Assembly: GCA_964521425.1 (NCBI GenBank)
Contig: CAZFRO010000004.1
Location: 209-64,208, forward strand
Length of the DNA stretch: 64,000 nucleotides
Source: an uncultured bacterium
Lineage (GTDB): Bacteria > Joyebacterota > Joyebacteria > Joyebacterales > Joyebacteraceae
Direction: 5' to 3'
Shown here: positions 1 through 64,000 of the stretch, in pieces
How positions within the stretch are numbered: the stretch's first letter is position 1
Layout of the letters: each line of letters begins with the position of its first letter
Program-made: the position numbers and the translations under genes
Notes under the pieces: generated by a model
The model's database searches: none
The model's input: the letters and a program-made list of their open reading frames with translations, nothing else
Told to the model about the DNA's origin: nothing

Positions 1-265
1 TACCTGCGCATCTGAGTCTGATGAGTTTGGTAAGCCCCGCTCCGCTACCCCCACCAATGGTCAGCCCGAGCATTATTCCACAATATGATGCACAAAGCAA
101 GCACCGAATGGTGGCCTCCGGACGGCACGCCAGAGTCGTGGAACTGACTGAGGCAGGCAACAGGTGTCACGGTAACGGATTGCCAGTGGGCACAGTCCGT
201 GCTATGTTGTGTCATCTGTGTTGCATGGGGTCCGGGCTGGATTGGGGGAAGGAGGAGTACCACAC

Positions 266-574
266 ATGCGTTTAGAACGTTCTATCCTGGTGGTGTTCGT
301 TGCTCTTGTCGTACTCATTCCGACAGCGCTTCCTGCACAGGAGTGTTACACGACCCTCTGACCTGCCCCCGATCGTAGTGCCACATCTAGAGACAGAGTG
401 CCGTTGCTGATGGCCTCGGCCGATGCCACTGTGGAGGCTCCGAGGCAGAGCGCGAGGATTGCGCACACCAGGATTGCCCGCGATTTCATACTCATGATCC
501 ACTCTCCCGGTGAGGAGATACCTATGCGCCAGCCGCCCTATGGCGCGCAGCCTGGCGATGATCGCTCGCTATGA
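266..574 (+). pseudogene. possible decayed secreted-protein gene (signal peptide, then in-frame TGA at 359-361)
   Basis: Strong RBS (GGAAGGAGG) before ATG 266. MRLERSILVVFVALVVLIPTALPAQ is signal-peptide-like. TGA at codon 32; the frame reopens to 574 with no recognisable domain. Confidence 0.3.
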
Positions 575-886
575 ACCTTACTCAGAGCACTACTTTGAGG
601 CGATAACATCAAGTATCAGATGCAGGACGCGGATTGCCCTGTCCGAGTTCGGGCAGAACGGATTCAGTGGCGGGCACGAGACTCGGCGTGCGGCGCACGA
701 CCTGGACATCCAGCTTCCGCTCTTGAGCAGTGCCCGGTTTCATTGTAGACTCCTACAGGCTTGGTTCTTACGCAAGATCTCCGCACGGGGTGCATCCCGG
801 CGGAGTTGCTTGCATCACAATGTGTTATCACGGTCGTCCCGTCGTCTGCATCCCGTCCGGTAGAGGCGGATATCAAGGGGGGAACA

Positions 887-1360
887 ATGCGGAGAAGCCT
901 TATCAGTGCCGGCCTGCTGCTCGCGGTCGCCGTTGTGCTGTCCCTGTCCGTGTCTGCGCTGGCGGACATACCGGCCGATGTCGAGGACTTCGTGAACCAC
1001 CTCGGATTCCTCGGATACGAATCGGAACAGAAGGACACCTACATCAGCATAACGCACGAGGAGAGGACGAGCTTCACGCTTCAAGGATACGAGGGAGGGA
1101 TCCTGCTCCGTGGATTCTACGGGGGCAGCGAGTACTCGAAGAGCCACAAGGGACAGTTCCTCGACATCACCAACGAGCTGAACGTCTCAGCGACAGTGAT
1201 GCGTGCGTTTGTGGATAGCGATGGGGATCTTGGCCTTGAAGCCTGGTTCCCGTCCGACTACGACAAGACCCGCTTCGCGATCTTCATGGAGGCGTGGCAG
1301 AGCGACACCGGCAACCTCCTCCTGTCGAGATACGACGACCTGGCCAATTTCCTGGAGTAG
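887..1360 (+). CDS. YbjN-like domain protein with N-terminal signal peptide
   Basis: GGGGGG RBS and ATG 887 inside ORF 761..1360. Signal peptide, then a pattern typical of the YbjN family (NELN...MRAFVDSDGDLGLEAWFP). Ends 13 bp before nqrA. Confidence 0.6.
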   Translation: MRRSLISAGLLLAVAVVLSLSVSALADIPADVEDFVNHLGFLGYESEQKDTYISITHEERTSFTLQGYEGGILLRGFYGGSEYSKSHKGQFLDITNELNVSATVMRAFVDSDGDLGLEAWFPSDYDKTRFAIFMEAWQSDTGNLLLSRYDDLANFLE

Positions 1361-1373
1361 TCTGAGGACACCA

Positions 1374-2798
1374 GTGGCAAGACTCAAGGGTGGCTACAAC
1401 ATTGGCCTCGCAGGGAGGCCCGCGTCGCGCGTCGTCGACCTTCCGGTTCCGAGCAGGCTTGTTCTGCCGCTTGCGAGCCGGTGTTTCCGCTTTGGCGATA
1501 TCCGTGTAGAAGAGGGCGCCCGCATCTCCGCCGGGACGGTTCTTGCGACCGATCCCAAGCGCTTTTCGGCTCCACTTATCGCCGCGTATGGCGGAACCGT
1601 GCGTCTCGACGGAGTCGCGGACCACTTGGTTCTCGAATCCCTGGACGGGGCGTCATCCAGCGGTTCTTCAGGCGGATCGCCGACGGATGTCCGCGACCGC
1701 CTTGTCTCTCTCGGGGCTTGGCGGTTCATCACCGACGCCCGCACGGACATGCCGGTAGATCCTGCCGCCACTGCGAATGACGTCATCGTCTCCACGGTCC
1801 ATCTCGAACCTTTCGTCGCGAGCGCCGATGCGCTTCTCACGGGGAGGCTCGATTCGTTCGTTCGCGGCCTCAAGCATCTTCATGAGCTTACCCAGGGCGG
1901 CACCGTTCACGTTGCCGTCGCTCAAGATGCGGGATTCGCGACAGAACTCGCGGGCCTCATTACAGAGCACTCCTGGTGCCGGCTCCACACGGTGGTCGCA
2001 CGCTACCCGTCTGGTCACCCACTCGTGATCCTGCGGGCTCTCGGACTTGGCCGCGATCCTGGTCGTCCCGTTTGGGCAATCGGAACAGCAGGCGTCCTGG
2101 CGATTGAAGGAGCGCTCTCATCCGGCGCACCGAGTGTAGAACGCTTGATAGCACTTGGCGGCCCGGCCGTCAGTGAGCCCGTCCATCTCAAAGCTGTCAT
2201 CGGCTATCCCATCGACGAGATCCTTGCGCATCGTCTCTGCCACGAGGATGTGCGCGTAATCAGCGGAGGCATCTTCACGGGCAGTGATGCATCGCCGGGT
2301 TCATCCGGGCTCGATGCCGAGTGCGAAGGGCTTACGGTTCTTCGTGAACTCGGGAAACGCCACATGCTTTCCTTCGCCATGCCGGGGCTCTCGCGAAACT
2401 CCTACGGCAGAACTTTCATGAGCCGCCTCTGTCAGGGCGGCCCGCCGGAGCGTTTGAACACATCCCTTGCGGGGGAACTGAGAGCATGCGTTTCGTGCGG
2501 GGAGTGCATCGATGTCTGCCCGGTCGGGATACTGCCCGGCGTCATTCACAAGTTTCTCCACGCCGACGAGATAGATGAAGTGGAGCGCATGCGTGTAGAC
2601 CTCTGCATCGAGTGCGGTCTCTGCTCCTACGTCTGTCCATCGAAGATAGAGCTTCTCTCTGACATGTGCGATGCCAGGCGACTGATACGCGAGGAGCACG
2701 AGGCTCAGAAGAAGATGGAGCTGAAGGCGAAGCTCGAGGAAGAGAAGAGACTGGCGGCCAAAGAGGCGCTCGCGGCGGAAGAGGAGGCGACAGCATGA
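1374..2798 (+). CDS. nqrA: NqrA/RnfC-family peripheral subunit retaining two [4Fe-4S] motifs
   Basis: GAGGA RBS and GTG 1374. NqrA-like N-terminus (RLKGGYNIGLAGRP). C-terminal CVSCGECIDVCP and CIECGLCSYVCP. First gene of an nqr-ordered operon. Confidence 0.8.
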   Translation: MARLKGGYNIGLAGRPASRVVDLPVPSRLVLPLASRCFRFGDIRVEEGARISAGTVLATDPKRFSAPLIAAYGGTVRLDGVADHLVLESLDGASSSGSSGGSPTDVRDRLVSLGAWRFITDARTDMPVDPAATANDVIVSTVHLEPFVASADALLTGRLDSFVRGLKHLHELTQGGTVHVAVAQDAGFATELAGLITEHSWCRLHTVVARYPSGHPLVILRALGLGRDPGRPVWAIGTAGVLAIEGALSSGAPSVERLIALGGPAVSEPVHLKAVIGYPIDEILAHRLCHEDVRVISGGIFTGSDASPGSSGLDAECEGLTVLRELGKRHMLSFAMPGLSRNSYGRTFMSRLCQGGPPERLNTSLAGELRACVSCGECIDVCPVGILPGVIHKFLHADEIDEVERMRVDLCIECGLCSYVCPSKIELLSDMCDARRLIREEHEAQKKMELKAKLEEEKRLAAKEALAAEEEATA

Positions 2799-3862
2799 AG
2801 TTGATACTGACTCTCCTCGATAAGACGCGGCCGCTCTTTCAGGAAGGCGGGCGTTTCGCCGCAGTCAAACCCATCTACGATGCCGCCGACGCTTTTCTCT
2901 TTTCGCCTCTCACGCGGACATCGCGGGCTCCGCACGTTCGTGACCCCCTCGACGTCAAACGCTACATGTCGACGGTCATCATTGCTATTGCTCCCTGTCT
3001 CCTGGCTGCAGTCCACTTCTTCGGCCTGCGTGTGCTCGCCATGGTGCTCGTCTCGTACGCCGCCGGTGGAGCGGTCGAGGTCCTCCTCGCCATGTTCAAG
3101 AAGGAGGAGATCAACGAAGGGCTTCTCGTTACCGGGATGCTCTTCCCGCTCATCCTGCCTCCAGGGCTACCGCTCTGGATGGTCGCCTTGGGCTCTGCAT
3201 TCGGCGTGCTTGTGGGGAAGGAACTCTTCGGCGGCACAGGCAGGAATCTGTTCAACCCAGCACTCATCGGGCGCGTGTTCCTGGCGCTCAGCTACCCGAA
3301 GGCCATGTCGGCGGGGTGGATCGAGCCCGGGCAGGGGCTCGTCGGCAGGGTGCTCGAGTACGCGACCGACGCCGTGACGATGGCGACGCCTCTGGCTGCC
3401 GCGAAGAGCGGTACGTGGGCGGCGCTACCCAAGCTCTTCTTCGGCAACGTCATCGGCAGCGTGGGGGAGACATCGGCGCTCGCTGTTCTCCTCGGGGGAG
3501 CGTTTCTCCTCATCATAGGGATTGCCAACTGGCGAACCGTTGCGGCGATGCTCGGCACATTCGTCATCGTGACCGCTGGTATCTACAGCGGTGACCCACA
3601 TGCGATCATCTGGCATCTTCTGTCTGGGGGGCTGCTCTTCGGGGCGTTCTTCATGGCGACGGATCCTGTCTCCAGTCCGATCATGAACTCGGCCAAATGG
3701 GTCTACGGCGCGATCATCGGGATCGCGACGGCCCTCATCAGGAATTTCACCGGCTATGTCGAGGGCGTGATGTTCGCGATACTCCTCGGCAACATCTTCG
3801 CGCCTGTCCTGGACGAGTTCTTCGTCACGGCGCATGTTCGGAGGCTTCGTGAAGAAGGGTAG
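2795..3862 (+). CDS. nqrB: NqrB/RnfD-family membrane subunit (covalent FMN)
   Basis: ATGA overlap with the upstream stop. Motifs APHVRD, EGLLVTG, FGGTGRNLFNPAL, DAVTMATPL (FMN-Thr), FMATDPVS, EGVMFAIL. Confidence 0.9.
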   Translation: MKLILTLLDKTRPLFQEGGRFAAVKPIYDAADAFLFSPLTRTSRAPHVRDPLDVKRYMSTVIIAIAPCLLAAVHFFGLRVLAMVLVSYAAGGAVEVLLAMFKKEEINEGLLVTGMLFPLILPPGLPLWMVALGSAFGVLVGKELFGGTGRNLFNPALIGRVFLALSYPKAMSAGWIEPGQGLVGRVLEYATDAVTMATPLAAAKSGTWAALPKLFFGNVIGSVGETSALAVLLGGAFLLIIGIANWRTVAAMLGTFVIVTAGIYSGDPHAIIWHLLSGGLLFGAFFMATDPVSSPIMNSAKWVYGAIIGIATALIRNFTGYVEGVMFAILLGNIFAPVLDEFFVTAHVRRLREEG

Positions 3863-4469
3863 CCTCTATACGGTCTTCTACGCGGCCGTCCTCGGGATCA
3901 TCTGCGCGGTCGCGCTGACCGCGGTCGATCGTTTCACGGACGAGAGAAAGGCCGCTAATGCGCAGGCGGAGGAGGTTCAGAACATCCTGACCGTCCTCGG
4001 CGTGCCCTTTGATGCGCAGGCGAGTGCGTCGGACCTTCTGGCCGTGTATGAATCGATGGTGGGCGAAGAGGAGATTGAGGGGCTCGAGTTCTTCGTGAGC
4101 GATCATCCGGAGGCAGGCAAGCTCCGTGCGATGCGTTTCCACGGACCGGGACTGTGGGGTCCGATCGAGGGACTCATCTGTCTCGAGGAGGACATGCGCA
4201 CGGTCTACGCCATCTCATTCTACAGACATGAAGAGACTCCCGGGCTGGGTGGTGAGATATCTTCCGCGGGCTTCCAGGATCAGTTCCGCGGGAAGGTGAT
4301 TCTAGGACCGTCGGGAGATCCGGGTATCCACCTCGTCAACGACGGCGCCGATCAGATCAACGAGATCGACGCCATCACCGGAGCTACGATGACCTGCGAC
4401 AAGGTCGAGGACATGCTGAGCGAGATCATCGAGAGGATCATTGCGAGGAGCGGGTCCAGTGGCGCCTAG
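3849..4469 (+). CDS. nqrC: NqrC/RnfG-family FMN-binding subunit
   Basis: N-terminal TM anchor; GPGLWGPI, HEETPGLGGEI, IDAITGATMT (FMN-Thr motif). GTG start 3849 inferred. Confidence 0.9.
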   Translation: MKKGSLYTVFYAAVLGIICAVALTAVDRFTDERKAANAQAEEVQNILTVLGVPFDAQASASDLLAVYESMVGEEEIEGLEFFVSDHPEAGKLRAMRFHGPGLWGPIEGLICLEEDMRTVYAISFYRHEETPGLGGEISSAGFQDQFRGKVILGPSGDPGIHLVNDGADQINEIDAITGATMTCDKVEDMLSEIIERIIARSGSSGA

Positions 4470-5133
4470 TCAGAAAGTGGCCTGTGTTACATGCGGAGGA
4501 ACCGGTCCCTGTGATGGGAAGGGTCGGGAGACACTGCGTGCCGGCGTCTGGGTGACCAATCCGGTCTCCGTCCAGGTACTCGGCATCTGTTCCGCTCTGG
4601 CCGTGACGAACAAGCTCGAGAACTCGCTCGTCATGGGTGCCGCCCTCATCTTCGTCGGTGTGGGCACCAACCTGTTCGTGTCGCTTCTCAGAAACGTGAC
4701 ACCGAGGCGCATCCGGATGATAGCGGAGGTGGCCATCATCGCCACATTCGTGATCATCTTCGACCAGATACTCAAGGCGTACTACTGGGAGATGTCGAAG
4801 CAGCTCGGTCCGTACGTCGGTCTCATCATCACGAACTGTATCATCATGGGACGCGCCGAGGCGTTCGCGCTGTCGAACCGCCCGGTTGTGTCGATGCTCG
4901 ATGGCCTCGCCAACGGTCTCGGGTACGCGGTCGTCCTTGGGATCATCGGGTTCGTTCGGGAACTCATGGGAACGGGAGCGCTCTTCGGCCACCGGATTCT
5001 AGGGGCCGAGTGGTACACGCCTAATCAGCTGATGATCCTGGCGCCCGGGGCGTTCATTGCACTCGGTTTCCTGATCGCTCTCTACAATGCGATCACCGGC
5101 ATCAACAAAGAGCTCGAAGGGAAGGGGAGCTAG
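4459..5133 (+). CDS. nqrD: NqrD/RnfE-family membrane subunit
   Basis: NPVSVQVLGICSALAVT, VGLIITNCIIMGRAEAFA, LAPGAF. GAGGAG RBS before GTG 4459. Confidence 0.9.
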   Translation: MAPSQKVACVTCGGTGPCDGKGRETLRAGVWVTNPVSVQVLGICSALAVTNKLENSLVMGAALIFVGVGTNLFVSLLRNVTPRRIRMIAEVAIIATFVIIFDQILKAYYWEMSKQLGPYVGLIITNCIIMGRAEAFALSNRPVVSMLDGLANGLGYAVVLGIIGFVRELMGTGALFGHRILGAEWYTPNQLMILAPGAFIALGFLIALYNAITGINKELEGKGS

Positions 5134-5135
5134 CG

Positions 5136-5726
5136 ATGGGTGAGGTATCACCCCTTATCATCCTCGTAGCTGCGATCTTCACCAACAACATCCTGTTGGC
5201 GAACTTCCTGGGAATGTGCTCGTTCCTCGCGGTCTCGAAGCGCATCGACACCGCGGCCGGACTCGGCGCTGCCGTGATCTTCGTCATGACGTTCACGACT
5301 GCGATCAACTACGGCGTCTATCACCACGTGCTTGTCCCGACGGGGCTCACGTTTCTCTCGTTCATCATCTTCATCGCCGTGATCGCAGCCTTCGTGCAGT
5401 TCGTGGAGATGTTCGTAGAACGCTTCAGCCCGGCGCTCTATCACGCGCTCGGGATCTTCCTGCCGCTCATCACCGTCAACTGTGCGATCCTGGGTGTGTC
5501 ACTCTTCATGATCATCAGGAACTACACATTCATGCAGTCGGTCGCGTTCGGCTTCGGTGGCGGCGTCGGGTGGACGCTGGCGATTGTCCTGATCGCGGGC
5601 TTAAGACAGAAGATGAGATACAGCATCGTCCCGGTTCCATTCAAGGGCGTCGCAATAGCCATGGTCATCACCGGCGTGATGGCAATGGCGTTCATGGGGT
5701 TCGCCGGCATGGTCACGATACAGTAG
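5136..5726 (+). CDS. nqrE: NqrE/RnfA-family membrane subunit
   Basis: FLGMCSFLAVS, LGIFLPLITVNCAILG, MAFMGFAG. Confidence 0.92.
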   Translation: MGEVSPLIILVAAIFTNNILLANFLGMCSFLAVSKRIDTAAGLGAAVIFVMTFTTAINYGVYHHVLVPTGLTFLSFIIFIAVIAAFVQFVEMFVERFSPALYHALGIFLPLITVNCAILGVSLFMIIRNYTFMQSVAFGFGGGVGWTLAIVLIAGLRQKMRYSIVPVPFKGVAIAMVITGVMAMAFMGFAGMVTIQ

Positions 5727-5730
5727 GCGA

Positions 5731-6828
5731 TTGATGATCTTCCTTCTTCCCATACTGGTCTTTGCGGGAATCCTCGTTGCTCTTGCGGTCGCGCTCACGG
5801 TTGCCGAGCGGTTGCTCGTCAACTACGGCATCTGCAAGATCGACATCAACGTGGGGGACCGTGTTCTCGAGGTCGAGGGCGGGCAGACGCTTCTCTCGGC
5901 CCTCATCGAGTCGAAGATCTTCATCCCGTCCGGCTGCGGCGGCCGTGGTTCTTGCGGGTACTGCACCATCGATGTGGTCGTAGGCGGCGGGGCCGTCCTG
6001 CCCACTGAAACGCCGTTTCTGACGCGATCGCAGGTGCGTTCGGGCGTTCGGCTGGCCTGCCAGGTCAAGGTGCGCGAGGATCTCGAGGTCAGAATCCCTG
6101 AGGAACTCCTCAACGTTCAGCTCTTCACGGCCACGGTCGAAAGCGCGCGCACACTGACACACGACATGGTCGAGACTCGCTTCAAGCTCACGGAGCCCGT
6201 GGAGATCGAGCAGCGTCCCGGGCAGTACGTGCAGCTGCAGGCGCCCTCGCCTGAGGGACCTGTCTTTCGCGCCTATTCCATCAGCTCGCCTGCGTACGAG
6301 ACAGACGTCGTCGAGCTGGTCGTTCGCCTGGTGCCCGGGGGGATCGGCTCCACCTATGCGCACAATCTGAACGAAGGGGATCCGATAATCTTCACGGGTC
6401 CGTACGGAGAGTTCCGGTTGAGCGAGGACCCCGAGGCAGAGATCGTCTGCGTCGGCGGCGGCTCGGGCATGGCGCCCTTGAAGAACATCCTCTTCAGTGT
6501 GTGCGAGCGCTGGCCGAACCGGAAGTGCTGGCTCTTCTTTGGTTGCCGCTCGGCGAAGGATGTGTTCTACCTCGACGAGTTCCGGGAGCTTGAGAAGAAG
6601 AACCCGAACTTCCACGTCATCTACGCGCTGTCCGATCCTGATCCTGAGGACGGGGAGTGGAGCGGCGAGACAGGCTTCATCCACATCTCAGTTGACAAGC
6701 ACCTTGAGACTCGCGAAGCGAAGCGGCAGGCGTTCCTCTGCGGTCCACCGCCGATGATCGAGGCCGTCATGAAGATCCTCGATGACAAGGGATTCGAAGA
6801 GGACGACATCTTCTACGACAAGTTCTAG
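5731..6828 (+). CDS. nqrF: NqrF-type NADH-oxidising subunit (TM, 2Fe-2S, FAD, NAD binding)
   Basis: CGGRGSCGYC...RLAC (2Fe-2S), RAYSISS (FAD), GGGSGMAP (NADH), CGPPPM, C-terminal YDKF. Confidence 0.9.
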   Translation: MMIFLLPILVFAGILVALAVALTVAERLLVNYGICKIDINVGDRVLEVEGGQTLLSALIESKIFIPSGCGGRGSCGYCTIDVVVGGGAVLPTETPFLTRSQVRSGVRLACQVKVREDLEVRIPEELLNVQLFTATVESARTLTHDMVETRFKLTEPVEIEQRPGQYVQLQAPSPEGPVFRAYSISSPAYETDVVELVVRLVPGGIGSTYAHNLNEGDPIIFTGPYGEFRLSEDPEAEIVCVGGGSGMAPLKNILFSVCERWPNRKCWLFFGCRSAKDVFYLDEFRELEKKNPNFHVIYALSDPDPEDGEWSGETGFIHISVDKHLETREAKRQAFLCGPPPMIEAVMKILDDKGFEEDDIFYDKF

Positions 6829-6841
6829 AAGGAGAGAGATC

Positions 6842-7294
6842 ATGGCCATCATCACGGTGGCCGACGTGCTGAGGACTGCCGAGGACGTCGAGGCGAAGCT
6901 CGTCGACTACTACGCGGAGATCGCCGAACATGCGACATCGGAGGGCGTCAAGCTTCTCGCGGACTACATGGGGAGGCACCGCCGCCACCTGTCGGAGGCT
7001 CTCGGTCGGCTCGGTGACGCCGAGCGGGAGGAGGTGAGTTCGTTCCCGATCAGGTACGAACCTCTCGCGCCCGACTGCACGTGTTTTGAGGGGCGCGAAC
7101 TTCCTCCGGACGCCACGGCTGCGGAGGTGCTGGACATCGCGATCGAGATCGATGGGTGTCTCATTGACCTGTACCGCCAGGTTCTGACGCAGGACGTTGA
7201 CCAGGAGGTCCAGGATCTCTTTGAGAGCCTGGTCCGGGCTGAGGAACGTGACACCATAGAGCTCAAGAAGATCAAGGCGATGGACTACTTCTAG
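6842..7294 (+). CDS. ferritin/rubrerythrin-like four-helix protein
   Basis: AAGGAG RBS and ATG 6842, 13 bp after nqrF. Two E-x3-E..Y helical repeats with degenerate ExxH motifs. Confidence 0.65.
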   Translation: MAIITVADVLRTAEDVEAKLVDYYAEIAEHATSEGVKLLADYMGRHRRHLSEALGRLGDAEREEVSSFPIRYEPLAPDCTCFEGRELPPDATAAEVLDIAIEIDGCLIDLYRQVLTQDVDQEVQDLFESLVRAEERDTIELKKIKAMDYF

Positions 7295-7321
7295 GCGCAT
7301 GCGGGGCTTGTCAGAATCAGA

Positions 7322-7350
7322 TTGACTGGTTCGGCCAGAGAGCATAGAAT
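7322..7350 (+). promoter_or_regulatory. sigma70-type promoter of the cytochrome operon
   Basis: TTGACT-17 bp-TAGAAT. Confidence 0.7.
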
Positions 7351-7464
7351 ACTGGTCTGAGGCACACTCAGAGGCATGCTGCCGGACCGGATGCGGAGCA
7401 GACGAGCTGACCCGATGGGAAGTTCCAGCGGGCAGGTTTGTCTGATTGTAGGGGGGGGGAGCTT

Positions 7465-8742
7465 ATGACGTTTGGAAAGGTGGGGGCAAGCGCTCTGCTT
7501 GTTCTGCTGATTCTTGCTGTCTCGACTGCTGCATGGGCCGAGTCATCATGCGTCACGTGCCATCGTGACGTCAGTCCGGGACAGGTGGCTGACTGGGAGT
7601 CCAGCAAGCACGCGAAGGTACACGTGAGCTGCGAGGTCTGCCACGGCGACGCCCACACAACGGCCGACGATGCTGCCTCGGTCTCGTTCCCGGATGAGAG
7701 TACTTGCGCCGGGTGCCACGAGGAGCAGTTCGACCAGTTCGTGCAGGGCAAGCACAACATGGGTTGGACCGCGATGAACGCTCTTCCGATTACCCACATC
7801 GAGCCCGATGCGCTCATTGAGGGTGGGAAGGGCTGCGGCGGCTGCCACAACATGGGCATCAAGACCGCCGAGCAGAAGCAGGCCCAGCTCGACATGGGAT
7901 TCCGCTACCAGACGAACTCGTGCGACGAGTGCCACACGCGGCACGCGTTCTCGAAGAAGGAAGCGCAGAACCCGCACGCATGCCAGCAGTGCCACATGGG
8001 CTACGATCATCCCCAGTGGGAGATGTGGGAGAGCTCAAAGCACGGTACACGGTGGCATGCACAGAGCGCCGGTGATCTGCCGGAAGGCGCTGCTGCGCCG
8101 ACCTGCCAGACCTGCCACATGGTCGATGGCGATCACAACAACCACACAGCGTGGGGTTTCCTTGGCGTGAGACTGCCGATGCCCGAGGACGAGCAGTGGG
8201 CGGCCGACAGGGTCGTGATCCTGAAGGCTCTCGGTGTTCTGCATCCTGATACCGGCGAAGCGACCGATCTCGTCGGTGTCGTTCAGGCTGCCGATCTCGC
8301 GCGTCTGACCGAGGAGGCCTGGCAGAGTGAGCGTGACAAGATGATCACGACTTGCAGCCAGTGTCACTCCACAACGTATGCCACCCAGCAGCTGAGCTTG
8401 GGTGATGACATGCTGAGGGACGCCGATCGGCTCATGGCACAGGCTATCGAGATCGTTGGGGATCTGTACCGCGATGGCATTATCGAGAAGCCTGAGGCCT
8501 ATCCGTACAACTACCCGAACTTCCTGTTCTTCATGCAGACGGGTGGCGGCGACATGGACAACCTGTCGTACATCGATCAGGTTCTCTGTCAGATGTACAT
8601 GAAGCATCGGATGCGCGCGTACCAGGGCTTCTTCCACGCCAATCCCGACTATGCCTACTGGTATGGTTGGGCGGGGATGACGAAGGACCTCGGTGAGATC
8701 CAGGAGCTGGCCAGAACGATGCGCGCGACCCACGGGTTGTAG
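7465..8742 (+). CDS. secreted octaheme cytochrome c, hydroxylamine oxidoreductase (Hao)-family
   Basis: Signal peptide. Eight CxxCH motifs (CVTCH, CEVCH, CAGCH, CGGCH, CDECH, CQQCH, CQTCH, CSQCH). Hao-like CHMGYDHPQWEMWESSKHG and C-terminal HANPDYAYWYGW helix region. Confidence 0.85.
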   Translation: MTFGKVGASALLVLLILAVSTAAWAESSCVTCHRDVSPGQVADWESSKHAKVHVSCEVCHGDAHTTADDAASVSFPDESTCAGCHEEQFDQFVQGKHNMGWTAMNALPITHIEPDALIEGGKGCGGCHNMGIKTAEQKQAQLDMGFRYQTNSCDECHTRHAFSKKEAQNPHACQQCHMGYDHPQWEMWESSKHGTRWHAQSAGDLPEGAAAPTCQTCHMVDGDHNNHTAWGFLGVRLPMPEDEQWAADRVVILKALGVLHPDTGEATDLVGVVQAADLARLTEEAWQSERDKMITTCSQCHSTTYATQQLSLGDDMLRDADRLMAQAIEIVGDLYRDGIIEKPEAYPYNYPNFLFFMQTGGGDMDNLSYIDQVLCQMYMKHRMRAYQGFFHANPDYAYWYGWAGMTKDLGEIQELARTMRATHGL

Positions 8743-8770
8743 CCGGTTCCGAATCTGATTTGTGATCGAC

Positions 8771-8800
8771 GAGGGGGCGTTCGTTGTCGAACGTCCCCTC
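8771..8800. other. intercistronic 13-bp hairpin without U-tract (mRNA stability or processing element?)
   Basis: GAGGGGGCGTTCG-TTGT-CGAACGTCCCCTC between the octaheme and monoheme genes. Confidence 0.45.
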
Positions 8801-8882
8801 ATCAGTCCGGACATCTGAATGCCCGAGTGGCGCAGGCACAAAAGGAAAGCGCCTCGCGCGGCATCTGGAGGGAGGTGACAGA

Positions 8883-9323
8883 ATGCGCATGCTGTTTCTT
8901 GTTCTACTCGCGCTCGCCATCGGCCTCGTGCCGGTTCTAGCGGTCGCGGCTGATGCCGAGGCCGAGGAGAAGCCGGTGGAGCTTACCGGCAAGACGATCT
9001 TCGTAGAGAGCAAGTGCGCCATGTGCCACACCGTCTTAGCCGAGGGCATAGGTGAAGTGCCGGAGGACGGCGCGGAAGCCGAAGAGAGCGACGGCCCACC
9101 TGATCTGTCGACCGTTGGCGCCTCGCGCAAGCTCGACTGGCTGCACCTCTTTCTCGTCGAGAAAGAGAAGATCGACGGCGTGAAGCACATGATGAGTTTC
9201 AAGGGCACGGAGGAAGAGTGGACAGTGATGTCCACCTGGCTTCTGAGCCTCGGCGCGCCCGCTGACACGACCGAAGGCGAGACGGAAGCCGCTACTGAAA
9301 CGGGCACACAGACAAGCGAGTAA
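8883..9323 (+). CDS. secreted monoheme cytochrome c
   Basis: GGAGG RBS, signal peptide, CAMCH, distal KHMM (candidate Met ligand). Confidence 0.8.
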   Translation: MRMLFLVLLALAIGLVPVLAVAADAEAEEKPVELTGKTIFVESKCAMCHTVLAEGIGEVPEDGAEAEESDGPPDLSTVGASRKLDWLHLFLVEKEKIDGVKHMMSFKGTEEEWTVMSTWLLSLGAPADTTEGETEAATETGTQTSE

Positions 9324-9329
9324 TCAACC

Positions 9330-9902
9330 GTGATCTACTGGGCACTGGTAGTGGGCGCCGGAGTGCTGATCGTGTTGCTCCTGGTCTTCAGGAGAACGAT
9401 GAAGTCGCTCGCGACGCGCCCCGAGAGGATTCTCGCGTTCCTGGCGATGGCGGTTCTTCCCGCCCTCTGGCTCGCGGGAATGATGGGTTACGCCGACCAC
9501 GAGTTCAAGAAGGTCTCCTTCTGTACGCAGTGTCACGAGATGTGGGAGCACGGTGCGAGCCTCACGAGCGACAGCGATGAGTCTCTGGCTGCCGTGCATT
9601 TCAGGAACAATCTCGTTGATCGGGAGACCGCGTGCTACAAGTGTCACACCCGACCCGGGCTGGCCGGGCTTGTGGAAGCCAAGAAGAAGGGTCTGCACGA
9701 TGTCTACGCCCACTATCTTGGCGAGTCCCCGGAGGTTCTCGAGATCCACGGGGAGTACGATACGCATATCTGTCTGAAGTGTCACGGTGAGGCCGAGAGC
9801 TTCCTCACGGGATGGGGCCATGAGGCGATCCTGGAGGAACTGCAATCGGGTGAGATGTCATGCTTGGAGTGCCACGACGTGGCACATGAACTGGATGGTT
9901 AG
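9330..9902 (+). CDS. NapC/NirT/NrfH-family membrane-anchored tetraheme cytochrome c
   Basis: Two N-terminal TM helices; CTQCH, CYKCH, CLKCH, CLECH; FCxxCHEM pattern. Confidence 0.85.
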   Translation: MIYWALVVGAGVLIVLLLVFRRTMKSLATRPERILAFLAMAVLPALWLAGMMGYADHEFKKVSFCTQCHEMWEHGASLTSDSDESLAAVHFRNNLVDRETACYKCHTRPGLAGLVEAKKKGLHDVYAHYLGESPEVLEIHGEYDTHICLKCHGEAESFLTGWGHEAILEELQSGEMSCLECHDVAHELDG

Positions 9903-9903
9903 T

Positions 9904-10119
9904 ATGAAGAGCATGTGGAAGCCATTCGCCGGCAAACCGCCCGTTCACATCATGCGCTGCGGAGTGCTGGCGCAGGTCTTCGGAATCCTCGTCATGTCGG
10001 TCATGCTGTTCACGAAGATCCCGCTTATCACGGTGATCTGCCTTCCGGCGGGCGCGGCTCTCATTCTGCTCGGATGTCTGATCTGGGCGTGGGCCGTGTA
10101 CTGGGTACCCCAGGACTGA
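9904..10119 (+). CDS. small (71 aa) two-TM membrane protein
   Basis: ATG 1 bp after the tetraheme stop; two hydrophobic stretches. Confidence 0.6.
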   Translation: MKSMWKPFAGKPPVHIMRCGVLAQVFGILVMSVMLFTKIPLITVICLPAGAALILLGCLIWAWAVYWVPQD

Positions 10120-10202
10120 ACCGGCAGGGCGAATGTGACGCGGCAGTCGACCGCTTGAACACGTATGAATGACAACGTCAGTGAGGTCCGCTGTCTTGAA
10201 GG

Positions 10203-10238
10203 AGCCCCGGTGCTAGGCCGGGGCTTCGTTGTGTTTGT
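10203..10238 (+). terminator. intrinsic terminator of the cytochrome operon
   Basis: AGCCCCGG-7-CCGGGGCT followed by a T-rich tail; overlaps the convergent MATE stop. Confidence 0.55.
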
Positions 10239-11580
10239 GCTCGCTCAGGAACCGCATCTCCCTGGCAAGGAGCACCAGAGCCAGGGTGGTTGCCCCTATG
10301 GATGCTGCAGGGAATGACACGAAGATCCCGGTGAGTCCGAAGAAGCGCGGCAGGATGAGGACGAGGGGGATGAGGAGAATGACCTGTCGGGCGAGCGAGA
10401 GAGCAATTGCAGAGAGCGCGCGACCGTGAGCCTGCAGGAGTGCCGCGCCCATCATCTGGAATCCGACGAGCGGGAAGGCCGCGATGATGATCCTGAGTGC
10501 CGAAGTGCTCATCTCAATGAGCGCCGCATCTCGTGAGAAGATCCCGAGGATCGACCTCGCGAAGATCATGATCAGAGAGACGGACACCACGCCGAGGACT
10601 GTCGAACGGACGACGGAGAGCCTGAAAGCCTCCTTCGCCTTGGCAAACTTCCCGGCTCCGTAGTTGAAGCCTGCGACGGGCTGGAGAGCCTGCGCAAACC
10701 CCATGATCGGCATGAACATGAAGTGCGAGACCCGGTTGATGATGCCGTAGGCGGCAATCGCAGTGTCCCCGCCGTAGAAGCCGAGACTGCGGTTCAAGAT
10801 GACCAGCACCACGCTTGCCGATACCATGCGGGCGAATGAAGCGAAGCCCACCGCGATCGTCTCGCGAACGATGGCAAGGTCGAGTCGCAGGGACTTGAAT
10901 CTGAGAGAGAGGCCACTGAAGCCGGCGGTGAAGTAGACCAGAACGAACGCTGACGCGCATCCTGTGGCTATCACGGTTGCGATCGCCGCACCCCTGACAC
11001 CCATCCCGAGCCCGAAGATGAAGACGGCATCGAGGACGATGTTGATGCCTGCACTCAGAACCATCGTGGTCATTGCGACCTTGGCCCGGCCTTCGGAACG
11101 TACGATGTTGTTGCTCCCCATCGCGAATGCCCTCAAGGGTATCCCCCAGAGCATTATGAGCAGATAGTCCCTGGCGTAGGGGAGGAGCTTCTCGCTGGAT
11201 CCCAGAAGGAGAAGAAGATCGTCGGCGAACATGAAGCCTGCGAACATGAGTGCTGCGGAGATGAGGACGATCAATGAGACGACATTGCCGAGCGTTCTTT
11301 CTGCCCGCGCTGCATTGCCCGCCCCGAGCGCCCGGGAGATGATCGATGCGCCACCCATCCCTATCATGTGACCGATAGCCATCACGAGCATCTGGATGGG
11401 GAAGACGAGCGCGATCCCACCGATACCGAGCGGACCGACAGCGTGCCCGATGAAGATCGTGTCCACGAGTCCATAGGTTGCCATGACGGCCATGCCCACG
11501 GTGGCCGGTATCGTTAGCCGCCAGAGGAGCACACCGATGTTCTCGTCACCGAGGATGTGGTTCTTGGGCCCGTTCGGCAT
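10213..11580 (-). CDS. MATE-family efflux transporter
   Basis: About 12 TM; LVDTIFIG, RSEGRAK, QPVAGFNYGA. GGGAG RBS supports ATG 11580. Confidence 0.92.
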   Translation of the reverse strand: MPNGPKNHILGDENIGVLLWRLTIPATVGMAVMATYGLVDTIFIGHAVGPLGIGGIALVFPIQMLVMAIGHMIGMGGASIISRALGAGNAARAERTLGNVVSLIVLISAALMFAGFMFADDLLLLLGSSEKLLPYARDYLLIMLWGIPLRAFAMGSNNIVRSEGRAKVAMTTMVLSAGINIVLDAVFIFGLGMGVRGAAIATVIATGCASAFVLVYFTAGFSGLSLRFKSLRLDLAIVRETIAVGFASFARMVSASVVLVILNRSLGFYGGDTAIAAYGIINRVSHFMFMPIMGFAQALQPVAGFNYGAGKFAKAKEAFRLSVVRSTVLGVVSVSLIMIFARSILGIFSRDAALIEMSTSALRIIIAAFPLVGFQMMGAALLQAHGRALSAIALSLARQVILLIPLVLILPRFFGLTGIFVSFPAASIGATTLALVLLAREMRFLSEHKHNEAPA

Positions 11581-11760
11581 GGATCTCCCATCGTGTGCAC
11601 CGAGCATCTCAAGCCTGGACGCTTGGAGAGCAGCGGTGTCGGCCACTGAATGCTCGAAACGTACACGAGAGAGGGCGCATATGCAACTTCTCTCAGTGTG
11701 TAGCTATGCGACCCTGTGTGGAATGGTGTGTTGGCTGAATTCCGGATGCGTGGCTTGAAC

Positions 11761-11803
11761 CATGAAAAGAGAACCGCCCGGAAGGCTATAGCTTCCGGGC
11801 GGT
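11761..11803 (-). terminator. intrinsic terminator downstream of the PEP-CTERM pseudogene
   Basis: 12-bp stem ACCGCCCGGAAG/CTTCCGGGCGGT; TCTCTTTT follows on the minus strand. Confidence 0.7.
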
Positions 11804-11841
11804 CATATGTTTCGATATCAAGTCTAGTACTTGGGTCTCTG

Positions 11842-12536
11842 CTACTTGCGACGCCTTCTCACTGCGATGAGGCCTGCAAGGCCCGTGCTCATGAGCAGGA
11901 GTGTTGCCGGCTCGGGCACTGGCGGTACCTCATGGGTGTCGGGCACGAGGATATGGTACTCGATCGAACCATCCGCGGCCGCATCGATCGGATCGTAGTC
12001 ACCCGCCGTGAACCCGGTGTTGAAGGCGGTGTTGAAACCCTGTCCGCCGGCTTCTCCATCCTTGGCGTAGAAGTCACCCCAGACAGGAACGCGGAAGCTG
12101 TCGAATTCAAGGCTGGTATTGAGCCCCCACGCTTCATCAAACTTGATGCCGTAGATATCCTCAGGCATGTTGAAGTTCCCTGACCCGACCTCATGGGTTC
12201 CGATATCGATGCCCTCGAAGTCGCCATGCTCTCCGAAGATGTCGTTCCGGGTGAACGTGTCGGAGACCTCAAGGATGAAATGACTGGTCTCTCCCACCTC
12301 ATGCCCGAAGTAGTAGGCGTAGTGCCAGGAGGTATCCACGTTCTGGGTAACGTTCCACTCAATCCAGATCGAGTTTTCCCCGTGGAACCAGTTGCCGGTT
12401 CCGGTGAGGCCGCCCCCGGTGGGCAGCTACCGGGGCTCCTTCCAATCCTCTATGGACTCGCCGGCGCTAATTCCAGCCACCGCCGCTCACTTTCGAGAAG
12501 GCTAACGGTCAGTAAGATGCTCCACCTTCGCAACAT
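11842..12536 (-). pseudogene. disrupted PEP-CTERM protein
   Basis: C-terminal VPEPATLLLMSTGLAGLIAVRRRRK. RBS, ATG 12536 and a signal peptide lie in another frame (frameshift near 12490). In-frame TAG at 12427-12429. Confidence 0.7.
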
Positions 12537-13062
12537 CTCTTCCCCCTTCCAACACCACGAAGCTCCGTGGTGTTTCAAAAACGGCCCAATAATCTCCATG
12601 GTCTGCCCGTAGACCTCCCTTCGGAAAGCCCACTGCCACGCAGATGTATCCGAGCCGGTTCCGGCCATATTCTGCCTCAGAGTTCAACAGGACAGACCTG
12701 TCACGGGCGGAATAGAGTCGGAGTTCCATGGGAGAGTCGGTCAACAATATCGGTCCTCCGTACAAGGTCTCTCCCAAAGCTGTGACCAACTGGAACACGG
12801 TTTCACTCCCCCAGAGAACACCTTGCTCTGGAGGATCGACATGGAGCCAGAGCCAATCATGAGGATCTGCGAACATGGCCGCATGCCACTTCATCCCTCC
12901 GTGCTCATGGAATCTCATTTCATCCGAAGTGTAGTTCGACCAATAGAGCTTGCGTTCCGAGAACATGCCCTTGACCCGGACAGTCGCCCCCTCTTCGCTC
13001 ACGGTCTCGAACTCATACCCCACACGGCCCCCCTGTGCATCTCTCGGCAGGCAAGAGACCAA
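12502..13062 (-). CDS. hypothetical protein (start uncertain, possibly frameshifted 5' end)
   Basis: 186-aa ORF in a co-oriented cassette; signal-like segment just upstream in frame has no start codon; no recognisable domain. Confidence 0.4.
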   Translation of the reverse strand: MVSCLPRDAQGGRVGYEFETVSEEGATVRVKGMFSERKLYWSNYTSDEMRFHEHGGMKWHAAMFADPHDWLWLHVDPPEQGVLWGSETVFQLVTALGETLYGGPILLTDSPMELRLYSARDRSVLLNSEAEYGRNRLGYICVAVGFPKGGLRADHGDYWAVFETPRSFVVLEGGRDVAKVEHLTDR

Positions 13063-13240
13063 GATGGCAGCGATTGCCGTCGAACGGAACGCAAGTCATC
13101 GGCAGATAGAGCACACCATCCACAGACATAGCCCAGAACGGCTCGCCATCGCACAATCCAGTCCATGGACCAGAAGATGCGCCGATGATGATGGTGCCGC
13201 CAAACAGGATCAGACCTGTCACGATGCGGGCCAGTGTCAT
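13013..13240 (-). CDS. small hypothetical secreted protein
   Basis: ATG 1 bp after the upstream stop; hydrophobic N-terminus. Confidence 0.4.
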   Translation of the reverse strand: MTLARIVTGLILFGGTIIIGASSGPWTGLCDGEPFWAMSVDGVLYLPMTCVPFDGNRCHLGLLPAERCTGGPCGV

Positions 13241-13241
13241 G

Positions 13242-13646
13242 CTATTGCTTCCTCACTTCGCAAGGGCCACCATACAACCCGAGCCACCAGAACATCCCGC
13301 TCTCGCATCGGTCGAGGATATCCTGCTCCACGGTCTCACCTCCGACCGAAAGAATGGTCTTCAAGCGATACCACAACGGGAGGTGGGAATCAGCTGTCAG
13401 GCTGACCGAATGAACCTCTCCCGCTCCGATGTGAATGATGTCAGTGAGGAAATCCTCATACCCGCCGGCGCCGATTTTCCGCTCAATCGTATAGATCACC
13501 CCGACGCCTTCCGGGTAATCATTCCCGAGACTATCAGCTGCCGTGCCATCCCATTCGAATACATGGTCAGGAGACAGACTCACAGCTGCACATCCGATTG
13601 TGGCGACCATCAGAACGATAGCCAATGCCATAACTGCAACACGCAT
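13242..13646 (-). CDS. hypothetical secreted protein or lipoprotein (134 aa)
   Basis: AAGGAGG RBS before ATG 13646; signal peptide MRVAVMALAIVLMVATIGC. This is the real 3' part of the long 13242..14792 shadow ORF. Confidence 0.65.
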   Translation of the reverse strand: MRVAVMALAIVLMVATIGCAAVSLSPDHVFEWDGTAADSLGNDYPEGVGVIYTIERKIGAGGYEDFLTDIIHIGAGEVHSVSLTADSHLPLWYRLKTILSVGGETVEQDILDRCESGMFWWLGLYGGPCEVRKQ

Positions 13647-13718
13647 TAGAGCCTCCTTACTGAACAATTCGAGCGTCCGATCGATCTTCTCTTCGGACTC
13701 CCCGGCTAGGCGATCTGG

Positions 13719-14927
13719 TTGCAATTCCTCACGCACGCGGATGTAGTTGTCCACATATTCCGTGTAGCCTCTGTGCCTCATGGCAATATTGTGCCACCGG
13801 ACAATCTTCCTCAGCGCCCTCACCTTCCGGTCGCTCCATCCGGCGCCACCCTTTTCGAGGCGGGGGAATTCCACATCGGGAACGCGGCCAGTACCGGCTT
13901 TGCAGTCTACGCAACCAGCGTCGGCACGGCCGACTTGATGCGGGGTTATCATAGCGGCACCAGCGGCAACGCAGCTGACCTCGACATTGCCGATGTCGGC
14001 AACAGCTCGGCCGTTGTTGATGCCAGGACAACAGGTGCAGGGCCGGCACACTATGGCGAGACGGCCGGTCCGTACGCGGTCGAGGTGTATTCTGACTATG
14101 AGAGCTTCGACACGCACGTGGTCCACGCGGAGTACACGGTGACGGGCAACCATGACGCCGTAGCGGTCTACGGCTATTCCGTCCCAGCAGATCAATTCGG
14201 GTACGGAGGCTATTTCGAGGGCGGGTACAGGGGAGTGTACGGTAAGGTCATTCCCACAGGGATTGGTGGCTACTACGGAGTGCGCGGTTATGTTAGCGGC
14301 GGCAGCGGGACAAACTACGCCGTCTCCGGCTACGTTGTCGGTGGCGCAACGAACTGGGCCGGCTACTTCAGCGGTAACGTCAGCGTCATCGGCACTCTGT
14401 CCAAGGGCGGCGGTGCGTTCAAGATCGACCACCCCCTCGACCCCGCGAACAAGTACCTCTACCACTCGTTCGTGGAGAGCCCCGATATGATGAACGTGTA
14501 CAACGGCAACGTCGTCCTGGATTCCTCGGGTGAAGCCTGGGTCGAACTCCCGGAATGGTTCGACGCTCTGAACCGGGACTTCCGGTATCAGCTGACCGCT
14601 ATCGGTGCACCCGGTCCTAATCTCTATGTCGCCGACGAGATCTCGGGCAACCGCTTCAAGGTCGCCGGCGGTGACCCAGGCCTCAAGATCTCCTGGCAGG
14701 TGACCGGCATCCGTCAGGACAGGTTCGCCGAGGAGAACCGGATTCCGGTGGAAGAGGTGAAGTCCGACAGGGAGCGCGGCAGGTACATGCATCCCGAGGC
14801 CTACGGCCTACCCCGAACGATGAGCGTCGACTATGACGAGCGGGAGGAACAGCAGCTGGCTGATGAGACAGCGAGCACTCGGAAGCCCCGGTCTGCGACG
14901 GAAGAGGTAGAACCGGACGACGACTAG
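13719..14927 (+). CDS. Gly-rich tail-fibre-like protein with FKIDHPLDP C-terminal domain, probably 5'-truncated
   Basis: GVYG/GYF repeats; FKIDHPLDPANKYLYHSFVESPDMMNVYNG...FRYQLTAIG. No RBS or signal peptide at the 5' end. Confidence 0.65.
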   Translation: MQFLTHADVVVHIFRVASVPHGNIVPPDNLPQRPHLPVAPSGATLFEAGEFHIGNAASTGFAVYATSVGTADLMRGYHSGTSGNAADLDIADVGNSSAVVDARTTGAGPAHYGETAGPYAVEVYSDYESFDTHVVHAEYTVTGNHDAVAVYGYSVPADQFGYGGYFEGGYRGVYGKVIPTGIGGYYGVRGYVSGGSGTNYAVSGYVVGGATNWAGYFSGNVSVIGTLSKGGGAFKIDHPLDPANKYLYHSFVESPDMMNVYNGNVVLDSSGEAWVELPEWFDALNRDFRYQLTAIGAPGPNLYVADEISGNRFKVAGGDPGLKISWQVTGIRQDRFAEENRIPVEEVKSDRERGRYMHPEAYGLPRTMSVDYDEREEQQLADETASTRKPRSATEEVEPDDD

Positions 14928-14982
14928 GGAGGCGGATACAGGCTGGGGTGCGTAACCCAGCCATCAGACTGGACACCAGATG

Positions 14983-15018
14983 AAGAGGCCCAGCGGATTT
15001 CCACCCGCCGGGCCTCTT
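14983..15018. terminator. bidirectional terminator between convergent genes
   Basis: AAGAGGCCC...GGGCCTCTT inverted repeat. Confidence 0.6.
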
Positions 15019-15049
15019 GTTGTTCCGTATGGCGCCCTCAGGCGCCCCT

Positions 15050-16990
15050 CTACCTGAGAAGCACCGTCTTGCGCGACTGCCGCCACTCGCCGGCGTCCGC
15101 GCGTATGAGGTAGATGCCTGATGCAACGAGTTCACCGCGGTCATCCGTGCCGTCCCACGGCACAGAATGGTCCCCTGCACTCAGGACTCCTGAGACAAGA
15201 GTCTTCACGAGTCTGCCGGAGACATCGAACACAAGCACCCTGGTCGCAGTTGCTGTCGGGAGCGACAGCTGGAGCACCGTAGCGTTCGTGAACGGGTTGG
15301 GCCTGCCTGGAGCGAGCGCAAATCGCGTGGGGTCGGACGGCACCGATGTGCCGCTCAGGGGACATGCACTCAGGTGGATGGTGAGATCGTCTTGCACCAC
15401 TCCACCGACTATGCCCGAAAGGTCGCGCGTGCTGAATGTGAGGATCGCTTCGTAGACAACGCCCGTCGGCGCCGAGACGTCGTCGAATACCACCCCGTAG
15501 TACGCGGGAGTCGATCCTGCTTCCTGGCTGGAGAAACCGCCGGCGATCGAGAAGAACCCTCCGCCGCCCACGATTTCGGCATCGTAGATCTCAAGCAGCG
15601 CTTGGAGGCTGTCGTATTCGAAGTTGTGGATGTCGATTCCCGCCTCGTCGAAATCGCCGGAGTCGTGTGTACCGAAATCGAGAGTGTTGACGAGGAGGAT
15701 CTCCGCCGCCGCAAGCGACGGCGCGGCGTGATTGAGCACCGTTCCAGAGAGAGCGATGCTCGCTGATGGCTGGTCGACATCGTTCGACGACACCGTCAGG
15801 TTACCTGCCTGCGCGCCGGCCGAGGAAGTGCTCATCGAGATAGTGTGTCCGCTGCTTCCACCGGAGGGCTCAGAGAAACCACCGCCGGGTGCTGTGAAAC
15901 CGGAAGGGGCGCCGAACGAGTAGTCGAGATCGTCCGCCGGTGAGATGGCGGAGTTGCCGACAGAGAGGATCTCCTCTGCGGTTGCACCGACGATCACATC
16001 GCCGAAGGCGAGTGATGACACGTAGTCGAGTTTCGCCGGCACCTGGAAGTCCGCGTAGACCGGGATGTGATCGGACGCTTCGTGAAGCGCATCGGCGATG
16101 ACCGACCCCACGGCGTAGTTCGTGCCGTAGTTGATGGCCTGGTTGAAGTGATAGCCGTCATTGCCGTAGGCAACGTGGCTTCCGGAAACGTACGAGAGGC
16201 CGTCACCGTCATCGAGAGCAGCGGAGATAAGAAGCAGGTCGAAACGGTCATCCATCCCGCCCGTTGCGCCTCCGCCGAACTGCGTTGTGCGTGGAGACTG
16301 CGTGTGGATGTACCTGTATGTGTAGCTGTCGTGCCAGGTCCCAGGCTGGTTGATGGGGTCCCACACCCGACCGTTGTTGTTCGCCTCACTTCCCACCAGC
16401 TTCTGGTATGCGGTCTCGGAACTTGCTCTGATGTTGTAATCGCCGGCGATGATGAAGTGGGTGCCGGGATTGTGATTGTTCGTGTGGTTCCTGAGTATCG
16501 TCGCCTCAGCCAGGCGCTTCGTCTTATCCGATGAAGTGGATCCGGCCTTCAAGTGGAGAGAGTAGACCGTGAGCTCCGCATCGGACGAGCTATAGCCTAC
16601 GGGGCGGAGGACGTACTCGGAGATGTTCCTGAGCGCCGTCGATATCTCCTGGTGGGAGATGTAGTCCACGGTGGCCGTGCGGTAGAAGAGGGCATTGTCG
16701 GTATCGTAGCCGTTCACGAACGGCCCGGCTGCGTATGTCCCCGGTACCGTGTAGTTCAGGATATCGTTCAGGAACTGGTTCGTGCCCGTCTGGCTGAGCA
16801 TCTCCTGCACGACGATTATGTCCGCGTCGAGTTCGTCCATGACCGTTACGAAGTCATCCTCACGGGCCGAGCCGGTTGAGCCGGGGAAGTTGAGTACATT
16901 GTACGTGACTACCCTGAGGCCGAGTGCCGTCTGGGGAAGAAGCGTGACGAGCAAGATCGCCACAAGTGTCAGGGCTTTCCCATATCGCAT
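15050..16990 (-). CDS. secreted endonuclease/exonuclease/phosphatase-family protein with Ig-like domains and FlgD-Ig/T9SS-like tail
   Basis: VVTYNVLNF, VVQE, HLKA, AGDYN, DRFD, SDHIPV; tail RPNPF...YLIR...KTVLLR. GGAGAG RBS. Confidence 0.85.
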   Translation of the reverse strand: MRYGKALTLVAILLVTLLPQTALGLRVVTYNVLNFPGSTGSAREDDFVTVMDELDADIIVVQEMLSQTGTNQFLNDILNYTVPGTYAAGPFVNGYDTDNALFYRTATVDYISHQEISTALRNISEYVLRPVGYSSSDAELTVYSLHLKAGSTSSDKTKRLAEATILRNHTNNHNPGTHFIIAGDYNIRASSETAYQKLVGSEANNNGRVWDPINQPGTWHDSYTYRYIHTQSPRTTQFGGGATGGMDDRFDLLLISAALDDGDGLSYVSGSHVAYGNDGYHFNQAINYGTNYAVGSVIADALHEASDHIPVYADFQVPAKLDYVSSLAFGDVIVGATAEEILSVGNSAISPADDLDYSFGAPSGFTAPGGGFSEPSGGSSGHTISMSTSSAGAQAGNLTVSSNDVDQPSASIALSGTVLNHAAPSLAAAEILLVNTLDFGTHDSGDFDEAGIDIHNFEYDSLQALLEIYDAEIVGGGGFFSIAGGFSSQEAGSTPAYYGVVFDDVSAPTGVVYEAILTFSTRDLSGIVGGVVQDDLTIHLSACPLSGTSVPSDPTRFALAPGRPNPFTNATVLQLSLPTATATRVLVFDVSGRLVKTLVSGVLSAGDHSVPWDGTDDRGELVASGIYLIRADAGEWRQSRKTVLLR

Positions 16991-17034
16991 GTATCTCTCC
17001 TGGGGGTGTGGATGGAATATGACTCTATCCTCAT

Positions 17035-17063
17035 AATATACCACAATTAGCACAATCTAGCAA
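17035..17063 (-). promoter_or_regulatory. sigma70-type promoter of the secreted EEP-family gene
   Basis: TTGCTA-17 bp-TATATT with TG extension. Confidence 0.5.
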
Positions 17064-17091
17064 GTGATAGGTCTCGTGCCCCCGCTCGCAT

Positions 17092-18390
17092 CTACCGGAG
17101 CAGCACCAGCTTCGCACTCTCCGCGAAACCAGGGGTCAGAGAGCGGACAAGATAGACGCCTGAGGCAAGCCGCCTCCCGTCCCTGTCCGTCCCGCCCCAC
17201 GTCACAGCGAAGGTATTGTCTTCGACTCGCGGCGCTGAGATGTTCGAGACGAGACGCCCTCCTATAGTATAGATGCCGATCTCAGCATGTGGGGTTCGAC
17301 TCTGTTGAACCAGTTCGATGGAGATAGTATGGCCCGATGGATTGGGTGAGACGGAGATGATCGCCGGCCGCGCCCCTGAGTGTAGATCTCCAGCCGGCAC
17401 ATCTGTGGAGCCACCGCAGGGGCAGGCCGCCGGCCAGGCTCCTATCGTGGAGCCTCCTTCGCCGGCTCCGACACAGGGCGACGACTCATCGAGGCAGAAC
17501 GCCCCCATGGACGCATCGCAGAACCCAGGGTCGACGTAGATATTGTCGTGGTAATCGCCGCAGAGACTGTCACCGCCTGCGTTTCCATACACGCAGCAGT
17601 GGGAGATGGTGAAGCTGCCGGCACCTGGGCAGTAGACGGCAGTCCCCTCCGGGCTGAATGACAGGATGGTGTTCGTGATGAGGGGCGATGCATCGTATCC
17701 GTAGATGGCGCCTCCCTGCGGGGCTGAGTTTCCATAGAACGTGCAGTCCCGGATCACGGGGGAGGAGTAGCAGCAGTAGACGGCGCCACCGTAAACGGGG
17801 GCCGTGTTGCCGTAGAACGTGCACCTGCTGAGTTTGGCGCCGATTCGCAGGATGCGGATCCCGCCGCCGCCTTGAAGTGCGGTGTTGTTCGCGAACACGC
17901 AGTCTATGAGCACCGCGGGGGAGTCGGCGCAGTACATGCCCGCTCCCTCCGGGGCAGTGCAGCTGTCGAAGTGACAGTCGACGATTTCAGGAGAGGAGTC
18001 GAGACAGAGGATCCCGCCACCGCGCACGCTGTCGTACCCGTTCTCGATTCTGAACCCGCGCACGACCGACGTAGTGTCCTCGGCGCTCGAGAACAGAAAC
18101 GCGCGCGAGTCGCCTCCGCAGTCTATGGTAGTCGAGTCGGATCCGGCGCTCGAAGCAACGACGATTGCCTTCCCCCCGAAGTCCAGATCGGTGTTCGAGG
18201 GTCCGGAGTACGTGCCGGGAAGGACCATAACGGTGTCGCCGTGATCGGCTGCCTGAATCCCCTCAGCAATGCTCACATAGTCGCCACCGCCGGCTGCGTC
18301 CACCGTGATCGTGGCGGCAAGCCCTGGGCCTGCTGCGAGAAGGATGGCGACGATCGTGAGCCGCGCATCTCTGGACATCGGCGTGAGCAT
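17092..18390 (-). CDS. secreted right-handed beta-helix repeat protein with FlgD-Ig/T9SS-like tail
   Basis: ATITVD..GGGDYVSIAEGI, repeated CTFYGNxAxxGGAIY, tail SPNP...KLVLLR. Start 18390 or 18378. Confidence 0.8.
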   Translation of the reverse strand: MLTPMSRDARLTIVAILLAAGPGLAATITVDAAGGGDYVSIAEGIQAADHGDTVMVLPGTYSGPSNTDLDFGGKAIVVASSAGSDSTTIDCGGDSRAFLFSSAEDTTSVVRGFRIENGYDSVRGGGILCLDSSPEIVDCHFDSCTAPEGAGMYCADSPAVLIDCVFANNTALQGGGGIRILRIGAKLSRCTFYGNTAPVYGGAVYCCYSSPVIRDCTFYGNSAPQGGAIYGYDASPLITNTILSFSPEGTAVYCPGAGSFTISHCCVYGNAGGDSLCGDYHDNIYVDPGFCDASMGAFCLDESSPCVGAGEGGSTIGAWPAACPCGGSTDVPAGDLHSGARPAIISVSPNPSGHTISIELVQQSRTPHAEIGIYTIGGRLVSNISAPRVEDNTFAVTWGGTDRDGRRLASGVYLVRSLTPGFAESAKLVLLR

Positions 18391-18589
18391 ACCGGTCTCC
18401 ATGTGGCCGTCAGGTGGATACACTCATCATGTGAGCATATCACATTACTTGCCATGTTGCAATAATGATGAATCGTGGCCGCCTGTTGTCCCGCTCGTCG
18501 CGATAGCGTAGGATTGCCTGAATGTGTACAACGCTGGTGTGCGTGGGGGCCGGAGAGCCAGCGCCACCCGAAACGCTCGACAGCACCGG

Positions 18590-20764
18590 ATGAGATACAT
18601 GAAGGAGGGGCATTTGATTCGATTCAGAGAACCGAGGTTGACCGACCTCGCTGTGACGGTTCTACTGGTGGCGCTTCTGGCGCTGCCGCTTGTGTCTGGA
18701 GGGACCTCATCCGAGGATGGGGGGTCGACCGATTGCTCACTTCCGCCCGGGGACAGCCCGCCCGCCACCGCGTTCACCCGCCTGGCAGACGCAGGAGACA
18801 CCGACGATTACCCCGGGGCCGACTACATCATCGTCTACGACATTGCCGAGAACAGTGTGAAGCCCTCGGGGGTCACATATGTCGACGGCTACGTTCTCTA
18901 CAAGATGCTGACGCCGGCAGGCTGTCGTGATCGTTCAGTGCTCAGATGGGGCTACGAGCCCTGGAGCAGCTTCATTGGGATCATAGAGGTCAACATCGTT
19001 CGAGGTGAGGAGAAGATCCCTGTCGATGTCTTGAAGGTCCACGACCTTCCGGCGCCCCAGTCGAGCATCTACTGGAACGCGCGCATCAAGACCCTGCAGC
19101 TTCCCCGTCTGGAGGTGGGCGACGGCGTCGAGGTCCTGGTGTTCCGGAAGGGCTACAGCTACGCGCTTCTTGACGGCGAGGGTGCTGTGCCCGTGACGAG
19201 TGGACAGCCGGCCGGTACATACGCAGCCGGGGCTTCACAGTCGACGAGCACCGGACGTGGGCTTCTCGCTGAACCGGACGACGACAAGTACATACCGCCG
19301 ATGCCGGGTGAGTACTTCGACATCGTGCTCTTTCAGTCATCGGTCCCGATTATCGAGAAGCGCTACGAGTTGACGCTTCCAGCCGACAAGAGGCTTCATT
19401 CCCAGACCTACAACGGTCCACTCTACGCGAGTACGACCTACTCTGAGGACACGACCACCTACACGTGGTGGATTGAGAATGTCCCGGCGGTGGCACGCGA
19501 GCCGCGGTCACCGGACATGAGCGATCGTGTTCCCAAGGTTGTCGTGGCGACGGTGGAGAGTTGGGAGGCCAAGAGTCGTTGGTTCTTCGACGTGAACAAG
19601 AACCAGTTCGACGTGACTCCCGAGATCCAGGCGAAGGTCGATGAGGTTCTCCGCGACGCAGGCGTTGCGCGAGGCAGCGAGGAGGAGAAGGCAGAGGTGC
19701 TCGTCCACTGGGTCGCGCAGAACATCCGGTACAGCGGGCAGACCATGGGGGAGGGCGAGGGGTTCATTCTCCATCCGGGCACCATGATCCTCGAGCAGCG
19801 AAGCGGTGTCTGCAAGGACATTGCGGGGATGCTCGTCACGATGATGCGCGCTGCGAACATGGACTCCTATGCAGCCATGACGATGGCCGGGAGCCGCATC
19901 GAGGAGGTCCCGGCGGACCAGTTCAACCACTGTGTCTGCGCGTTGAGGAAGAGTGACGGTAGCTTCGAGATGTACGACCCGACCTGGGTTCCGTACTACA
20001 ACGACGTGTGGTCAAAGTCTGAGACAGAGCAGCAGTACCTCACGGGCACGCCCGCGGGAGAGCCGCTCGCTTCGATTCCGTACAGTCCTCCGGAAGGATC
20101 GCCTCTCATCGTCCGGCACGAGGCGGAACTGTCAGAGGACGGGACGCTCCGCGGCGCTTTCAAGCTGTCCGGGGCGGGTGTTATGGATTCGAGACTCAGG
20201 GGAATGGTGAGCATGAGCAGGCTCACTGATGTCGAGGACGACATCGCGTACTACCTCTCGAAGCTCGGCAAGGGAATCGAGATCGTGAACCTCGGGCACC
20301 GTGCGGTGGACGACTTCAGTGGAAACGCGTGGATCGAGATCGAGTACGTGATCCCTGAATACGCGTTTCCAATCGAGGGAGGACTCGAGTTCAGAAGCCC
20401 GATGGCGGTTCTTACGACAGAGAACGGCTGGCTCTGCAGATCCTGCGTCTACGATTGGGGGGAGGAGCGCGAGAACGACATCTTCCTCTGGTTCACACAG
20501 CTGATCGAGGGAGAGGAGACGATTCGTCTCCCCAAGGGGTACTCGATAGATGATCCTCCATCGTCCGAGGAGATAGACGAGACCTTCGCCTACTTCAGGG
20601 CGGAAGGTGAAGCGGACGGACGGCGACTCACCGTGACGGAGCGCTTCGAGGCGCGGCGACGGCTGATTCCATCTGACGGGTTCGAAGGATTCAAGGCCGC
20701 GGTCGATGAGGCGCTCGATTGGGCCGGAAAGACGTATCGCGCCGAGAAGGGAGGTGACTCCTGA
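18590..20764 (+). CDS. DUF3857 + transglutaminase-like domain protein, catalytic triad present
   Basis: GVCKD (Cys), FNHCV (His), YDPT (Asp); N-terminal hydrophobic segment. Start uncertain. Confidence 0.8.
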   Translation: MRYMKEGHLIRFREPRLTDLAVTVLLVALLALPLVSGGTSSEDGGSTDCSLPPGDSPPATAFTRLADAGDTDDYPGADYIIVYDIAENSVKPSGVTYVDGYVLYKMLTPAGCRDRSVLRWGYEPWSSFIGIIEVNIVRGEEKIPVDVLKVHDLPAPQSSIYWNARIKTLQLPRLEVGDGVEVLVFRKGYSYALLDGEGAVPVTSGQPAGTYAAGASQSTSTGRGLLAEPDDDKYIPPMPGEYFDIVLFQSSVPIIEKRYELTLPADKRLHSQTYNGPLYASTTYSEDTTTYTWWIENVPAVAREPRSPDMSDRVPKVVVATVESWEAKSRWFFDVNKNQFDVTPEIQAKVDEVLRDAGVARGSEEEKAEVLVHWVAQNIRYSGQTMGEGEGFILHPGTMILEQRSGVCKDIAGMLVTMMRAANMDSYAAMTMAGSRIEEVPADQFNHCVCALRKSDGSFEMYDPTWVPYYNDVWSKSETEQQYLTGTPAGEPLASIPYSPPEGSPLIVRHEAELSEDGTLRGAFKLSGAGVMDSRLRGMVSMSRLTDVEDDIAYYLSKLGKGIEIVNLGHRAVDDFSGNAWIEIEYVIPEYAFPIEGGLEFRSPMAVLTTENGWLCRSCVYDWGEERENDIFLWFTQLIEGEETIRLPKGYSIDDPPSSEEIDETFAYFRAEGEADGRRLTVTERFEARRRLIPSDGFEGFKAAVDEALDWAGKTYRAEKGGDS

Positions 20765-22731
20765 TGAGAGCCAGTTACGCCGGGGAGCACCCCCGTTCCC
20801 ACGCGCCTGCTCTTGGTCGTGGCTTCATGGTCTGCGCGATTGTTCTCGCGCTTGTTCTCATCGCTCCACACCAATGCTCTGCAGAGCCGCTTGCTTTCGC
20901 GCGGGGGCTCGACATCGGTGCGCTCATGTCACAGGCGAAATCCACACTCGACCTTTCGGAGCTGGATGCCATGCTTCTCTACGATGGCCGTGAGATCGAA
21001 GTCCAGGTGGACGGAGGCCTGCGAACGACATTCCATCAGATCACGTGGATTTCTACCGAACTCGGAATCGATGAGTACGCTGATCTCAGGGTGCCGTACA
21101 GCACGGAGACAATGTCACTTGAGGTGCATGCCCTCAGGACATGGCGCGACGACAGGTGGTGGCCGCACGAGTCCGCGATCAGCCCGACCGCCGTGGTCGA
21201 GACGACGCCGAGCGTCCTCGGACACGCCGACGATTACCTGACGATCCGCGAGACGGCTCTCCTGCATGACGGTGTCGAGATTCCGTGCATCATGGAGGCC
21301 GTCTACACGACCACTGAGTCCCGTCCGGACGGTGCCGGCGCTCATGGCATCTGGGTGTTTGAGCGTGACGATCCGGCAATGGTGGTTCGTTACTCGGTCA
21401 GTGTTCCGTCCGGCGAGCGTCTTCTGTACGCGGCCGGACACGGTGCTCCGGAGCCCAAGTACAGCCCCGAGGGTGGCCGGGAGCTGTTCACATGGGAGAT
21501 GAGCGATGTGAGCCGGCTTCCCCGACCGCACGTCGCCGATGCCGCCCTGATCGCCCCTTATGTGGTCTGGTCCACGTGGAAGGACTGGGACGAACTTGGC
21601 GACGCGATCCTGGATAGACTCGATGCCGCGGTCGAACTCACAGATACGATACGGGATACGATGTCGGCGCTCGTGAAACACAAGCCGTACCTTCCGGAGA
21701 AGGCGCAGGCCGTGGTCGACTACGTGAATGAGACAACGCGAGCGATTCGGTACGATGCGCGCTTCTGGGAATTCGCGCCGCGCCAGGCATCGAGGACGTG
21801 GGAGACAGCGTACGGTCACAGGCTCGACCGTGCCGTGCTTGCCCTTGCTCTCTTCGAGGAGATTGGGTGCGACGTGAGTCCGGTCTACAGGAGCCGCGGG
21901 TTCGGTGAGATTGACACCGGTGTACCGTCGCTCTCGCGGTTCGACGGCCTTGCGCTTCGCGTAACAGGTGACGGCCTGGACGCGTACTACGATCCTGCGA
22001 GCGGTCACTTGACGAACGGTAGGTCGCCGCTCACGGGACGCACGGTGTGGGCGCCAGGCAAACAGACAGAGCCTGCACTCAGGATCGGTGACCTCAGCGA
22101 AAGCAGCCGCCTGGAGCTGATCATCTCTATCGAGTCCAACGAGGACGGTGAATGGGTCGGCGAGGGGTTCTTCCGTGCATCGTGCCTGCTCAGTCCACAC
22201 GATCGCATCATCGGGCTGGGTGGAGAGGCGGGGGCTTTCTTCGGTGGAGTCGCCGGCGGAGTGCTGCCCGGATCTGAGATCACTGAGCACAACGTGGCCG
22301 TCCTCACGGAAGAAGAGGTCGTGGCCGGCTTCTTCCTCACGATGGCGCTTCCCGAGCCTGACGACGATGGACGAACCTGGCTCGAGATAGGTGAACCGGC
22401 AGGTGGCGTGATAGGTCTCCTTCCCAGCGACCTGCATCTCTACTCACCCAGACGAGAGTCGCCCGTGTTCCTTCCATCAGTGATGTCTCAGAGCGTGACG
22501 CTCAGGATCAAGGTCGGGGAACTTGAGAGCGTTCGGATTCCCGAAACTGTCACCGTCAGCCACGAGTGTGGCGAGTTCATCCTGAGCGTGGAGAAAGACG
22601 GGGAGTGGATCACCGTGACGCGCGAGCTGTCGCTGACTCAGACGGACGTTCCGTCCGGCGTGTGGACGGAGCTGCGCGACGTTCTCCTCGCGAGTGACTC
22701 CGACCGCGGGCGGGCGCTGGTCTTTCGCTAG
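20764..22731 (+). CDS. DUF3857/transglutaminase-like paralogue lacking catalytic Cys and His
   Basis: TGATG coupling to the upstream gene; same architecture; YGHRLDRA and SRFDG replace the catalytic motifs. Confidence 0.72.
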   Translation: MRASYAGEHPRSHAPALGRGFMVCAIVLALVLIAPHQCSAEPLAFARGLDIGALMSQAKSTLDLSELDAMLLYDGREIEVQVDGGLRTTFHQITWISTELGIDEYADLRVPYSTETMSLEVHALRTWRDDRWWPHESAISPTAVVETTPSVLGHADDYLTIRETALLHDGVEIPCIMEAVYTTTESRPDGAGAHGIWVFERDDPAMVVRYSVSVPSGERLLYAAGHGAPEPKYSPEGGRELFTWEMSDVSRLPRPHVADAALIAPYVVWSTWKDWDELGDAILDRLDAAVELTDTIRDTMSALVKHKPYLPEKAQAVVDYVNETTRAIRYDARFWEFAPRQASRTWETAYGHRLDRAVLALALFEEIGCDVSPVYRSRGFGEIDTGVPSLSRFDGLALRVTGDGLDAYYDPASGHLTNGRSPLTGRTVWAPGKQTEPALRIGDLSESSRLELIISIESNEDGEWVGEGFFRASCLLSPHDRIIGLGGEAGAFFGGVAGGVLPGSEITEHNVAVLTEEEVVAGFFLTMALPEPDDDGRTWLEIGEPAGGVIGLLPSDLHLYSPRRESPVFLPSVMSQSVTLRIKVGELESVRIPETVTVSHECGEFILSVEKDGEWITVTRELSLTQTDVPSGVWTELRDVLLASDSDRGRALVFR

Positions 22732-22821
22732 CGCAAGAGCATTGGCGTCGACATCGCGCAGGTGCTAGAATGGCAGCAAATCAGGCACGGCGTTGCCGGT
22801 CAAAGGTCGGGAGACACACTC

Positions 22822-24108
22822 ATGAAGAAGTGGATCACTATTGCCTTGATAGCCATCGTAGTTGTCGCTGCCGTCGCGTTCGCGCTCAGGCGTGGAGACG
22901 GCAGCGCAGACGCGGAACGCTACGAGTTTGTCGAGGTCGAGCGGGGAGATCTCGAGAACATCATTACGAGCACAGGCACACTCTCGGCGGTCGGGACGGT
23001 GGAGGTGGGAACGCAGGTGTCCGGTACGGTCTCGTCTGTGCTGGTCGACTATAACGAGAGCGTGGCCGTAGGGCAGGTTCTCGCGGTTCTTGATACGACC
23101 ATGCTGTCGGCATCGGTTCGTGACGCTCGCGCTTCAGTAATGAGGACGGATGCGCTGCACGAGCAGGCCGGCAGGGACCTTGCCCGCGCACATGATCTCT
23201 TCAAGAACGAGCTCATCAGTGACGCAGAGTTTGAGGATGCCGGGACGAGTGCGAGGTCATCCGAAGCGTCCCTGCTCTCAGCGGTTGCCTCACTGGATCG
23301 AGCGCTGGCCAACCTCTCGTATGCCGTCATCCGATCTCCGATCGACGGGACCGTGATCATGAGGAACATCGAGCCGGGTCAGACGGTTGCTGCGAGCTTC
23401 TCGACGCCCACTCTCTTTATCATTGCGGAGGATCTCTCAGAGATGGAGATCCGTGCGCTCGTTGACGAGAGCGACATCGGGCAGATCAAGGACGGACAGA
23501 GCGTCCGCTTCACCGTGGAAGCCTACATCGATGAGGAGTTCGAGGGGACGGTCCGTCAGGTGTGGCTTCAGCCACAGACCGTACAGAATGTCGTGAACTA
23601 CACTGTCGTCATAGACGCCGCCAACGACAGAGGCCTGCTCTATCCAGGAATGACGGCGACAGTTGACTTCATGATAGACGAGGTTCGGGATGTGTTGCTT
23701 GTTCCGAATGTAGCCCTTCGCTTCCAGCCAAGCGAATCGATGATCGATGAGTTCCGCTCGTCGATGCAGGAGCGCATGAAGGATGCGGCGGAGGCCGGGG
23801 CCACCGGGAGACCCGAGGGCATGGGACCCGGCGGGCACGGCTCACCTGGGGGCGGCGCAGGTATGGGAGGCGGCTCCCCAGCGGCGAACGGCAATGCATT
23901 CGGTGACGCGGCCAGGCTGTGGTATCTCGATGAGGAAGGCAAGCTCGGCGTAGCCAGGGTTCGCAAGGGCGCCACCGACGGACGGGTGACCGAGATCGTG
24001 AACGGGCGCGGCATCACCGAAGGCACGAATGTGATCACGAAGGTCAACGAAGAGGAATCCTCAGGAAGGTCGAATCCCCTGAGTTCGACCATGAGGCGCC
24101 GCCGCTAG
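22822..24108 (+). CDS. MacA-like periplasmic adaptor (membrane fusion protein)
   Basis: [27 protein letters not shown]. Confidence 0.9.
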
Positions 24109-24161
24109 CCCTCCGCCGATCGGATGGCGGCGACGTGGATTCGGGCCGAGAGAGAGACACG

Positions 24162-24866
24162 ATGAGCAGAGTGATCGAGACATCAGGACTCACGAAGGTC
24201 TATCAGATGGGCGAGATGGAGGTCCACGCCCTGAGAGGCGTTGACCTGACCGTCGAGGACGGTGAGTTCGTCTCAATCATGGGCGCATCGGGCTCCGGCA
24301 AGTCGACGCTCATGAATGTGATCGGCTGTCTGGACCGGCCCACTTCGGGGGAGTATCTCCTGAGCGGGAGAGATGTCAGCGAGCTTACCCCCAATGAGTT
24401 CGCGGAAGTGCGAAACACGAAAATCGGATTCGTCTTCCAGGTGTTCAACCTCCTCCCCAGAACGACGGCTCTCGACAATGTTGAACTCCCACTCCTGTAT
24501 GACCACACCGGTCGCATCAGGGACCCGCGAGCGGAGGCCGTGGCCTCGCTCGAGCGCGTAGGTCTGGGGGACAGGATCACTCACGAACCGAGCCAGCTCT
24601 CAGGGGGAGAGCGCCAGCGCGTGGCAATAGCACGGGCACTCGTGAACAGACCCTCCATCATCCTGGCTGATGAACCGACCGGCAACCTGGACAGCGTCAC
24701 GTCACTCGGCATAATGGAGCTATTCAAAGAACTCAACTCGCAGGGCATCACCATTGTCATCGTCACGCACGAGCACGATATCGCCGAGTACACGAGGCGG
24801 ATGATCGAGATGAAGGACGGCGCGATCGTCCGTGAGACCATGAGGACGGGGAGGCAGCCGGAATGA
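24162..24866 (+). CDS. MacB/LolD-type ABC ATP-binding protein
   Basis: [29 protein letters not shown]. Confidence 0.93.
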
Positions 24867-26080
24867 GACTCCGCAACCTCCTGAAGATCGCCCTCAAGAG
24901 CCTCACGAAGAACAGGATGCGCAGTCTCCTGACCTCACTCGGCGTCATCATCGGCGTTGGTGCGGTCATCGTGATGATCGCCATCGGTCAGGGCGCCCAG
25001 GCTGACATAGAAGCCCAGATTACAGCGCTCGGCGCGAACATGGTGATGGTGTTCCCCAGCTCGTCGTGGTCGCACGGCGTCAGTCAGGGAGCGGGCTCTA
25101 GGAATCGTCTCACCCTCGACGATGCAGAGGCTATCCGGGAGAGAGCAACGTTTGTCACCGCCGTATCCGCCGAAGTGCGCGTGAACGCGCAGATAATCGG
25201 TGGGGACAGCAACTGGAGCACGTCCATTCAGGGGGTTGACCCGGGGTATCAGGAGATTCGAGACTGGTACACCGTGTCGGGCGAGTTCTTCACCGAGAGG
25301 GATGTGCGAGCCAAGGCGAAGGTGGCGGTGCTTGGAAAGACGGTCGCTGATAACCTCTTCCCCGGGTCCGATCCTGTCGGTGAGAGGATACGGATTAGAA
25401 ACACACCGTTCAAGGTCATCGGCGTCCTGGATTCGAAGGGACAGTCATCCTTCGGGTCCGACAGGGACGACGTTGTCATCGTGCCTTCCACCACGGCGCT
25501 CTATCGTCTGGCCGGTGGTCGCTACGTGAACAGGATCTACGCGAGTGCCGTATCTACAGAGGCCTCAGGGGCGGCAGAGGATGAGCTTGTTGCCATCCTG
25601 AGGGAGGAGCACGGCCTCGAGCCGGGAGAGGACGACGACTTCCGTGTGCGCAACCAGGCGGAGTTCCTGGAGACGGCGACCGAGACCTCACGCGTGATGA
25701 CGCTGCTTCTTGGTGCCGTGGCTGCTGTGTCGCTTGTGGTCGGAGGGATCGGCATCATGAACATCATGCTGGTGTCGGTGACCGAGCGAACCCGAGAGAT
25801 CGGCATACGTCTTGCTGTCGGCGCGCGCGCCAGCGACGTTCTTGTTCAGTTCCTCACGGAGGCCATTGTCCTCGCGCTCGTCGGCGGTCTCGTGGGAATC
25901 CTACTGGCGATCGGAGTATCCGCATTCCTGGATCGCGTCGTCGGCATGACGTCGGTCATCTCGCCTGGAATCGTGGCTCTGGCCTTCTGTTTCTCCGGCG
26001 CGGTCGGGGTTTTCTTCGGCTACTATCCTGCCCGCAAGGCCGCACGGCTCAACCCGATAGACGCTCTCCGATACGAGTAG
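24863..26080 (+). CDS. MacB-type ABC permease
   Basis: [51 protein letters not shown]. Confidence 0.93.
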
Positions 26081-26110
26081 CCATCGGCCACGTGCACGGC
26101 ACCCCAGCAC

Positions 26111-26139
26111 TTGCGCCCCTCGGTATTCTGTGGTATACT
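26111..26139 (+). promoter_or_regulatory. sigma70-type promoter upstream of the pseudogene
   Basis: TTGCGC-17 bp-TATACT with TG extension. Confidence 0.5.
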
Positions 26140-26199
26140 GCGCCTAAATCGCGGGTATCGCAACAATAGTGGGTGTCTGTTCGCGCCTTTGGGCGCATT

Positions 26200-27364
26200 T
26201 CATGCGTTCACACTGGCGTACAAGATGGGGCAGCTCATCGATGGCGAACAGGACGGCCAGCCGAACTCGGCGTCCACGGGTGACGACCTCATGACATCGA
26301 ATGACGAGGACGGCGTGGCGTTCACAACGAATCTCACCCCGGGCAGCACAGCCAGCGTGGCGATCGACATGACCACATGGTTCTGATCGACAGCGGTCTC
26401 GAAGAGTGGAAGTGGGAGCAGAGGCCGGACCTCAGCACGACGGGCATCGACGTGAACTGCACCGAGCCGTCCATCCTTGCCGATGACTTCCTCTGTGAAC
26501 AGCCCGGGCGTCTGACGCACATCGACATCTGGGGTTCCTGGCTCAGCGACTACTTGCCGTTTGGCGACAACCCCGTCGCGGTCGATTTCATACTGAGTCT
26601 CCACGAGGACATTCCAGCCGACGAGAGTCCGACCGGATTCAGCATGCCTGGCGATGTTCTCTGGATCCACCCGTTCCGGGGGGGGGCAGTTCACGGTCCA
26701 GATGTATGCGGACGGGATCGTCGAAGGTTGGATGGATCCGCCGGAGCAGTATATGTTCCCGGCCGATTAGACCTGCTGGATGTACTCGTTCGACATTCCG
26801 CCGGAGGAGGCGTTTCATCAGGTCGGTATGCCGGACTCGGGTGTTGTGTACTGGCTGGATGTCCAGGCGTACCCGCACGACTTCGAGGCGCTCTTCGGTT
26901 GGAAGACGACGCTCGATCACTGAAACGACGACGCGGTCTGGAGTATCGGGATGGAGCCCCACTGGGGTCCATGGAATGAGCTGATCTACCCGCCGCAGCA
27001 TGAGTTCGCGGGTCAGTCGATCGATCTGGCGTTCCGTCTGAGGATGGACTACGGAACGGACGTTCCTGATGAGGTCGTGCCAACGCGGCACAGCCTCCGT
27101 CAGAACGTCCCGAACCCGTTCAACCCGATGACGACCATCGCGTACGAGGTTTCAGCGGGCGGCGGCCAAGTGACCATCGAGGTCTACGATGTCGCGGGTA
27201 GGCTCGTGACGACACTCGTTAACGGTCTCGAGCCCGAGGGCGAGCAGACTGTCACGTGGGACGGACTCAATGCGAACGGCGAGCAGATGGCGACCGGCGT
27301 CTACTTCTACCGCATGCACGCTGAAGGCATCGAGTCCAGCAGGAAGATGCTGCTTCTCAAGTAG
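26200..27364 (+). pseudogene. multiply disrupted secreted protein (GEVED-associated DEDGV fragment, beta-sandwich domain, FlgD-Ig/T9SS-like tail)
   Basis: Frame break near 26380; +1 frameshift in G9 run 26678-26686; in-frame TAG 26768-26770 and TGA 26921-26923; intact tail VPNPFNP...KMLLLK. Confidence 0.75.
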
Positions 27365-27388
27365 GACCGCGGTTGGGGTACAATCGCA

Positions 27389-27541
27389 GGTGGTACATAC
27401 TGCCGACTGAGGCGAGTTCGACCGCAGTCGCGGTTTAGAGCTACAGCCGCAACTAACAGAGGCGGACAGGATCAATCCCGTGGGGACTCGGTTCTGCCCG
27501 CCTTGTCTTGTGCGGGAGCGTCGGCGGTGGTGACGAGCGCC
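27389..27541 (+). ncRNA. candidate structured RNA (unassigned)
   Basis: TACAAT at 27379-27384. Nested helices 27399-407/27520-528, 27416-426/27511-519, 27430-435/27445-450, 27460-471/27492-503. Confidence 0.25.
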
Positions 27542-27598
27542 GGGCTGGTGTAGTATCGTCAATGAGCTACGACCATCACCACCACCTGCGAGGACATC

Positions 27599-28366
27599 AT
27601 GAACGATCTTCCCGAGCACGTCAGACGTAACCGTGAGGCCTGGAACGCGATGGCGCCGAACTGGGTCGCGGCCGGAGAGAGAAACTGGGCAGAGCAGGAG
27701 CTGTCCTTGGGTGTCTGGAGTGTGCCGGAGACTGAGCTGGGTCTTCTGCCTGACGATCTCGATGGGAAGGACGCCATCGAACTCGGATGTGGAACGGCGT
27801 ACGTGTCCGCGTGGCTGACGCGTCGCGGGGCACGCGTCGTCGGCATCGACAACTCTGAGAAGCAGCTCGAGACGGCACGGCGTCTTCAGAAGGAGCATGG
27901 TCTCGAGTTCCCCCTGATTCACGGCAACGCCGAGACCGTCCCGCTACCTGACGAGAGCTTCGACTTCGCCATCTCCGAGTACGGGGCCTGCATATGGGCC
28001 GACCCCGCGCGCTGGGTTCCGGAGGCGGCACGGCTGCTCCGCCCTGGTGGGCGGCTCGTTTTTCTCATGGGCTCGCATCTTCTCAACCTCTGCATGCCCG
28101 ATGAGGACGGCGTCCCGGCGGGGGAGCGGCTCCTGAGGCCCGCGTTTGGCATGTACCGCATGGAGTGGCCCGGCGACCCCGGCGTGGAGTTCCATCAGAC
28201 GCACGGTGAGTGGATCAGGCTACTTCGTCGCTCGGGCTTCGAGATCGAAGACCTCGTCGAGGTGCGCCCTCCCGAGGGCGCGACCACGGGCTATCCGTAC
28301 ACCACGTATGAGTGGGCGCGTCAGTGGCCGTGCGAGGAGGCGTGGAAGGTCCGGAGACGCGGGTGA
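27599..28366 (+). CDS. class I SAM-dependent methyltransferase
   Basis: IELGCGTA motif I, GIDNS, GNAETVP, FDFAISEYG, LLRPGG. Confidence 0.92.
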   Translation: MNDLPEHVRRNREAWNAMAPNWVAAGERNWAEQELSLGVWSVPETELGLLPDDLDGKDAIELGCGTAYVSAWLTRRGARVVGIDNSEKQLETARRLQKEHGLEFPLIHGNAETVPLPDESFDFAISEYGACIWADPARWVPEAARLLRPGGRLVFLMGSHLLNLCMPDEDGVPAGERLLRPAFGMYRMEWPGDPGVEFHQTHGEWIRLLRRSGFEIEDLVEVRPPEGATTGYPYTTYEWARQWPCEEAWKVRRRG

Positions 28367-28419
28367 ACGCTCGTTCGTGCAGACAATCCTGCTCTGGAGC
28401 CGTCTGGCAGCATCTCTCC

Positions 28420-28436
28420 TGTCAACGAAGTTGATA
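28420..28436. promoter_or_regulatory. candidate enhancer-binding-protein site (UAS)
   Basis: TGTCAAC-GAA-GTTGATA inverted repeat about 110 bp upstream of a sigma54-type promoter; extra TGTCAAC at 28483-28489. Confidence 0.4.
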
Positions 28437-28545
28437 CTTCTTGCCTCCCAAGGCATAGTTGTGTGAATTAGTCCCTCCAATCTGTCAACTGAACCATAAG
28501 CCCGCAGGCGAGTTAGCCTCGGGCTTCTCTCTTGTGACAGCCTCG

Positions 28546-28561
28546 TGGCACACGTGATGCA
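28546..28561 (+). promoter_or_regulatory. sigma54-type -24/-12 promoter
   Basis: TGGCAC-ACGTG-ATGCA with exact GG-N10-GC spacing, 55 bp before the start codon. Confidence 0.55.
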
Positions 28562-28615
28562 CAATTCAGCCTGTGTAACGCGGTCATGGAGTAAGGCGAC
28601 CGCAAGGGGAGGATC

Positions 28616-29191
28616 GTGAAACCGATCGTGGTCATGACAATGCTGTTCGCTGTTCTCCTGGCGCCTGGTGCTTGGGCCGGAGGGGGAGATAGCATCAGCC
28701 GGGAGGTTGCCCCCGGCGTTACGGCCGCATTCAAACATAAGATCGTTGTAGAGCGAGAGACGTGGCCTTCGGCCCTCGAAGAGACAAGAGCAGGACGTGA
28801 AATGATCCGCCTCGAGCATCGGGGCGGATTTCGTCTTCATGTGAGGGTTCGCGAGACCCCCGGTGACTACGTCGTCTGCATCGTGTATGTGGATGACGGC
28901 GGGGAGCTTGTCCTCGACAAGGACAGCCGGTTCGTCTTCCGCTATGGGGGCCGTGAGATAGAGAGCAGGGAGATCCTGCTTACCGACAGCATCTTCGAGA
29001 AGCGAGTGTTCAGCAATGCGGAGGAGACGGTCTTTCTCACGGAGAACAATGGCCGATACGCGAAGGTGAGAAGCGGTGGCTACCTAACCACCGTGCGCTT
29101 TGATAAGGGTTCACTCCCAGGAGATCGAGGGTGGATCCCGGACACATTTGAATTGAGAGGAGGTGGTTGCGATGAAGCGGTTCTCAACTAG
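28616..29191 (+). CDS. hypothetical secreted protein (191 aa)
   Basis: GGGGAGG RBS, GTG start, signal peptide ending AWA. Confidence 0.7.
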   Translation: MKPIVVMTMLFAVLLAPGAWAGGGDSISREVAPGVTAAFKHKIVVERETWPSALEETRAGREMIRLEHRGGFRLHVRVRETPGDYVVCIVYVDDGGELVLDKDSRFVFRYGGREIESREILLTDSIFEKRVFSNAEETVFLTENNGRYAKVRSGGYLTTVRFDKGSLPGDRGWIPDTFELRGGGCDEAVLN

Positions 29192-29327
29192 GCTCTACCT
29201 TGTGCTTCTGGTGGTTCTGGCTTCGCCGGTTGCGTGCTTCGCCGCCGATCCGGAGGAGGGTATGACGCTCTGGGATTGGATCGTACTGTTCTTCACCTGG
29301 GCGTCAGGCGGTTGGCACGGCATGTAG
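29172..29327 (+). CDS. small secreted or membrane peptide (51 aa), absent from the ORF track
   Basis: GAGGAGG RBS. MKRFSTRLYLVLLVVLASPVACFAADPEEGMTLWDWIVLFFTWASGGWHGM: signal peptide plus a Trp-rich tail. Confidence 0.6.
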   Translation: MKRFSTRLYLVLLVVLASPVACFAADPEEGMTLWDWIVLFFTWASGGWHGM

Positions 29328-29407
29328 GATGCGATCGACCGATTACGGAGTTCACCAGCAGGAGTAGAGCATGTTCTGGTTACAGACGGCTCCCGACAAG
29401 GGGGCCA

Positions 29408-29440
29408 GTGAGAAGGCTGCCCGTGAGGGCGGCCTTTCAC
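29408..29440. terminator. bidirectional terminator
   Basis: GTGAGAAGGCTGCCC-GTGA-GGGCGGCCTTTCAC between convergent units. Confidence 0.6.
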
Positions 29441-29471
29441 TTTCAAGCTGTAGCGAATCCCGGCCGTCCTG

Positions 29472-30089
29472 CTAGAAAGGGTCCGGGACTTCAAGCGATA
29501 TGCCGGCCACGATGTGGATACCGACGCATCCGGTCCAGTCAAACACAAGCATGTCCTGCGCGCTCGGGTCCGGCTCCACGTTCCCGTTCTCAACCGAGAA
29601 CTCGAGGACCGGGTCAGCCGTGTCAGCGATGTACTCCGCCAACGCCTCGTTTATGAGCTCGACCCCTGCCGCGCTAAGGACTGCGGGAGTGCTGGTGTTC
29701 AGCGCCCCGAGGACCGACTGGCTCGTGTACGTGACGAGAGTGACCGCAGCGCCCGCAGTGTCAACTCGCCGAACCGTGATCACCCCCGAGATGTCCCAGT
29801 CGTGTGCGTGGGAGAAGTCAGTCACCATGCAGGTTGCGCTCACGACGTGAGCACTGTTGATATCGCTCTTGGAGATCGCGTTGTCGTCGAGTATGTCATC
29901 AAGGTCCTCTGCATAGTCAACTATGACGGGAGTCGTGAACACCTCGGAGTCTTCATTCTCCTCGAAGTCCGCGCATGTCTTGTGGAAATAGACGATCTCC
30001 AGGACCTTCTCATCGAGCAGGCAGTTGCTTCCACTCAAGGCAAACGCCACGAGCAGGAGCAGAAGCGGAATCAGAAATCTCGTTCTCAT
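29472..30089 (-). CDS. hypothetical lipoprotein-like protein
   Basis: GGAGG RBS; hydrophobic signal followed by SGSNC; downstream of the DUF6588-like gene. Confidence 0.7.
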   Translation of the reverse strand: MRTRFLIPLLLLLVAFALSGSNCLLDEKVLEIVYFHKTCADFEENEDSEVFTTPVIVDYAEDLDDILDDNAISKSDINSAHVVSATCMVTDFSHAHDWDISGVITVRRVDTAGAAVTLVTYTSQSVLGALNTSTPAVLSAAGVELINEALAEYIADTADPVLEFSVENGNVEPDPSAQDMLVFDWTGCVGIHIVAGISLEVPDPF

Positions 30090-30112
30090 CCTTCACCCTC
30101 CTCCTCAAGCTG

Positions 30113-31026
30113 CTAGAAGCCGACGGCCAGACCGAATGCAAAACTGCTCTGGGCAGCGATGAGGTATCCGCGATTGTACTCCACGTTCGCCATTACCGGG
30201 GCGATCCCGATGGCGCACCCGAGGCACAGGTGAACCGATGACGCCGCGTCGAGGCTGATCTCCTCAGTCTCTCCGGACTCGTCGCCCACGTACGATACGC
30301 TCATCGAGAACATGTCGTAGGAGAGACCCGCATATGGCTCGATCCAGCCGTAGTTCCTGCTGGCCTGGATGCCGACAGTGAAGGCGCTTGCATCGATGAA
30401 GTCGTCACCGAGCGTGAACTTCTGCCACATGAGCCCACCGGCCAGGTCAACCGGGAACTCGGGGTCCAGGTACTGCGAGATGCTGTGACGCGCGCCGAGT
30501 CCCAACAGGCTCACATTTCCGATCTCGATGTCGCCGACGTCGATCGCGAAGTATCTGATCACGGCCTCGGTACCCTTTTGTACGAACCGAGCGTGAGCTG
30601 TGGAACCGCCATGGCGAAGGAGTTCAGATCGAAGCCGCCCGGGAAGGAGAACTCGGTTGAGCTGTCTCCCAGGACTGTCACAGCGTCGCCTGAGCCCACA
30701 ACGGTCGGTGCGTCGACGGTCTGTTCGGGAGTAAACCCACTCTCCGTCGTGGCGCTGAACGTCGCGGCATCATCTGAGAAGATAACGCCCATCACGCGCA
30801 GCTCGAAGCTCCAGTGGAAGCCATCCACAGGGACGTAGCCCGAGTGATACCACGCGGAGTTGAGATCTGCTCCGAAGGCGTCGGACAGAGGCTGCAGGTA
30901 CCCCTCCGCATTGGCGCCCGTATACGCGGAGAGCTGATCCTCGATCTGCGCAACCGCCGGCGTGGCCATGGGCAGGGCCAGCGCGGCAAGCGCGATCGCG
31001 GTGATCAGACGGGTGGAAACGATCAT
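30113..31026 (-). pseudogene. frameshifted DUF6588-like outer-membrane beta-barrel protein
   Basis: RBS, ATG 31026 and signal peptide; frame switches at the A4 run (30576-30579). Removing 2 nt restores ...QLTLGSYKGTEAVIRY... and a 303-aa ORF ending in F. Confidence 0.72.
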
Positions 31027-31216
31027 ATCATCCTCCCTTGGTTCTGAGACGACACCGTGCGATATCTCACCTCTTTGCAGGCACGATACTCCGAAATGGG
31101 GGAGAGCATCAAGAGGACACATCAAGACGGGGAAAGCCCTGAATGGGTGGGCGTTCACAGATGCGCCACTCACTCAGGGCTCACTCGGTGCGGATGCTGC
31201 GAGGGTGGTCGGACTA

Positions 31217-31681
31217 CTAGTAGCGGTCGCCGCCCTTGTCCTGCTCGCAGCAGCTTTCGCCCTGTCCGCAGGAGGTCTTCTCGATGTCGATGCCGGCGTC
31301 GGCATCGCTGTCGCAGCTTGCGTCCCGCTCGCAGGAGTCCTTCATGTCACGGGTGCAGGCATGAGCATCGTCGCCGCAGCTCTCGGCTTCCTCGCAAGAG
31401 GCCTTCATGTCATCGGTGCAGGCGCTGGGATCGCCCTCGCACGCACAGTCCGGATGCGCGTCCGCGTCGTCGCCCTGGCCGGGGCAGTGGTCCATATCGG
31501 CATGATGGCCGTCCTTGCCCTCTGATCCGAGCGTCGCGGCACACACACCCTGGTCGCCGCAGCTGAGTTCAGCCACGCCCTCTCCCAGAGTCCCGTCGCC
31601 CGCAGATCTGGCCTGCAACATGTAGAAGCCCACTCCGAGCCCGAGCACTACGACAATCGCGACTGTGATGATCTTCGTCAT
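31217..31681 (-). CDS. membrane-anchored Cys/Asp-rich protein with a 21-aa tandem repeat
   Basis: N-terminal TM; 14 Cys; ACTDDMKASCEEAESC and ACTRDMKDSCERDASC; GGAGG RBS. Confidence 0.65.
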   Translation of the reverse strand: MTKIITVAIVVVLGLGVGFYMLQARSAGDGTLGEGVAELSCGDQGVCAATLGSEGKDGHHADMDHCPGQGDDADAHPDCACEGDPSACTDDMKASCEEAESCGDDAHACTRDMKDSCERDASCDSDADAGIDIEKTSCGQGESCCEQDKGGDRY

Positions 31682-31743
31682 GATCCACCCTCCGTCATTT
31701 ACTGCAGCATGAGAAACCCACAGGAGAATACCACCAGACCTAG

Positions 31744-31772
31744 ATTATCGCAGAAGCGAGTGGGTCAGTCAA
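31744..31772 (-). promoter_or_regulatory. sigma70-type promoter of the Cys-rich gene
   Basis: TTGACT-17 bp-GATAAT. Confidence 0.55.
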
Positions 31773-31849
31773 GGCGGAACCATCCGGCAATGGGGGAGAT
31801 GAAGTGCCAAGGGGCCGCGCGTCACTCAGGGCCCCCCGCACAAACGTGG

Positions 31850-31880
31850 AAGCCCCCGGAACCATCGTGATTCCGGGGGC
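31850..31880 (-). terminator. hairpin downstream of hcp (copy 1 of a repeated 31-bp element)
   Basis: AAGCCCCCGGAACCATCGTGATTCCGGGGGC; 27/31 identical to 34271-34301. Confidence 0.55.
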
Positions 31881-31911
31881 ATTGCAGCTTTCAGCGGATG
31901 TCCTTGCAGTC

Positions 31912-33618
31912 CTACGCCCTCGTGCCTGCCCTGCGACGTGCACTCTCTTCATGGGGCTGAGCGTCAGCAGGCGTGGCCGAGAGGATCTCCGCAAGATCCT
32001 CCGTCGCGGTGCCGATCGGCTTCAGGTCGTACTCCCTCACGAGGAGATCGAGTACGTTGGCGGAGACGAAGGCAGGGAGCGTTGGGCCCAAGCGAATGCC
32101 CTTGATCCCCAGGTGCAGGAGGGTGAGCAATATCGCCACCGCCTTCTGCTCGTACCACGAGAGAATGAACGAGAGCGGGAGCTCATTGACACCGACACCG
32201 AATGCCTCGGCGAGGGCCGTAGCGATCCTGATCGCCGAGTAGGCATCGTTGCACTGCCCGATGTCCAGAAGCCGCGGTATGCCATCGATGTCGCCGAATT
32301 CGAGCTTGTTGAAACGATACTTGCCGCACGCGAGTGTCATTACGATGCTGTCTTCAGGCACGTTCTCGGCGAACTCCGTGTAGTAGTTCCTTCCGCTCTT
32401 CGCTCCGTCGCAGCCGCCGATGAGGAAGAAGTGACGGATCGAGCCTGCCTTGACGGCGTCGACTACCTTGTCGGCGATGCCCAGCACGGCATTGTGCCCG
32501 AAACCGACCGTGATGCTCTTCTCCGGCTCATCCATCTCGAAGCCGGCTTGAGCCTCCGCGGCTTCGATAACCTGCGTGAAGTCGCGATCCGAAATGTGCG
32601 TGACTCCAGGCCAGGCAACAAGGCCCGATGTGAAGATGCGGTCCATATATGAGCCGCGCGGCTTCTGGATGCAGTTCGTGGTCATGAGGATCGAGCCGGG
32701 GAACGCGTCGAACTCCTTGGCCTGGTCCTGCCACGCTCCGCCGTAGTTTCCGGCAAGATGCTGATACCGCTTGAGCTCCGGGTAGCCGTGAGCGGGGAGC
32801 ATCTCGCCGTGCGTGTAGATATTGATGCCCTTGCCCTCGGTCTGCTTCAGAAGCTCTTCAAGATCCCGAAGGTCGTGGCCCGACACGAGGATGGCCTTGC
32901 CGGCGATCGGGGTGATGCGCACCGGGGTCGGTACCGGGTGTCCGTATGTTGAAGTATTCGCGCGATCGAGCAGCTCCATGGCCTTCAGGTTGATCTCGCC
33001 GGTCTTGAGAGCCCAGGTCGTCAGCTCTTCGACCGTTGCATCCATCCGCGTCAGCACGTCGAGTGCTTCGTGGAAGAGGCCATAGACTTCCTCGTCATCG
33101 ACGCCCAGCACGTGGGCGTGATCGACGTATGCGGCCGCGCCCTTGAGACCGTACATGATGAGTTCCTGAAGGCTCGAGATGTCCTCTCCGAATGCCGCGC
33201 GCCGTGCAGAGATCGAGACCACTGCGGCCTGAGCCAGAAGTTCGGAACGCTCATCGGCAGGCTCCCAGACAGCCGCTCCGCTCAGCGCCTCGGGCGTCTC
33301 TCCTCGGGCAGCACAGGCCTTCTCGTAAAGCGCGCGAGCCCAGTCCTTCATTTCAACCGCCCTGCGAATGAGATCCATCATCCGCTCGTCATCGAAGTTG
33401 ACGTTGGTCACGGTCGTGAAGAGCGCTTCCACCGTGAAGATATCAACATCTCTGTCGACCGCACCGTGCTCACGGGCTCTGCGAGCCCACATCGAGATTC
33501 CCTTGGCGGTGTGGACCAGAAGATCCTGAAGATTCGAGGTCGACGCAGCCTTGCCGCACACCCCCGCAATCGAGCAGCCCGTACCCTTCGCCGTCTGTTC
33601 ACACTGGAAGCAGTGCAT
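31912..33618 (-). CDS. hcp: hybrid cluster protein (hydroxylamine reductase / NO reductase)
   Basis: MHCFQCEQTAKGTGC...GVCGK, GHDL, THGEMLPAHGYP, TTNC, GCDG, LACGKY, GQCNDAYS, SWYEQKA. Confidence 0.96.
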   Translation of the reverse strand: MHCFQCEQTAKGTGCSIAGVCGKAASTSNLQDLLVHTAKGISMWARRAREHGAVDRDVDIFTVEALFTTVTNVNFDDERMMDLIRRAVEMKDWARALYEKACAARGETPEALSGAAVWEPADERSELLAQAAVVSISARRAAFGEDISSLQELIMYGLKGAAAYVDHAHVLGVDDEEVYGLFHEALDVLTRMDATVEELTTWALKTGEINLKAMELLDRANTSTYGHPVPTPVRITPIAGKAILVSGHDLRDLEELLKQTEGKGINIYTHGEMLPAHGYPELKRYQHLAGNYGGAWQDQAKEFDAFPGSILMTTNCIQKPRGSYMDRIFTSGLVAWPGVTHISDRDFTQVIEAAEAQAGFEMDEPEKSITVGFGHNAVLGIADKVVDAVKAGSIRHFFLIGGCDGAKSGRNYYTEFAENVPEDSIVMTLACGKYRFNKLEFGDIDGIPRLLDIGQCNDAYSAIRIATALAEAFGVGVNELPLSFILSWYEQKAVAILLTLLHLGIKGIRLGPTLPAFVSANVLDLLVREYDLKPIGTATEDLAEILSATPADAQPHEESARRRAGTRA

Positions 33619-33717
33619 CTGTCTCCTCCGTTCTGAACCTGGTTTGCTTCTAATCATGGATCCCATCATCCGGATCCCGCTCAACACTCGCACAATCTAC
33701 GCCGGCCATGCCCAGGG

Positions 33718-34146
33718 CTACCGCACCGGCAGTGTCTCACTGCGAAATCTGAAATCGTGGAGCGTGATGGCCGCCAGGCCATCCACGATCTCAGTGCTCA
33801 CCTTCTCGAACAGCGAGCTTAACGCGCAGCTCGGCTTGTCACAGACGGCGAGGCCCGAGAGGCAGTGCTGGATCTCGAGGTTCCCCTCTATCGCCTCATA
33901 CACATCGCGAAGCGTCACCTCGGTTGCATCGACGGAGAGCCGGAAGCCTCCGTGGGGCCCGCGCGTCGCTGAGACGAGGCCGGCCTTCGAGAGTCGGCCC
34001 AGTACCTTCGCCAGGTGTGCCTCCGACGCTCCCAGTGCCTCAGCCATGCGGCCGGCCGTGATCGGGTCGTCTCCGGCTCCTGCAAGAACACCCGTGGCGT
34101 GAAGGGCAAGTGAAGCCGCTTCCGAAAAGTAGATGGCACCGTTCAT
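33718..34146 (-). CDS. Rrf2-family transcriptional regulator with three Cys (likely Fe-S)
   Basis: SEAHLAKVLGRLSKAGLVSATRGPHGGF, VYEAIEG, CLSGLAVCDKPSC. Confidence 0.92.
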   Translation of the reverse strand: MNGAIYFSEAASLALHATGVLAGAGDDPITAGRMAEALGASEAHLAKVLGRLSKAGLVSATRGPHGGFRLSVDATEVTLRDVYEAIEGNLEIQHCLSGLAVCDKPSCALSSLFEKVSTEIVDGLAAITLHDFRFRSETLPVR

Positions 34147-34206
34147 ATGAATCGCTCCGTAGTCTAGCTACCGTTCCGACAGCCGTCCTCGTCGGACTTG
34201 ATCGTC

Positions 34207-34257
34207 ATATACTGGTATTCGAGTACCAGAATATAACCATTGAGCCACTGGTGTCAA
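34207..34257 (-). promoter_or_regulatory. rrf2-hcp promoter with overlapping 28-bp palindromic operator
   Basis: TTGACA-16 bp-TATATT; palindrome ATATACTGGTATTCGAGTACCAGAATAT (34207-34234) overlaps -10 and the start site. Confidence 0.7.
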
Positions 34258-34268
34258 CCCCCAAATGT

Positions 34269-34305
34269 GAAAGCCCCCGGAACCGTTGTGGTTCCAGGGG
34301 CTTTC
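34269..34305 (-). terminator. hairpin downstream of the toast-rack gene (copy 2 of the repeated element)
   Basis: GAAAGCCCCCGGAACC-GTTGT-GGTTCCAGGGGCTTTC. Confidence 0.6.
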
Positions 34306-34342
34306 GAACGCGCCGTCTCTGGGGGAGATGAGACTCCTCGCG

Positions 34343-35089
34343 TCAGATTCGCATGCGGGGGTTCCCATCTTCGACTCTGATGTCGCCGACACCGATATCC
34401 GCATTGATTCTGATCGTGGCATCGGATTCGGCTGAGCCATCGGTTACGTACGCACCGCCACGCTTCACGAGATCGCCGGCGTCGACACTGCCGATGCCCG
34501 TGTCACAGTTGAGAATCACATTCGCCTGCTCGGGGATGTGGAGCACGATATCGCCAACGCCGCTGTCTATTCCGATGGTCACATCGTGATCCAGAGCGTC
34601 TCCGAGGTCGACGATGATCTCACCGACTCCGATATCAGCGTCAAGATCCGTGAGCATCATCCCGGTGAGATCAAGCTTGCAGCCTCCAACGCCGAGATCG
34701 ATTTCCATCGTGAGCGCGATCTCATCTGAGAAGCTCAGGTGCCAGTCACACTCGGCGCCTCGTCCCGACGAGCCCTTGGCTTCCGGCTGCCGGACGGTAA
34801 GCTGCCCGTGTGAGCCGGACTCCGTGTAGATGACCTCCGGCTTCCAGGTTGCCACATTATATTTGAAGTCAGCTTCCAGTAGCGCGTCGGCGCCCCCCTC
34901 GATGATGAGATCACCGACACTCAAGTCCACGACTACAGTGACCGAGTCGGCCGTCACGGCGGAGATGGTGGACGTCTCGGTCACCATCTCCCCAACGGGG
35001 GCCGTCGGGTCACAGCATATGCATCCTGCTGACGCAGCCAACACCAGAGCTGACGCCGATATCAGCAGGGCTCTGTGCGAAATCCTCAA
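34343..35089 (-). CDS. toast-rack / DUF2154 (LiaF-related) family lipoprotein-like protein
   Basis: GGAGG RBS and TTG 35089; signal with Cys; FKYNVATWKPEV; repeated (I/L)DxGVG beta-solenoid motifs. Confidence 0.7.
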   Translation of the reverse strand: MRISHRALLISASALVLAASAGCICCDPTAPVGEMVTETSTISAVTADSVTVVVDLSVGDLIIEGGADALLEADFKYNVATWKPEVIYTESGSHGQLTVRQPEAKGSSGRGAECDWHLSFSDEIALTMEIDLGVGGCKLDLTGMMLTDLDADIGVGEIIVDLGDALDHDVTIGIDSGVGDIVLHIPEQANVILNCDTGIGSVDAGDLVKRGGAYVTDGSAESDATIRINADIGVGDIRVEDGNPRMRI

Positions 35090-35183
35090 TTCCGTCCTCC
35101 TGTTGCATTGCCACTTGCCGCTCCGAACGTGTCGATCGCTGATGCTCCCACTGGAATAGGACACTCCTTGGGGCCTCGGGGTT

Positions 35184-37832
35184 TCATCGCCTCCAGTTGC
35201 TGAGCATCCGCTCGATCTGCATGCTCATGTCCTTCCTCATTCCCTTAAGCCAGATCAACGTTTCTCCGTCTTCAGTCAGAAGAACCGTGAGTGGAATCTG
35301 ACTCTCCGGACTGCTGATGCCGAAGACATCCTCCGCGGCTTCGGTCGAGATGGTCATCGCTCCATCCTCAGCCGGGTGGCCTTCGAGTCCGCTGACCTGG
35401 AGAGGGACGAGCGTCATGCCGTGTGCTGTCCAGTCCGTCGACTGCAGGTGCGTCATGTGGCCGACCGATGCTTCGTGCCCAGAGAGAGTAAGGACGATCA
35501 GTCTGAGCTCTGTTGGAGCGAGTTCATCAATGCTGTGCTCCTGTCCGTCGATTGTGATGGAGATGCTCTTCTCGATATCCCACTCCTGTTGAACCAGGTC
35601 CTCCGGTTCCCACTCGGAGAGGGGAATGCCGATGTCCATCTCGAAGTAGAGCGAGTCAAGAGCTGCGATCTCGAAGCTCTTCGAGACGAACCGCGGCTCG
35701 CCCCGGGGGTTCCTGAGACCTCCGAAGAGCCAGTACTCTCCTTCAGGAAGCGACCATTCAACGATCCCATCTCCTTCAGAGAGCTGACCGAGATACCAGG
35801 TCCGAAAACGTCCATCCTCGAATCGCATCAGCCGCGTGTGGATCCATGTCTCGACGTTCTCGATCGGCACGCCCTGATCGAAGTAGGAGACGGACAGGTA
35901 GGCCGCAGCACCAAGCTCCCCCTCGCTCTCAGCCGCGTCGCTCTCCTCGTCCTCGAACGGTTCGAACCTCGTCCAGTCACCCTCACTCCACGCTTCGACG
36001 TAGTCCACGCCGAGTTCTGCTCTGGCTGGTATGCCATGCCTTCGCAAGAGTCCAACCAGACACGCTCGAGCCCCCGGCGACTCAGCATACCCGGAGCGCC
36101 ACGTCGTCGACGGGGTCGCAACATGTCCGAACCGCAATCTATCAACCTTCTCCACGCGCTCCCTGAAGAGCGAGAGAATCGCACCTGCCTGAGGCGCAAC
36201 GCTCTCATCATCTCCCAGCCACGGAAGTTCCGTCCACCAGGCAAACGTCCCCTCCTGGAAATAGAGCCGGGGGGACAGGACGAACTCATTCCAGACGGTG
36301 TCCGGAACATCCGGAGCCAGCGCGCGGACACGGAGAATCTCGCGCAATGTGAGTTCGAGGTTCTCCGTATCCATCTCGTAGAAGTCCTTGACGTCCATCT
36401 GCTTCACGAGCTCGATGGCCGTGGTTCTTATCTCTCCGTCCATGGCGAGTACCGTCCCGGTCCACTCGGCCTGAACGGCACCGGCCTCGGTCATCTTCTC
36501 ACGGAGTTGAGTGGCATCATCACGTCCAACTAGAAAATCGATCCACGGGGGCGTGAATGCGGATTTCTTGCAGCGCTCAAGATCGCGCCGCGCAAGATCC
36601 CGCTGGTGCCGTAGCCACGTGGGATCGTTCTCGTCCGTGTCGCAGGACCCGCCCTCGCTCTCCGGGTGGAGCGGGTACCTGAGCCAGATGGGTTCATCGA
36701 AGATGTCCATGCCGGGTTCGAGCTCGAGCACTGTACGTTCTCCGGCAGTTATGTGGGCGAGAGCGGACCAGGGTTCGCCGTCAATCCCGGTCGTAACAAC
36801 GTAGTCGCCCGGGCCCAACATGACTTCGCTCTCGAACGGTTGGTGGATGAGAACCACCGGCGCGCTGTAGTTGTAGATATGGATGTTGGCTTCGGGAGTG
36901 TCATCATCCTCTGTTGCAGCAGGTGTGTATCCGGGCGGTGGCGCCAGATAGAGCGTGCCGGCCGTTGTGTAAACATCCGTGGAATTGAGAATCGTCGCGC
37001 CGTCGGCTTGCCGGTGCAGCATCGGCTCGTATTCGGCGGGGACGGGAGCCTCACCGAATCCGACCGAGAGCACCACGCCGGCTCGCTTCACTGTTTGTGA
37101 GAACCATGTTCGATCGAGACAAGCCGTGGCGTTGCAGGACTCCATGTAGTGCCAGCCCTCATCCCGCCCCACGTAGACTTCCACCCAGGCGTGGTTGCTG
37201 TTGCCCGTCGTCCACCAGGGAGCGGAGCAGCTTCTCACCGGAATCCCAACACTGCGGAGAGCACAGATAGTGAGAATCATCTCCTCTCCGCAACGCCCGA
37301 TTCCTCGCTCCATCGTGGTGAGGGGTCCCTGGTCTCGTCGCGAACTCGCTTTGTACGTGGCCCATTCCCTCGTCAGGCGACCGATCTCAAGAGCGGCCTC
37401 CGTCATCGTCATCCCCTGAACGCGTGCGGCGCCGAGTTCGTTCAGACGCGCGCGCCAGTTCTGGACGGGCTCCTGGCTGGCGCGGTGCGGGAGAACGTAG
37501 ACGTGAAAGAGATAAGGGTCGATCTCATCCTTCCATCCCGCATCGTTCCAGGTATCGAGGGCGAGTTCGACGTTGCTGATAAGAAGGTCTGCCGGAAGTG
37601 ACCCGAGGTCGGACGTGGGCATCCAGGCCATGAGAAACTCGAGGGCGCCCCTGTGTTGCTCATCGGCATCGGCGAGATAGGTGCGTAGTTCATCTCCCTC
37701 GAAATGCCTGTCGAGATTCGTCTCCACGAGTGCGGCCACCTCATCGCTCGGTGGCCAGCTCCACTCATCCTGCGAAGCCCCGGCGGTCACTGCGAGCAAG
37801 GCCACAAGGCCGACTGCGAAGAGCATCCTCAT
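35184..37832 (-). CDS. secreted transglutaminase-domain protein (one intact and one degenerate domain)
   Basis: Signal peptide; GRCGEE..ALRSVGIPVR..NHAWVEVY; second LLRRHGIPAR..VEAW. Confidence 0.82.
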   Translation of the reverse strand: MRMLFAVGLVALLAVTAGASQDEWSWPPSDEVAALVETNLDRHFEGDELRTYLADADEQHRGALEFLMAWMPTSDLGSLPADLLISNVELALDTWNDAGWKDEIDPYLFHVYVLPHRASQEPVQNWRARLNELGAARVQGMTMTEAALEIGRLTREWATYKASSRRDQGPLTTMERGIGRCGEEMILTICALRSVGIPVRSCSAPWWTTGNSNHAWVEVYVGRDEGWHYMESCNATACLDRTWFSQTVKRAGVVLSVGFGEAPVPAEYEPMLHRQADGATILNSTDVYTTAGTLYLAPPPGYTPAATEDDDTPEANIHIYNYSAPVVLIHQPFESEVMLGPGDYVVTTGIDGEPWSALAHITAGERTVLELEPGMDIFDEPIWLRYPLHPESEGGSCDTDENDPTWLRHQRDLARRDLERCKKSAFTPPWIDFLVGRDDATQLREKMTEAGAVQAEWTGTVLAMDGEIRTTAIELVKQMDVKDFYEMDTENLELTLREILRVRALAPDVPDTVWNEFVLSPRLYFQEGTFAWWTELPWLGDDESVAPQAGAILSLFRERVEKVDRLRFGHVATPSTTWRSGYAESPGARACLVGLLRRHGIPARAELGVDYVEAWSEGDWTRFEPFEDEESDAAESEGELGAAAYLSVSYFDQGVPIENVETWIHTRLMRFEDGRFRTWYLGQLSEGDGIVEWSLPEGEYWLFGGLRNPRGEPRFVSKSFEIAALDSLYFEMDIGIPLSEWEPEDLVQQEWDIEKSISITIDGQEHSIDELAPTELRLIVLTLSGHEASVGHMTHLQSTDWTAHGMTLVPLQVSGLEGHPAEDGAMTISTEAAEDVFGISSPESQIPLTVLLTEDGETLIWLKGMRKDMSMQIERMLSNWRR

Positions 37833-38452
37833 GAATCTCTCCTCTCGATAAGGGCGGTTCCCTTCGTAAGACCTGACACTGATTTCGTGAGTTCATCGGC
37901 GCGCTCCTCTGGGAGCTCGATCTCAAGCGTAACGCGAGTCGCGTAGTCCTCTGAAAGCACATGAGCCTCAAGGTCGGGGAGGATCCACTTGACAGGATCG
38001 ACGCTCGCGTAGTCGATGATCAGCGTGAGAGTGGTTGAGGCGATGAGCATCTTTGTGGGAAGACCCTCGATCGCGTTCTTGACGCCTCCGCTGTAGGCTC
38101 TAGCCAGTCCGCCCTTTCCGAGCTTCGTGCCGCCGTAGTAGCGCGTGACGACCGCGGCGATGTCGCCGACACCGCTGTGGACGAGCACGGTGAGCATCGG
38201 GCGTCCTGCTGTTCCGTGAAGCTCACCGGCGTCGCTCATTCCAATGCGGCTCGTGTCACCTGGTGGTCCGATGACGTACGCCCAGCAGTTGTGCGTTGCG
38301 TCAGGGAACTCGGAACTCACAGCCGAGATGAAGGCTCGCGCCTCATCGACTGATGATGCGTGACCAACCGTGGTAACGAACCGGCTTCGGAGAATAGTCT
38401 CCTCGACGCGCCGCCGAGTGGCGGGTATCGCATAGCGCTGTCGTGAGGGCAA
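37829..38452 (-). CDS. yigZ: YigZ/IMPACT family protein
   Basis: SRF, ATHNCWAY, SDAGExxGTAGRPM, VVTRYYGGTKLGKGGLARAY. Confidence 0.92.
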   Translation of the reverse strand: MPSRQRYAIPATRRRVEETILRSRFVTTVGHASSVDEARAFISAVSSEFPDATHNCWAYVIGPPGDTSRIGMSDAGELHGTAGRPMLTVLVHSGVGDIAAVVTRYYGGTKLGKGGLARAYSGGVKNAIEGLPTKMLIASTTLTLIIDYASVDPVKWILPDLEAHVLSEDYATRVTLEIELPEERADELTKSVSGLTKGTALIERRDS

Positions 38453-38640
38453 TGTGCAGGTCTCCTGGTGAGTTCCGGGCTTTGCGCCAGCTCCAAGGGT
38501 CCAGTGAATATAGTAGGTTTGGTGTGATTATACCACACTGCGGTCCAATCCCTGCCCGCGTCCACGCCGAGACGGCCGGCTGGGCAGTGTGACAGCGCAG
38601 AAGCTAATGTTGATTGCGTGGTCAGCGGTCATTATTGTGC

Positions 38641-38670
38641 TTGACGATTACGAGCAAACCGTGATATAAT
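38641..38670 (+). promoter_or_regulatory. sigma70-type promoter of the duplicated gene
   Basis: TTGACG-18 bp-TATAAT with TG extension. Confidence 0.6.
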
Positions 38671-38861
38671 CCTCGATACGTGGGCAAGTAGTGTTTCACC
38701 CACATCGGTGCAATAGACGTCATTGCGCTGGCTGGTCTGCGGCGGAACACACTAGCAAGACATCTTTGGGGAGAAGTATGCGTTCCTGGAAAGGGGGGAT
38801 GTGCAAACTGGATTGTGTTTTCGCGAGTGACATATCGTTCTTCATTTTTAGGAGGATGCAA

Positions 38862-39905
38862 ATGAAGGTCGCTTATTTCGCAGTGATTATGATCGTTGCT
38901 CTGAGCATGGTTGCCCTCGCCGTTTCGCCGACCAACGTCGCTCCTGTCAAGCAGAGCGTCGTCTCCGGCGTTGCGCACCCGACCGGTCGTGTCGGTGGTG
39001 AGACCATTGAGACCGCCACCGTGATCGCCGGGCTGCCGTTCTCGGATGCCGGTAACACGTGTGTTGCCATTGATGACTACGATGAGGTCTGCCCTTACTC
39101 GGGATCAACCTCAGCGGACCTCGTCTACGCGTTCTCGCCTGGCGTCGATGTCATTGTCGACATATTCCTGTGCATGTCCATGTACGACACAAAGGTCTAC
39201 GTGTACGAGGACATACACACACCGACCGCCCCGTATGCTTGCGTCGATGACGCTTCAGCATGTGGCGACTTCAACTCGTACATGTACCAGTCGTGGATTA
39301 CCGAGTTGACGCTCTACGCCGGTCACACCTACTACATCGTCGTCGACGGTTACGGTGGCGATTGTGGCGACTACGTCCTCGACATGTACCAGGTTGAGGA
39401 GTGCGTTGTCGAGTGTCCGCCAGGCGCAGTGCTTGAGGGTGAGGTCGACTGCTACCCGGACTACGTTGACGACTTCAACGGTGGTCTGAACAGCGACCCG
39501 CCCGTCTACTCGTACCTCGATTGTGCGCAGGATCTCGTCGTCTGCGGCACGATGGGTGTCTATGATTTCAACGGCACCTCGTACAGGGACACTGATTGGT
39601 ACATCCTCCCGATCACTGAGGGTGCGACCATTACGATGGGTGTTGAGGCTGAAATCGGCGTTCTCTTCGGCTTCGTTGACCTGTCAACTGGCGGGCTCCT
39701 TGAGTACACCGTGGCAGCGAGCTGCACGTACTCGACGGTCACACACATCTACGCCGGCGCTGCTGACGCCGCGTTCGTCGTGTTGCCTGACGATTGGGAT
39801 CTAGGCTACGCCTGTGGTTCCGACTACTACATGACAATCGACGGTTGCCCGATCGTGGCAGTCGAAGAGTCAAGCTGGGGTTCCATCAAGGCTCTCTACA
39901 GGTAG
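38862..39905 (+). CDS. secreted Cys/Asp-rich protein with two PPC-like beta-sandwich modules and C-terminal SWGSIKALYR motif
   Basis: Signal peptide; GETIETAT..LPFSDAGNT; DTKVYVY; YYIVVDGYGG; RDTDWY; tail AVEESSWGSIKALYR. Confidence 0.8.
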   Translation: MKVAYFAVIMIVALSMVALAVSPTNVAPVKQSVVSGVAHPTGRVGGETIETATVIAGLPFSDAGNTCVAIDDYDEVCPYSGSTSADLVYAFSPGVDVIVDIFLCMSMYDTKVYVYEDIHTPTAPYACVDDASACGDFNSYMYQSWITELTLYAGHTYYIVVDGYGGDCGDYVLDMYQVEECVVECPPGAVLEGEVDCYPDYVDDFNGGLNSDPPVYSYLDCAQDLVVCGTMGVYDFNGTSYRDTDWYILPITEGATITMGVEAEIGVLFGFVDLSTGGLLEYTVAASCTYSTVTHIYAGAADAAFVVLPDDWDLGYACGSDYYMTIDGCPIVAVEESSWGSIKALYR

Positions 39906-39944
39906 TTTAGTATGAAGAAACCAGTGCAGCAGTAGCACTGGCGA

Positions 39945-39985
39945 AGAATGCGCCCCGCCTGGCTGATGCCGGGCGGGGCGTTTCT
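39945..39985 (+). terminator. intrinsic terminator, copy 1
   Basis: CGCCCCGCCTGGC-TGAT-GCCGGGCGGGGCG then TTTCT. Confidence 0.75.
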
Positions 39986-40078
39986 GTGATATGCTACTCA
40001 ATACAGGAGACTCCTCCGGAACCACGCTCTCTCGAATGACAGGTCGTCCATCTCGCTCTCCAATCGAGGAGGATGCAA

Positions 40079-41122
40079 ATGAAGACTGCTGGTCTTGCAG
40101 TGATCATGGTTGTCGTGCTTGGCGTGGTTGCTCTCGCTGTCTCGCCGACCAACGTCGCCCCCATGAAGAACAGCGTTGTCTCCGGCGTTCCGCACCCGAC
40201 CGGCCGCGTCGGTGGTGAGACCATTGAGACCGCCACCGTGATCGCCGGGCTGCCGTTCTCGGATGCCGGCAACACGTGCGAGTTCGTGCATGATTACGAT
40301 GAGTCCTGCCCCTACGCGGGATCAACCTCGCCGGACTGCGTCTACTCGTTTGCGGCCGGCGCCGATATGCTCGTCGACATATTCCTGTGCATGTCCACCT
40401 ACGATACCAAGGTGTTCGTGTACGAGGATGTATACACACCCGGCATCCCACTTGCCTGTATCGATGACAGCTACGACTGCGAGGAGTTCAACACGTACAT
40501 GTACCAGTCGTGGCTCACCGAGGTCGCGTTGTACGCCGGTCACACCTACTACATAGTCGTAGACGGTTACGGTGGCGACTGTGGCGACTACATCCTCGAC
40601 ATCTACGAGGTTGAGGTGTGCGCCGTCTAATGCCCGCTGGGCGCGATCCTCGAGGGTGAGGTCGACTGCTACCCGGACTACGTTGACGACTTCAACGGTG
40701 GTCCCAGCGGCATCCCGCCCGCCTACTCGTACGTCGATTGCGATCAGAATATCGTGATCTGCGGCACGTCGGGTGTCTTCCCGTTCGGCGCTAACACCTA
40801 CAGGGACACCGATTGGTACGTGCTCCCGCTTGCTGAGGGTGCGACCGTTACGATCGGCATTGAGGCCGAGTTCAGCGCGCTTCTTGGTTTCGTCGATATG
40901 GAAGCCATGGTGCTCATGGAGTACACCATGCCACCGACGTGCACGTACGCGACGGTCTCACACGTCTATGCCGAAGCCGGCGACGCAGTGATCTTCGTCT
41001 CGACGGACGCCTGGGATCTGAGCTTCGACTGCGGTTCCGATTACTACCTGACAATCGACGGTTGCCCGATCGTGGCGGTCGAAGAGGCGAGTTGGGGTTC
41101 CATCAAAGCTCTCTACAGGTAA
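40079..41122 (+). pseudogene. paralogue of 38862..39905 with one premature TAA
   Basis: TAA at 40628-40630 where copy 1 has GAG (Glu); the frame continues to SWGSIKALYR at 41122. Confidence 0.85.
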
Positions 41123-41161
41123 TGTAGAACGAAGAACCCAGTGCAGCGATGGCACTGGCGG

Positions 41162-41210
41162 AGAATGCGCCCCGCCTGGCTGATGCCGGGCGGGGCGTTT
41201 CTGTTTGTTT
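41162..41210. terminator. intrinsic terminator, copy 2 (also faces the convergent ABC operon)
   Basis: Same hairpin as copy 1, followed by TTTCTGTTTGTTT. Confidence 0.75.
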
Positions 41211-41244
41211 GGGTGGGGCGCCCCCCAGGGGAGGTGCTTCCGTC

Positions 41245-42117
41245 TCAGTGGTTGCGTCGGCGAGCCGGCAGAAAGCGCAGCCTGCCGCCGGGCGTCGTTG
41301 TCAGGACAACGAGGAGATACGCGACTCCCGCCAGGATGATCACGGTGGCACCGGCCGGGAGGCCGGGCGAGTAGCTCAAGGCCAGCCCGGACGTTGTGAA
41401 CACGATCGTAAGAATCGCTCCCCCGATCATCATGCGTGAGAGCCTCGTAGCGAAGCGGCCCGCGATGGCAGCCGGGATCGTGAGAAGCGCGATCATCATC
41501 ACGATGCCGACCGCGATGACGAGCAGGACGACCGTTAGTGCCGTCAGAAGCAGAAGGCCGATGAAGAACAGATCGACCGGGATTCCACGTGTACGCGCAT
41601 ACTCCTCATCGAACGCCACCGCCATCAACTGATCGTAGTAGAGCACCACGGAACCGAGAACCACGAGATCGAGAATGCCGAGCAACCACAGGTCGCTCGT
41701 TCTGACCATGAGGATGTTCCCGAAGAGGTAGCCCATGAGGTCGCCGCCGTAGCCCGGGGTGCGTGCAAGAAAGAGCACGCCGGTTGCCATCCCGATCGCC
41801 CACACGGCTCCGATGACCGTGTCGGTCCGCTCCTTGGCCTTGATGCTGACGATGCCGATCACGACCGCCGCGAGAAGGGCGGAGAGGAGTGCCCCGTAGA
41901 GAGGATCGAGCCATTCCCAGCCGTGCACTGTCTGCAGATAGACTGCCGCGCCTATGCCTCCAAGGACCGAGTGCGCGATGCCTCCAGCGATGAAGGCGAT
42001 GCGGCGAACGACAACGAGCGTGCCGACAACGCCGCAGGCGACACTGGCGAGGAGACCCGACAGGAGAGCGTTGCGCATGAATGTGTGTTCGGCGACGGCG
42101 CGCAGGAACTCACTCAT
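41245..42117 (-). CDS. znuB: Zn/Mn ABC transporter permease
   Basis: AHSVLGG, YLFGNIL, FDEEYARTRG, LLTIPAAIA. Confidence 0.9.
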   Translation of the reverse strand: MSEFLRAVAEHTFMRNALLSGLLASVACGVVGTLVVVRRIAFIAGGIAHSVLGGIGAAVYLQTVHGWEWLDPLYGALLSALLAAVVIGIVSIKAKERTDTVIGAVWAIGMATGVLFLARTPGYGGDLMGYLFGNILMVRTSDLWLLGILDLVVLGSVVLYYDQLMAVAFDEEYARTRGIPVDLFFIGLLLLTALTVVLLVIAVGIVMMIALLTIPAAIAGRFATRLSRMMIGGAILTIVFTTSGLALSYSPGLPAGATVIILAGVAYLLVVLTTTPGGRLRFLPARRRNH

Positions 42118-42141
42118 GGCGATTCCCCGTTTCGTGCAGAC

Positions 42142-42924
42142 TCACTCATGGCGATCTCCCGTCCTGCATCCATGTTCGTCGTGATCGTGCCGGACCATCC
42201 TGATCTTCTCTCCGTACATCTCCATCAACGTGTCGCCGCTGAGTTCTGACGTGGGATGAAGCACTACCGTCTTCTTCACACAGATGACCTTCGTCGTGTA
42301 CTCCGACACGAACCCGACATCGTGGGATACCAGCACGATCGCCATTCGTTCATTGAGTTTTCGAAGAAGCTCGTGAAGCTGCTCCTCCATCGTCACATCC
42401 AGATTCGCGGTCGGCTCGTCGAGAAGGAGAAGCTCCGGGTCGGAGACGAGCGCACGCGCGATCAAGGCCCGCTGCCGCTGGCCGCCCGAAAGCGTGGAGA
42501 ACATGCTCGCTCGTCTGTCGGACAATCCCACTTCGGCGATAGCGATCTCGGCTCGCTCCTTATCCTCGGACGAGTACCTTCTCACTCGCCCTCCGGTAAG
42601 CCGCCCGGTCATGACGACATCAAGGACGCGGGTGGGGAAGCTCAGGTCTACCTGTGCGTGCTGCGGCATGTAGCCGATGCGCGGTCTCGCATCTACGGGG
42701 CTCGATCCGAGCACGCTGACGGTCCCGGCCGTGGGTTTCAAGAGCCCGAGCACGAGCTTCAGAATCGTGGTCTTGCCGCCTCCGTTTGGCCCGACCATCC
42801 CTGCGAATTCGCGATCCAACACGGTGAAGCTCACGTTCGTCAGGACATCGTGCTCCCCGAAGGAGAGTGCGACATCCTTCATCTCGATGATCACGTCTCT
42901 TCCTTCCCCACGGTTCTCGCTCAT
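42142..42924 (-). CDS. znuC: Zn/Mn ABC transporter ATP-binding protein
   Basis: GPNGGGKTT, LSGGQRQR, LLLDEPT, VSHD. Confidence 0.92.
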   Translation of the reverse strand: MSENRGEGRDVIIEMKDVALSFGEHDVLTNVSFTVLDREFAGMVGPNGGGKTTILKLVLGLLKPTAGTVSVLGSSPVDARPRIGYMPQHAQVDLSFPTRVLDVVMTGRLTGGRVRRYSSEDKERAEIAIAEVGLSDRRASMFSTLSGGQRQRALIARALVSDPELLLLDEPTANLDVTMEEQLHELLRKLNERMAIVLVSHDVGFVSEYTTKVICVKKTVVLHPTSELSGDTLMEMYGEKIRMVRHDHDEHGCRTGDRHE

Positions 42925-43877
42925 CGCGCGTACTCCTTCACTGCCGCGGCTATCTTCCTTAAGCTCTCCGGATAGTCGTATGCGAGAGGATCGATGATGA
43001 CGATTGCAGCGCCTATCTCATCCGCCAACGTCTGGGCGCTCCTTGCCGGATGCTGTGGCTGAACGAAGACGGCGCCAACTCCTCCCGACGACGCTGACTC
43101 GATCAGCCCGGCGAGTTCTCGTGCACTCGGCTCCTTGCCCTCGAACTCGATGGCGATCTGCTCAAGCCCGTACGCATCGGCGAAGTGACCGAAGGCTGGA
43201 TGGAAGACGAAGAAGCTCTTTCCCCTGCACAGCGCAAGAACTCCCACGAGCTCGTCATCGAGGATGAGAAGCTCCGTTCTCAGCGAGTCCATGTTGGCGC
43301 GGTATGCTTCGGCGCCCAAGGGGTCGATCCTGACGAGCGCGTCGCAGATGGCGTCGGCCTGAGCGAGCGCGAGTCGGGGGTTCATCCAGGTGTGGGGGTC
43401 GTGTCCGTGATCATGCTCCTCCTCGATCGCTTGCGTGGAGACGACCGTCATGTCTGGGTTCATGTCCGAGATTCTCGAGAGGATGCCGAGTTCGAACGGC
43501 AACCCGATCGTGAAATAGACATCCGCCGTCGCGGCCTCTATCATCTGAGTTGGCGTCGGCTCGAATGTGTGTGGAGAGCGACCCGCCGGAACAAGAATCG
43601 AGGTGCTCACTCTCGCGCCCGCGATACGATCGACGAAGAAAGCCTGCGGTACGACAGTGACTAGCACACCGACAGCTGGAGAATCGGCCCAGAGCGGCAG
43701 GGGAGAGAGAAGGAGCAAGGCTGAGGTGAACAGAACGGCAATCGCAAACCCGGCCGAGTGACGGCCCAACTGACTGCCAATCACGCCCCGGCTGGAATCG
43801 ACCTCTCCGTCCCTCACGCTGGCCTCTCGTCTCTTCATGCTCGCCCCATCCGTCCACCTTGCGAAGTGAACCCTCAA
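42921..43877 (-). CDS. znuA: Zn/Mn ABC transporter substrate-binding protein (start uncertain)
   Basis: PHTFEP, His-rich EEHDHGHDPHTW, FHPAF, EGKEP. Confidence 0.88.
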   Translation of the reverse strand: MRVHFARWTDGASMKRREASVRDGEVDSSRGVIGSQLGRHSAGFAIAVLFTSALLLLSPLPLWADSPAVGVLVTVVPQAFFVDRIAGARVSTSILVPAGRSPHTFEPTPTQMIEAATADVYFTIGLPFELGILSRISDMNPDMTVVSTQAIEEEHDHGHDPHTWMNPRLALAQADAICDALVRIDPLGAEAYRANMDSLRTELLILDDELVGVLALCRGKSFFVFHPAFGHFADAYGLEQIAIEFEGKEPSARELAGLIESASSGGVGAVFVQPQHPARSAQTLADEIGAAIVIIDPLAYDYPESLRKIAAAVKEYAR

Positions 43878-43992
43878 CCAGTGAGATTATGGGCCGCACG
43901 GGCCGTGTGCAAGGCAGAACTGACGGATGGCCGACTTTCCCTTGGGACCGTGAAACCACGCCCCTGCCAGGGCATCAGAAGCACTGGTTGAA

Positions 43993-44007
43993 TGATAGTG
44001 ATTCTTA
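43993..44007. promoter_or_regulatory. Fur/PerR-type 7-1-7 box upstream of the perR-like gene
   Basis: TGATAGT-G-ATTCTTA, 11/14 to TGATAAT-N-ATTATCA. Confidence 0.5.
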
Positions 44008-44028
44008 TTCCCAAGTAAGGAATGTACC

Positions 44029-44448
44029 ATGCAGGCGCACGAGTCCCTTCGGATGACACCAAGCCGCAGAGCGATTCTTGCCGTTCTTGGGCAGAAGCGT
44101 TGGCACCCGACGGCTGAAGAGGTGCTTCAGGAGGTAAGAAGAGCGCTCCCGGGTGTTGGATTGGCCACAGTCTATCGAAACCTCGAGGTCCTAAGAGAGC
44201 AAGGTCTCATTCGCATCGTGACGAAAGACCGGGACAAGAGGCGGTACGATGCCGTCGTCGAGAGACACTACCACGTGAGGTGCGTACAGTGTGGACGAGT
44301 GGAAGATGTGGATCTGAGCGAGCGGGAGTGGATTGAGGATGAGGCCGCAAGGGCGAGTGGCTTCGAGATCACGAACCACGAGCTGATGTTCCTGGGCACA
44401 TGTGGTGATTGCGCGAGAGCGCGCACGGCAGAGAAGGAGGAGCACTGA
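44029..44448 (+). CDS. perR: Fur-family regulator, PerR-like
   Basis: [36 protein letters not shown]; heads peroxide-defence genes. Confidence 0.8.
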
Positions 44449-44449
44449 G

Positions 44450-45022
44450 ATGGAACTCAAGGGAAGCCGGACGGAGAAGAACCTGATCGGAGCGTTCGCG
44501 GGTGAGTCGCAGGCAAGGAACCGCTACACGTACTTCGCGAGCAAGGCGCGGAAGGAAGGCTACCGCCAGATATCCGAGATCTTCGAGGAGACGGCGAATC
44601 AGGAGCGCGAGCACGCGAAGAGGCTTTTCAAGTTTCTCGAAGGTGGTGAGGTCGAGATAACAGCATCGTTCCCCGCCGGTGTCATCGGTACGACGCTTGA
44701 GAATCTCGAGGCCGGTGCCGGGGGAGAGAACTACGAGTGGACTGAGATGTATCCGTCGTTCGCGAAGATCGCGCACGAAGAGGGCTTCTATGAGATCGCG
44801 ACGGTCTTCGAGTCGATCGCGATCGCTGAGAAGCAGCACGAGAAGCGCTACAACGATCTCGCCGGGAACATAGAGGCCGGAAGGGTCTTCAAGCGCGAGA
44901 ACAAGGTTGTCTGGCGTTGCATGAACTGTGGCTATCTCCACGAGGGCACCGAGGCTCCGGAGAACTGTCCTGCATGCGCGCATCCGCAGGCACATTTTGA
45001 GATCCTGGGCGAGAACTGGTAA
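44450..45022 (+). CDS. rbr: rubrerythrin
   Basis: [41 protein letters not shown]. Confidence 0.96.
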
Positions 45023-45034
45023 GGGAGAGGGAAC

Positions 45035-45550
45035 ATGTCGGAGCGAACAGGATTGACAGCGGTTGGGGGAAATCCCCTGACGCTCGTGGGAGACGAACTC
45101 AAGGTGGGGGACAGAGCACCCGGGTTTGAGCTTGCCGGTAATGGTCTTGAATCCGTGAACTCGTCCGAGTTCGATGGAAAGGTGCGCATCCTGGTCACTG
45201 TTGCGTCACTGGACACGGGGGTTTGTGACACCGAGACCCGTCACTTCAACGAGAAGGCATCAGGGCTCGGAGATGACGTCGTGATTCTGACGGTGAGCAT
45301 GGACCTGCCGTTTGCGCAGGCTCGCTGGTGTGCGGCCGCGGGAGTTGAGCGTGTCAGGACGCTGTCGGCCTACCGTAGCAGCGCGTTCGGCAAGTCGTAC
45401 GGCGTCTTCATTAAGGAGAGCGGGCTCCTGGCCCGTACGGTCTTCGTTATCGACCGGGAAGGCATCATCAGGCACGTGGAGATCGTGGACGATCTGACCA
45501 GCGAACCAAACTACGAAGCTACATTGGACGCAGCACGGAAGCTGCTATAA
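45035..45550 (+). CDS. tpx: thiol peroxidase
   Basis: [27 protein letters not shown]. Confidence 0.94.
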
Positions 45551-45575
45551 TCTCGACAACCAGGAGGACATTACA

Positions 45576-45947
45576 ATGACGGCAATGTCTCAGGTCTACA
45601 AGTGCGAGAAGTGCGGGAACATCGTTGAGGTCTATCACATCGGCGCCGGGGCTCTCGTCTGTTGCGGCGACCCGATGGTGCATCTCGAAGAGAACGCCAC
45701 GGATGCGGCAGTGGAGAAGCACGTGCCGGTCGTCGAGAAGGTCGACGGCGGGATCAAGGTAACGGTCGGTTCGGTCGCGCACCCGATGGCCGACGATCAC
45801 TACATTGAGTGGATCGAGGTCATCTCCGGCGGGAAGACGTACACGGAGTTCCTGAAGCCGGGCGCCGCTCCCGAGGCCGTGTTCCCGGTCAGCGATGTCG
45901 AGCTGGTCCGCGAGTACTGCAGCGTTCACGGGCACTGGAAGGCGTAG
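45576..45947 (+). CDS. dfx: desulfoferrodoxin (2Fe superoxide reductase)
   Basis: CEKCG..LVCCG, EKHVP, HPM..HYIEW, CSVHG. Confidence 0.95.
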
Positions 45948-46060
45948 GTCTTTCAGTCGATATGCACGAAGCTGATGCCGAGTGGCGCCGGCCCCACGAT
46001 GGCGGTGGGAGGGCGCCGCGCGGCATGTGACCTCGGACCTTCACTGGAAGGCGGTGCTCT

Positions 46061-46564
46061 GTGAGTCTGGAAGAAGCCATCAGGACAGCGATCGAATATG
46101 AGACGAAGGTCCGCGATGTCTACGTTGATGCAGCCGAGCGGAGTGTGGGAACGCCAGGGAATCAACTGTTCCGTGTCATGGCGGACGAGGAACAGTACCA
46201 CGTTGACTATCTCGTCGAGAGGCTCCGGGAGTGGAAGGAGACAGGGAAGGTCAATCCAGCGGAAGTGAAGACGGCGATCCCGTCGCGCGAGACGATTGCA
46301 GCAGGGCTCTCGAGCATCGAGGGTAGCCTGGCCGGCGAATCGTCGGGGGCAGAGATGGACTTCCTTCGGAAGGCGCTTGAGGTCGAGCGAGAGACCAGCG
46401 ACTTCTACAAGAAGGTTGTGGGAGAACTCGGAGACGAGGGACGGGAGATGTTCACTCGTTTTCTTGAGATCGAGACAGGGCATCTGGCTCTCGTTCAGGC
46501 GCAGATAGACGTGCTCAGTGGAACGGGCTTCTGGTTTGATGTCCAGGAATTCACGCTCGAGTAG
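46061..46564 (+). CDS. rubrerythrin-like ferritin-family protein
   Basis: AIEYE, EEQYH, ALEVE, ETGH; ends GFWFDVQEFTLE. Confidence 0.85.
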   Translation: MSLEEAIRTAIEYETKVRDVYVDAAERSVGTPGNQLFRVMADEEQYHVDYLVERLREWKETGKVNPAEVKTAIPSRETIAAGLSSIEGSLAGESSGAEMDFLRKALEVERETSDFYKKVVGELGDEGREMFTRFLEIETGHLALVQAQIDVLSGTGFWFDVQEFTLE

Positions 46565-46595
46565 CGGTGCAGCGCGCCGCGAGGAGAAGTCGGCA

Positions 46596-47393
46596 GTGGC
46601 CTTCGAGCAGTCTTTCGGACTGGATGGGATGTGCTTCGAGGCGCTCTATGAGAGTTTCAACCAAAGGGCGTTTCTCCATCCCGACCCGCTGGAGTTCGTC
46701 CACGAGTATACAGAGGAGTGCGACCAGGAGGTGGTTGGGCTGATCGCTTCGTCTCTGGCGTACGGGCGCGTAGCACAGATCCTCAAGAGCGTATCGCGTG
46801 TACTTGAGCTGCTCGGCGCGTCCCCGTCTGCATTCCTCGTGGAAGCAGCGCCACCAGAGATCGAGCGATCGTTCAAGGAGTTCAGGCACCGGTTCACGAG
46901 CGGAGCTGAGATCTCGGCGTTGCTCATCGGAATCGGACGGACGCTCAGGAAGCACGGTTCACTTGAATCGTGCTTCGTCGATGGGATGGAGAGTTCTGAC
47001 GCGACCGTGATGCCGGCTCTCGGTCGGTTCGTCGCCGGGCTGAGTGAATCCTGTGGTGATCATCCCGGAAGCCTGCTCGCGCTCCCCGAGCGCGGAAGTG
47101 CGTGCAAGCGGCTTCATCTCTACCTTCGATGGATGGTGAGGCGGGACGAGATAGACCTTGGTCCATGGACGCGTGTATCGCCCTCGAAGCTGGTTGTGCC
47201 CGTGGACACCCACATGCACAGGATATCGAGAGTCTTCGGGTTGACAGAGAGAAAGCAGGCCGATATCAAGACGGCGCTTGAGATCACCGGCGGGTTCAGG
47301 CGATTCGCGCCGGACGATCCCGTGAAGTACGATTTCGCGATCACCAGGATCGGCATCAACCGTGACACCCCGTTCGAGCTCATCGGTGGATAG
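46596..47393 (+). CDS. TIGR02757-family protein (HhH-GPD-like)
   Basis: HPDPLEFV, SSLAYG, SACKRLHLYLRWMVR, PVDTH, DDPVKYDFA. Confidence 0.88.
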   Translation: MAFEQSFGLDGMCFEALYESFNQRAFLHPDPLEFVHEYTEECDQEVVGLIASSLAYGRVAQILKSVSRVLELLGASPSAFLVEAAPPEIERSFKEFRHRFTSGAEISALLIGIGRTLRKHGSLESCFVDGMESSDATVMPALGRFVAGLSESCGDHPGSLLALPERGSACKRLHLYLRWMVRRDEIDLGPWTRVSPSKLVVPVDTHMHRISRVFGLTERKQADIKTALEITGGFRRFAPDDPVKYDFAITRIGINRDTPFELIGG

Positions 47394-47425
47394 ACCACAT
47401 GTCTCGTTTGGAAAGGACAGAAGCG

Positions 47426-47941
47426 ATGCTCGGTGACAGGATGCAGAAGGCGTTCAACGATCAGATCAACGCAGAACTCTACTCGGCGTACCTCTACCTC
47501 TCGATGTCCGTCTACTTCGAGGACACAGGCATGGAGGGATTCGCGAGCTGGATGCAGGTTCAGTATCTCGAGGAGCAGTCGCACGCCATGAAGATGCTCG
47601 CCTACGTCTGCGAGCGAGGAGGACGCGTTCACCTGGCAGCGATAGATGCGCCTCCGACCGAGTGGAAATCAGCGGAGGACGTGTTTGTTGCGACCTTCGA
47701 ACATGAGAAGAAGGTCTCCGGCCTCATCAACTCCCTCATGAGCATTGCCCGTGAAGAGAATGACTACGCGAGCGAGAGCTTCCTGCGCTGGTTCGTGGAC
47801 GAGCAGGTCGAGGAGGAGGCGAGCGTGGAGGCCGTCGTCAATAAGATGAAGATGGTCGGTGGTGCGGGTCACGGTCTCTTCATGCTGGACAGAGAGCTGG
47901 GCCAGCGGACATTCACCGAGCCGGCAGGGAAGGGGGAGTAA
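47426..47941 (+). CDS. ftn: non-heme ferritin
   Basis: NAELYSAYLYLSM, EEQSH, HEKKV, FLRWFVDEQVEEE. AAAGGA RBS supports ATG 47426. Confidence 0.93.
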   Translation: MLGDRMQKAFNDQINAELYSAYLYLSMSVYFEDTGMEGFASWMQVQYLEEQSHAMKMLAYVCERGGRVHLAAIDAPPTEWKSAEDVFVATFEHEKKVSGLINSLMSIAREENDYASESFLRWFVDEQVEEEASVEAVVNKMKMVGGAGHGLFMLDRELGQRTFTEPAGKGE

Positions 47942-47944
47942 ACG

Positions 47945-49150
47945 ATGCCAGGTCCCTTCCAGGCGACAAGGGTCAGTGAGCATGTCTATTGGGTGGGCGG
48001 GATCGATTGGTCGTCGCGGGATTTTCATGGCTACTCGACGCCGCGCGGAACGACCTACAACGCCTATCTGATACTTGCTGACACCGTAACGCTGATCGAC
48101 ACGGTCAAGGCGCAGTACCGCGACGAACTCATGTACCGCATTGCTTCCGTCATAGATCCGACCGAGATCTCGCTCATCGTGTCCAACCACGCGGAGCAGG
48201 ATCACTCCGGTAGCCTCGTGCCTGTCGCTCGAATCGTGAAGCCGGATCGCATTGTCGCATCTCCGATGGGTGTCAAGGCCCTGGCGAGGCACACTCACGG
48301 TGCACTCGAGGTCGACACCGTGAGTGACGGGGAGACCATCTCTCTCGGGAACATGGATCTCAGCTTCGTCGAGACGCGGATGCTCCACTGGCCCGACAGC
48401 ATGTTCTCCTATCTCGGGGCGGACGAGATCCTGTTCACGCAGGATGCATTTGGAATGCACCTGGCTTCGTCCGAGCGCTTCGACGACGAGTTGGACCCCG
48501 TCATCCTTGAGAGTGAGGCGGCGAAGTACTTCGCGAACATCCTCCTTCCTTACTCGAAGCTGATAGGCAAACTGCTCGAGCGCGTCGGGCAGCTCAATCT
48601 GCCGCTCAAGATGGTCGCACCCGATCACGGACCCATCTGGCGCACGAGATTCGACTGGATAGCGGGCCTCTACGACAAGTGGTGGAGGCAGGAGCCTACG
48701 CTCAAGGCCGTCGTGACGTACGACACGATGTGGCAGAGTACGGACCTTCTGGCCCGTTCGATTGCCGGGGGTTTGACGGCGGGTGGGGCCTCGCCGAAGC
48801 TCCATCAGCTTCGTGCGAGCCACAGGAGCGATGTCGCCGCGGATATGCTTCAATCCGGAGCGCTCGTCGTTGGAAGCCCCACGATCAACAACCAGATGTT
48901 CCCGACGGTCGCGGATCTCCTGAGCTACGTCAATGGCCTCAAGCCCGCGAACCTCATAGGGGCTGCATTCGGCTCGTACGGCTGGAGCGGCGAGGGGGTG
49001 AAGATGGTGAACGACACCCTGAGAGAGATGAAGGTGGAACTCATCTCGGAGCCACTTCGGGTCCAGTTCGTTCCCGATGAGGAGGAACTGGCCCGTGCGT
49101 GGGCGCTGGGGGAGGCCATAGCCGCGGAATTGAAGACCCGGGTGGCTTGA
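47945..49150 (+). CDS. fprA: flavodiiron protein (O2/NO reductase)
   Basis: GTTYNAYL, NHAEQDHSG, MLHWPDSM, APDHG, flavodoxin domain with FGSYGWSG. Confidence 0.95.
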   Translation: MPGPFQATRVSEHVYWVGGIDWSSRDFHGYSTPRGTTYNAYLILADTVTLIDTVKAQYRDELMYRIASVIDPTEISLIVSNHAEQDHSGSLVPVARIVKPDRIVASPMGVKALARHTHGALEVDTVSDGETISLGNMDLSFVETRMLHWPDSMFSYLGADEILFTQDAFGMHLASSERFDDELDPVILESEAAKYFANILLPYSKLIGKLLERVGQLNLPLKMVAPDHGPIWRTRFDWIAGLYDKWWRQEPTLKAVVTYDTMWQSTDLLARSIAGGLTAGGASPKLHQLRASHRSDVAADMLQSGALVVGSPTINNQMFPTVADLLSYVNGLKPANLIGAAFGSYGWSGEGVKMVNDTLREMKVELISEPLRVQFVPDEEELARAWALGEAIAAELKTRVA

Positions 49151-49306
49151 GTTCGGGGCGCTGTGACAACGGTGGGAGCCAAACTTCTGCTGGAGAAACT
49201 GCGCAAATAGTGTTATCATTGATGTAGGTTGACTAGGAGCTGGTGCTCTCTAATGGTGAGGGTACCAGCTGCCTGTATGTAGACGCGTCCTTCGCAGGAG
49301 GCAGTA

Positions 49307-52300
49307 ATGAGAGTCGCCCCGTGGGTGTTGGCAGTCCTGGTCCTCATGGCCTCGGTATCCCCAGCCCGAACGATCGTGTTCGAGGAGAACGTGGGGCAGG
49401 CCGGCCTGGCAGTGGAGCAGTCATCCGATTCGTTCATCGAGATCTCCTACAAGCTGAGTGAGATCAGCATCGAGGACATCGATGTTGACGGAGAGATCCT
49501 CCAGCAGATCTTGATGTCAGGTCTTGCGCTGCCCAACGATGAGGGAGCGCCGAACCTCCCCGGAGTGGGACGGCTGATGGCATTGCCCGAGGGAGCCATA
49601 CCCCATCTCGAGATCCTCTCCGCGAAAGCGCAGGTCTTCACGGGAATCGATGTTCTCCCGGCGCCTGACATTCCCCTCGAGAACGATGACACTCCGCCTG
49701 TCTACATCAAGGACCAATCGGTCTACTCGCAGAACGCGCCGTACCCGGCGGAGTTCGTGCGCATCTCCGAAGTACATCAGATGCGCGGCGTCGACGTCAC
49801 GACTCTCGGCATCACGCCGTTTCAGTACAACCCCATCACGCGCGAACTGACCGTCTATACGGACGTCGAGGTGCGCGTGACGTTCGATGGGGGTACCGGT
49901 CACTTTGGCGAGGACGCGTACAGGAGCCGCTACTGGGATCCGATTCTCGAGGCGAACCTCGTCAACTACGAGCTGCTGCCCGAGATTGAGTACGGCGTGC
50001 TGAGCTCCCGTGACACGGAGTACGAGTACGTCATCATCTGCCCGGACAACCCGACCTACACCGTCTGGGCCGACTCCATCAAGCAGTGGCGCGTTGAGCA
50101 GGGTATCGACACGGGAGTTGTGACCCTCACTGAGACCGGCGCCACGACGACCGACATCGAGAACTGGATCAACTACGCCTACGACAACTGGACGACGAAG
50201 CCCGTCGCCATTCTGCTTCTCGGTGATTACGTCACGAGCGGCGGCACCACTGGCATCACGTCGCCGATCTACAACGGCTACTGCGTGTCAGACAATATCT
50301 ACGGTGACCGTGATGGCGATCACCTGCCGGAGATCGTCATGGCGCGCATGACGGCGACGCCGGGCAACATCGAGACGCTCGTGATGAAGGCGATCAGCTA
50401 CGAGCGGGCGCCCCCGACGAACCCCGACTTCTACCAGAACCCGATCATGGCATGCGGCTGGCAGACAGAGCGCTGGTTCCAGCTCTGCACCGAGATCGTC
50501 TACGGCTACTTCGCGAACGTGCACGGCAAGACGCCGGTCCGCGAGTACGCCATCTATTCGGGCTCGCCAGGCGGTGTATGGTCCTCGAATCAGAATACCG
50601 GTATGCTTGTCGACTACTTCGGTCCAGACGGACTGGGCTACATCCCTGAAACGTCTGCCCACCTCACCGACTGGGGTGGCAATGCGACACGGATCAATGC
50701 CGACATCAACTCCGGCGCGTTCCTCCTCCAGCATCGTGATCACGGCGGCGAGACCGGCTGGGGCGAGCCCGACTATCAGGCGAGCGACCTCGCCGGGCTT
50801 TCGAACAACGACCTGCCGTTCGTGTTCTCGATCAACTGCCTGACAGGCAAGTACAACTGGAGCGGGGAGTGCTTCAGTGAGACGTTCCATCGCATGGATC
50901 ACGGTGCGCTTGGCGTCGTCGCTGCATCCGAGGTCTCCTACTCCTTTGTGAATGACACGTTCGTCTTCGGTATCTACGACGAGATGTTCCCGGACTTCGA
51001 TCCGGGATACCCGGCCAAGGGTCGGTTCAACGAGTCGAACGGCGTCATGCGACCGGCGTTTGCCAACGCGTCTGGCAAGCACTACCTCTGGGCTTCGAGC
51101 TGGCCGTACAATCCGGGAGACAAGACGGTTACCTACAACCTCTTCCACTCCCACAGCGATGCCTTCACGCAGCTCTATTCAGAGGTGCCCGAGGTTCTGA
51201 CGATCACGCACCAGGGCGTCCTGCCGATAGGTGCTGCGGCTTTCAATATCACAGCCGACGTGGGCTCGATAGTGGCTCTCACGATTGACGGCGAGATCAT
51301 TGGTGTGGCCGATGGCACGGGCGCGCCGATGGACATGGTTGTTATCCCGGCTATTGCCCCGGGCATCGTGAGGCTCACGGTCACGAAGCCGAACTACTAC
51401 CGTTACTCCGAGGACGTGCCCGTCATCTACCCCGTGACTTACACGATCGTCCCGGCCACGATCCCCGTCAACACGACGACCGATGTCACGATCACGGTGT
51501 GGGATGACGAGAGCAATCTCGAGCCGGACGTTGTCATCACGATCGACGGATGGGGCATCGACGCCATCGTCGATACGACCGATGTCAATGGCGAGGCCGT
51601 GCTCACGGTCACAGCGCCGTACGGTGAGGATCTCACGGTCCTCGGCAGTCGGATCAGCGAGACGTACGACTGTCTGTCTGACGTGCTCCCGGTTACTGGT
51701 GGAACTGCCTTCGCATCGGTGGATATCGAAGCGAGCGTGCCATCGATCGGGCTATATGGGTTCCTCGCTCCGTACTACGAGGGCACTATCTCTGGTACGG
51801 CGTCCGAGACGGGCTTCGACCTCTACGCTCAAGGCTGCGGCATCGACGCCAACGCCAACTCGGGCGGCGCGACGACGGTCGATATCCTCGACACGTGCAC
51901 GAGTACCGGAACGGTCCACGCGGCCATCGGCAAGAGCGGATTCAACATCTACCTCGAGGATATCCTGGTCGACGTTGTCTACGGCACGCTGGCAGGAAGT
52001 GTGGACGAGAACGGTGGAGGCCCGCTGGATGGCGCCAAGGTCAAGGGATACGCCTCCGGCGCCGACACCTCGATGGTCGACCCCATCTTTGCGGCGCTCT
52101 CCGGTGTTGACGGTGCGTACGCCGTCGAAGGCGACCTGGAGATTGGTTACTATGACGTCTACGTCCTGAAGTTTGGCTACCTCACGCATACAGAGGAGCT
52201 ATTCGTACAGTACGACTTGAACGACGTCGACTTCCTGCTCGATCCGGCGCCGTCCGGACTGGTGCGGGGTAGTGTATTTCAGGTGGGCACGCTCAATCCT

Positions 52301-54175
52301 CTCAGCGCCTCAATCGGGGCCTACCGCGCCGACAACGGCGAGCTCTACACGGAGGTCTTCTCCGATTCGCTGGCGGGCGGGCGCTATGAGATAACACTCC
52401 CGTATTTCAACTACACGCTCAAGGTGCGCGCCTACCATCACATTCCCGAGAATCGTGGTGTGGTAGTGGACGCGCCCGATCAAGGGGAGACGTTCTTCCT
52501 TGAGCCGACGCTTGCGAACATACTCCTGATCTCGGATGGCGGCTCGAAGTCGGAGACGGTCAAGTTCGACAAGACGGGAAACGTACTCGATGTCTACACA
52601 GGTGAGCAGGACTCCGCGTCGGACGATATCGAGGTGGACCTTGTCGCGCTCGGCTACGACGTCGTAGTTGAGACGGCCACGGCTACGAATCCTGCCACGT
52701 GGGTTGACTACGACTTCGTCATCTCATCGAGCGGCAACAACACGAGCCCGGTGTCAAGCTCAACCTACCGCTCAAACCTAGAGAGCTACGTTGCTGGTGG
52801 CGGGAAGCTTCTCATCGAAGGTGGCGAGATCGCCTACGATGCTGTCAGCTATCCGGGCTATCCGACGTTCGCGGCCAACGTTCTTCACGTGACTTCGTGG
52901 GGCCACGACTCAAGCGGCAATGTCACCGTCTACGATGCGGCGCATCCGATCACAACGTTCCCGAATACGATCGGTACGATCAACGTCGCCTACTCAGGCT
53001 ACGGGGATCATGACTCTCAGACCCCCATGCCGGACGCCGACATCGTCTGCAGCTGGTCGAGTTACCCCACGCTCTCGAGTGTCCAGGTCTACGACGACAC
53101 GCCTGATCCAGCGAGCGGCCAGATAGTCTTCTACGCGTTCAACTATGGCGCTGCCGACGTAGCAGGGCGGAAGGACCTTCTCGAGAACACCGTGACCTAT
53201 CTCGTCACACCCGAGAGCCAGGCGAACGGCAGCACATCAGGCACGGTCATGCTGGCAGGTGAGACGAACCACAGCGGCGTTACGGTCACGTTGACGCCGG
53301 GCGAGCTCTCGACCGTCACGGCGGAGGACGGGAGCTGGCTTGTCGAGGATCTCTACGATGGGATCTACACAGTCACGGCTCGAAAGGAAACCTGGGGCAC
53401 GGCGGTCGTGCACGATGTCGTCGTTGCGGCAGGCGCGCATGTGAGCGGCATCGACTTCGTGTTGTTCCCGGTCACGGTCTACGAGTACTGCGAGAATCCA
53501 GCGCTTCCGATCCCGGATTCGGACCCGATCGGTGTCTACGACCAGCTGCAGTTCCTGGACGAGGCCACGGTCACGGATGTCGAGGTGTATCTGAACCTGA
53601 CGCACACCTACATCGGCGACCTCGTCGTTGAGATCACGTCGCCCGAGGGCACGACCGTGCGCCTGCACAGCTCGTCCGGTGGCAGCGCCAACGACATCAT
53701 CGGATGGTATCCATCGGAACTCTCAGTCGGTGGTCCGGGCTCGCTCGACGATTTCATGGGCGAGAACGCGCTCGGCGAGTGGGAGATCTGGGTGAGCGAC
53801 AACGCGGGCGGCGACACCGGGACGCTCAACACATGGTGTGTGAGGGTGACGACCAGCTCGACGTGGACGGGCGTCGACGATGAGTTCGATGCGCCGAGAT
53901 CATATGTGCTCGGTGGTGTTGCTCCGAACCCGTTCAATCCGGTGACGACAGTGACCTACGGCGCGCCGCAGCCGGGTGACGTAGTGCTCGCCATCTACAA
54001 CATCGCGGGCCAGCGAGTCAGAACGCTCGTTGACGGTCCGGTTGAGGCGGGCTTCCACACAGCGATCTGGAACGGCCGGGACAACGACGGTCGCTCGGTC
54101 GCATCCGGCGTCTACTTCTGCAGGATGCAGGCTGAGAGCTTCGACGACGCTGTGAAGATGGTATTGCTCAAGTAG
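49307..54175 (+). CDS. gingipain-like C25 cysteine protease (propeptide, catalytic, Ig, accessory, P-domain, FlgD-Ig/T9SS-like tail)
   Basis: GAPNLP, TPFQYNP, LLLGD, SDNIYG, DHGGETGW (His), SINCLTG (Cys), HTYIGDL P-domain, tail APNPFNP...KMVLLK. Confidence 0.88.
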   Translation: MRVAPWVLAVLVLMASVSPARTIVFEENVGQAGLAVEQSSDSFIEISYKLSEISIEDIDVDGEILQQILMSGLALPNDEGAPNLPGVGRLMALPEGAIPHLEILSAKAQVFTGIDVLPAPDIPLENDDTPPVYIKDQSVYSQNAPYPAEFVRISEVHQMRGVDVTTLGITPFQYNPITRELTVYTDVEVRVTFDGGTGHFGEDAYRSRYWDPILEANLVNYELLPEIEYGVLSSRDTEYEYVIICPDNPTYTVWADSIKQWRVEQGIDTGVVTLTETGATTTDIENWINYAYDNWTTKPVAILLLGDYVTSGGTTGITSPIYNGYCVSDNIYGDRDGDHLPEIVMARMTATPGNIETLVMKAISYERAPPTNPDFYQNPIMACGWQTERWFQLCTEIVYGYFANVHGKTPVREYAIYSGSPGGVWSSNQNTGMLVDYFGPDGLGYIPETSAHLTDWGGNATRINADINSGAFLLQHRDHGGETGWGEPDYQASDLAGLSNNDLPFVFSINCLTGKYNWSGECFSETFHRMDHGALGVVAASEVSYSFVNDTFVFGIYDEMFPDFDPGYPAKGRFNESNGVMRPAFANASGKHYLWASSWPYNPGDKTVTYNLFHSHSDAFTQLYSEVPEVLTITHQGVLPIGAAAFNITADVGSIVALTIDGEIIGVADGTGAPMDMVVIPAIAPGIVRLTVTKPNYYRYSEDVPVIYPVTYTIVPATIPVNTTTDVTITVWDDESNLEPDVVITIDGWGIDAIVDTTDVNGEAVLTVTAPYGEDLTVLGSRISETYDCLSDVLPVTGGTAFASVDIEASVPSIGLYGFLAPYYEGTISGTASETGFDLYAQGCGIDANANSGGATTVDILDTCTSTGTVHAAIGKSGFNIYLEDILVDVVYGTLAGSVDENGGGPLDGAKVKGYASGADTSMVDPIFAALSGVDGAYAVEGDLEIGYYDVYVLKFGYLTHTEELFVQYDLNDVDFLLDPAPSGLVRGSVFQVGTLNPLSASIGAYRADNGELYTEVFSDSLAGGRYEITLPYFNYTLKVRAYHHIPENRGVVVDAPDQGETFFLEPTLANILLISDGGSKSETVKFDKTGNVLDVYTGEQDSASDDIEVDLVALGYDVVVETATATNPATWVDYDFVISSSGNNTSPVSSSTYRSNLESYVAGGGKLLIEGGEIAYDAVSYPGYPTFAANVLHVTSWGHDSSGNVTVYDAAHPITTFPNTIGTINVAYSGYGDHDSQTPMPDADIVCSWSSYPTLSSVQVYDDTPDPASGQIVFYAFNYGAADVAGRKDLLENTVTYLVTPESQANGSTSGTVMLAGETNHSGVTVTLTPGELSTVTAEDGSWLVEDLYDGIYTVTARKETWGTAVVHDVVVAAGAHVSGIDFVLFPVTVYEYCENPALPIPDSDPIGVYDQLQFLDEATVTDVEVYLNLTHTYIGDLVVEITSPEGTTVRLHSSSGGSANDIIGWYPSELSVGGPGSLDDFMGENALGEWEIWVSDNAGGDTGTLNTWCVRVTTSSTWTGVDDEFDAPRSYVLGGVAPNPFNPVTTVTYGAPQPGDVVLAIYNIAGQRVRTLVDGPVEAGFHTAIWNGRDNDGRSVASGVYFCRMQAESFDDAVKMVLLK

Positions 54176-54223
54176 GCGCTGTCCCGACGGAATCGTTGGC
54201 CAGGCGTCTGTATCGTGTGGAAC

Positions 54224-54256
54224 AAGGGCCCTCGCATGAATCGCGAGGGGGCCCTT
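54224..54256 (+). terminator. intrinsic terminator after the C25 gene
   Basis: AAGGGCCCTCGC...GCGAGGGGGCCCTT. Confidence 0.65.
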
Positions 54257-54281
54257 CTCATCTAACGCAGTAGCCACAAGT

Positions 54282-54335
54282 AAGGTAACAGGTAGTGATA
54301 GGGTAACAGGCACCGGTAGGGCAACGGCCACTGGC
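54282..54335. repeat. three degenerate 18-bp tandem units upstream of the S1 protease gene
   Basis: AAGGTAACAGGTAGTGAT, AGGGTAACAGGCACCGGT, AGGGCAACGGCCACTGGC. Confidence 0.4.
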
Positions 54336-54439
54336 GTTACAGTGCCAATCATGTTATGCTTGTCAAGAAGGGGCAGTTGAGCCTTTGGCTTGCTGCCCGC
54401 TCGTGATTCATCGGTGTCCCCCAATCCTGGAGGTTGTAG

Positions 54440-56950
54440 ATGTTCGCACGAGACCGCAGCAGCGCATGGCTCTCGCACGCCGCGCTCCTTACAGTCCTGG
54501 TCGCTCTCGCCACATCGGCGGTTCCGGTAGGCGCGGCTGACGCTGTGCCGACGGCGTACACTGCCGACGTGCTCCCTCTGGAGACGGTGGAACTTCTGCG
54601 AGCACCGATAGTAGATCGTGCGGAGCTGTCCATCGAGGATGAGCTTCGTGAGGACCAGGGACTCCCGCCGCGCTATGCGATCTCCAATGCGGTCTCCATC
54701 TCCCCGGCGACCGATGGTACCTGGGAGGATGTGGATTTCGCGACCAGGCTCTGGCGTCTCAGAATCACGTCTGACGGAGCCTCGTCGATCAACCTCGGTT
54801 TCGGTCGGTATCACATGCCCGCGACCGGAAGCCTTCTCATCTACGCCGCGGACGGCTCGCACATCGCCGGTCCGTATACTGACCTGGACAACGAGGATCA
54901 CGGCGAGCTTTGGACACCGGTTGTGCTCTCCGACGATGTAGTCATTGAACTCACCATCGCTACGAAGGCAGCAGACGATCTGGAGTTGGAGCTCGGCTCG
55001 GTCAACGTAGGTTACCGTGGCTTCGGCGAGCTCATCGACAGAAGCCCGGGATGGTGCAACATAGACGTCGTCTGTCCCGATGGTGACGGCTGGCGCGACG
55101 ATATCGCCTCGGTCGGCGTCATCTCAACCGGCGGCTCCACCTTCTGCACCGGTTTCATGGTGAACAACACAGCACAGGATGCGACTCCCTACTTCATGAC
55201 AGCGAATCACTGCGGCATCAACACCGGTAACGCAGCCTCGCTCGTCGTCTACTGGAACTATGAGAGTCCGAACTGCGGCGATCTTGGTGGGGGATCGTTC
55301 AGCGACAACCAGACCGGCTCCTACTTCAGGGCCGGGTACTCAACCTCCGACTTCACGCTGGTCGAGCTCGATTCCGATCCGGACCCGGGCCACGGCGTTA
55401 CGTTCGCCGGCTGGGACCGCACGACGGCGAATCCGACAAGTTCGACTGCCATCCATCAGCCTGATGCCGACGTGAAGTGCATCAGCTTCGAGTATGACGC
55501 TTGCCAGACAACGAGCTATCTCGGTACGAGCCAGCCCGGCGACGGCTCGCACGTGCGCGTCGTCGATTGGGACGTCGGCACGACAGAGCCTGGTTCGTCC
55601 GGCTCGCCGCTGTTTGACCAGAATCACCGCATCGTTGGTCAGCTCCACGGCGGTTATGCGGCGTGCGGCAACGACGACTCCGACTGGTACGGACGGATCT
55701 CGACATCGTGGACCGGCGGCGGCTCGAGCAGCTCGCGCCTGAGCGACTGGCTGGATCCTGCATCAACGGGTGCTACGACGGTCGATCTCTACTCGCCGTT
55801 CGCAGCCGGGATGCGTGTGACACCGTCGTCCGCTGCCGTATCGGAAGGCGCCTCCGGCGGCCCGTTCACTCCGAGCCAGTTCATCTACACGGTAGAGAAT
55901 CAGGATGACACGGGGATCGACTACAGCGTCTCGAAGAGCGCGACGTGGATCACCCTCACAAACGGCAGCGGCCATCTGAACGCTCACGCAACGGTGAATG
56001 TGACGGTCACGATCAACTCTGCTGCCAACTCTCTCGGGAACGGTGCCTACACCGATCGTCTGGATTTTGTGAACGAGACCGATCACGTCGGCGACACATC
56101 GAGGGATGTCACTCTCACGGTTGGTCTTCCCGAACTTGCCCATAGCTTCCCGCTGGACACCGATCCCGGTTGGACGACGAGCGGGCTCTGGGCGTTCGGT
56201 AGTCCGACCGGCGGCGGCGGCGAGTACGGCAATGCGGATCCGACGTCGGGGCACACGAGTTCCAACGTCTACGGCTACAATCTTGCCGGCGACTACGAGA
56301 ATGGCCTTGCCGAGCGTCACCTGACGACCACGGCGATCGACTGTTCCGATCTTGGCACAGTGACCGTCAAGTTCTGGCGCTGGCTCAATGTCGAGCGCAG
56401 CCAGTACGATCATGCCTACCTGCACGTGAGCAACGACGGCTCGTCGTGGGAGACTATCTGGAGCAACCCGGACAGCCACACTGAGGACTCCTCCTGGTCG
56501 CAGCTCGAGTACGACATCTCATCGGTCGCGGCTGAGCAGTCGACCGTCTATCTTCGCTGGACCATGGGTGCCACTGACGGCAGCTGGCAGTTCTCCGGCT
56601 GGAACATCGATGATGTTGAGATCTGGGGTCTGTCGATGGGTGGAACCGGTGTGATCGATCCGGGCGCCGAGACGAGGCTCGCATTGTCACCCGCCTACCC
56701 GAACCCGTTCGGTCCGGCGGCCAGCGTACAGTTCTCGCTCCCCGAGCGTTCGCACATGACGCTTAAGGTCTACGACGCAGCGGGCCGGTTCGTGCGCACG
56801 CTCGAGAGTGGACCCATGGATGCCGGTTCACACGTGGCGGTTTGGGATGGGCGTGATGCAAGTGGCGAGCGTGTTGCCGCAGGCGTCTACTTCGCCCGTA
56901 TGCAGACCGACGGTTTCGATGACGCCGTCAAGATGGTTTTGATCAAGTAG
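54440..56950 (+). CDS. secreted lysyl-endopeptidase-like (S1) serine protease with accessory domains and FlgD-Ig/T9SS-like tail
   Basis: CNIDVVC, CTGFMVNN, TANHC (His), DFTL (Asp), TEPGSSGSPL (Ser), QLHGG..SDWYGR, tail YPNPF...KMVLIK. Confidence 0.88.
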   Translation: MFARDRSSAWLSHAALLTVLVALATSAVPVGAADAVPTAYTADVLPLETVELLRAPIVDRAELSIEDELREDQGLPPRYAISNAVSISPATDGTWEDVDFATRLWRLRITSDGASSINLGFGRYHMPATGSLLIYAADGSHIAGPYTDLDNEDHGELWTPVVLSDDVVIELTIATKAADDLELELGSVNVGYRGFGELIDRSPGWCNIDVVCPDGDGWRDDIASVGVISTGGSTFCTGFMVNNTAQDATPYFMTANHCGINTGNAASLVVYWNYESPNCGDLGGGSFSDNQTGSYFRAGYSTSDFTLVELDSDPDPGHGVTFAGWDRTTANPTSSTAIHQPDADVKCISFEYDACQTTSYLGTSQPGDGSHVRVVDWDVGTTEPGSSGSPLFDQNHRIVGQLHGGYAACGNDDSDWYGRISTSWTGGGSSSSRLSDWLDPASTGATTVDLYSPFAAGMRVTPSSAAVSEGASGGPFTPSQFIYTVENQDDTGIDYSVSKSATWITLTNGSGHLNAHATVNVTVTINSAANSLGNGAYTDRLDFVNETDHVGDTSRDVTLTVGLPELAHSFPLDTDPGWTTSGLWAFGSPTGGGGEYGNADPTSGHTSSNVYGYNLAGDYENGLAERHLTTTAIDCSDLGTVTVKFWRWLNVERSQYDHAYLHVSNDGSSWETIWSNPDSHTEDSSWSQLEYDISSVAAEQSTVYLRWTMGATDGSWQFSGWNIDDVEIWGLSMGGTGVIDPGAETRLALSPAYPNPFGPAASVQFSLPERSHMTLKVYDAAGRFVRTLESGPMDAGSHVAVWDGRDASGERVAAGVYFARMQTDGFDDAVKMVLIK

Positions 56951-57016
56951 AGACGGGTCAGGTAGAGGCGGGCCGCGTGGGACTCACAGAGCGCGGCGCG
57001 CAAGATAATGCACAGT

Positions 57017-57054
57017 GAAAGGCCGCCCCTGCGTACAGCGGGGGCGGCTCTTTC
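57017..57054. terminator. bidirectional terminator
   Basis: GAAAGGCCGCCCC...GGGGCGGCTCTTTC between convergent genes. Confidence 0.6.
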
Positions 57055-57102
57055 TTGGGTACGCAGGACAGCACGCCTGCCGCTAGCGCAGCACGCCTGC
57101 TA

Positions 57103-64000: not shown

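Follow-up and report, generated by a model that had tools for sequence, protein, structure and literature searches.

Results and Discussion

Operon organization and subunit assignment

The window, which here denotes the whole 64,000-nucleotide stretch of DNA from an uncultured bacterium that was analyzed, carries six genes in the order nqrA-B-C-D-E-F at positions 1374–6828, every one on the + strand. The first-pass annotation had described this order, together with an NqrF-type input and no RnfB, and the coordinates and order hold. No rnfB-like gene is found within the nqrA-F operon; the sole rnfB of the host genome lies inside a canonical rnfCDGEAB operon on a separate contig. The genes, and two cluster motifs within the first, are:

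1374–2798, + strand: nqrA-like gene, 474 aa, GTG start
2487–2522, + strand: first cluster motif of subunit A (CxxCxxCxxxCP), C372-x2-C375-x2-C378-x3-C382-P383
2604–2639, + strand: second cluster motif of subunit A (CxxCxxCxxxCP), C411-x2-C414-x2-C417-x3-C421-P422
2795–3862, + strand: nqrB-like gene, 355 aa, PF03116 at 346 bits
3834–4469, + strand: gene for the nqrC-like FMN-binding subunit, 211 aa, PF04205 FMN_bind
~4459–5133, + strand: gene for the nqrD-like membrane subunit, start uncertain (TTG 4441 or GTG 4459)
5136–5726, + strand: gene for the nqrE-like membrane subunit, 196 aa
5731–6828, + strand: gene for the nqrF-like NADH input subunit, 365 aa

Five of the six subunits score beneath the NCBIfam equivalog cut-offs, and NqrD alone is above, with 252.6 bits for NF006777 nqrD (cut-off 235). 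The remaining values are 188 bits for subunit A, whose top NCBIfam model is NqrA (cut-off 450); 332 bits for B with TIGR01937 nqrB (cut-off 349.9) versus 250 bits with rnfD; 118 bits for C with TIGR01938 nqrC (cut-off 144); 236 bits for E with TIGR01940 nqrE (cut-off 247.55); and 286 bits for F with TIGR01941 nqrF (cut-off 295). Against the V. cholerae proteins, B scores 238 bits with NqrB versus 178 with RnfD, D scores 210 with NqrD versus 147 with RnfE, and E scores 199 with NqrE versus 187 with RnfA. The GTG at 4459 of nqrD has AGGAG 7 nt upstream.

Motifs for the FMN, Cys, FAD, and NAD cofactor sites are all found across B–F. The FMN sites of B and C read T-M-A-T198-P-L and T-G-A-T185; D holds two Cys residues of the type that helps to bind the intramembrane [2Fe-2S] cluster, and E has the paired Cys28 and Cys116. 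Subunit F (Pfam Fer2, FAD_binding_6, and NAD_binding_1) has an N-terminal TM helix, [2Fe-2S] residues Cys69/75/78/110, and the RAYS and GGGSGMAP motifs, and is short, the ~29-aa FAD-domain insertion of canonical NqrF being absent. Subunit B has the ~40-residue N-terminal extension of NqrB and the motifs GG..E, INEG, and GGTGRN. At 355 aa it is indeed short, as had been remarked, but its reading as RnfD-like is ruled out by the N-terminal extension and GG..E; only the internal insertion of canonical NqrB (V. cholerae residues 88–124) is missing.

The likeness to the canonical Nqr of V. cholerae thus includes six genes in the same order, NADH entry through an NqrF-type subunit, covalent-FMN sites in B and C, paired Cys residues in D and E, and the extension and GG..E of B, while the insertions missing from B and F are points of difference. 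With Rnf (RnfABCDGE; PDB 7ZC6, 8AHX, 9ERI) the complex shares the membrane core (D/B, G/C, E/D, A/E) and a gene order in which rnfCDGEA equals nqrABCDE, but it has NqrF and no RnfB, and its B carries the Nqr-type extension. As part of our best overall explanation, the operon probably specifies an early-branching, NQR-type oxidoreductase of six subunits that is driven by NADH and would translocate ions.

Subunit A and its cluster motifs

Subunit A contains the Pfam domains NQRA_2nd, NQRA_SLBB, and a Fer4 dicluster. Its AF2 model (pLDDT 89.3) has V. cholerae NqrA as the top fold in the PDB (7xk3_A; TM 0.79/0.84), followed by RnfC (TM 0.72–0.79), and an insertion of ~35 aa is common to subunit A and NqrA and absent from RnfC. 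The RnfC FMN/NADH motifs GxGGAGFPT, NGAECEPY, and KYPQG are all lost from subunit A: LGAWRF stands where RnfC has GLGGAAFPT, and VSTVHLEPF aligns opposite NGAECEPW/Y, as the first-pass annotation had seen for STVHLEPF. Fold, motif loss, and insertion are all likenesses to canonical NqrA, and the missing FMN/NADH site is a difference from Rnf.

As in RnfC, the C-terminal domain of subunit A carries two CxxCxxCxxxCP motifs, and the first of them (C372–C382) aligns with the RnfC cluster motif of 8ahx_C, 7zc6_C, and 9eri_C. Canonical NqrA, in contrast, keeps just two of the four Cys residues of the second motif, and NqrA of V. cholerae has no cofactor (PMC12174285, PMC4014512). Both motifs are intact, as first reported, and all eight Cys residues are unchanged in 120 homologs with 39–92% identity to the window's A, an invariance that, at the level of sequence, is far beyond chance. 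By its motifs and predicted fold, subunit A is an NqrA that has lost the FMN/NADH site and kept the motifs of a C-terminal 2×[4Fe-4S] ferredoxin domain; the binding motifs predict [4Fe-4S] occupancy. In the Rnf of Desulfobacula toluolica Tol2 type, a large RnfB binds NAD and RnfC is without NADH and SLBB domains (PMC5109826). By that description its C/A subunit has also lost NADH binding and requires another partner, but the enlarged RnfB is kept and there is no NqrF.

Within A, evolution is slowest in the ferredoxin domain, at 0.94 times the rate of B+D+E versus 1.14 in canonical NqrA. The whole of A evolves at a relative rate of 1.44, compared with 1.45 for cofactor-free canonical NqrA and 1.08 for Rnf, and the ex-flavin domain, at 1.35 versus 1.01 in Rnf, matches the pace in cofactor-free NqrA. 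Therefore, nothing in the evolutionary rates points to a catalytic-grade substrate site in A beyond the ferredoxin domain.

Phylogeny and distribution

In Rnf-rooted trees of B+D+E (FastTree and IQ-TREE LG+F+R5; supports as SH-aLRT/UFBoot), the Nqr-like clade has a support of 99.8/100. Within it, the window-type Fe-S clade (99.2/100), separate from canonical Nqr, is sister to a group (100/100) composed of canonical Nqr, itself monophyletic (98.5/98), and a second Fe-S-bearing type from Desulfobacteraceae, including the cultured Desulfonema magnum, where it is annotated plainly as NqrA–F. The F-subunit tree is congruent with B+D+E (0.967). The Desulfobacteraceae type resembles the window's complex in having both [4Fe-4S] motifs in NqrA and an NqrF, but it is sister to canonical Nqr, its own B and F are of canonical length and already contain the canonical insertions, and its A scores 282–288 bits with TIGR01936 versus 84–136 bits for the window type. 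Nesting of the window's subunits inside a characterized Nqr clade with documented Fe-S-bearing NqrA was not found, and our literature search found no published description of the Fe-S-bearing NqrA form.

Similar operons had been anticipated in other anaerobes, and relatives are indeed encoded in at least 504 stretches of species genomes. Hundreds of species genomes from at least eight phyla, nearly all of them MAGs, encode the window-type form, and the Cys invariance extends over at least eight phyla and three separate lineages. Holders of the Fe-S type are mostly anaerobic Phycisphaerae-like lineages, and those of the canonical type mostly Pirellulales-like. The Fe-S-bearing form of Nqr is widespread among anaerobes, and "transitional" should be read as the retention of an ancestral state by a large, strongly conserved living clade rather than as a fleeting intermediate.

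Genes downstream of the operon

The operon is followed by:

6842–7294, + strand: ferritin-like four-helix-bundle gene, 150 aa, 14 nt past the nqrF stop
7322–7350: promoter-like site ahead of the cytochrome module
7438–8742, + strand: multihaem Hao-like cytochrome (Pfam/NCBIfam matches), start of the module 7438–10119
8784–9323, + strand: small cytochrome-like ORF, same module
9330–9902, + strand: NapC/NrfH-type tetrahaem quinol dehydrogenase, same module
9904–10119, + strand: 71-aa membrane protein, end of the module
10201–10227: terminator-like site past the cytochrome module

The ferritin-like gene lies immediately 3′ of nqrF in 12 further loci; in another (L066) it adjoins nqr on the opposite strand, and in L041 the match is weak. 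This neighborhood spans several phyla, yet only a minority of loci. The protein matches no Pfam or NCBIfam family over cut-off, and conserved diiron ligand pairs are not present; its AF2 model (pLDDT 86.9) has a weak top fold match to the ferritin-like TM1526 (TM 0.57, E 7.5e-4). The order of the Hao-like and NapC/NrfH genes is repeated after nqr in an Eisenbacteria locus (L005/L007), where a MenA-like gene follows. The cytochrome module is a probable downstream partner of the Nqr complex.

Electron path and acceptor

We base the path that we favor on cofactor motifs that are conserved and on the solved structures of homologous NQR and Rnf complexes. Electrons from NADH would enter at the FAD and [2Fe-2S] of F, pass on to the [2Fe-2S] that lies in the membrane between D and E, and move through the covalent FMN in C to the covalent FMN and riboflavin in B. 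In Rnf, the two [4Fe-4S] clusters of RnfC sit beside the riboflavin of the B/D-type subunit. The two predicted clusters of A are probably redox-active and would swap electrons with riboflavin, so that they relay or buffer electrons at the A–B interface, where the acceptor would be reduced; they could instead be structural or off-pathway.

As for the acceptor, no MqnA/D, MenB, MenD, MenF, or MenH is found in the window's own genome, which leaves it with no known route to a quinone head group. A known menaquinone pathway was identified for 20 of the 63 genomes with the Fe-S type, whereas 25 of the 26 with the canonical type have one (Fisher p = 1e-8, in a test that ignores shared ancestry and MAG completeness). 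An orphan MenA-like prenyltransferase, with matches beneath the NCBIfam cut-offs, is encoded in 38 of the 43 pathway-less holders and often adjoins nqr; in the window's genome the MenA-like gene adjoins rnf and apbE. The acceptor would most likely be a prenylated membrane carrier that this enzyme builds on another head group or on a naphthoquinone precursor obtained by salvage, rather than menaquinone made de novo, and the neighboring NapC/NrfH-type cytochrome module would re-oxidize it in this genome. On balance, we find it likely that the complex is an NADH-driven ion pump that reduces such a carrier, with the clusters of A in redox contact with riboflavin.

It is possible, though we doubt it, that the complex is an ordinary Na+-NQR, an NADH:menaquinone oxidoreductase in which riboflavin passes electrons straight to quinone bound in NqrB and the clusters of A survive as a relic, structural or off-pathway, that stabilizes the C-terminal domain docked on B. 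Bacteroides-type canonical NQR has menaquinone as its partner and needs no clusters, and the off-path N7 cluster in some complex I enzymes is a parallel for the relic. Every NqrB-type feature is retained in B, a NapC/NrfH quinol dehydrogenase adjoins nqr, A as a whole evolves at the relative rate of cofactor-free NqrA, and canonical NqrA has the same fold without clusters, so clusters are dispensable for the architecture. Such a relic is, however, difficult to reconcile with eight Cys residues invariant over so many phyla and three lineages, with a ferredoxin domain constrained beyond that of canonical NqrA, or, if the Rnf geometry holds, with a riboflavin-adjacent cluster, which then could not be redox-silent; in addition, the known menaquinone pathway is missing from 43 of 63 holders. 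That same gap, which the window's own genome shares, speaks for the first-pass proposal of an Fe-S output to a non-quinone acceptor. In this scheme, an NADH-driven ion pump would discharge via the [4Fe-4S] clusters of A to a soluble cytoplasmic acceptor with a potential above that of NADH, perhaps the co-encoded ferritin-like protein, whose gene is conserved directly 3′ of nqrF, or else some small redox protein; in Rnf these two clusters are the sole exit from riboflavin (structures reviewed in PMC12174285). The NqrB-type features of B, the nqr-linked MenA-like and NapC/NrfH genes, and the fast ex-flavin domain, which is not under catalytic-grade constraint, all argue otherwise, as do the absent diiron ligand pairs of the ferritin-like protein and its restriction to a minority of loci. 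Electron exit from A to a non-quinone acceptor is not established, and we consider the soluble-acceptor scheme unlikely.

A variant Rnf, in which ferredoxin docks on A, NAD+ is reduced at F, and NqrF replaces the functions of RnfB and RnfC, would fit the RnfC-type clusters and the nearly equal scores of E for RnfA and NqrE. Flow from A to F, however, opposes the exergonic direction of the chain shared by Rnf and NQR, so no energy could be conserved. RnfB is absent, all subunits fall within the Nqr clade, and the genome already has its complete canonical rnfCDGEAB operon, making this scheme highly improbable.

Origin of NQR

The first-pass interpretation is partly supported overall, and its view of an Nqr/Rnf intermediate agrees with the rooted trees, where the Fe-S lineages form a grade that gives rise to canonical Nqr. 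Cofactor-free canonical NqrA, including that of V. cholerae, is nested among these lineages, which argues that the clusters are ancestral and were lost once; the derived features of canonical Nqr are missing from window-type A, B, and F. Within our best overall explanation, Fe-S-bearing NqrA is probably the ancestral state of all Nqr. The clusters would have been lost late, after NqrF was recruited and the NqrB and NqrF insertions were gained, and the Fe-S-bearing form would reveal in which sequence the steps from Rnf to NQR were taken.

Subunit Composition of the Operon

The window nqr genes belong to a unit of seven closely packed genes, all on the + strand over 1374-7294 by ORF calls. ORFs and family matches place six subunit genes in the order A-F, and no RnfB is encoded in the operon.

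Genes of the packed nqr unit in the window
1374-2798, +, subunit A, GTG start
2795-3862, +, subunit B, 4-nt overlap with A
3834-4469, +, subunit C
about 4459-5133, +, subunit D
5136-5726, +, subunit E
5731-6828, +, subunit F
6842-7294, +, 150-aa gene, the last of the packed unit

Immediately upstream of nqrA, an ORF (761-1360, +) encodes 199 aa with an N-terminus resembling a signal peptide and has no match in Pfam or NCBIfam.

The core observation of the first-pass annotation was that A combines an NqrA-like N-terminus with two intact cluster motifs, and domains, alignments and homologs all agree with it. Pfam assigns NQRA_2nd, NQRA_SLBB and Fer4 dicluster domains; the middle part of the protein aligns to V. 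cholerae NqrA, and the C-terminus (residues 369-468) aligns to the RnfC cluster domain in 8ahx_C, 7zc6_C and 9eri_C. Both CxxCxxCxxxCP motifs are whole, and their eight Cys residues are invariant across 120 homologs that are 39-92% identical to the window's A. An insertion of ~35 residues (REFLGF.RPG..R.SYS..FLS) is common to A and canonical NqrA and is absent from RnfC. The AlphaFold2 model of A (pLDDT 89.3, pTM 0.90) has V. cholerae NqrA as its nearest fold (TM 0.79/0.84), with RnfC second (TM 0.72-0.79). The same annotation had left the FMN/NADH-binding residues of A to be checked. As a structural alignment of representatives shows, the RnfC motifs GxGGAGFPT, NGAECEPY and KYPQG are all replaced, by LGAWRF, VSTVHLEPF and RYPSG, and Complex1_51K scores only 17 bits in A, under its cut-off of 31.

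Subunits B-F are assigned to the common Rnf/Nqr families, with Nqr models scoring highest throughout (Pfam and NCBIfam). D alone among the window subunits passes its NCBIfam equivalog cut-off (252.6/235 bits); A (188/450 and 147/321 bits), B (332/349.9 bits), C (118/144 bits) and E (236/247.55 bits) fall below theirs, as does F by little (286/295 bits, TIGR01941). Against PDB chains, the V. cholerae Nqr subunits outscore their Rnf counterparts for B (NqrB 238 vs RnfD 178 bits), D (NqrD 210 vs RnfE 147 bits) and E (NqrE 199 vs RnfA 187 bits). F is NqrF-type, with a TM helix and Fer2, FAD_binding_6 and NAD_binding_1 domains, and its four Cys, RAYS and GGGSGMAP motifs are those of the membrane-anchored type that binds [2Fe-2S], FAD and NADH. 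As in Na+-NQR, the Thr motifs for covalent FMN attachment are found in B (T-M-A-T-P-L) and C (T-G-A-T), and the paired Cys for the intramembrane [2Fe-2S] in D (Cys50 and Cys133, numbered from the TTG start at 4441) and E (Cys28 and Cys116).

Subunit B had been described as short, as in RnfD. It is indeed short, because the internal insertion of canonical NqrB is missing, but the likeness to RnfD does not hold. B aligns to V. cholerae NqrB residues 10-87, where it has an NqrB-specific N-terminal extension of ~40 residues that is absent from RnfD, and the GG..E, INEG and GGTGRN motifs of NqrB are all found in it by alignment and in the group motif table. We take the GG..E region (V. cholerae G140/G141/E144) and the NqrB N-terminal extension to be linked to quinone and inhibitor binding.

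In gene order, the lack of RnfB and the NqrF-type subunit, the window complex therefore resembles Na+-NQR, of which NqrA is, to our knowledge, the sole subunit with neither a cofactor nor an agreed function. NqrA of Na+-NQR has no redox cofactor and has lost the Cys residues (PMC4014512, Reyes-Prieto 2014; PMC12174285, a 2025 review), whereas the window's A carries two complete putative cluster motifs. Compared with Rnf, the window operon lacks the RnfB polyferredoxin and its A lacks the FMN/NADH motifs of RnfC, while the C-terminal 2x[4Fe-4S] domain of RnfC is, judged from sequence, present. We found no description of an Fe-S-bearing NqrA in the open-access literature.

Distribution of Fe-S-Type NqrA

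The suggestion that similar operons may exist in other anaerobes was borne out: with one genome scanned for each species, at least 504 stretches encode a relative. A protein search gave at least 334 clusters of the window's A type, labeled "4Fe-4S dicluster domain-containing protein" at NCBI and "NqrA" at JGI. The closest among the matches listed is from Eisenbacteria, at 75% identity. The best 80 of the at least 504 relatives are MAGs or SAGs throughout; many are Planctomycetota (Phycisphaerae, Sedimentisphaerales, Brocadiia, Pirellulales), and Calditrichaceae, Fibrobacteria, Lentisphaerae, Verrucomicrobia, Anaerolineales, Bryobacteraceae, Desulfobacteraceae and Bipolaricaulota are also represented. 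Of about 80 related loci, nearly all have the order A-B-C-D-E-F, and the operon has this order, with NqrF, on every contig of sufficient length. Three classes of A were defined by score on the nqrA model TIGR01936.

Classes of subunit A by TIGR01936 score
Canonical A: 390-593 bits, no Cys motifs
Desulfobacteraceae-type A: 282-288 bits, both motifs
Window-type A: 84-136 bits, both motifs

The Desulfobacteraceae type includes the cultured Desulfonema magnum, whose annotated "NqrA" has both motifs. Among 151 evenly sampled Planctomycetota species, canonical NqrA occurs in 26 and an A in the window-type score range in 11, with both in one. Two genomes carry both a canonical and an Fe-S-type nqr operon: a Pirellulaceae genome (G001, at C35:40079 and C2:289558, respectively) and a Calditrichaceae genome (G005, at C28:531 and C27:25464). 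The presence of both kinds in single genomes suggests that they are not functionally redundant.

Phylogeny and Order of Events

The concatenated phylogeny called for in the first-pass annotation was built from B, D and E (786 columns), using FastTree (88 taxa) and IQ-TREE (LG+F+R5, 55 taxa, supports as SH-aLRT/UFBoot). The sample comprised window-type and other Fe-S loci, 13 canonical operons from Planctomycetota, Calditrichota and Desulfobacterota, V. cholerae NQR, and six Rnf sets (the window genome's own, E. coli Rsx, C. tetanomorphum, A. woodii and two MAGs). The two topologies agree. Nqr-like complexes are monophyletic (99.8/100), and their first branch is the Fe-S operon of a Desulfobacterota locus, L102 (68/93). 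A group uniting the Desulfobacteraceae Fe-S type with every canonical Nqr (100/100) is the sister of the window-type Fe-S clade (99.2/100); within that group, canonical Nqr forms a clade of its own (98.5/98), V. cholerae included. The clade of V. cholerae and its relatives thus excludes the window complex, which is a sister lineage, and the F tree has the same split (support 0.967). The proposal of an evolutionary intermediate is supported by these trees, in which Fe-S lineages lie outside canonical Nqr. The nesting of canonical Nqr among Fe-S-bearing lineages argues that an A subunit with the predicted clusters is the ancestral state, lost once.

Derived features appear in the same order as the tree branches. 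B and F are both short in the window type and in L102, F measuring about 363 aa and lacking the FAD-domain insertion; in the Desulfobacteraceae type the two subunits are already of canonical length while the cluster motifs are retained. The A subunits of L102, of two further related loci (L079 and L083) and of a Bipolaricaulota MAG (L085) are more RnfC-like than the window's A in that KYPQG is kept, so the lineages form a graded series. In L102, a second Desulfobacterota locus (L103), L079 and L083, A keeps KYPQG/EP(Y/F) together with the Nqr insertion and both cluster motifs, and that of L102 is encoded in an A-F operon whose NqrF is short. At L085:6563-12597, an A-like protein that has two cluster motifs but no GGAGFP accompanies a B/RnfD-like protein, with a Rieske protein upstream and Fer2 and RnfB-type "FeS" domain proteins downstream; no C, D or E homologs were found beside the pair at this locus, which resembles a reduced or otherwise distinct module of Rnf/Nqr origin.

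The model of NQR origin in PMC4014512 assumes that the RnfC clusters decayed once RnfB was gone. Living, widespread complexes in which NqrF is present, the NADH/FMN site is gone and both cluster motifs are strictly conserved give an order of events: NqrF was gained and the flavin site lost, along with gain of the NqrB extension and the NqrA insertion; insertions in B and F followed; and the clusters were lost after these, one time.

The operon could also be read as an Rnf variant. We rejected this reading since all subunits fall inside the Nqr clade and a full rnfCDGEAB lies elsewhere in the genome. That set (contig C5:50114-57583, outside the window) is complete and canonical, with GLGGAAFPT and NGAECEPW in RnfC and the genome's sole rnfB; the genes after it encode a MenA-like prenyltransferase, which scores below cut-off, and an ApbE flavin transferase. 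With both sets of genes in one genome, Rnf and Fe-S-type Nqr therefore run in parallel in this organism.

Selection on A and the Electron Acceptor

Relative to B+D+E, A evolves at a rate of 1.44 in the Fe-S type, 1.45 in canonical Nqr and 1.08 in Rnf. The ferredoxin domain is the slowest part of Fe-S-type A, at 0.94 times the membrane-core rate (1.14 in canonical NqrA), and the former flavin domain is at 1.35, below canonical NqrA (1.48) and above Rnf (1.01). To us these rates indicate that the cluster domain is under strong selection and that the rest of A holds no catalytic-grade site. Solved Rnf structures have the clusters drawing electrons from riboflavin in the D/B-type subunit (PMC12174285). 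If the Rnf geometry is retained, the predicted clusters of A would have to exchange electrons with riboflavin.

A hidden substrate site in the former flavin domain of A is unsupported by the rates, as strong constraint is limited to the ferredoxin domain. The 150-aa protein was considered as a rubrerythrin-type acceptor and rejected: the Pfam Rubrerythrin match (E = 0.009) is below cut-off, ExxH pairs are not conserved, the fold matches only weakly (TM 0.57), and the gene is present in a minority of loci. De novo menaquinone was likewise rejected for the window's genome, whose completeness is estimated at 100%. HMM searches of it did not find MqnA/D or MenB, E. coli MenB, MenD, MenF and MenH gave no match by tblastn, and MenE, MenC and UbiE gave generic partial matches only.

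Directly after the nqr unit, the window encodes a NapC/NrfH-type tetrahaem cytochrome and a multihaem Hao-like cytochrome; the same arrangement follows nqr in an Eisenbacteria locus (L005/L007) and is there followed by a MenA-like gene. That a genome lacking Mqn and Men nonetheless has a MenA-like gene and encodes a quinol dehydrogenase of the NapC/NrfH type implies either salvage of a quinone precursor or a novel carrier. Across genomes, MqnA/D or a true MenB is found in 20 of the 63 window-type holders vs 25 of the 26 canonical holders (Fisher p = 1e-8, a value that ignores kinship and MAG completeness). Most window-type holders therefore lack a known quinone head-group pathway. MenA-like genes are present in 38 of these 43 pathway-less holders (85-219 bits, below the cut-off of 264) and adjoin nqr in at least 11 cases. 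The MenA-like genes and the quinol dehydrogenase context, without a known pathway, make a prenylated membrane carrier the likely acceptor, and this may be other than ordinary menaquinone.

Accessory and Neighboring Genes

The 150-aa gene follows nqrF in the window and at 12 further loci; in addition, it adjoins nqr on the opposite strand at L066 and, as a weak match, at L041. The protein is modeled as a ferritin-like four-helix bundle in which diiron ligands are not obvious, and we keep it as a putative accessory gene.

Five related loci carry a four-gene cassette inside the operon, in the nqrE-nqrF gap, or just after it.

Cassette positions
L004:13395-15906
L018:7356-9941
L029:6335-8907
L033:13928-16316
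L051:about 12350-14772

The cassette encodes a small PqqA-like precursor or leader peptide with an invariant C-terminus, W.KP.L(E/Q)DVSG(K/E)VMAQPYIRFT, a PqqD chaperone, a radical SAM enzyme whose nearest match, at 142 bits and thus under the cut-off, is the mycofactocin maturase MftC, and a UbiA prenyltransferase of the MenA-like kind. The peptide gene occurs additionally at two contig ends, and the peptide has no match among curated families. Mqn and MenB are absent in four of the five tested genomes with the cassette or its peptide gene. The cassette product could be a peptide-derived, prenylated redox cofactor. The cassette was not found in the window's genome, and no description of a PqqD/UbiA cassette was found in the open-access literature.

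Elsewhere in the window, 31912-33693 (-) encodes a hybrid-cluster protein (Prismane/Hcp, 559 bits). Such proteins are markers of anaerobic nitrosative-stress or hydroxylamine metabolism, which fits with the Hao-like cytochrome beside nqr. Several large secreted enzymes at 15050-17053 and 49307-62179 have a FlgD_ig-type C-terminal domain, namely a C25 gingipain-like protease, a trypsin-like protease, a PPAD-like deiminase and an endo/exonuclease-phosphatase protein; the domain looks like a common secretion tail in an FCB-group (Eisenbacteria-type) organism.

Implications

Quinone binding by isolated V. cholerae NqrA is disputed. A far-reaching proposal, which we regard as improbable, is that Fe-S-type NQR is no menaquinone reductase: the clusters of A would be the exit to a different, prenylated membrane carrier made by the orphan MenA-like enzyme, peptide-derived in several lineages, and quinone binding by V. 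cholerae NqrA would be a relic of an ancestral cluster-fed site. Because at least one holder, Desulfonema magnum, is cultured, the role of NqrA is open to experiment. Under current database names, reconstructions of Planctomycetota, Eisenbacteria, Lentisphaerota, Desulfobacterota and other MAGs take such complexes for ordinary NADH:quinone reductases. If a new membrane carrier is indeed the acceptor, models of energy conservation in many sediment anaerobes would change.

Follow-up and report, generated by a model that had tools for sequence, protein, structure and literature searches.

The enzymes of the hydroxylamine oxidoreductase (HAO) type are currently read by a single residue, in which a Tyr at the cross-link position is taken to indicate an oxidative enzyme and its absence a reductive one (PMC8042395), and this rule has been adopted in metagenome surveys (PMC8940962). 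Among the closest described systems is the hydroxylamine:ubiquinone redox module (HURM) of ammonia oxidisers, encoded by haoA-haoB-cycA-cycB. Another is the epsilon-Hao system of Campylobacterota (Haase et al. 2017), described as a reverse-HURM in Nautilia profundicola (Hanson et al. 2013, PMC3701875). According to the excerpt quoted in PMC8940962, in epsilon-Hao a Met replaces a conserved His, with a Trp eight residues on. A separate His-to-Tyr transition has been reported within the HAOs of Desulfobacterota (PMC12758564), and the supplement of that paper does not name the Tyr-bearing clade.

The locus described here is found in a stretch of 64,000 nucleotides (the window) from an uncultured bacterium of an Eisenbacteria family, whose genome is rated 100% complete. 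We know of no cultured member of its phylum. The initial annotation proposed, directly behind an Nqr-like operon, a unit with its own promoter encoding an octaheme Hao-like protein, a monoheme cytochrome, a tetraheme quinol dehydrogenase and a small two-TM protein. This order was borne out, with an additional ORF intervening between the operon and the unit (Table 1).

Table 1. Features of the octaheme locus and its surroundings, in window coordinates
Feature	Position	Strand	Basis or remark
NQR-type operon nqrABCDEF	1374-6828	+	genomic context, genetic partner of the cassette, outside the unit
150-aa cytoplasmic ORF	6842-7294	+	between the NQR operon and the octaheme unit
Sigma-70-like promoter, TTGACT-17 nt-TAGAAT	7322-7350	+	10/12 positions agree
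1472-bp segment (-10 box, leader, hao, stem-loop)	7337-8808	not assigned	missing in two same-genus genomes
HAO-family octaheme cytochrome c, periplasmic, 425 aa	7465-8742	+	CxxCH motifs, Pfam, fold
Stem-loop, 13-bp, GC-rich, without T run	8771-8801	+	just 3' of the hao stop codon
Monoheme class-I-like cytochrome c, 146 aa from ATG 8883	8883-9323	+	CAMCH, PF00034
Tetraheme NapC/NirT/NrfH-family membrane cytochrome, 190 aa	9330-9902	+	PF03264
71-aa two-TM protein, no family match	9904-10119	+	two hydrophobic helices
Intrinsic-terminator-like hairpin, 11 pairs, 8 GC	10201-10227	+	between the operon and a convergent MATE gene
hcp	31912-33693	-	in the window, separate unit
Flavodiiron gene	47945-49150		in the window, separate unit

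The promoter-like site is the sole sigma-70-like match on the + strand within 900-10400. Because one such site and one terminator-like site frame the four genes, these are predicted to form a single transcription unit. The hairpin behind hao may act as a transcript stabiliser or attenuator; the entire region 8743-8830 folds with -38.8 kcal/mol in RNAfold. Upstream, the NqrA of the NQR-type operon carries a 2x[4Fe-4S] domain, and the 150-aa ORF shows a faint rubrerythrin/ferritin-like likeness that falls below the cut-off (PF02915, E 0.009). This ORF is always 3' of nqrF, and always 5' of HAO wherever HAO is syntenic. The genes hcp and fprA, which had been linked to the unit by their presence in the same window, are indeed there, but 22-38 kb away and in separate units.

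The Hao-like identity of the octaheme protein was confirmed. Translation most likely begins at ATG 7465, which yields a length matching those of its homologs, and the protein holds a signal peptide ending in AWA/E, eight CxxCH motifs, zero CxxCK motifs, and a PF13447 match of 88.7 bits (cut-off 21.9). Its AF2 model (monomer without cofactors, pLDDT 91.3) adopts the HAO fold, and the top 11 Foldseek matches in the PDB are all HAO, HOX, HDH, HAOr or IhOCC (probability 1.0, TM 0.59-0.67), a ranking that does not discriminate oxidative from reductive HAOs. The nearest solved structures are those of Kuenenia HAOr (6h5l) and NeHAO. The Asp-His pair past the sixth heme motif (CHxGxDH) is kept, as CQQCHMGYDHPQWE aligns with NeHAO CATCHSGVDHNN, while the distal-pocket Tyr358 of NeHAO (precursor numbering) has no reliable alignment counterpart. 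Against the HDH equivalog NF052343 the protein reaches 79.7 bits, where the cut-off is 900. In a FastTree tree the protein belongs to a separate clade, far from that of nitrifiers and anammox bacteria, with more than 5,500 uncharacterised sequences in Eisenbacteria, Desulfobacterota and Nitrospirota. The epsilon-Hao type initially assigned to the operon enzyme belongs instead to a second HAO paralog on another contig (C1), which carries the epsilon-Hao signature (MMGADYTQW) and lacks a dedicated NrfH gene. Two other possible relatives were discarded, namely the Desulfurivibrio octaheme nitrite reductase, which is of the CxxCK ONR/TaNiR type and thus of a different family, and the multiheme selenoenzyme MccSep, which is pentaheme and unrelated.

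The initial annotation also placed, through HANPDYAYWYGW, a Trp where oxidative enzymes have the cross-linking Tyr. This reading was off by one: the Tyr just before that Trp aligns with NeHAO Tyr467. The residue, which is Y398 of the 425-aa protein (Y407 when the 434-aa frame is counted), is placed in this column by phmmer, by ungapped comparison with comammox HaoA, by MAFFT L-INS-i and, with high column confidence, by hhalign. The loop of comammox Nitrospira HaoA is as long as that of the octaheme protein, so that the ungapped alignment pairs the Tyr with HaoA Tyr489, and this short-loop variant settles a one-residue ambiguity in published alignments. Conservation of the cross-link Tyr had been named beforehand as grounds for abandoning the proposal, and it is what was found at the sequence level, since the Tyr of all 121 closest homologs (121/121) sits at the cross-link position of oxidative HAOs. 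This counts against the reductive reading that we prefer below. In addition, the column of the epsilon-Hao Met that precedes the conserved Trp by eight residues is occupied here by His400.

The agreement of the four alignments and the invariance of the Tyr among those homologs favour a module similar to HURM, in which Tyr398 would cross-link to heme 4 of the neighbouring subunit to form P460, and hydroxylamine (or hydrazine) would be oxidised, with electrons passing to the monoheme c (as a c554 analogue), the NapC/NirT cytochrome (as a cM552 analogue) and the quinone pool. The gene order (enzyme, soluble cytochrome, NapC/NirT cytochrome, membrane protein) recalls haoA-haoB-cycA-cycB, and the His-to-Tyr transition in Desulfobacterota (PMC12758564) points in the same direction. 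However, the clade is distant from that of nitrifiers and anammox bacteria, the sampled sequences closest to it in the tree have Leu or another non-Tyr residue in this column, and the column itself is variable, with sporadic Tyr in seven other representatives. Moreover, the Tyr is flanked as A-Y-W, in contrast to the near-invariant T-Y-T of oxidative P460-type enzymes. A genuine cross-link between Tyr398 and heme is uncertain because AlphaFold places this Tyr within a helix (pLDDT 97-99), whereas the comammox HaoA model has it in a 10-residue loop (pLDDT only 64.5), both being monomers without heme. All in all, we consider such an oxidative module improbable.

The other three genes of the unit also correspond to their proposed families. 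The monoheme cytochrome (PF00034, 33 bits) holds an N-terminal signal peptide or anchor, the CAMCH motif and an acidic tail, and shows weak likeness to NorC, CcoO and c555. The NrfH-like protein (PF03264, 37.9 bits, cut-off 24.1) is the sole NapC/NirT protein in the genome, and has four CxxCH motifs, the first heme being of the CxxCHxM type (CTQCHEM, kept in 12 relatives). Its scores against the equivalogs for NrfH (TIGR03153, 40.4 bits versus 134.2) and NapC/NirT (TIGR02161, 18.2 bits versus 310.6) are far below the cut-offs. At its N-terminus lie two conserved TM helices, where the norm for the family is a single one. The 71-aa protein, with its two hydrophobic helices, yielded only 3 close homologs in a word-based search; tblastn on relatives revealed its conservation, always directly 3' of the NrfH-like gene, which it adjoins in at least 15 related genomes.

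The comparison of 31 related genomes revealed that the genes for the monoheme cytochrome, the NrfH-like protein and the small protein constitute a conserved cassette, which is found repeatedly next to the NQR operon, in different gene orders: nqrA-F-orf150-HAO-mono-nrfH-small (G026), mono-nrfH-small-nqrA-F(-orf150-HAO) (G010, G008 and G007), and nqrA-F-orf150-mono-nrfH-small (G019 and G020). Greedy ORF calling at the high-GC loci without HAO produced antisense artefacts. HAO is present in 12 of the 31 genomes, 11 of which also have NQR (11/1/4/15, Fisher p 1.7e-4, phylogeny not corrected for), and its association with the NrfH-like protein (11/1/8/11, p 0.008) is likewise uncorrected for phylogeny. 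The cassette accompanies HAO in 11 of these 12 genomes, and it is present in 19 genomes, 8 of which have no HAO. Two genomes of the same genus lack exactly the 1472-bp hao segment and conserve its flanks, including the -35 box and the cassette. In the aligned intergenic DNA, the -35 half of the promoter is common to the HAO-less sister genomes G019 and G020, and the -10 half falls within the segment. HAO is an optional add-on module to the cassette, and the cassette is bound to NQR more than to HAO.

Since eight genomes with the cassette have no HAO, the cassette needs another partner. These genomes, together with the same-genus loci in which only hao is missing while the -35 box and the cassette remain, suggest that its main job might be unrelated to HAO. 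It would connect NQR and the quinone pool with different partners in the periplasm or the outer membrane, such as a porin-cytochrome of the latter, and HAO would be one interchangeable client. On contig C10 a monoheme paralog (45% identical) follows a secreted protein of 437 aa, a candidate relative of the Cyc2-type porin-cytochromes that has one CxxCH, at its N-terminus, and no Pfam hit. However, HAO is accompanied by the cassette in nearly every genome that has it, and the proposal is compatible with the reading that we prefer and not exclusive of it. As the main explanation of this locus it seems to us a long shot.

The respiratory gene content of the genome bears on the direction of electron flow. 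The search for terminal enzymes covered NrfA, Nap/Nar, haem-copper oxidase/Nor and bd oxidase. NrfA, haem-copper oxidase or Nor, and bd oxidase were not found in the genome; two PF00384 proteins were considered as Nap or Nar, and neither looks like either. The organism appears to be strictly anaerobic. This, and the fact that neither an oxidase nor another electron sink was found in the genome, also argue against the oxidation of hydroxylamine. It is correspondingly doubtful that the clade represents an independently evolved, Tyr-cross-linked P460-type HAO of strict anaerobes, wired here to the quinone pool and NQR via the monoheme c and the NapC/NirT-type cytochrome. Genes for cytochrome c maturation are also encoded. 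MenD and MqnA were not found in the genome, which leaves de novo menaquinone synthesis unproven, and the only quinone-related candidate is a UbiA-family prenyltransferase adjoining Rnf.

The reading that we prefer, to which we assign a probability of about 0.5, is that the unit comprises a periplasmic terminal enzyme plus the wire that would feed it. The wire would be the three-gene cassette, which in this Eisenbacteria family appears genetically coupled to the NQR-type NADH:quinone oxidoreductase and is predicted to exchange electrons with the membrane quinone pool on one side and the periplasm on the other, a quinone dependence that is putative. The HAO-family protein would be an optional terminal module inserted between NQR and the cassette. 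Electrons would pass from NADH through NQR to quinol, the NrfH-like cytochrome, the monoheme c and finally HAO, whose heme 4, predicted to be five-coordinate as in the homotrimers of the family, would with the Asp-His pair reduce a small N-oxide (nitrite, NO or hydroxylamine) in a respiratory or detoxifying role. Both the direction of electron flow and the substrate are likewise predictions. Of the chain from NADH through quinone to Hao put forward in the initial annotation, the wiring is supported by synteny and by co-occurrence in the 31 genomes and agrees with the lack of any other recognised quinol-oxidising terminal enzyme in the genome, while the argument for reduction is undercut because its premise, the replacement of the cross-link Tyr by Trp, is contradicted by the alignments. 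In other phyla, members of the same HAO clade are often adjacent to genes for flavodiiron proteins, Hcp, rubrerythrin, peroxiredoxin and Fur-like regulators, and this speaks for the preferred reading. MenD and MqnA not being found, the lack of a nitrate reductase and the cassette genomes without HAO also count against the preferred reading. If nitrite is the substrate, an external source would be needed, because no nitrate reductase is encoded in the genome.

The same lack of nitrate reductase would fit an HAO that acts on a non-nitrogen substrate or in stress defence (peroxide, O2, sulfite or tetrathionate), with NQR just supplying reductant. In Desulfobacterota and Nitrospirota members of the clade usually stand alone, amid genes for rubrerythrin, peroxiredoxin, Fur/PerR-like regulators and flavodiiron proteins, and multiheme cytochromes are promiscuous for N and S substrates (PMC13510729). 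Nevertheless, all characterised enzymes of the HAO family have nitrogen compounds as substrates (PMC8042395), the protein retains the Asp-His pair that typifies HAO chemistry, and the Hcp and flavodiiron neighbours suit nitrosative as well as oxidative chemistry. We therefore regard this alternative as unlikely.

That an NQR-type pump and a NapC/NirT cassette are found genetically coupled again and again points to a compact respiratory chain from NADH to the periplasm. The clade to which the octaheme protein belongs is an abundant and uncharacterised one of anoxic sediments, in which the closest homologs are uniform in bearing the Tyr and yet the context otherwise favours reduction. A cross-link in this clade would mean that strict anaerobes carry out oxidative hydroxylamine chemistry, and a true P460-type enzyme would represent an anaerobic, NO-producing module that oxidises hydroxylamine or hydrazine beyond nitrifiers and anammox bacteria. 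If there is no cross-link, the one-residue Tyr rule would be unreliable, and many "hao" annotations would need re-reading.

Regarding the known systems, epsilon-Hao of Campylobacterota is also an octaheme protein of the HAO family encoded with a tetraheme of the NapC/NrfH family, and it too has been proposed to reduce nitrite or hydroxylamine with quinol as the donor, in an Hcp-bearing anaerobe. In contrast, the operon enzyme retains the His, its cross-link position is occupied by Tyr, and the locus adds a monoheme c, a small subunit with two TM helices, a second TM helix in the NrfH-like protein and the NQR linkage.

HURM matches in kind, as its parts are an octaheme HAO with Tyr, a soluble cytochrome c shuttle, a NapC/NirT cytochrome (cM552) and one further membrane protein. 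However, the shuttle is here monoheme (one CxxCH) and not the tetraheme c554, the 71-aa protein has no family match that would identify it as a HaoB counterpart, and the HAO is phylogenetically distant and shorter (425 aa versus about 570), with a different predicted local structure at the Tyr and a host without oxidase.

HAOr of Kuenenia stuttgartiensis (Kustc0458/0457) is the best match in sequence and fold among the solved structures, sharing an equal His-to-Gly loop length and a small c-type cytochrome partner, but it has Trp at the cross-link column, its partner is diheme, and identity is only about 25%. To our knowledge, its operon includes no membrane quinol dehydrogenase.

NrfHA, finally, differs in its catalytic subunit, since NrfA is pentaheme with CxxCK, whereas the subunit here is an octaheme of the HAO type with all its motifs CxxCH; the NrfH-like protein also departs from NrfH in its two TM helices and its equivalog score of about 40 bits against 134. 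The architecture is nonetheless shared, with an NrfH-type tetraheme membrane quinol dehydrogenase, with a CxxCHxM first heme, feeding a periplasmic multiheme N-oxide reductase, as proposed here.

The unit led by the octaheme HAO-family gene (hao) holds the promoter-like site and the octaheme, monoheme, tetraheme and 71-aa genes that had been listed in the initial annotation, and the hcp and flavodiiron genes named there are also present in the window. The promoter-like site is the only match on the + strand in 9.5 kb. In the neighbouring NQR-type operon, NqrA bears an extra 2x[4Fe-4S] domain, while NqrB-F show the expected Pfam families. The small reading frame orf150, which always lies directly after nqrF in relatives, encodes a protein with a CxC motif that faintly resembles rubrerythrin over its full length (PF02915, E 0.009) and may assist NQR as an accessory factor. 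Hcp, the Fur-like regulator, rubrerythrin and the flavodiiron protein represent the gene families that occur beside members of this HAO clade in Desulfobacterota and Nitrospirota.

Features of the window and of three other contigs (C1, C5, C10) of the same genome
Feature	Position	Strand	Remarks
nqrA-F, NQR-type operon	about 1374-6828	+	NqrB-F with the expected Pfam families
orf150	6842-7294	+	150-aa cytoplasmic ORF between nqrF and unit
Sigma-70-like site	7322-7350	+	TTGACT-17-TAGAAT
Octaheme HAO-family ORF	ATG 7465	+	425 aa, the length of its homologs; RBS-like G-run
Monoheme cytochrome c	8883-9323	+
Tetraheme NapC/NirT-family protein	9330-9902	+
71-aa protein	9904-10119	+	two hydrophobic helices
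Terminator-like hairpin	10201-10227		faces convergent MATE gene
Hcp	31912-33693	-
Fur-like regulator and rubrerythrin	44041-45022	+
Flavodiiron protein	47945-49150	+
Second HAO-family octaheme paralog	C1:5655-7313	+	552 aa, 8 CxxCH
UbiA-family prenyltransferase	C5:51175-52128		directly after rnfB of a separate Rnf operon
Secreted 437-aa protein and the monoheme cytochrome c after it	C10:21706-23505	+	437-aa protein: one N-terminal CxxCH (SCTTCH)

The octaheme protein carries a Sec-type signal peptide, and its heme motifs are all CxxCH, eight in number, with CxxCK absent. It retains the Asp-His pair after heme 6, and its proposed placement in the HAO family is borne out by a score of 88.7 bits against PF13447 (cut-off 21.9). 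The nearest solved structures are Kuenenia HAOr (6h5l, E 2.7e-27) and the Nitrosomonas enzyme NeHAO (1.5e-24), followed by Brocadia HAO, KsHOX, HDH and IhOCC. In its AlphaFold model (68 sequences, pLDDT 91.3), the best 11 Foldseek matches are all HAO-family structures (TM 0.59-0.67), which mix oxidative and reductive members without separating them. No equivalog threshold is reached (HDH model, 79.7 bits versus 900). Its clade is very large and tightly conserved, with more than 5,557 matching proteins at 65-78% identity in Eisenbacteria, Desulfobacterota, Nitrospirota and Krumholzibacteriota; the wider family comprises 1,363 matching representatives at 50% clustering. In the literature, we came across no biochemical study of its members.

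The residue at the position of the cross-linking Tyr depends on the anchor used for counting. NeHAO is spaced H459-x7-Y467-x2-G470, as is KsHOX, and the loop of the octaheme clade (H400-A-N-P-D-Y-A-Y407-W408-Y409-G410, in a 434-aa frame) is one residue shorter, so that the equivalent is Trp408 when counted from the His and Tyr407 (Tyr398 of the 425-aa protein) when counted from the Gly-Trp. The His-counted convention, which places a Trp at the Tyr position and a Met eight residues earlier, is credited to Haase et al. by PMC8940962. The ambiguity is settled because bona fide nitrifier enzymes include a short-loop form: 115 close relatives of NeHAO show two loop lengths, AHVNPGGWTYTEGW and AHQ[HY]WG[YF]TYTVGW, the second of which occurs in Nitrospira proteins named haoA. 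This short loop has the exact spacing of the octaheme clade and aligns with it free of gaps, with the nitrifier Tyr on Tyr407. The same pairing was obtained by phmmer, by L-INS-i applied jointly to 80 sequences and, with high column confidence, by profile-profile hhalign. The Trp initially assigned to this position is thus replaced by Tyr407. The short loop shows a cross-link Tyr whose position is fixed relative to the following Gly-Trp and not to the preceding His, and the epsilon-Hao convention of a Trp equivalent to the Tyr is therefore off by one column. Just before the Tyr, nitrifier loops read HVNPGGWTY in Nitrosomonas (P0274) versus HQ[HY]WG[YF]TY in Nitrospira haoA (P0341, P0368, P0382, P0383).

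Tyr407 is conserved in 121/121 closest homologs, as are Tyr405, Trp408 and Tyr409. Elsewhere, the column holds Trp in HAOr, Gln in the epsilon-Hao-like paralog and His in most other clades, which agrees with the report of His at the key site of reductive HAOs and a separate His-to-Tyr change within Desulfobacterota (PMC12758564). That Tyr407 forms a real cross-link is doubtful. The clade lies far from the nitrifier/anammox clade in the tree, its nearest sampled relatives carry Leu or other non-Tyr residues in this column, and the column is variable, with sporadic Tyr in seven other representatives. Moreover, Tyr407 is flanked as A-Y-W instead of the near-invariant T-Y-T, and in the heme-free monomer model it falls near the start of the final helix, in its first turns (pLDDT 97-99), whereas a comammox HaoA model, also a heme-free monomer and a weak one (pLDDT 64.5), places the Tyr in a 10-residue inter-helix loop.

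The NapC/NirT-family protein, the only one encoded in the genome, scores above the PF03264 threshold but below the NrfH and NapC equivalogs. Its first heme motif is CxxCHxM, and it possesses two N-terminal TM helices, kept in 12 relatives and unusual within this family. NorC, CcoO and c555 are only weakly similar to the monoheme protein, a class-I-like cytochrome, and no family was matched by the 71-aa protein. On C10, the 437-aa protein, with no Pfam matches, is one that we take to be reminiscent of Cyc2-type porin-cytochromes; directly 3' of its gene lies that of a monoheme cytochrome c sharing 45% identity with the one in the unit, and the NrfH-like cassette (mono-nrfH-small) could serve this pair as a further client. 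The C1 paralog, for which the genome encodes no dedicated NrfH, bears the epsilon-Hao signature MMGADYTQWHGIW, in which Met replaces the conserved His, with Trp eight residues on.

Among 31 genomes of the phylum (one family, eight genera), the NrfH-like gene is present in 19, the HAO of this clade in 12 and the FeS-type NqrA in 15. HAO and NQR occur together in 11, with one holding HAO only, four NQR only and 15 neither (Fisher p 1.7e-4); for HAO and the NrfH-like gene, these figures are 11, one, eight and 11 (p 0.008), both tests being uncorrected for shared ancestry. The mono-nrfH-small trio is constant across relatives, while the surrounding arrangements differ. One genome (G026) shares the arrangement of the window; in genus g4 the trio lies 5' of nqrA, with orf150-HAO 3' of nqrF; and in genus g2 the three parts occupy separate loci. 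Two genomes of the same genus (G019 and G020; L103, L104) hold nqrA-F-orf150-mono-nrfH-small and no HAO. According to alignment of the intergenic DNA, they lack exactly 7337-8808 of the window, a 1472-bp segment with the -10 box, leader, hao and a 13-bp stem-loop, between flanks conserved on both sides, including the -35 TTGACT; the -35 box is therefore common to both forms and the -10 box different. Hence, hao shows a presence/absence polymorphism within one genus and is a module that can be dispensed with, and the link of the cassette to NQR is no weaker than its link to HAO. Outside the phylum, the HAO gene mostly stands alone, with flavodiiron, Hcp, rubrerythrin, peroxiredoxin, Fur-like and sensor/regulator genes as frequent neighbours. 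Four loci of Desulfobacterales MAGs (L011, L016, L052, L076) show the order HAO(425 aa)-(rubrerythrin)-NapC/NirT-HAO2(about 470 aa), in which a second, longer HAO paralog lies behind the NapC-type gene, beside the clade member.

The chain from NADH through quinone to Hao that had been proposed is supported by synteny and co-occurrence, with the quinone step deduced from family membership only, because neither MenD (TIGR00173) nor MqnA (PF02621) was found in the whole genome, despite the NQR and the NapC/NirT protein. The UbiA-family gene on C5 was the sole quinone-related gene seen; quinone scavenging, or a head-group pathway of another kind, is possible. In the genome (2.45 Mb, rated 100% complete), cytochrome c maturation genes are present, and NrfA, haem-copper oxidase/Nor, bd oxidase and Nap/Nar were not found. 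Of the two molybdopterin proteins, neither of them Nap or Nar, one is a GltD-Fdh-like fusion and the other is Fdh/NuoG-like.

Although the residue argument for a reductive enzyme is gone, this assignment remains plausible from its context, namely the NQR adjacency, the anaerobic host and the lack of an electron sink for an oxidative enzyme. We give a probability of about 0.5 to the octaheme HAO being a reductive, quinol-fed N-oxide reductase. An oxidative role like that of the nitrifier hydroxylamine:ubiquinone redox module (HURM), whose electrons would have no sink in this genome, is improbable; action on another substrate or in a stress role is slightly less so, but still unlikely. The reductive N-oxide reductase reading is compatible with the view that a general NQR-linked electron cassette has HAO as just one of its clients. 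Compared with known HAO/NapC-NrfH modules, the unit represents a variant of them, and a new one.

Follow-up and report, generated by a model that had tools for sequence, protein, structure and literature searches.

A sixteen-residue C-terminal tail on unrelated secreted proteins of an Eisenbacteria-like genome: a candidate sorting tag

Introduction

[quoted passage not shown] The LPXTG/sortase, PEP-CTERM/exosortase, GlyGly-CTERM/rhombosortase and MYXO-CTERM/myxosortase systems use short C-terminal signals with a signature motif, which occur on dozens of proteins per proteome. Haft has listed eight attributes of such signals; they include a hydrophobic transmembrane segment (attribute 4) and a terminal cluster of 2-5 basic residues (attribute 5) (10.1101/2023.06.07.544157).

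The type A CTD of the T9SS (TIGR04183/PF18962) is a seven-stranded beta-sandwich of ~80 residues (70-100 residues by the family criterion). The translocon binds it as a beta-sandwich of defined size and shape, burying ~1850 square angstroms, and a near-invariant, functionally important Lys near the C-terminus contacts PorV (PMC10994853). Prevotella intermedia has 'short' T9SS CTDs; these keep the PT/GI cleavage motif and the terminal basic motif E, retain motifs B and D as well, and can be aligned out to about position 60 (PMC11969387). A T9SS signal of reduced length with these motifs intact is thus on record.

Here we describe a C-terminal tail of 16 residues that departs from both of these designs, since it has neither a membrane helix with an Arg cluster nor a folded CTD.

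Results

Two tandem genes share a near-invariant C-terminus

The window, i.e. the whole stretch of 64,000 nucleotides that was analysed, contains two tandem paralogues (38850-41205; Table 1), for which the original prediction had suggested an unnamed C-terminal sorting signal. Each copy encodes 347 aa; frame and length are equal, and the copies are identical in 80% of their nucleotides and 71% of their amino acids. Copy 1 ends in ...DGCPIVAVEESSWGSIKALYR-TAG and copy 2 in ...DGCPIVAVEEASWGSIKALYR-TAA; the end common to both is VAVEE[SA]SWGSIKALYR-stop. Protein identity between the copies amounts to 92% over the last 25 codons and to 48-64% in the four preceding blocks. The location of the pair and the claim that the tail is nearly invariant while the adjacent domains have diverged were both borne out. 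Translation probably begins at the second ATG (copy 1, 38862; copy 2, 40079), because an AGGAGG lies 6 nt upstream of it and the resulting length of 347 aa is that of the homologues.

Table 1. Positions of the features of the tandem gene pair in the window.
Feature	Position	Strand	Basis
AGGAGG ribosome-binding site, copy 1	38850..38855	+	Read from sequence; 6 nt 5' of the second ATG (38862)
Copy 1, intact gene, 347 aa	38862..39905	+	ORF and translation; further in-frame ATG at 38856
Signal peptide of copy 1, MKVAYFAVIMIVALSMVALA	38862..38921	+	Hydrophobic N-terminus; AF2 helix at residues 4-19; cleavage site inferred
Candidate 16-residue C-terminal tag of copy 1, VAVEESSWGSIKALYR, then TAG	39855..39902	+	Fits the genome-wide tail profile
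Terminator-like GC-rich hairpin and T-run 3' of copy 1	39950..39986	+	Same sequence 3' of copy 2
AGGAGG ribosome-binding site, copy 2	40067..40072	+	Sequence
Copy 2, stop-interrupted, length and frame as copy 1	40079..41122	+	Genome search: one TAA, match otherwise full-length
In-frame TAA of copy 2	40628..40630	+	Copy 1 and every close homologue have Glu here
Candidate 16-residue C-terminal tag of copy 2, VAVEEASWGSIKALYR, then TAA	41072..41119	+	Sequence
Terminator-like hairpin and T-run 3' of copy 2	41167..41210	+	Sequence

In copy 1 a signal peptide precedes two collagen-binding-domain-like beta-sandwiches, and the tail follows them; at least 673 homologues of ~350 aa exist. Its AF2 model (mean pLDDT 85.7) contains the two sandwiches, with the tandem collagen-binding domain of ColG (5iku) as the best match in the PDB. 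The tail itself is undocked in this model, with a pLDDT of 56-64. In the models of two unrelated families alike, the tail hangs off the fold undocked and at low confidence, with weak helical propensity. As far as these models go, they show that the tail is not part of the passenger fold.

Judged from the 80% DNA identity and a dS of 0.47 between the copies, the duplication is an old event, in which the terminator-like hairpin and T-run were copied along with the gene. In two related metagenome contigs both genes of the pair are intact. Compared with copy 1, copy 2 has no indels, and the TAA at 40628-40630, a single Glu-to-TAA change as originally described, is its sole damage. The dN/dS ratio is 0.26 on the 3' side of this TAA and 0.28 on the 5' side. 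Since selection downstream is thus not relaxed, the TAA is presumably either a recent mutation or an assembly or sequencing error; the recent inactivation that had been proposed for copy 2 fits these values, and an error would fit them too.

The tail is portable and strictly C-terminal

The genome that bears the tandem pair is Eisenbacteria-like and 2.45 Mb in size. A search with a regular expression gave 42 matches in this genome, 41 of them no more than 5 aa from the stop; with an HMM there were 50 matches, 49 of them within 12 aa of the stop. About 50 ORFs, or ~2.4% of the genes, end in the tail, while 124 genes have a CTD. The consensus is [ST]-[PA]-V-E-x-x-[ST]-W-G-x-[IV]-K-[ASG]-[LM]-Y-R-COOH. 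At the DNA level the pattern W-G-x-[IVLM]-K-x-x-[YF]-R-stop has 34 matches, and the reversed-pattern control has none. In a profile of 34 tails from the regular-expression search the V, E, [ST] and R, whose positions that expression left free, are conserved in 88-97%; W, G and K had been fixed by the search. The last residue is Arg in 31 of the 34.

The tail proteins fall into at least 26 clusters, which have no detectable similarity outside the tail. Their passengers include beta-helix/PMP repeats, FG-GAP, LTD, cleaved-adhesin and cohesin-fold modules and collagen-binding-domain-like sandwiches. N-termini that resemble signal peptides were found in 33 of 40 tail proteins (82%), in 93 of 123 CTD proteins and in 28% of the other proteins. 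Proteins with the tail are short, with a median length of 251 aa vs 708 aa (p = 6e-15), and Cys-rich (2.9% vs 1.15% Cys). For 18 of the 42 tail proteins there are paralogues in which a FlgD-Ig CTD takes the place of the tail; the 124 CTD ORFs confirm that, as had been noted, this domain occupies the same C-terminal position in other secreted proteins.

The distance between the motif and the end of the protein is nearly fixed. The C-terminus lies one residue past the Tyr in 35 of the 42 tail proteins, and the same holds for 107 of 121 and 119 of 120 homologues in two families. Among 154 tails in related loci none was internal. Together these data show that the tail is portable and strictly C-terminal, that it sits on proteins with signal peptides and that it is exchanged with the CTD on homologous passengers. 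The motif is therefore not confined to one family, and the predicted enrichment of signal peptides is present. One point of the original prediction did not hold. The tail had been called amphipathic, but its hydrophobic moment is ordinary, and 23-28% of shuffled sequences reach it whether the tail is treated as a helix or as a strand. We rejected an amphipathic helix or strand as the basis of the motif, and at this shuffle level a generic membrane anchor is also unlikely.

Distribution and catalogues

The DNA pattern of the tail is present in 31 of 31, 12 of 12 and 197 of 208 genomes of three GTDB phylum-level groups, and the reversed pattern gave 0, 0 and 2 matches in the same groups. In the group of 208 genomes the number of tails ranges from 0 to 47. 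As many as 67 copies occur in one genome. The bacteria concerned are uncultured, live in soil and sediment and belong to three or more phylum-level groups; further tail proteins number at least in the thousands in several uncultured phyla. All organisms that bear the tail are uncultured.

The models of Pfam and NCBIfam did not match, either on whole proteins or on ten tails of 45 aa, and no defined sorting signal was hit. A literature search by motif string and by topic (Eisenbacteria together with T9SS or sorting signal) returned no description of the tail. Judged by its sequence, the tail behaves like a new, uncatalogued label with a predicted role in addressing or anchoring, so that the description as an unnamed signal is still apt.

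Comparison with tripartite signals and other known signals

Of Haft's eight attributes, six are found in the tail (10.1101/2023.06.07.544157). Like the sortase and exosortase type signals it is short and C-terminal, has a signature motif and is found dozens of times in a proteome. It also resembles the tripartite signals in that it is present on signal-peptide proteins with unrelated passengers, whose homologues have a different sorting signal; attributes 6-8 correspond to the signal peptides, the protein pairs that are otherwise dissimilar and the CTD-bearing paralogues described above. The two attributes that are absent are numbers 4 and 5. The nine residues after the Trp include two charged ones and form no hydrophobic transmembrane segment, and in place of a basic cluster there is a single terminal Arg and a Lys at -5. 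Without a membrane-spanning segment the precursor would not be held in the inner membrane and would be no substrate for an intramembrane sorting protease.

The beta-signal of outer-membrane proteins, a C-terminal Phe or Trp that ends a barrel strand, was considered and rejected; the tails mostly end in Arg, and their passengers are soluble beta-sandwiches and beta-helices.

In one widespread family a single cohesin-fold module is followed directly by the tail. Single-cohesin anchors such as ScaE of Ruminococcus flavefaciens bear a sortase signal (LPXTG); they belong to Gram-positive bacteria, where sortase attaches them to the wall. By analogy, a single cohesin fold with a tail would have the architecture expected of a surface anchor for dockerin-bearing partners, although the host of the tail is diderm whereas the hosts of the ScaE-type anchors are Gram-positive.

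Comparison with T9SS C-terminal domains

The tail and the type A CTD, which in this genome is represented by FlgD_ig (PF13860), have several properties in common. Both are located at the extreme C-terminus of unrelated passengers exported by Sec, both are present in many copies per genome, and some tail proteins have CTD-bearing paralogues in the same genome. In each of the two the end is made up of hydrophobic residues and a basic last one, and a Lys located 5-6 positions from the terminus is conserved. Tail and CTD alike occur in bacteria related to the Bacteroidota (FCB group) in which SprA and PorU are encoded. The CTDs of this genome end in [RK]-K-[ML]-V-L-L-[KR]-COOH and the tails in I-K-A-L-Y-R-COOH. 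The Lys is at -6 in the CTDs and at -5 in the tails, where it is invariant but was required by the regular expression. Because of this offset of one residue and the lack of homology, the equivalence of the two Lys residues is uncertain.

Other properties differ. The tail has 16 residues rather than ~80, is predicted by AF2 to be flexible and not a domain, and has no HMM or profile similarity to the type A CTD; its cargo is much smaller than CTD cargo and Cys-rich. An alignment of the tail profile with the profile of the genome's own CTDs by hhalign gave a probability of 0.2%, which excludes the tail as a CTD fragment. It is also not the start or a remnant of a CTD, since W[GSTA]x[ILVM][KR] occurs in 0 of 124 CTD proteins in the segment of 50 aa that precedes the CTD. 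The short CTDs of P. intermedia are still about four times as long as the tail, which has neither motif B nor motif D. A box of the form [ST]-G-[VI]-x-[DE] is located 14-22 aa upstream of the CTD in 54 of the 124 CTD proteins. It resembles the PT/GI cleavage motif of P. intermedia (PMC11969387) and, loosely, also the [ST]-P-V-E of the tail.

T9SS genes and the search for a reader of the tail

The genome contains matches to SprA (C2:55666-61197, 522 bits) and to PorU (C8:99329-102661, 518 bits with a cut-off of 420), from which it is predicted to encode both translocon and sortase of a T9SS. SprA was detected in 30 of 31 and 25 of 26 genomes of the tail-carrying sets and in 200 of 208 genomes of the third group. 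It is thus nearly universal whatever the number of tails, and co-occurrence has no power to discriminate in the question of T9SS dependence. With two candidate regions scored per genome, SprA was unmatched at E<=1e-30 in six tail-rich MAGs and in two others with 1 and 7 tails.

Tail genes adjoin a CTD gene more often than expected (12 of 40, against 4.6). Piggy-back transport on an adjacent CTD protein is nevertheless not a general mechanism, because 28 of the 40 tail genes have no CTD neighbour. We clustered 732 non-overlapping ORFs from 117 tail loci in many genomes and found no conserved neighbour other than cargo; only cargo families recurred.

The genome encodes one more C25 peptidase of the PorU-like type (C35:3350-6322), which shares 24% identity with PorU and retains the His/Cys dyad. 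As a tail-specific sortase it was rejected at the current resolution. Among its best matches are genomes in which the tail pattern was matched once or not at all (G254, G257), a distribution which argues against tail specificity, and the tail-rich clades have just one match of the PorU type. The genome further contains two secretin genes, one in a pilMNOPQ-like context and the other standing alone; the T9SS is therefore not the only possible route across the outer membrane.

Discussion

The data make it quite likely that the tail serves in one way or another as a tag for sorting or anchoring. A more specific proposal, that it is a tag for export and anchoring coupled to the T9SS, has in our estimate somewhat less than an even chance. 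It would work as follows. Sec would export the tagged proteins to the periplasm, where they would fold; many are small and rich in Cys that could form disulfides. The free and flexible tail would then be read in a sequence-specific manner at the outer membrane, most likely by the type IX apparatus or an accessory of it. In this way the tail would serve small binding-module proteins as the 80-residue FlgD-Ig CTD serves large ones, by providing for passage across the outer membrane and retention on the cell surface, and the [ST]PVE box may be a site of cleavage or attachment. We infer the export, the anchoring, any cleavage and the T9SS link from this pattern; the passengers are binding modules, which would be useful mainly when kept on the cell.

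A competing explanation, which we regard as possible but rather doubtful, is a dedicated reader that is independent of the T9SS and works in parallel to the CTD route. This could be a receptor in the outer membrane or periplasm or a transpeptidase, possibly with a secretin-type channel, and two secretins are indeed encoded. Neither in sequence nor as a profile is the tail related to the CTD, and since the CTD is read as a shaped interface of ~1850 square angstroms, a peptide of 16 residues cannot substitute for it in the same way or fill the CTD-shaped pocket of SprA/PorV. Tail numbers also vary from 0 to 47 in a group in which SprA is found in nearly all genomes. The strict need for a free C-terminus suggests a receptor that reads the carboxylate, e.g. 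with a PDZ-like or chaperone-like pocket. What speaks against such a reader is that the neighbourhoods of the tail loci yielded no candidate gene, that one of the secretins is in a pilus-like context while the other stands alone, and that every tail-rich lineage so far belongs to a group in which the T9SS is near-universal.

It is less probable, and in our view unlikely, that the tail is an unprocessed docking peptide in the manner of a miniature dockerin, which would bind a receptor module, lipopolysaccharide or a scaffold non-covalently and would not be an export signal. The cargo, mostly binding modules including single cohesin folds, and the flexibility and weak helical propensity of the tail are in agreement with docking, and the aromatic and basic residues W, Y, K and R may be typical of interfacial or glycan contacts. 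Docking leaves the crossing of the outer membrane unexplained, and the amphipathicity does not exceed that of shuffled sequences. Moreover, paralogues replace the tail by a true secretion domain, which points to an equivalent role in sorting.

The same swap argues for sorting against a further explanation, in which the tail is a tag for a periplasmic tail-specific protease or a quality-control factor and governs turnover or maturation rather than location. Tail-specific proteases (Prc/CtpA) recognise C-terminal peptides, and the motif depends strictly on the C-terminus. Prc-type enzymes favour apolar ends, whereas the motif ends in Arg, and there is no obvious rationale for a shared degradation tag on ~50 unrelated secreted binding proteins; we consider this explanation very improbable. 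That there is no signal, and that the motif arose by chance or is simply where a single large family of homologous domains has its conserved end, hardly deserves credence, because shared ancestry would account for the identity within the two copies alone and not for 26 or more clusters that differ in Pfam domain and fold, for 34 matches against 0 with the reversed pattern, or for a tail that AF2 leaves outside both modelled folds.

To return to the T9SS-coupled tag, the tail might represent a third class of T9SS signal beside the type A and type B CTDs, for which a linear peptide of 16 residues suffices. This narrower claim is speculative, and we think it less probable than a T9SS-coupled tag as such. 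If it is true, small, folded, disulfide-rich proteins would pass through the SprA translocon, or be carried by a dedicated shuttle, and would be fixed to the surface, with the [ST]PVE box as the site of cutting and attachment. The T9SS would then read a linear code, and the tail would be a minimal export tag.

Because the tail fits neither known design, reading it should require either a new mode of recognition or an ability of the T9SS that is itself new. A short tag of 16 residues for export and display would be attractive for protein engineering, if it is transferable, and with an HMM of the tail thousands of secreted proteins now listed as 'hypothetical' would be better annotated. With ~2.4% of the genes tagged in this genome and up to 67 copies per genome elsewhere, the tag would mark a large and unannotated share of the surface proteome in at least three phylum-level groups.

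Two tandem genes with a common C-terminal tail

The window carries two tandem paralogues (copies 1 and 2; see table) that share a C-terminal tail. The second ATG, at 38862 and 40079, is the likely start of both copies because it gives 347 aa, which is the length of the homologues, and these start MK. Identity between the copies is 80% at the DNA level and 71% at the protein level. Protein identity reaches 92% over the last 25 codons, compared with 48-64% in the four preceding blocks, and both copies end in IVAVEE[SA]SWGSIKALYR-stop. The near-invariant C-terminus following a divergent region, as described in the original prediction, is thus real.

The passenger of copy 1, that is the protein without its tail, matched no Pfam or NCBIfam family. 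In an AlphaFold2 model (62 homologues in the alignment; mean pLDDT 85.7), two beta-sandwiches come after a signal-peptide helix; the structure in the PDB that matches the model best is the ColG tandem collagen-binding domain (5iku, E = 1.7e-9). On the basis of the modeled fold and this match, the protein is predicted to be a pair of binding modules without a catalytic domain. The tail (residues 331-349; pLDDT 56-64) is modeled with a short helix at 341-348 and is not packed against the fold.

Copy 2 is interrupted by one in-frame TAA at a position (40628-40630) that is Glu in copy 1 and in every close homologue; it has no indels relative to copy 1, so that the earlier reading of a single Glu-to-TAA change in an otherwise undamaged gene holds. 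The other five species of the genus have a single intact copy. In two metagenome contigs of a closer relative neither gene of the tandem pair is interrupted, and the codon at the TAA position encodes Glu; these orthologues are 90% identical to copy 1 and 82-83% to copy 2. Between copy 2 and its orthologue, dN/dS is 0.28 before the stop and 0.26 after it, and selection past the stop is not visibly relaxed. Given this ratio and the intact relatives, the stop would have arisen very recently, be polymorphic or stem from an assembly error. The proposed recent inactivation of copy 2 fits the ratio, as would a polymorphism or an assembly error. The dS to the same relative is unequal (copy 1, 0.13; copy 2, 0.33; window 38862-41122 against the related locus L119:746-3006), which suggests gene conversion, differing evolutionary rates or a pair in the relative that is not strictly orthologous.

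Coordinates of the features discussed (C, contigs of the genome; L, loci from related genomes)
Feature	Location	Strand	Details
Two tandem tail-bearing genes	window 38850-41205	+	same frame; ORF reading; AGGAGG site and identical terminator-like hairpin each
Example CTD proteins (ends near)	window 15092-15256, 27134-27325, 53972-54136, 56720-56908		
Arrays of genes for a cohesin fold plus tail	C22:165-2637; L010, L039, L075		
Sole internal tail copy of the genome	C9:10085-10867, outside window		segment ...TTVENISWGVIKALYRASDEGEPPGKG...; motif search
True PorU (C25 peptidase)	C8:99329-102661, outside window		518 bits
PorU paralogue (PorU-type C25 peptidase)	C35:3350-6322, outside window		219 bits
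Two short secretin genes	C16:8176-8658; C1:198336-198827, outside window		product about 400-470 aa

The tail on unrelated proteins

The search for a C-terminal motif of the type [ST]WG.[ILV]K..[YF], suggested with the original prediction, was done with WG.[ILVM]K..[YFW] in all six frames of the genome, with ORFs called crudely. It returned 42 ORFs; the motif was at most 5 residues from the stop in 41 and internal in one, and exactly one residue followed it in 35. An HMM built from the 17 C-terminal residues (E<0.05) found 50 ORFs, 49 of them within 12 residues of the stop. Conservation extends to positions that the regex left free (n=34 tails, counted back from the last residue, -1): [ST] at -16 (24/34), P at -15 (24/34), V at -14 (32/34), E at -13 (30/34), [ST] at -10 (33/34) and R at -1 (31/34). 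The spacing of these residues is fixed among the 34 tails, and 20 have a Cys in the nine residues preceding the box. The DNA pattern TGGGGNNNNRTNAARNNNNNNTWYMGNTRR matched the genome 34 times, compared with 0 for the reversed control.

At the one internal copy, the segment takes the place of a short loop within a domain otherwise homologous to the tail proteins of contig C18; this ORF, which has no tail at its end, looks like a rearranged or recombined pseudogene.

When the tails are removed, BLASTP at 1e-5 separates the 42 proteins into 26 mutually dissimilar clusters. Cluster representatives match Chlam_PMP repeats, FG-GAP, LTD, Cleaved_Adhesin and Beta_helix/NosD, and several match nothing; hence the same tail follows unrelated passenger domains and is not confined to one family. 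In a second family 119 of 120 homologues are tailed. Its model is a single cohesin-type sandwich (pLDDT >92) with an undocked, weakly helical tail (pLDDT 49-54). Many related genomes encode proteins of ~190 aa, consisting of one cohesin-fold module plus the tail, in tandem arrays of 2-4 genes.

The expected enrichment of signal peptides was found: by a simple rule, which is a crude heuristic, the N-terminus is signal-peptide-like in 33/40 of the tail proteins, in 93/123 of the CTD proteins (those ending in the C-terminal domain of type IX secretion, T9SS) and in 28% of other proteins. Only 6/41 tail proteins have lipoprotein-like N-termini. Tail proteins are shorter than CTD proteins (median 251 versus 708 aa, p = 6e-15) and richer in Cys (2.9% versus 1.15%).

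Relation to the T9SS domain

The FlgD-Ig form of the CTD ends about 115-124 proteins of the genome, which also encodes the translocon SprA (522 bits) and the sortase PorU (518 bits). For 18 of the 42 tail proteins there is a paralogue with the same passenger and a CTD instead of the tail, in some cases aligning nearly end-to-end. This agrees with the view that the tail occupies the position of the FlgD-Ig domain, as a choice of anchor. We rejected the idea that the tail is a piece of the CTD; the motif lies upstream in no CTD protein, and the profile-profile probability is 0.2%.

The CTDs of the genome end in [RK]-K-[ML]-V-L-L-[KR]-COOH and the tail in I-K-A-L-Y-R-COOH, a loose resemblance that we take only as a lead. 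Close to the end of the CTD, a near-invariant Lys contacts PorV and matters for function (PMC10994853). In 54/124 FlgD-Ig CTD proteins the sequence [ST]-G-[VI]-x-[DE], most often as TGVxD, lies 14-22 residues upstream of the CTD (background 0.05 per 50 aa) and may mark the site at which PorU cleaves. This box resembles PT/GI, a cleavage motif that mass spectrometry revealed in Prevotella intermedia (PMC11969387), and it has a looser likeness to the [ST]-P-V-E of the tail; this too is only a lead.

Distribution and search for a reader

In the GTDB phylum of the window, each of the 31 genomes has 13-67 pattern matches (control 0). In a second, small phylum-level group all 12 genomes have 18-53 matches. 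In a third group (n=208) there are 0-47 matches per genome, with 197 positive and a control total of 2. A stricter pattern, run over one genome per GTDB species, gave at least 117 loci. NCBI titles among the matches listed include Eisenbacteria, Krumholzibacteriota, Latescibacterota, 'Gemmatimonadota' and Effluviviaceae, although such MAG labels are loose. None of the 154 tails in the 117 loci listed is internal; together with the 119/120 tailed homologues of the second family, this speaks against a tail that is internal in homologues. A logo from this set is biased where the search pattern fixed residues.

Among the 117 loci listed, tail genes have no recurrent non-cargo neighbor. In the genome itself, tail genes adjoin a CTD gene more often than expected, in 12/40 cases; when labels were shuffled 2000 times, the mean was 4.6 and the highest count 14. 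The majority have no adjoining CTD gene. SprA is present irrespective of tail count (30/31, 25/26 and 200/208 genomes). This co-occurrence fits T9SS dependence but has no power to test it.

A clade of the third group with 0-3 tail matches (G069-G080) has high TIGR04189 SprA scores (E between about 1e-114 and 1e-151, except for two genomes at 1e-92 and 1e-72), and most other genomes of the group score far lower (about 1e-50 to 1e-70). From these scores, most tail-rich lineages appear to have a divergent SprA. Exceptions that bear tails and have a high-scoring SprA are G232 (third group; 12 matches, 4e-122) and G053 (33 matches, 1e-94).

The PorU paralogue is 24% identical to PorU, and the His/Cys dyad is intact in both. 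Both end in a CTD with the unusual junction I-R-[DN]-V-A-N-H-P-N-P-F. We rejected the paralogue as a tail-specific sortase because its top matches include genomes with 0 or 1 tail match. Of the two secretins, one has a pilMNOPQ-like context, judged by gene order and sizes alone; the other is isolated, with flanking products that by eye are TldD/PmbA-, thioredoxin reductase- and transposase-like.

Function of the tail

The tail does not correspond to an already defined sorting signal among Pfam and NCBIfam models: with a cutoff as loose as E<=10, none matched the ten tails examined (45 residues each). Full-text literature searches on the motif strings, and on Eisenbacteria with T9SS or sorting signals, returned nothing relevant. 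Eight attributes define small C-terminal sorting domains (Haft, 10.1101/2023.06.07.544157). The tail has attributes 1, 2, 3, 6, 7 and 8 and lacks 4 (a transmembrane segment) and 5 (an Arg cluster); given this lack, the precursor would be a soluble periplasmic protein without an inner-membrane tether. This logic is nearer to T9SS than to sortase-like systems.

The tail is probably a sorting or anchoring tag. It would act as a portable address whose free C-terminus is read sequence-specifically; the amphipathicity proposed originally does not account for the conserved order of residues. The nature of the cargo favors retention at the cell: single cohesins and tandem binding modules would, as with anchoring cohesins, be useful if anchored. 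The route we propose is T9SS-coupled export with surface retention, and T9SS is our leading, still tentative, candidate. An independent reader of the tail is somewhat less likely; the two short secretins would make another outer-membrane route possible. That the tail is a non-covalent docking peptide seems improbable, a protease tag is very improbable, and the absence of any signal is scarcely credible. As a sorting or anchoring tag on proteins of 150-250 residues, 16 residues would be a more economical choice than a CTD of 80 residues.
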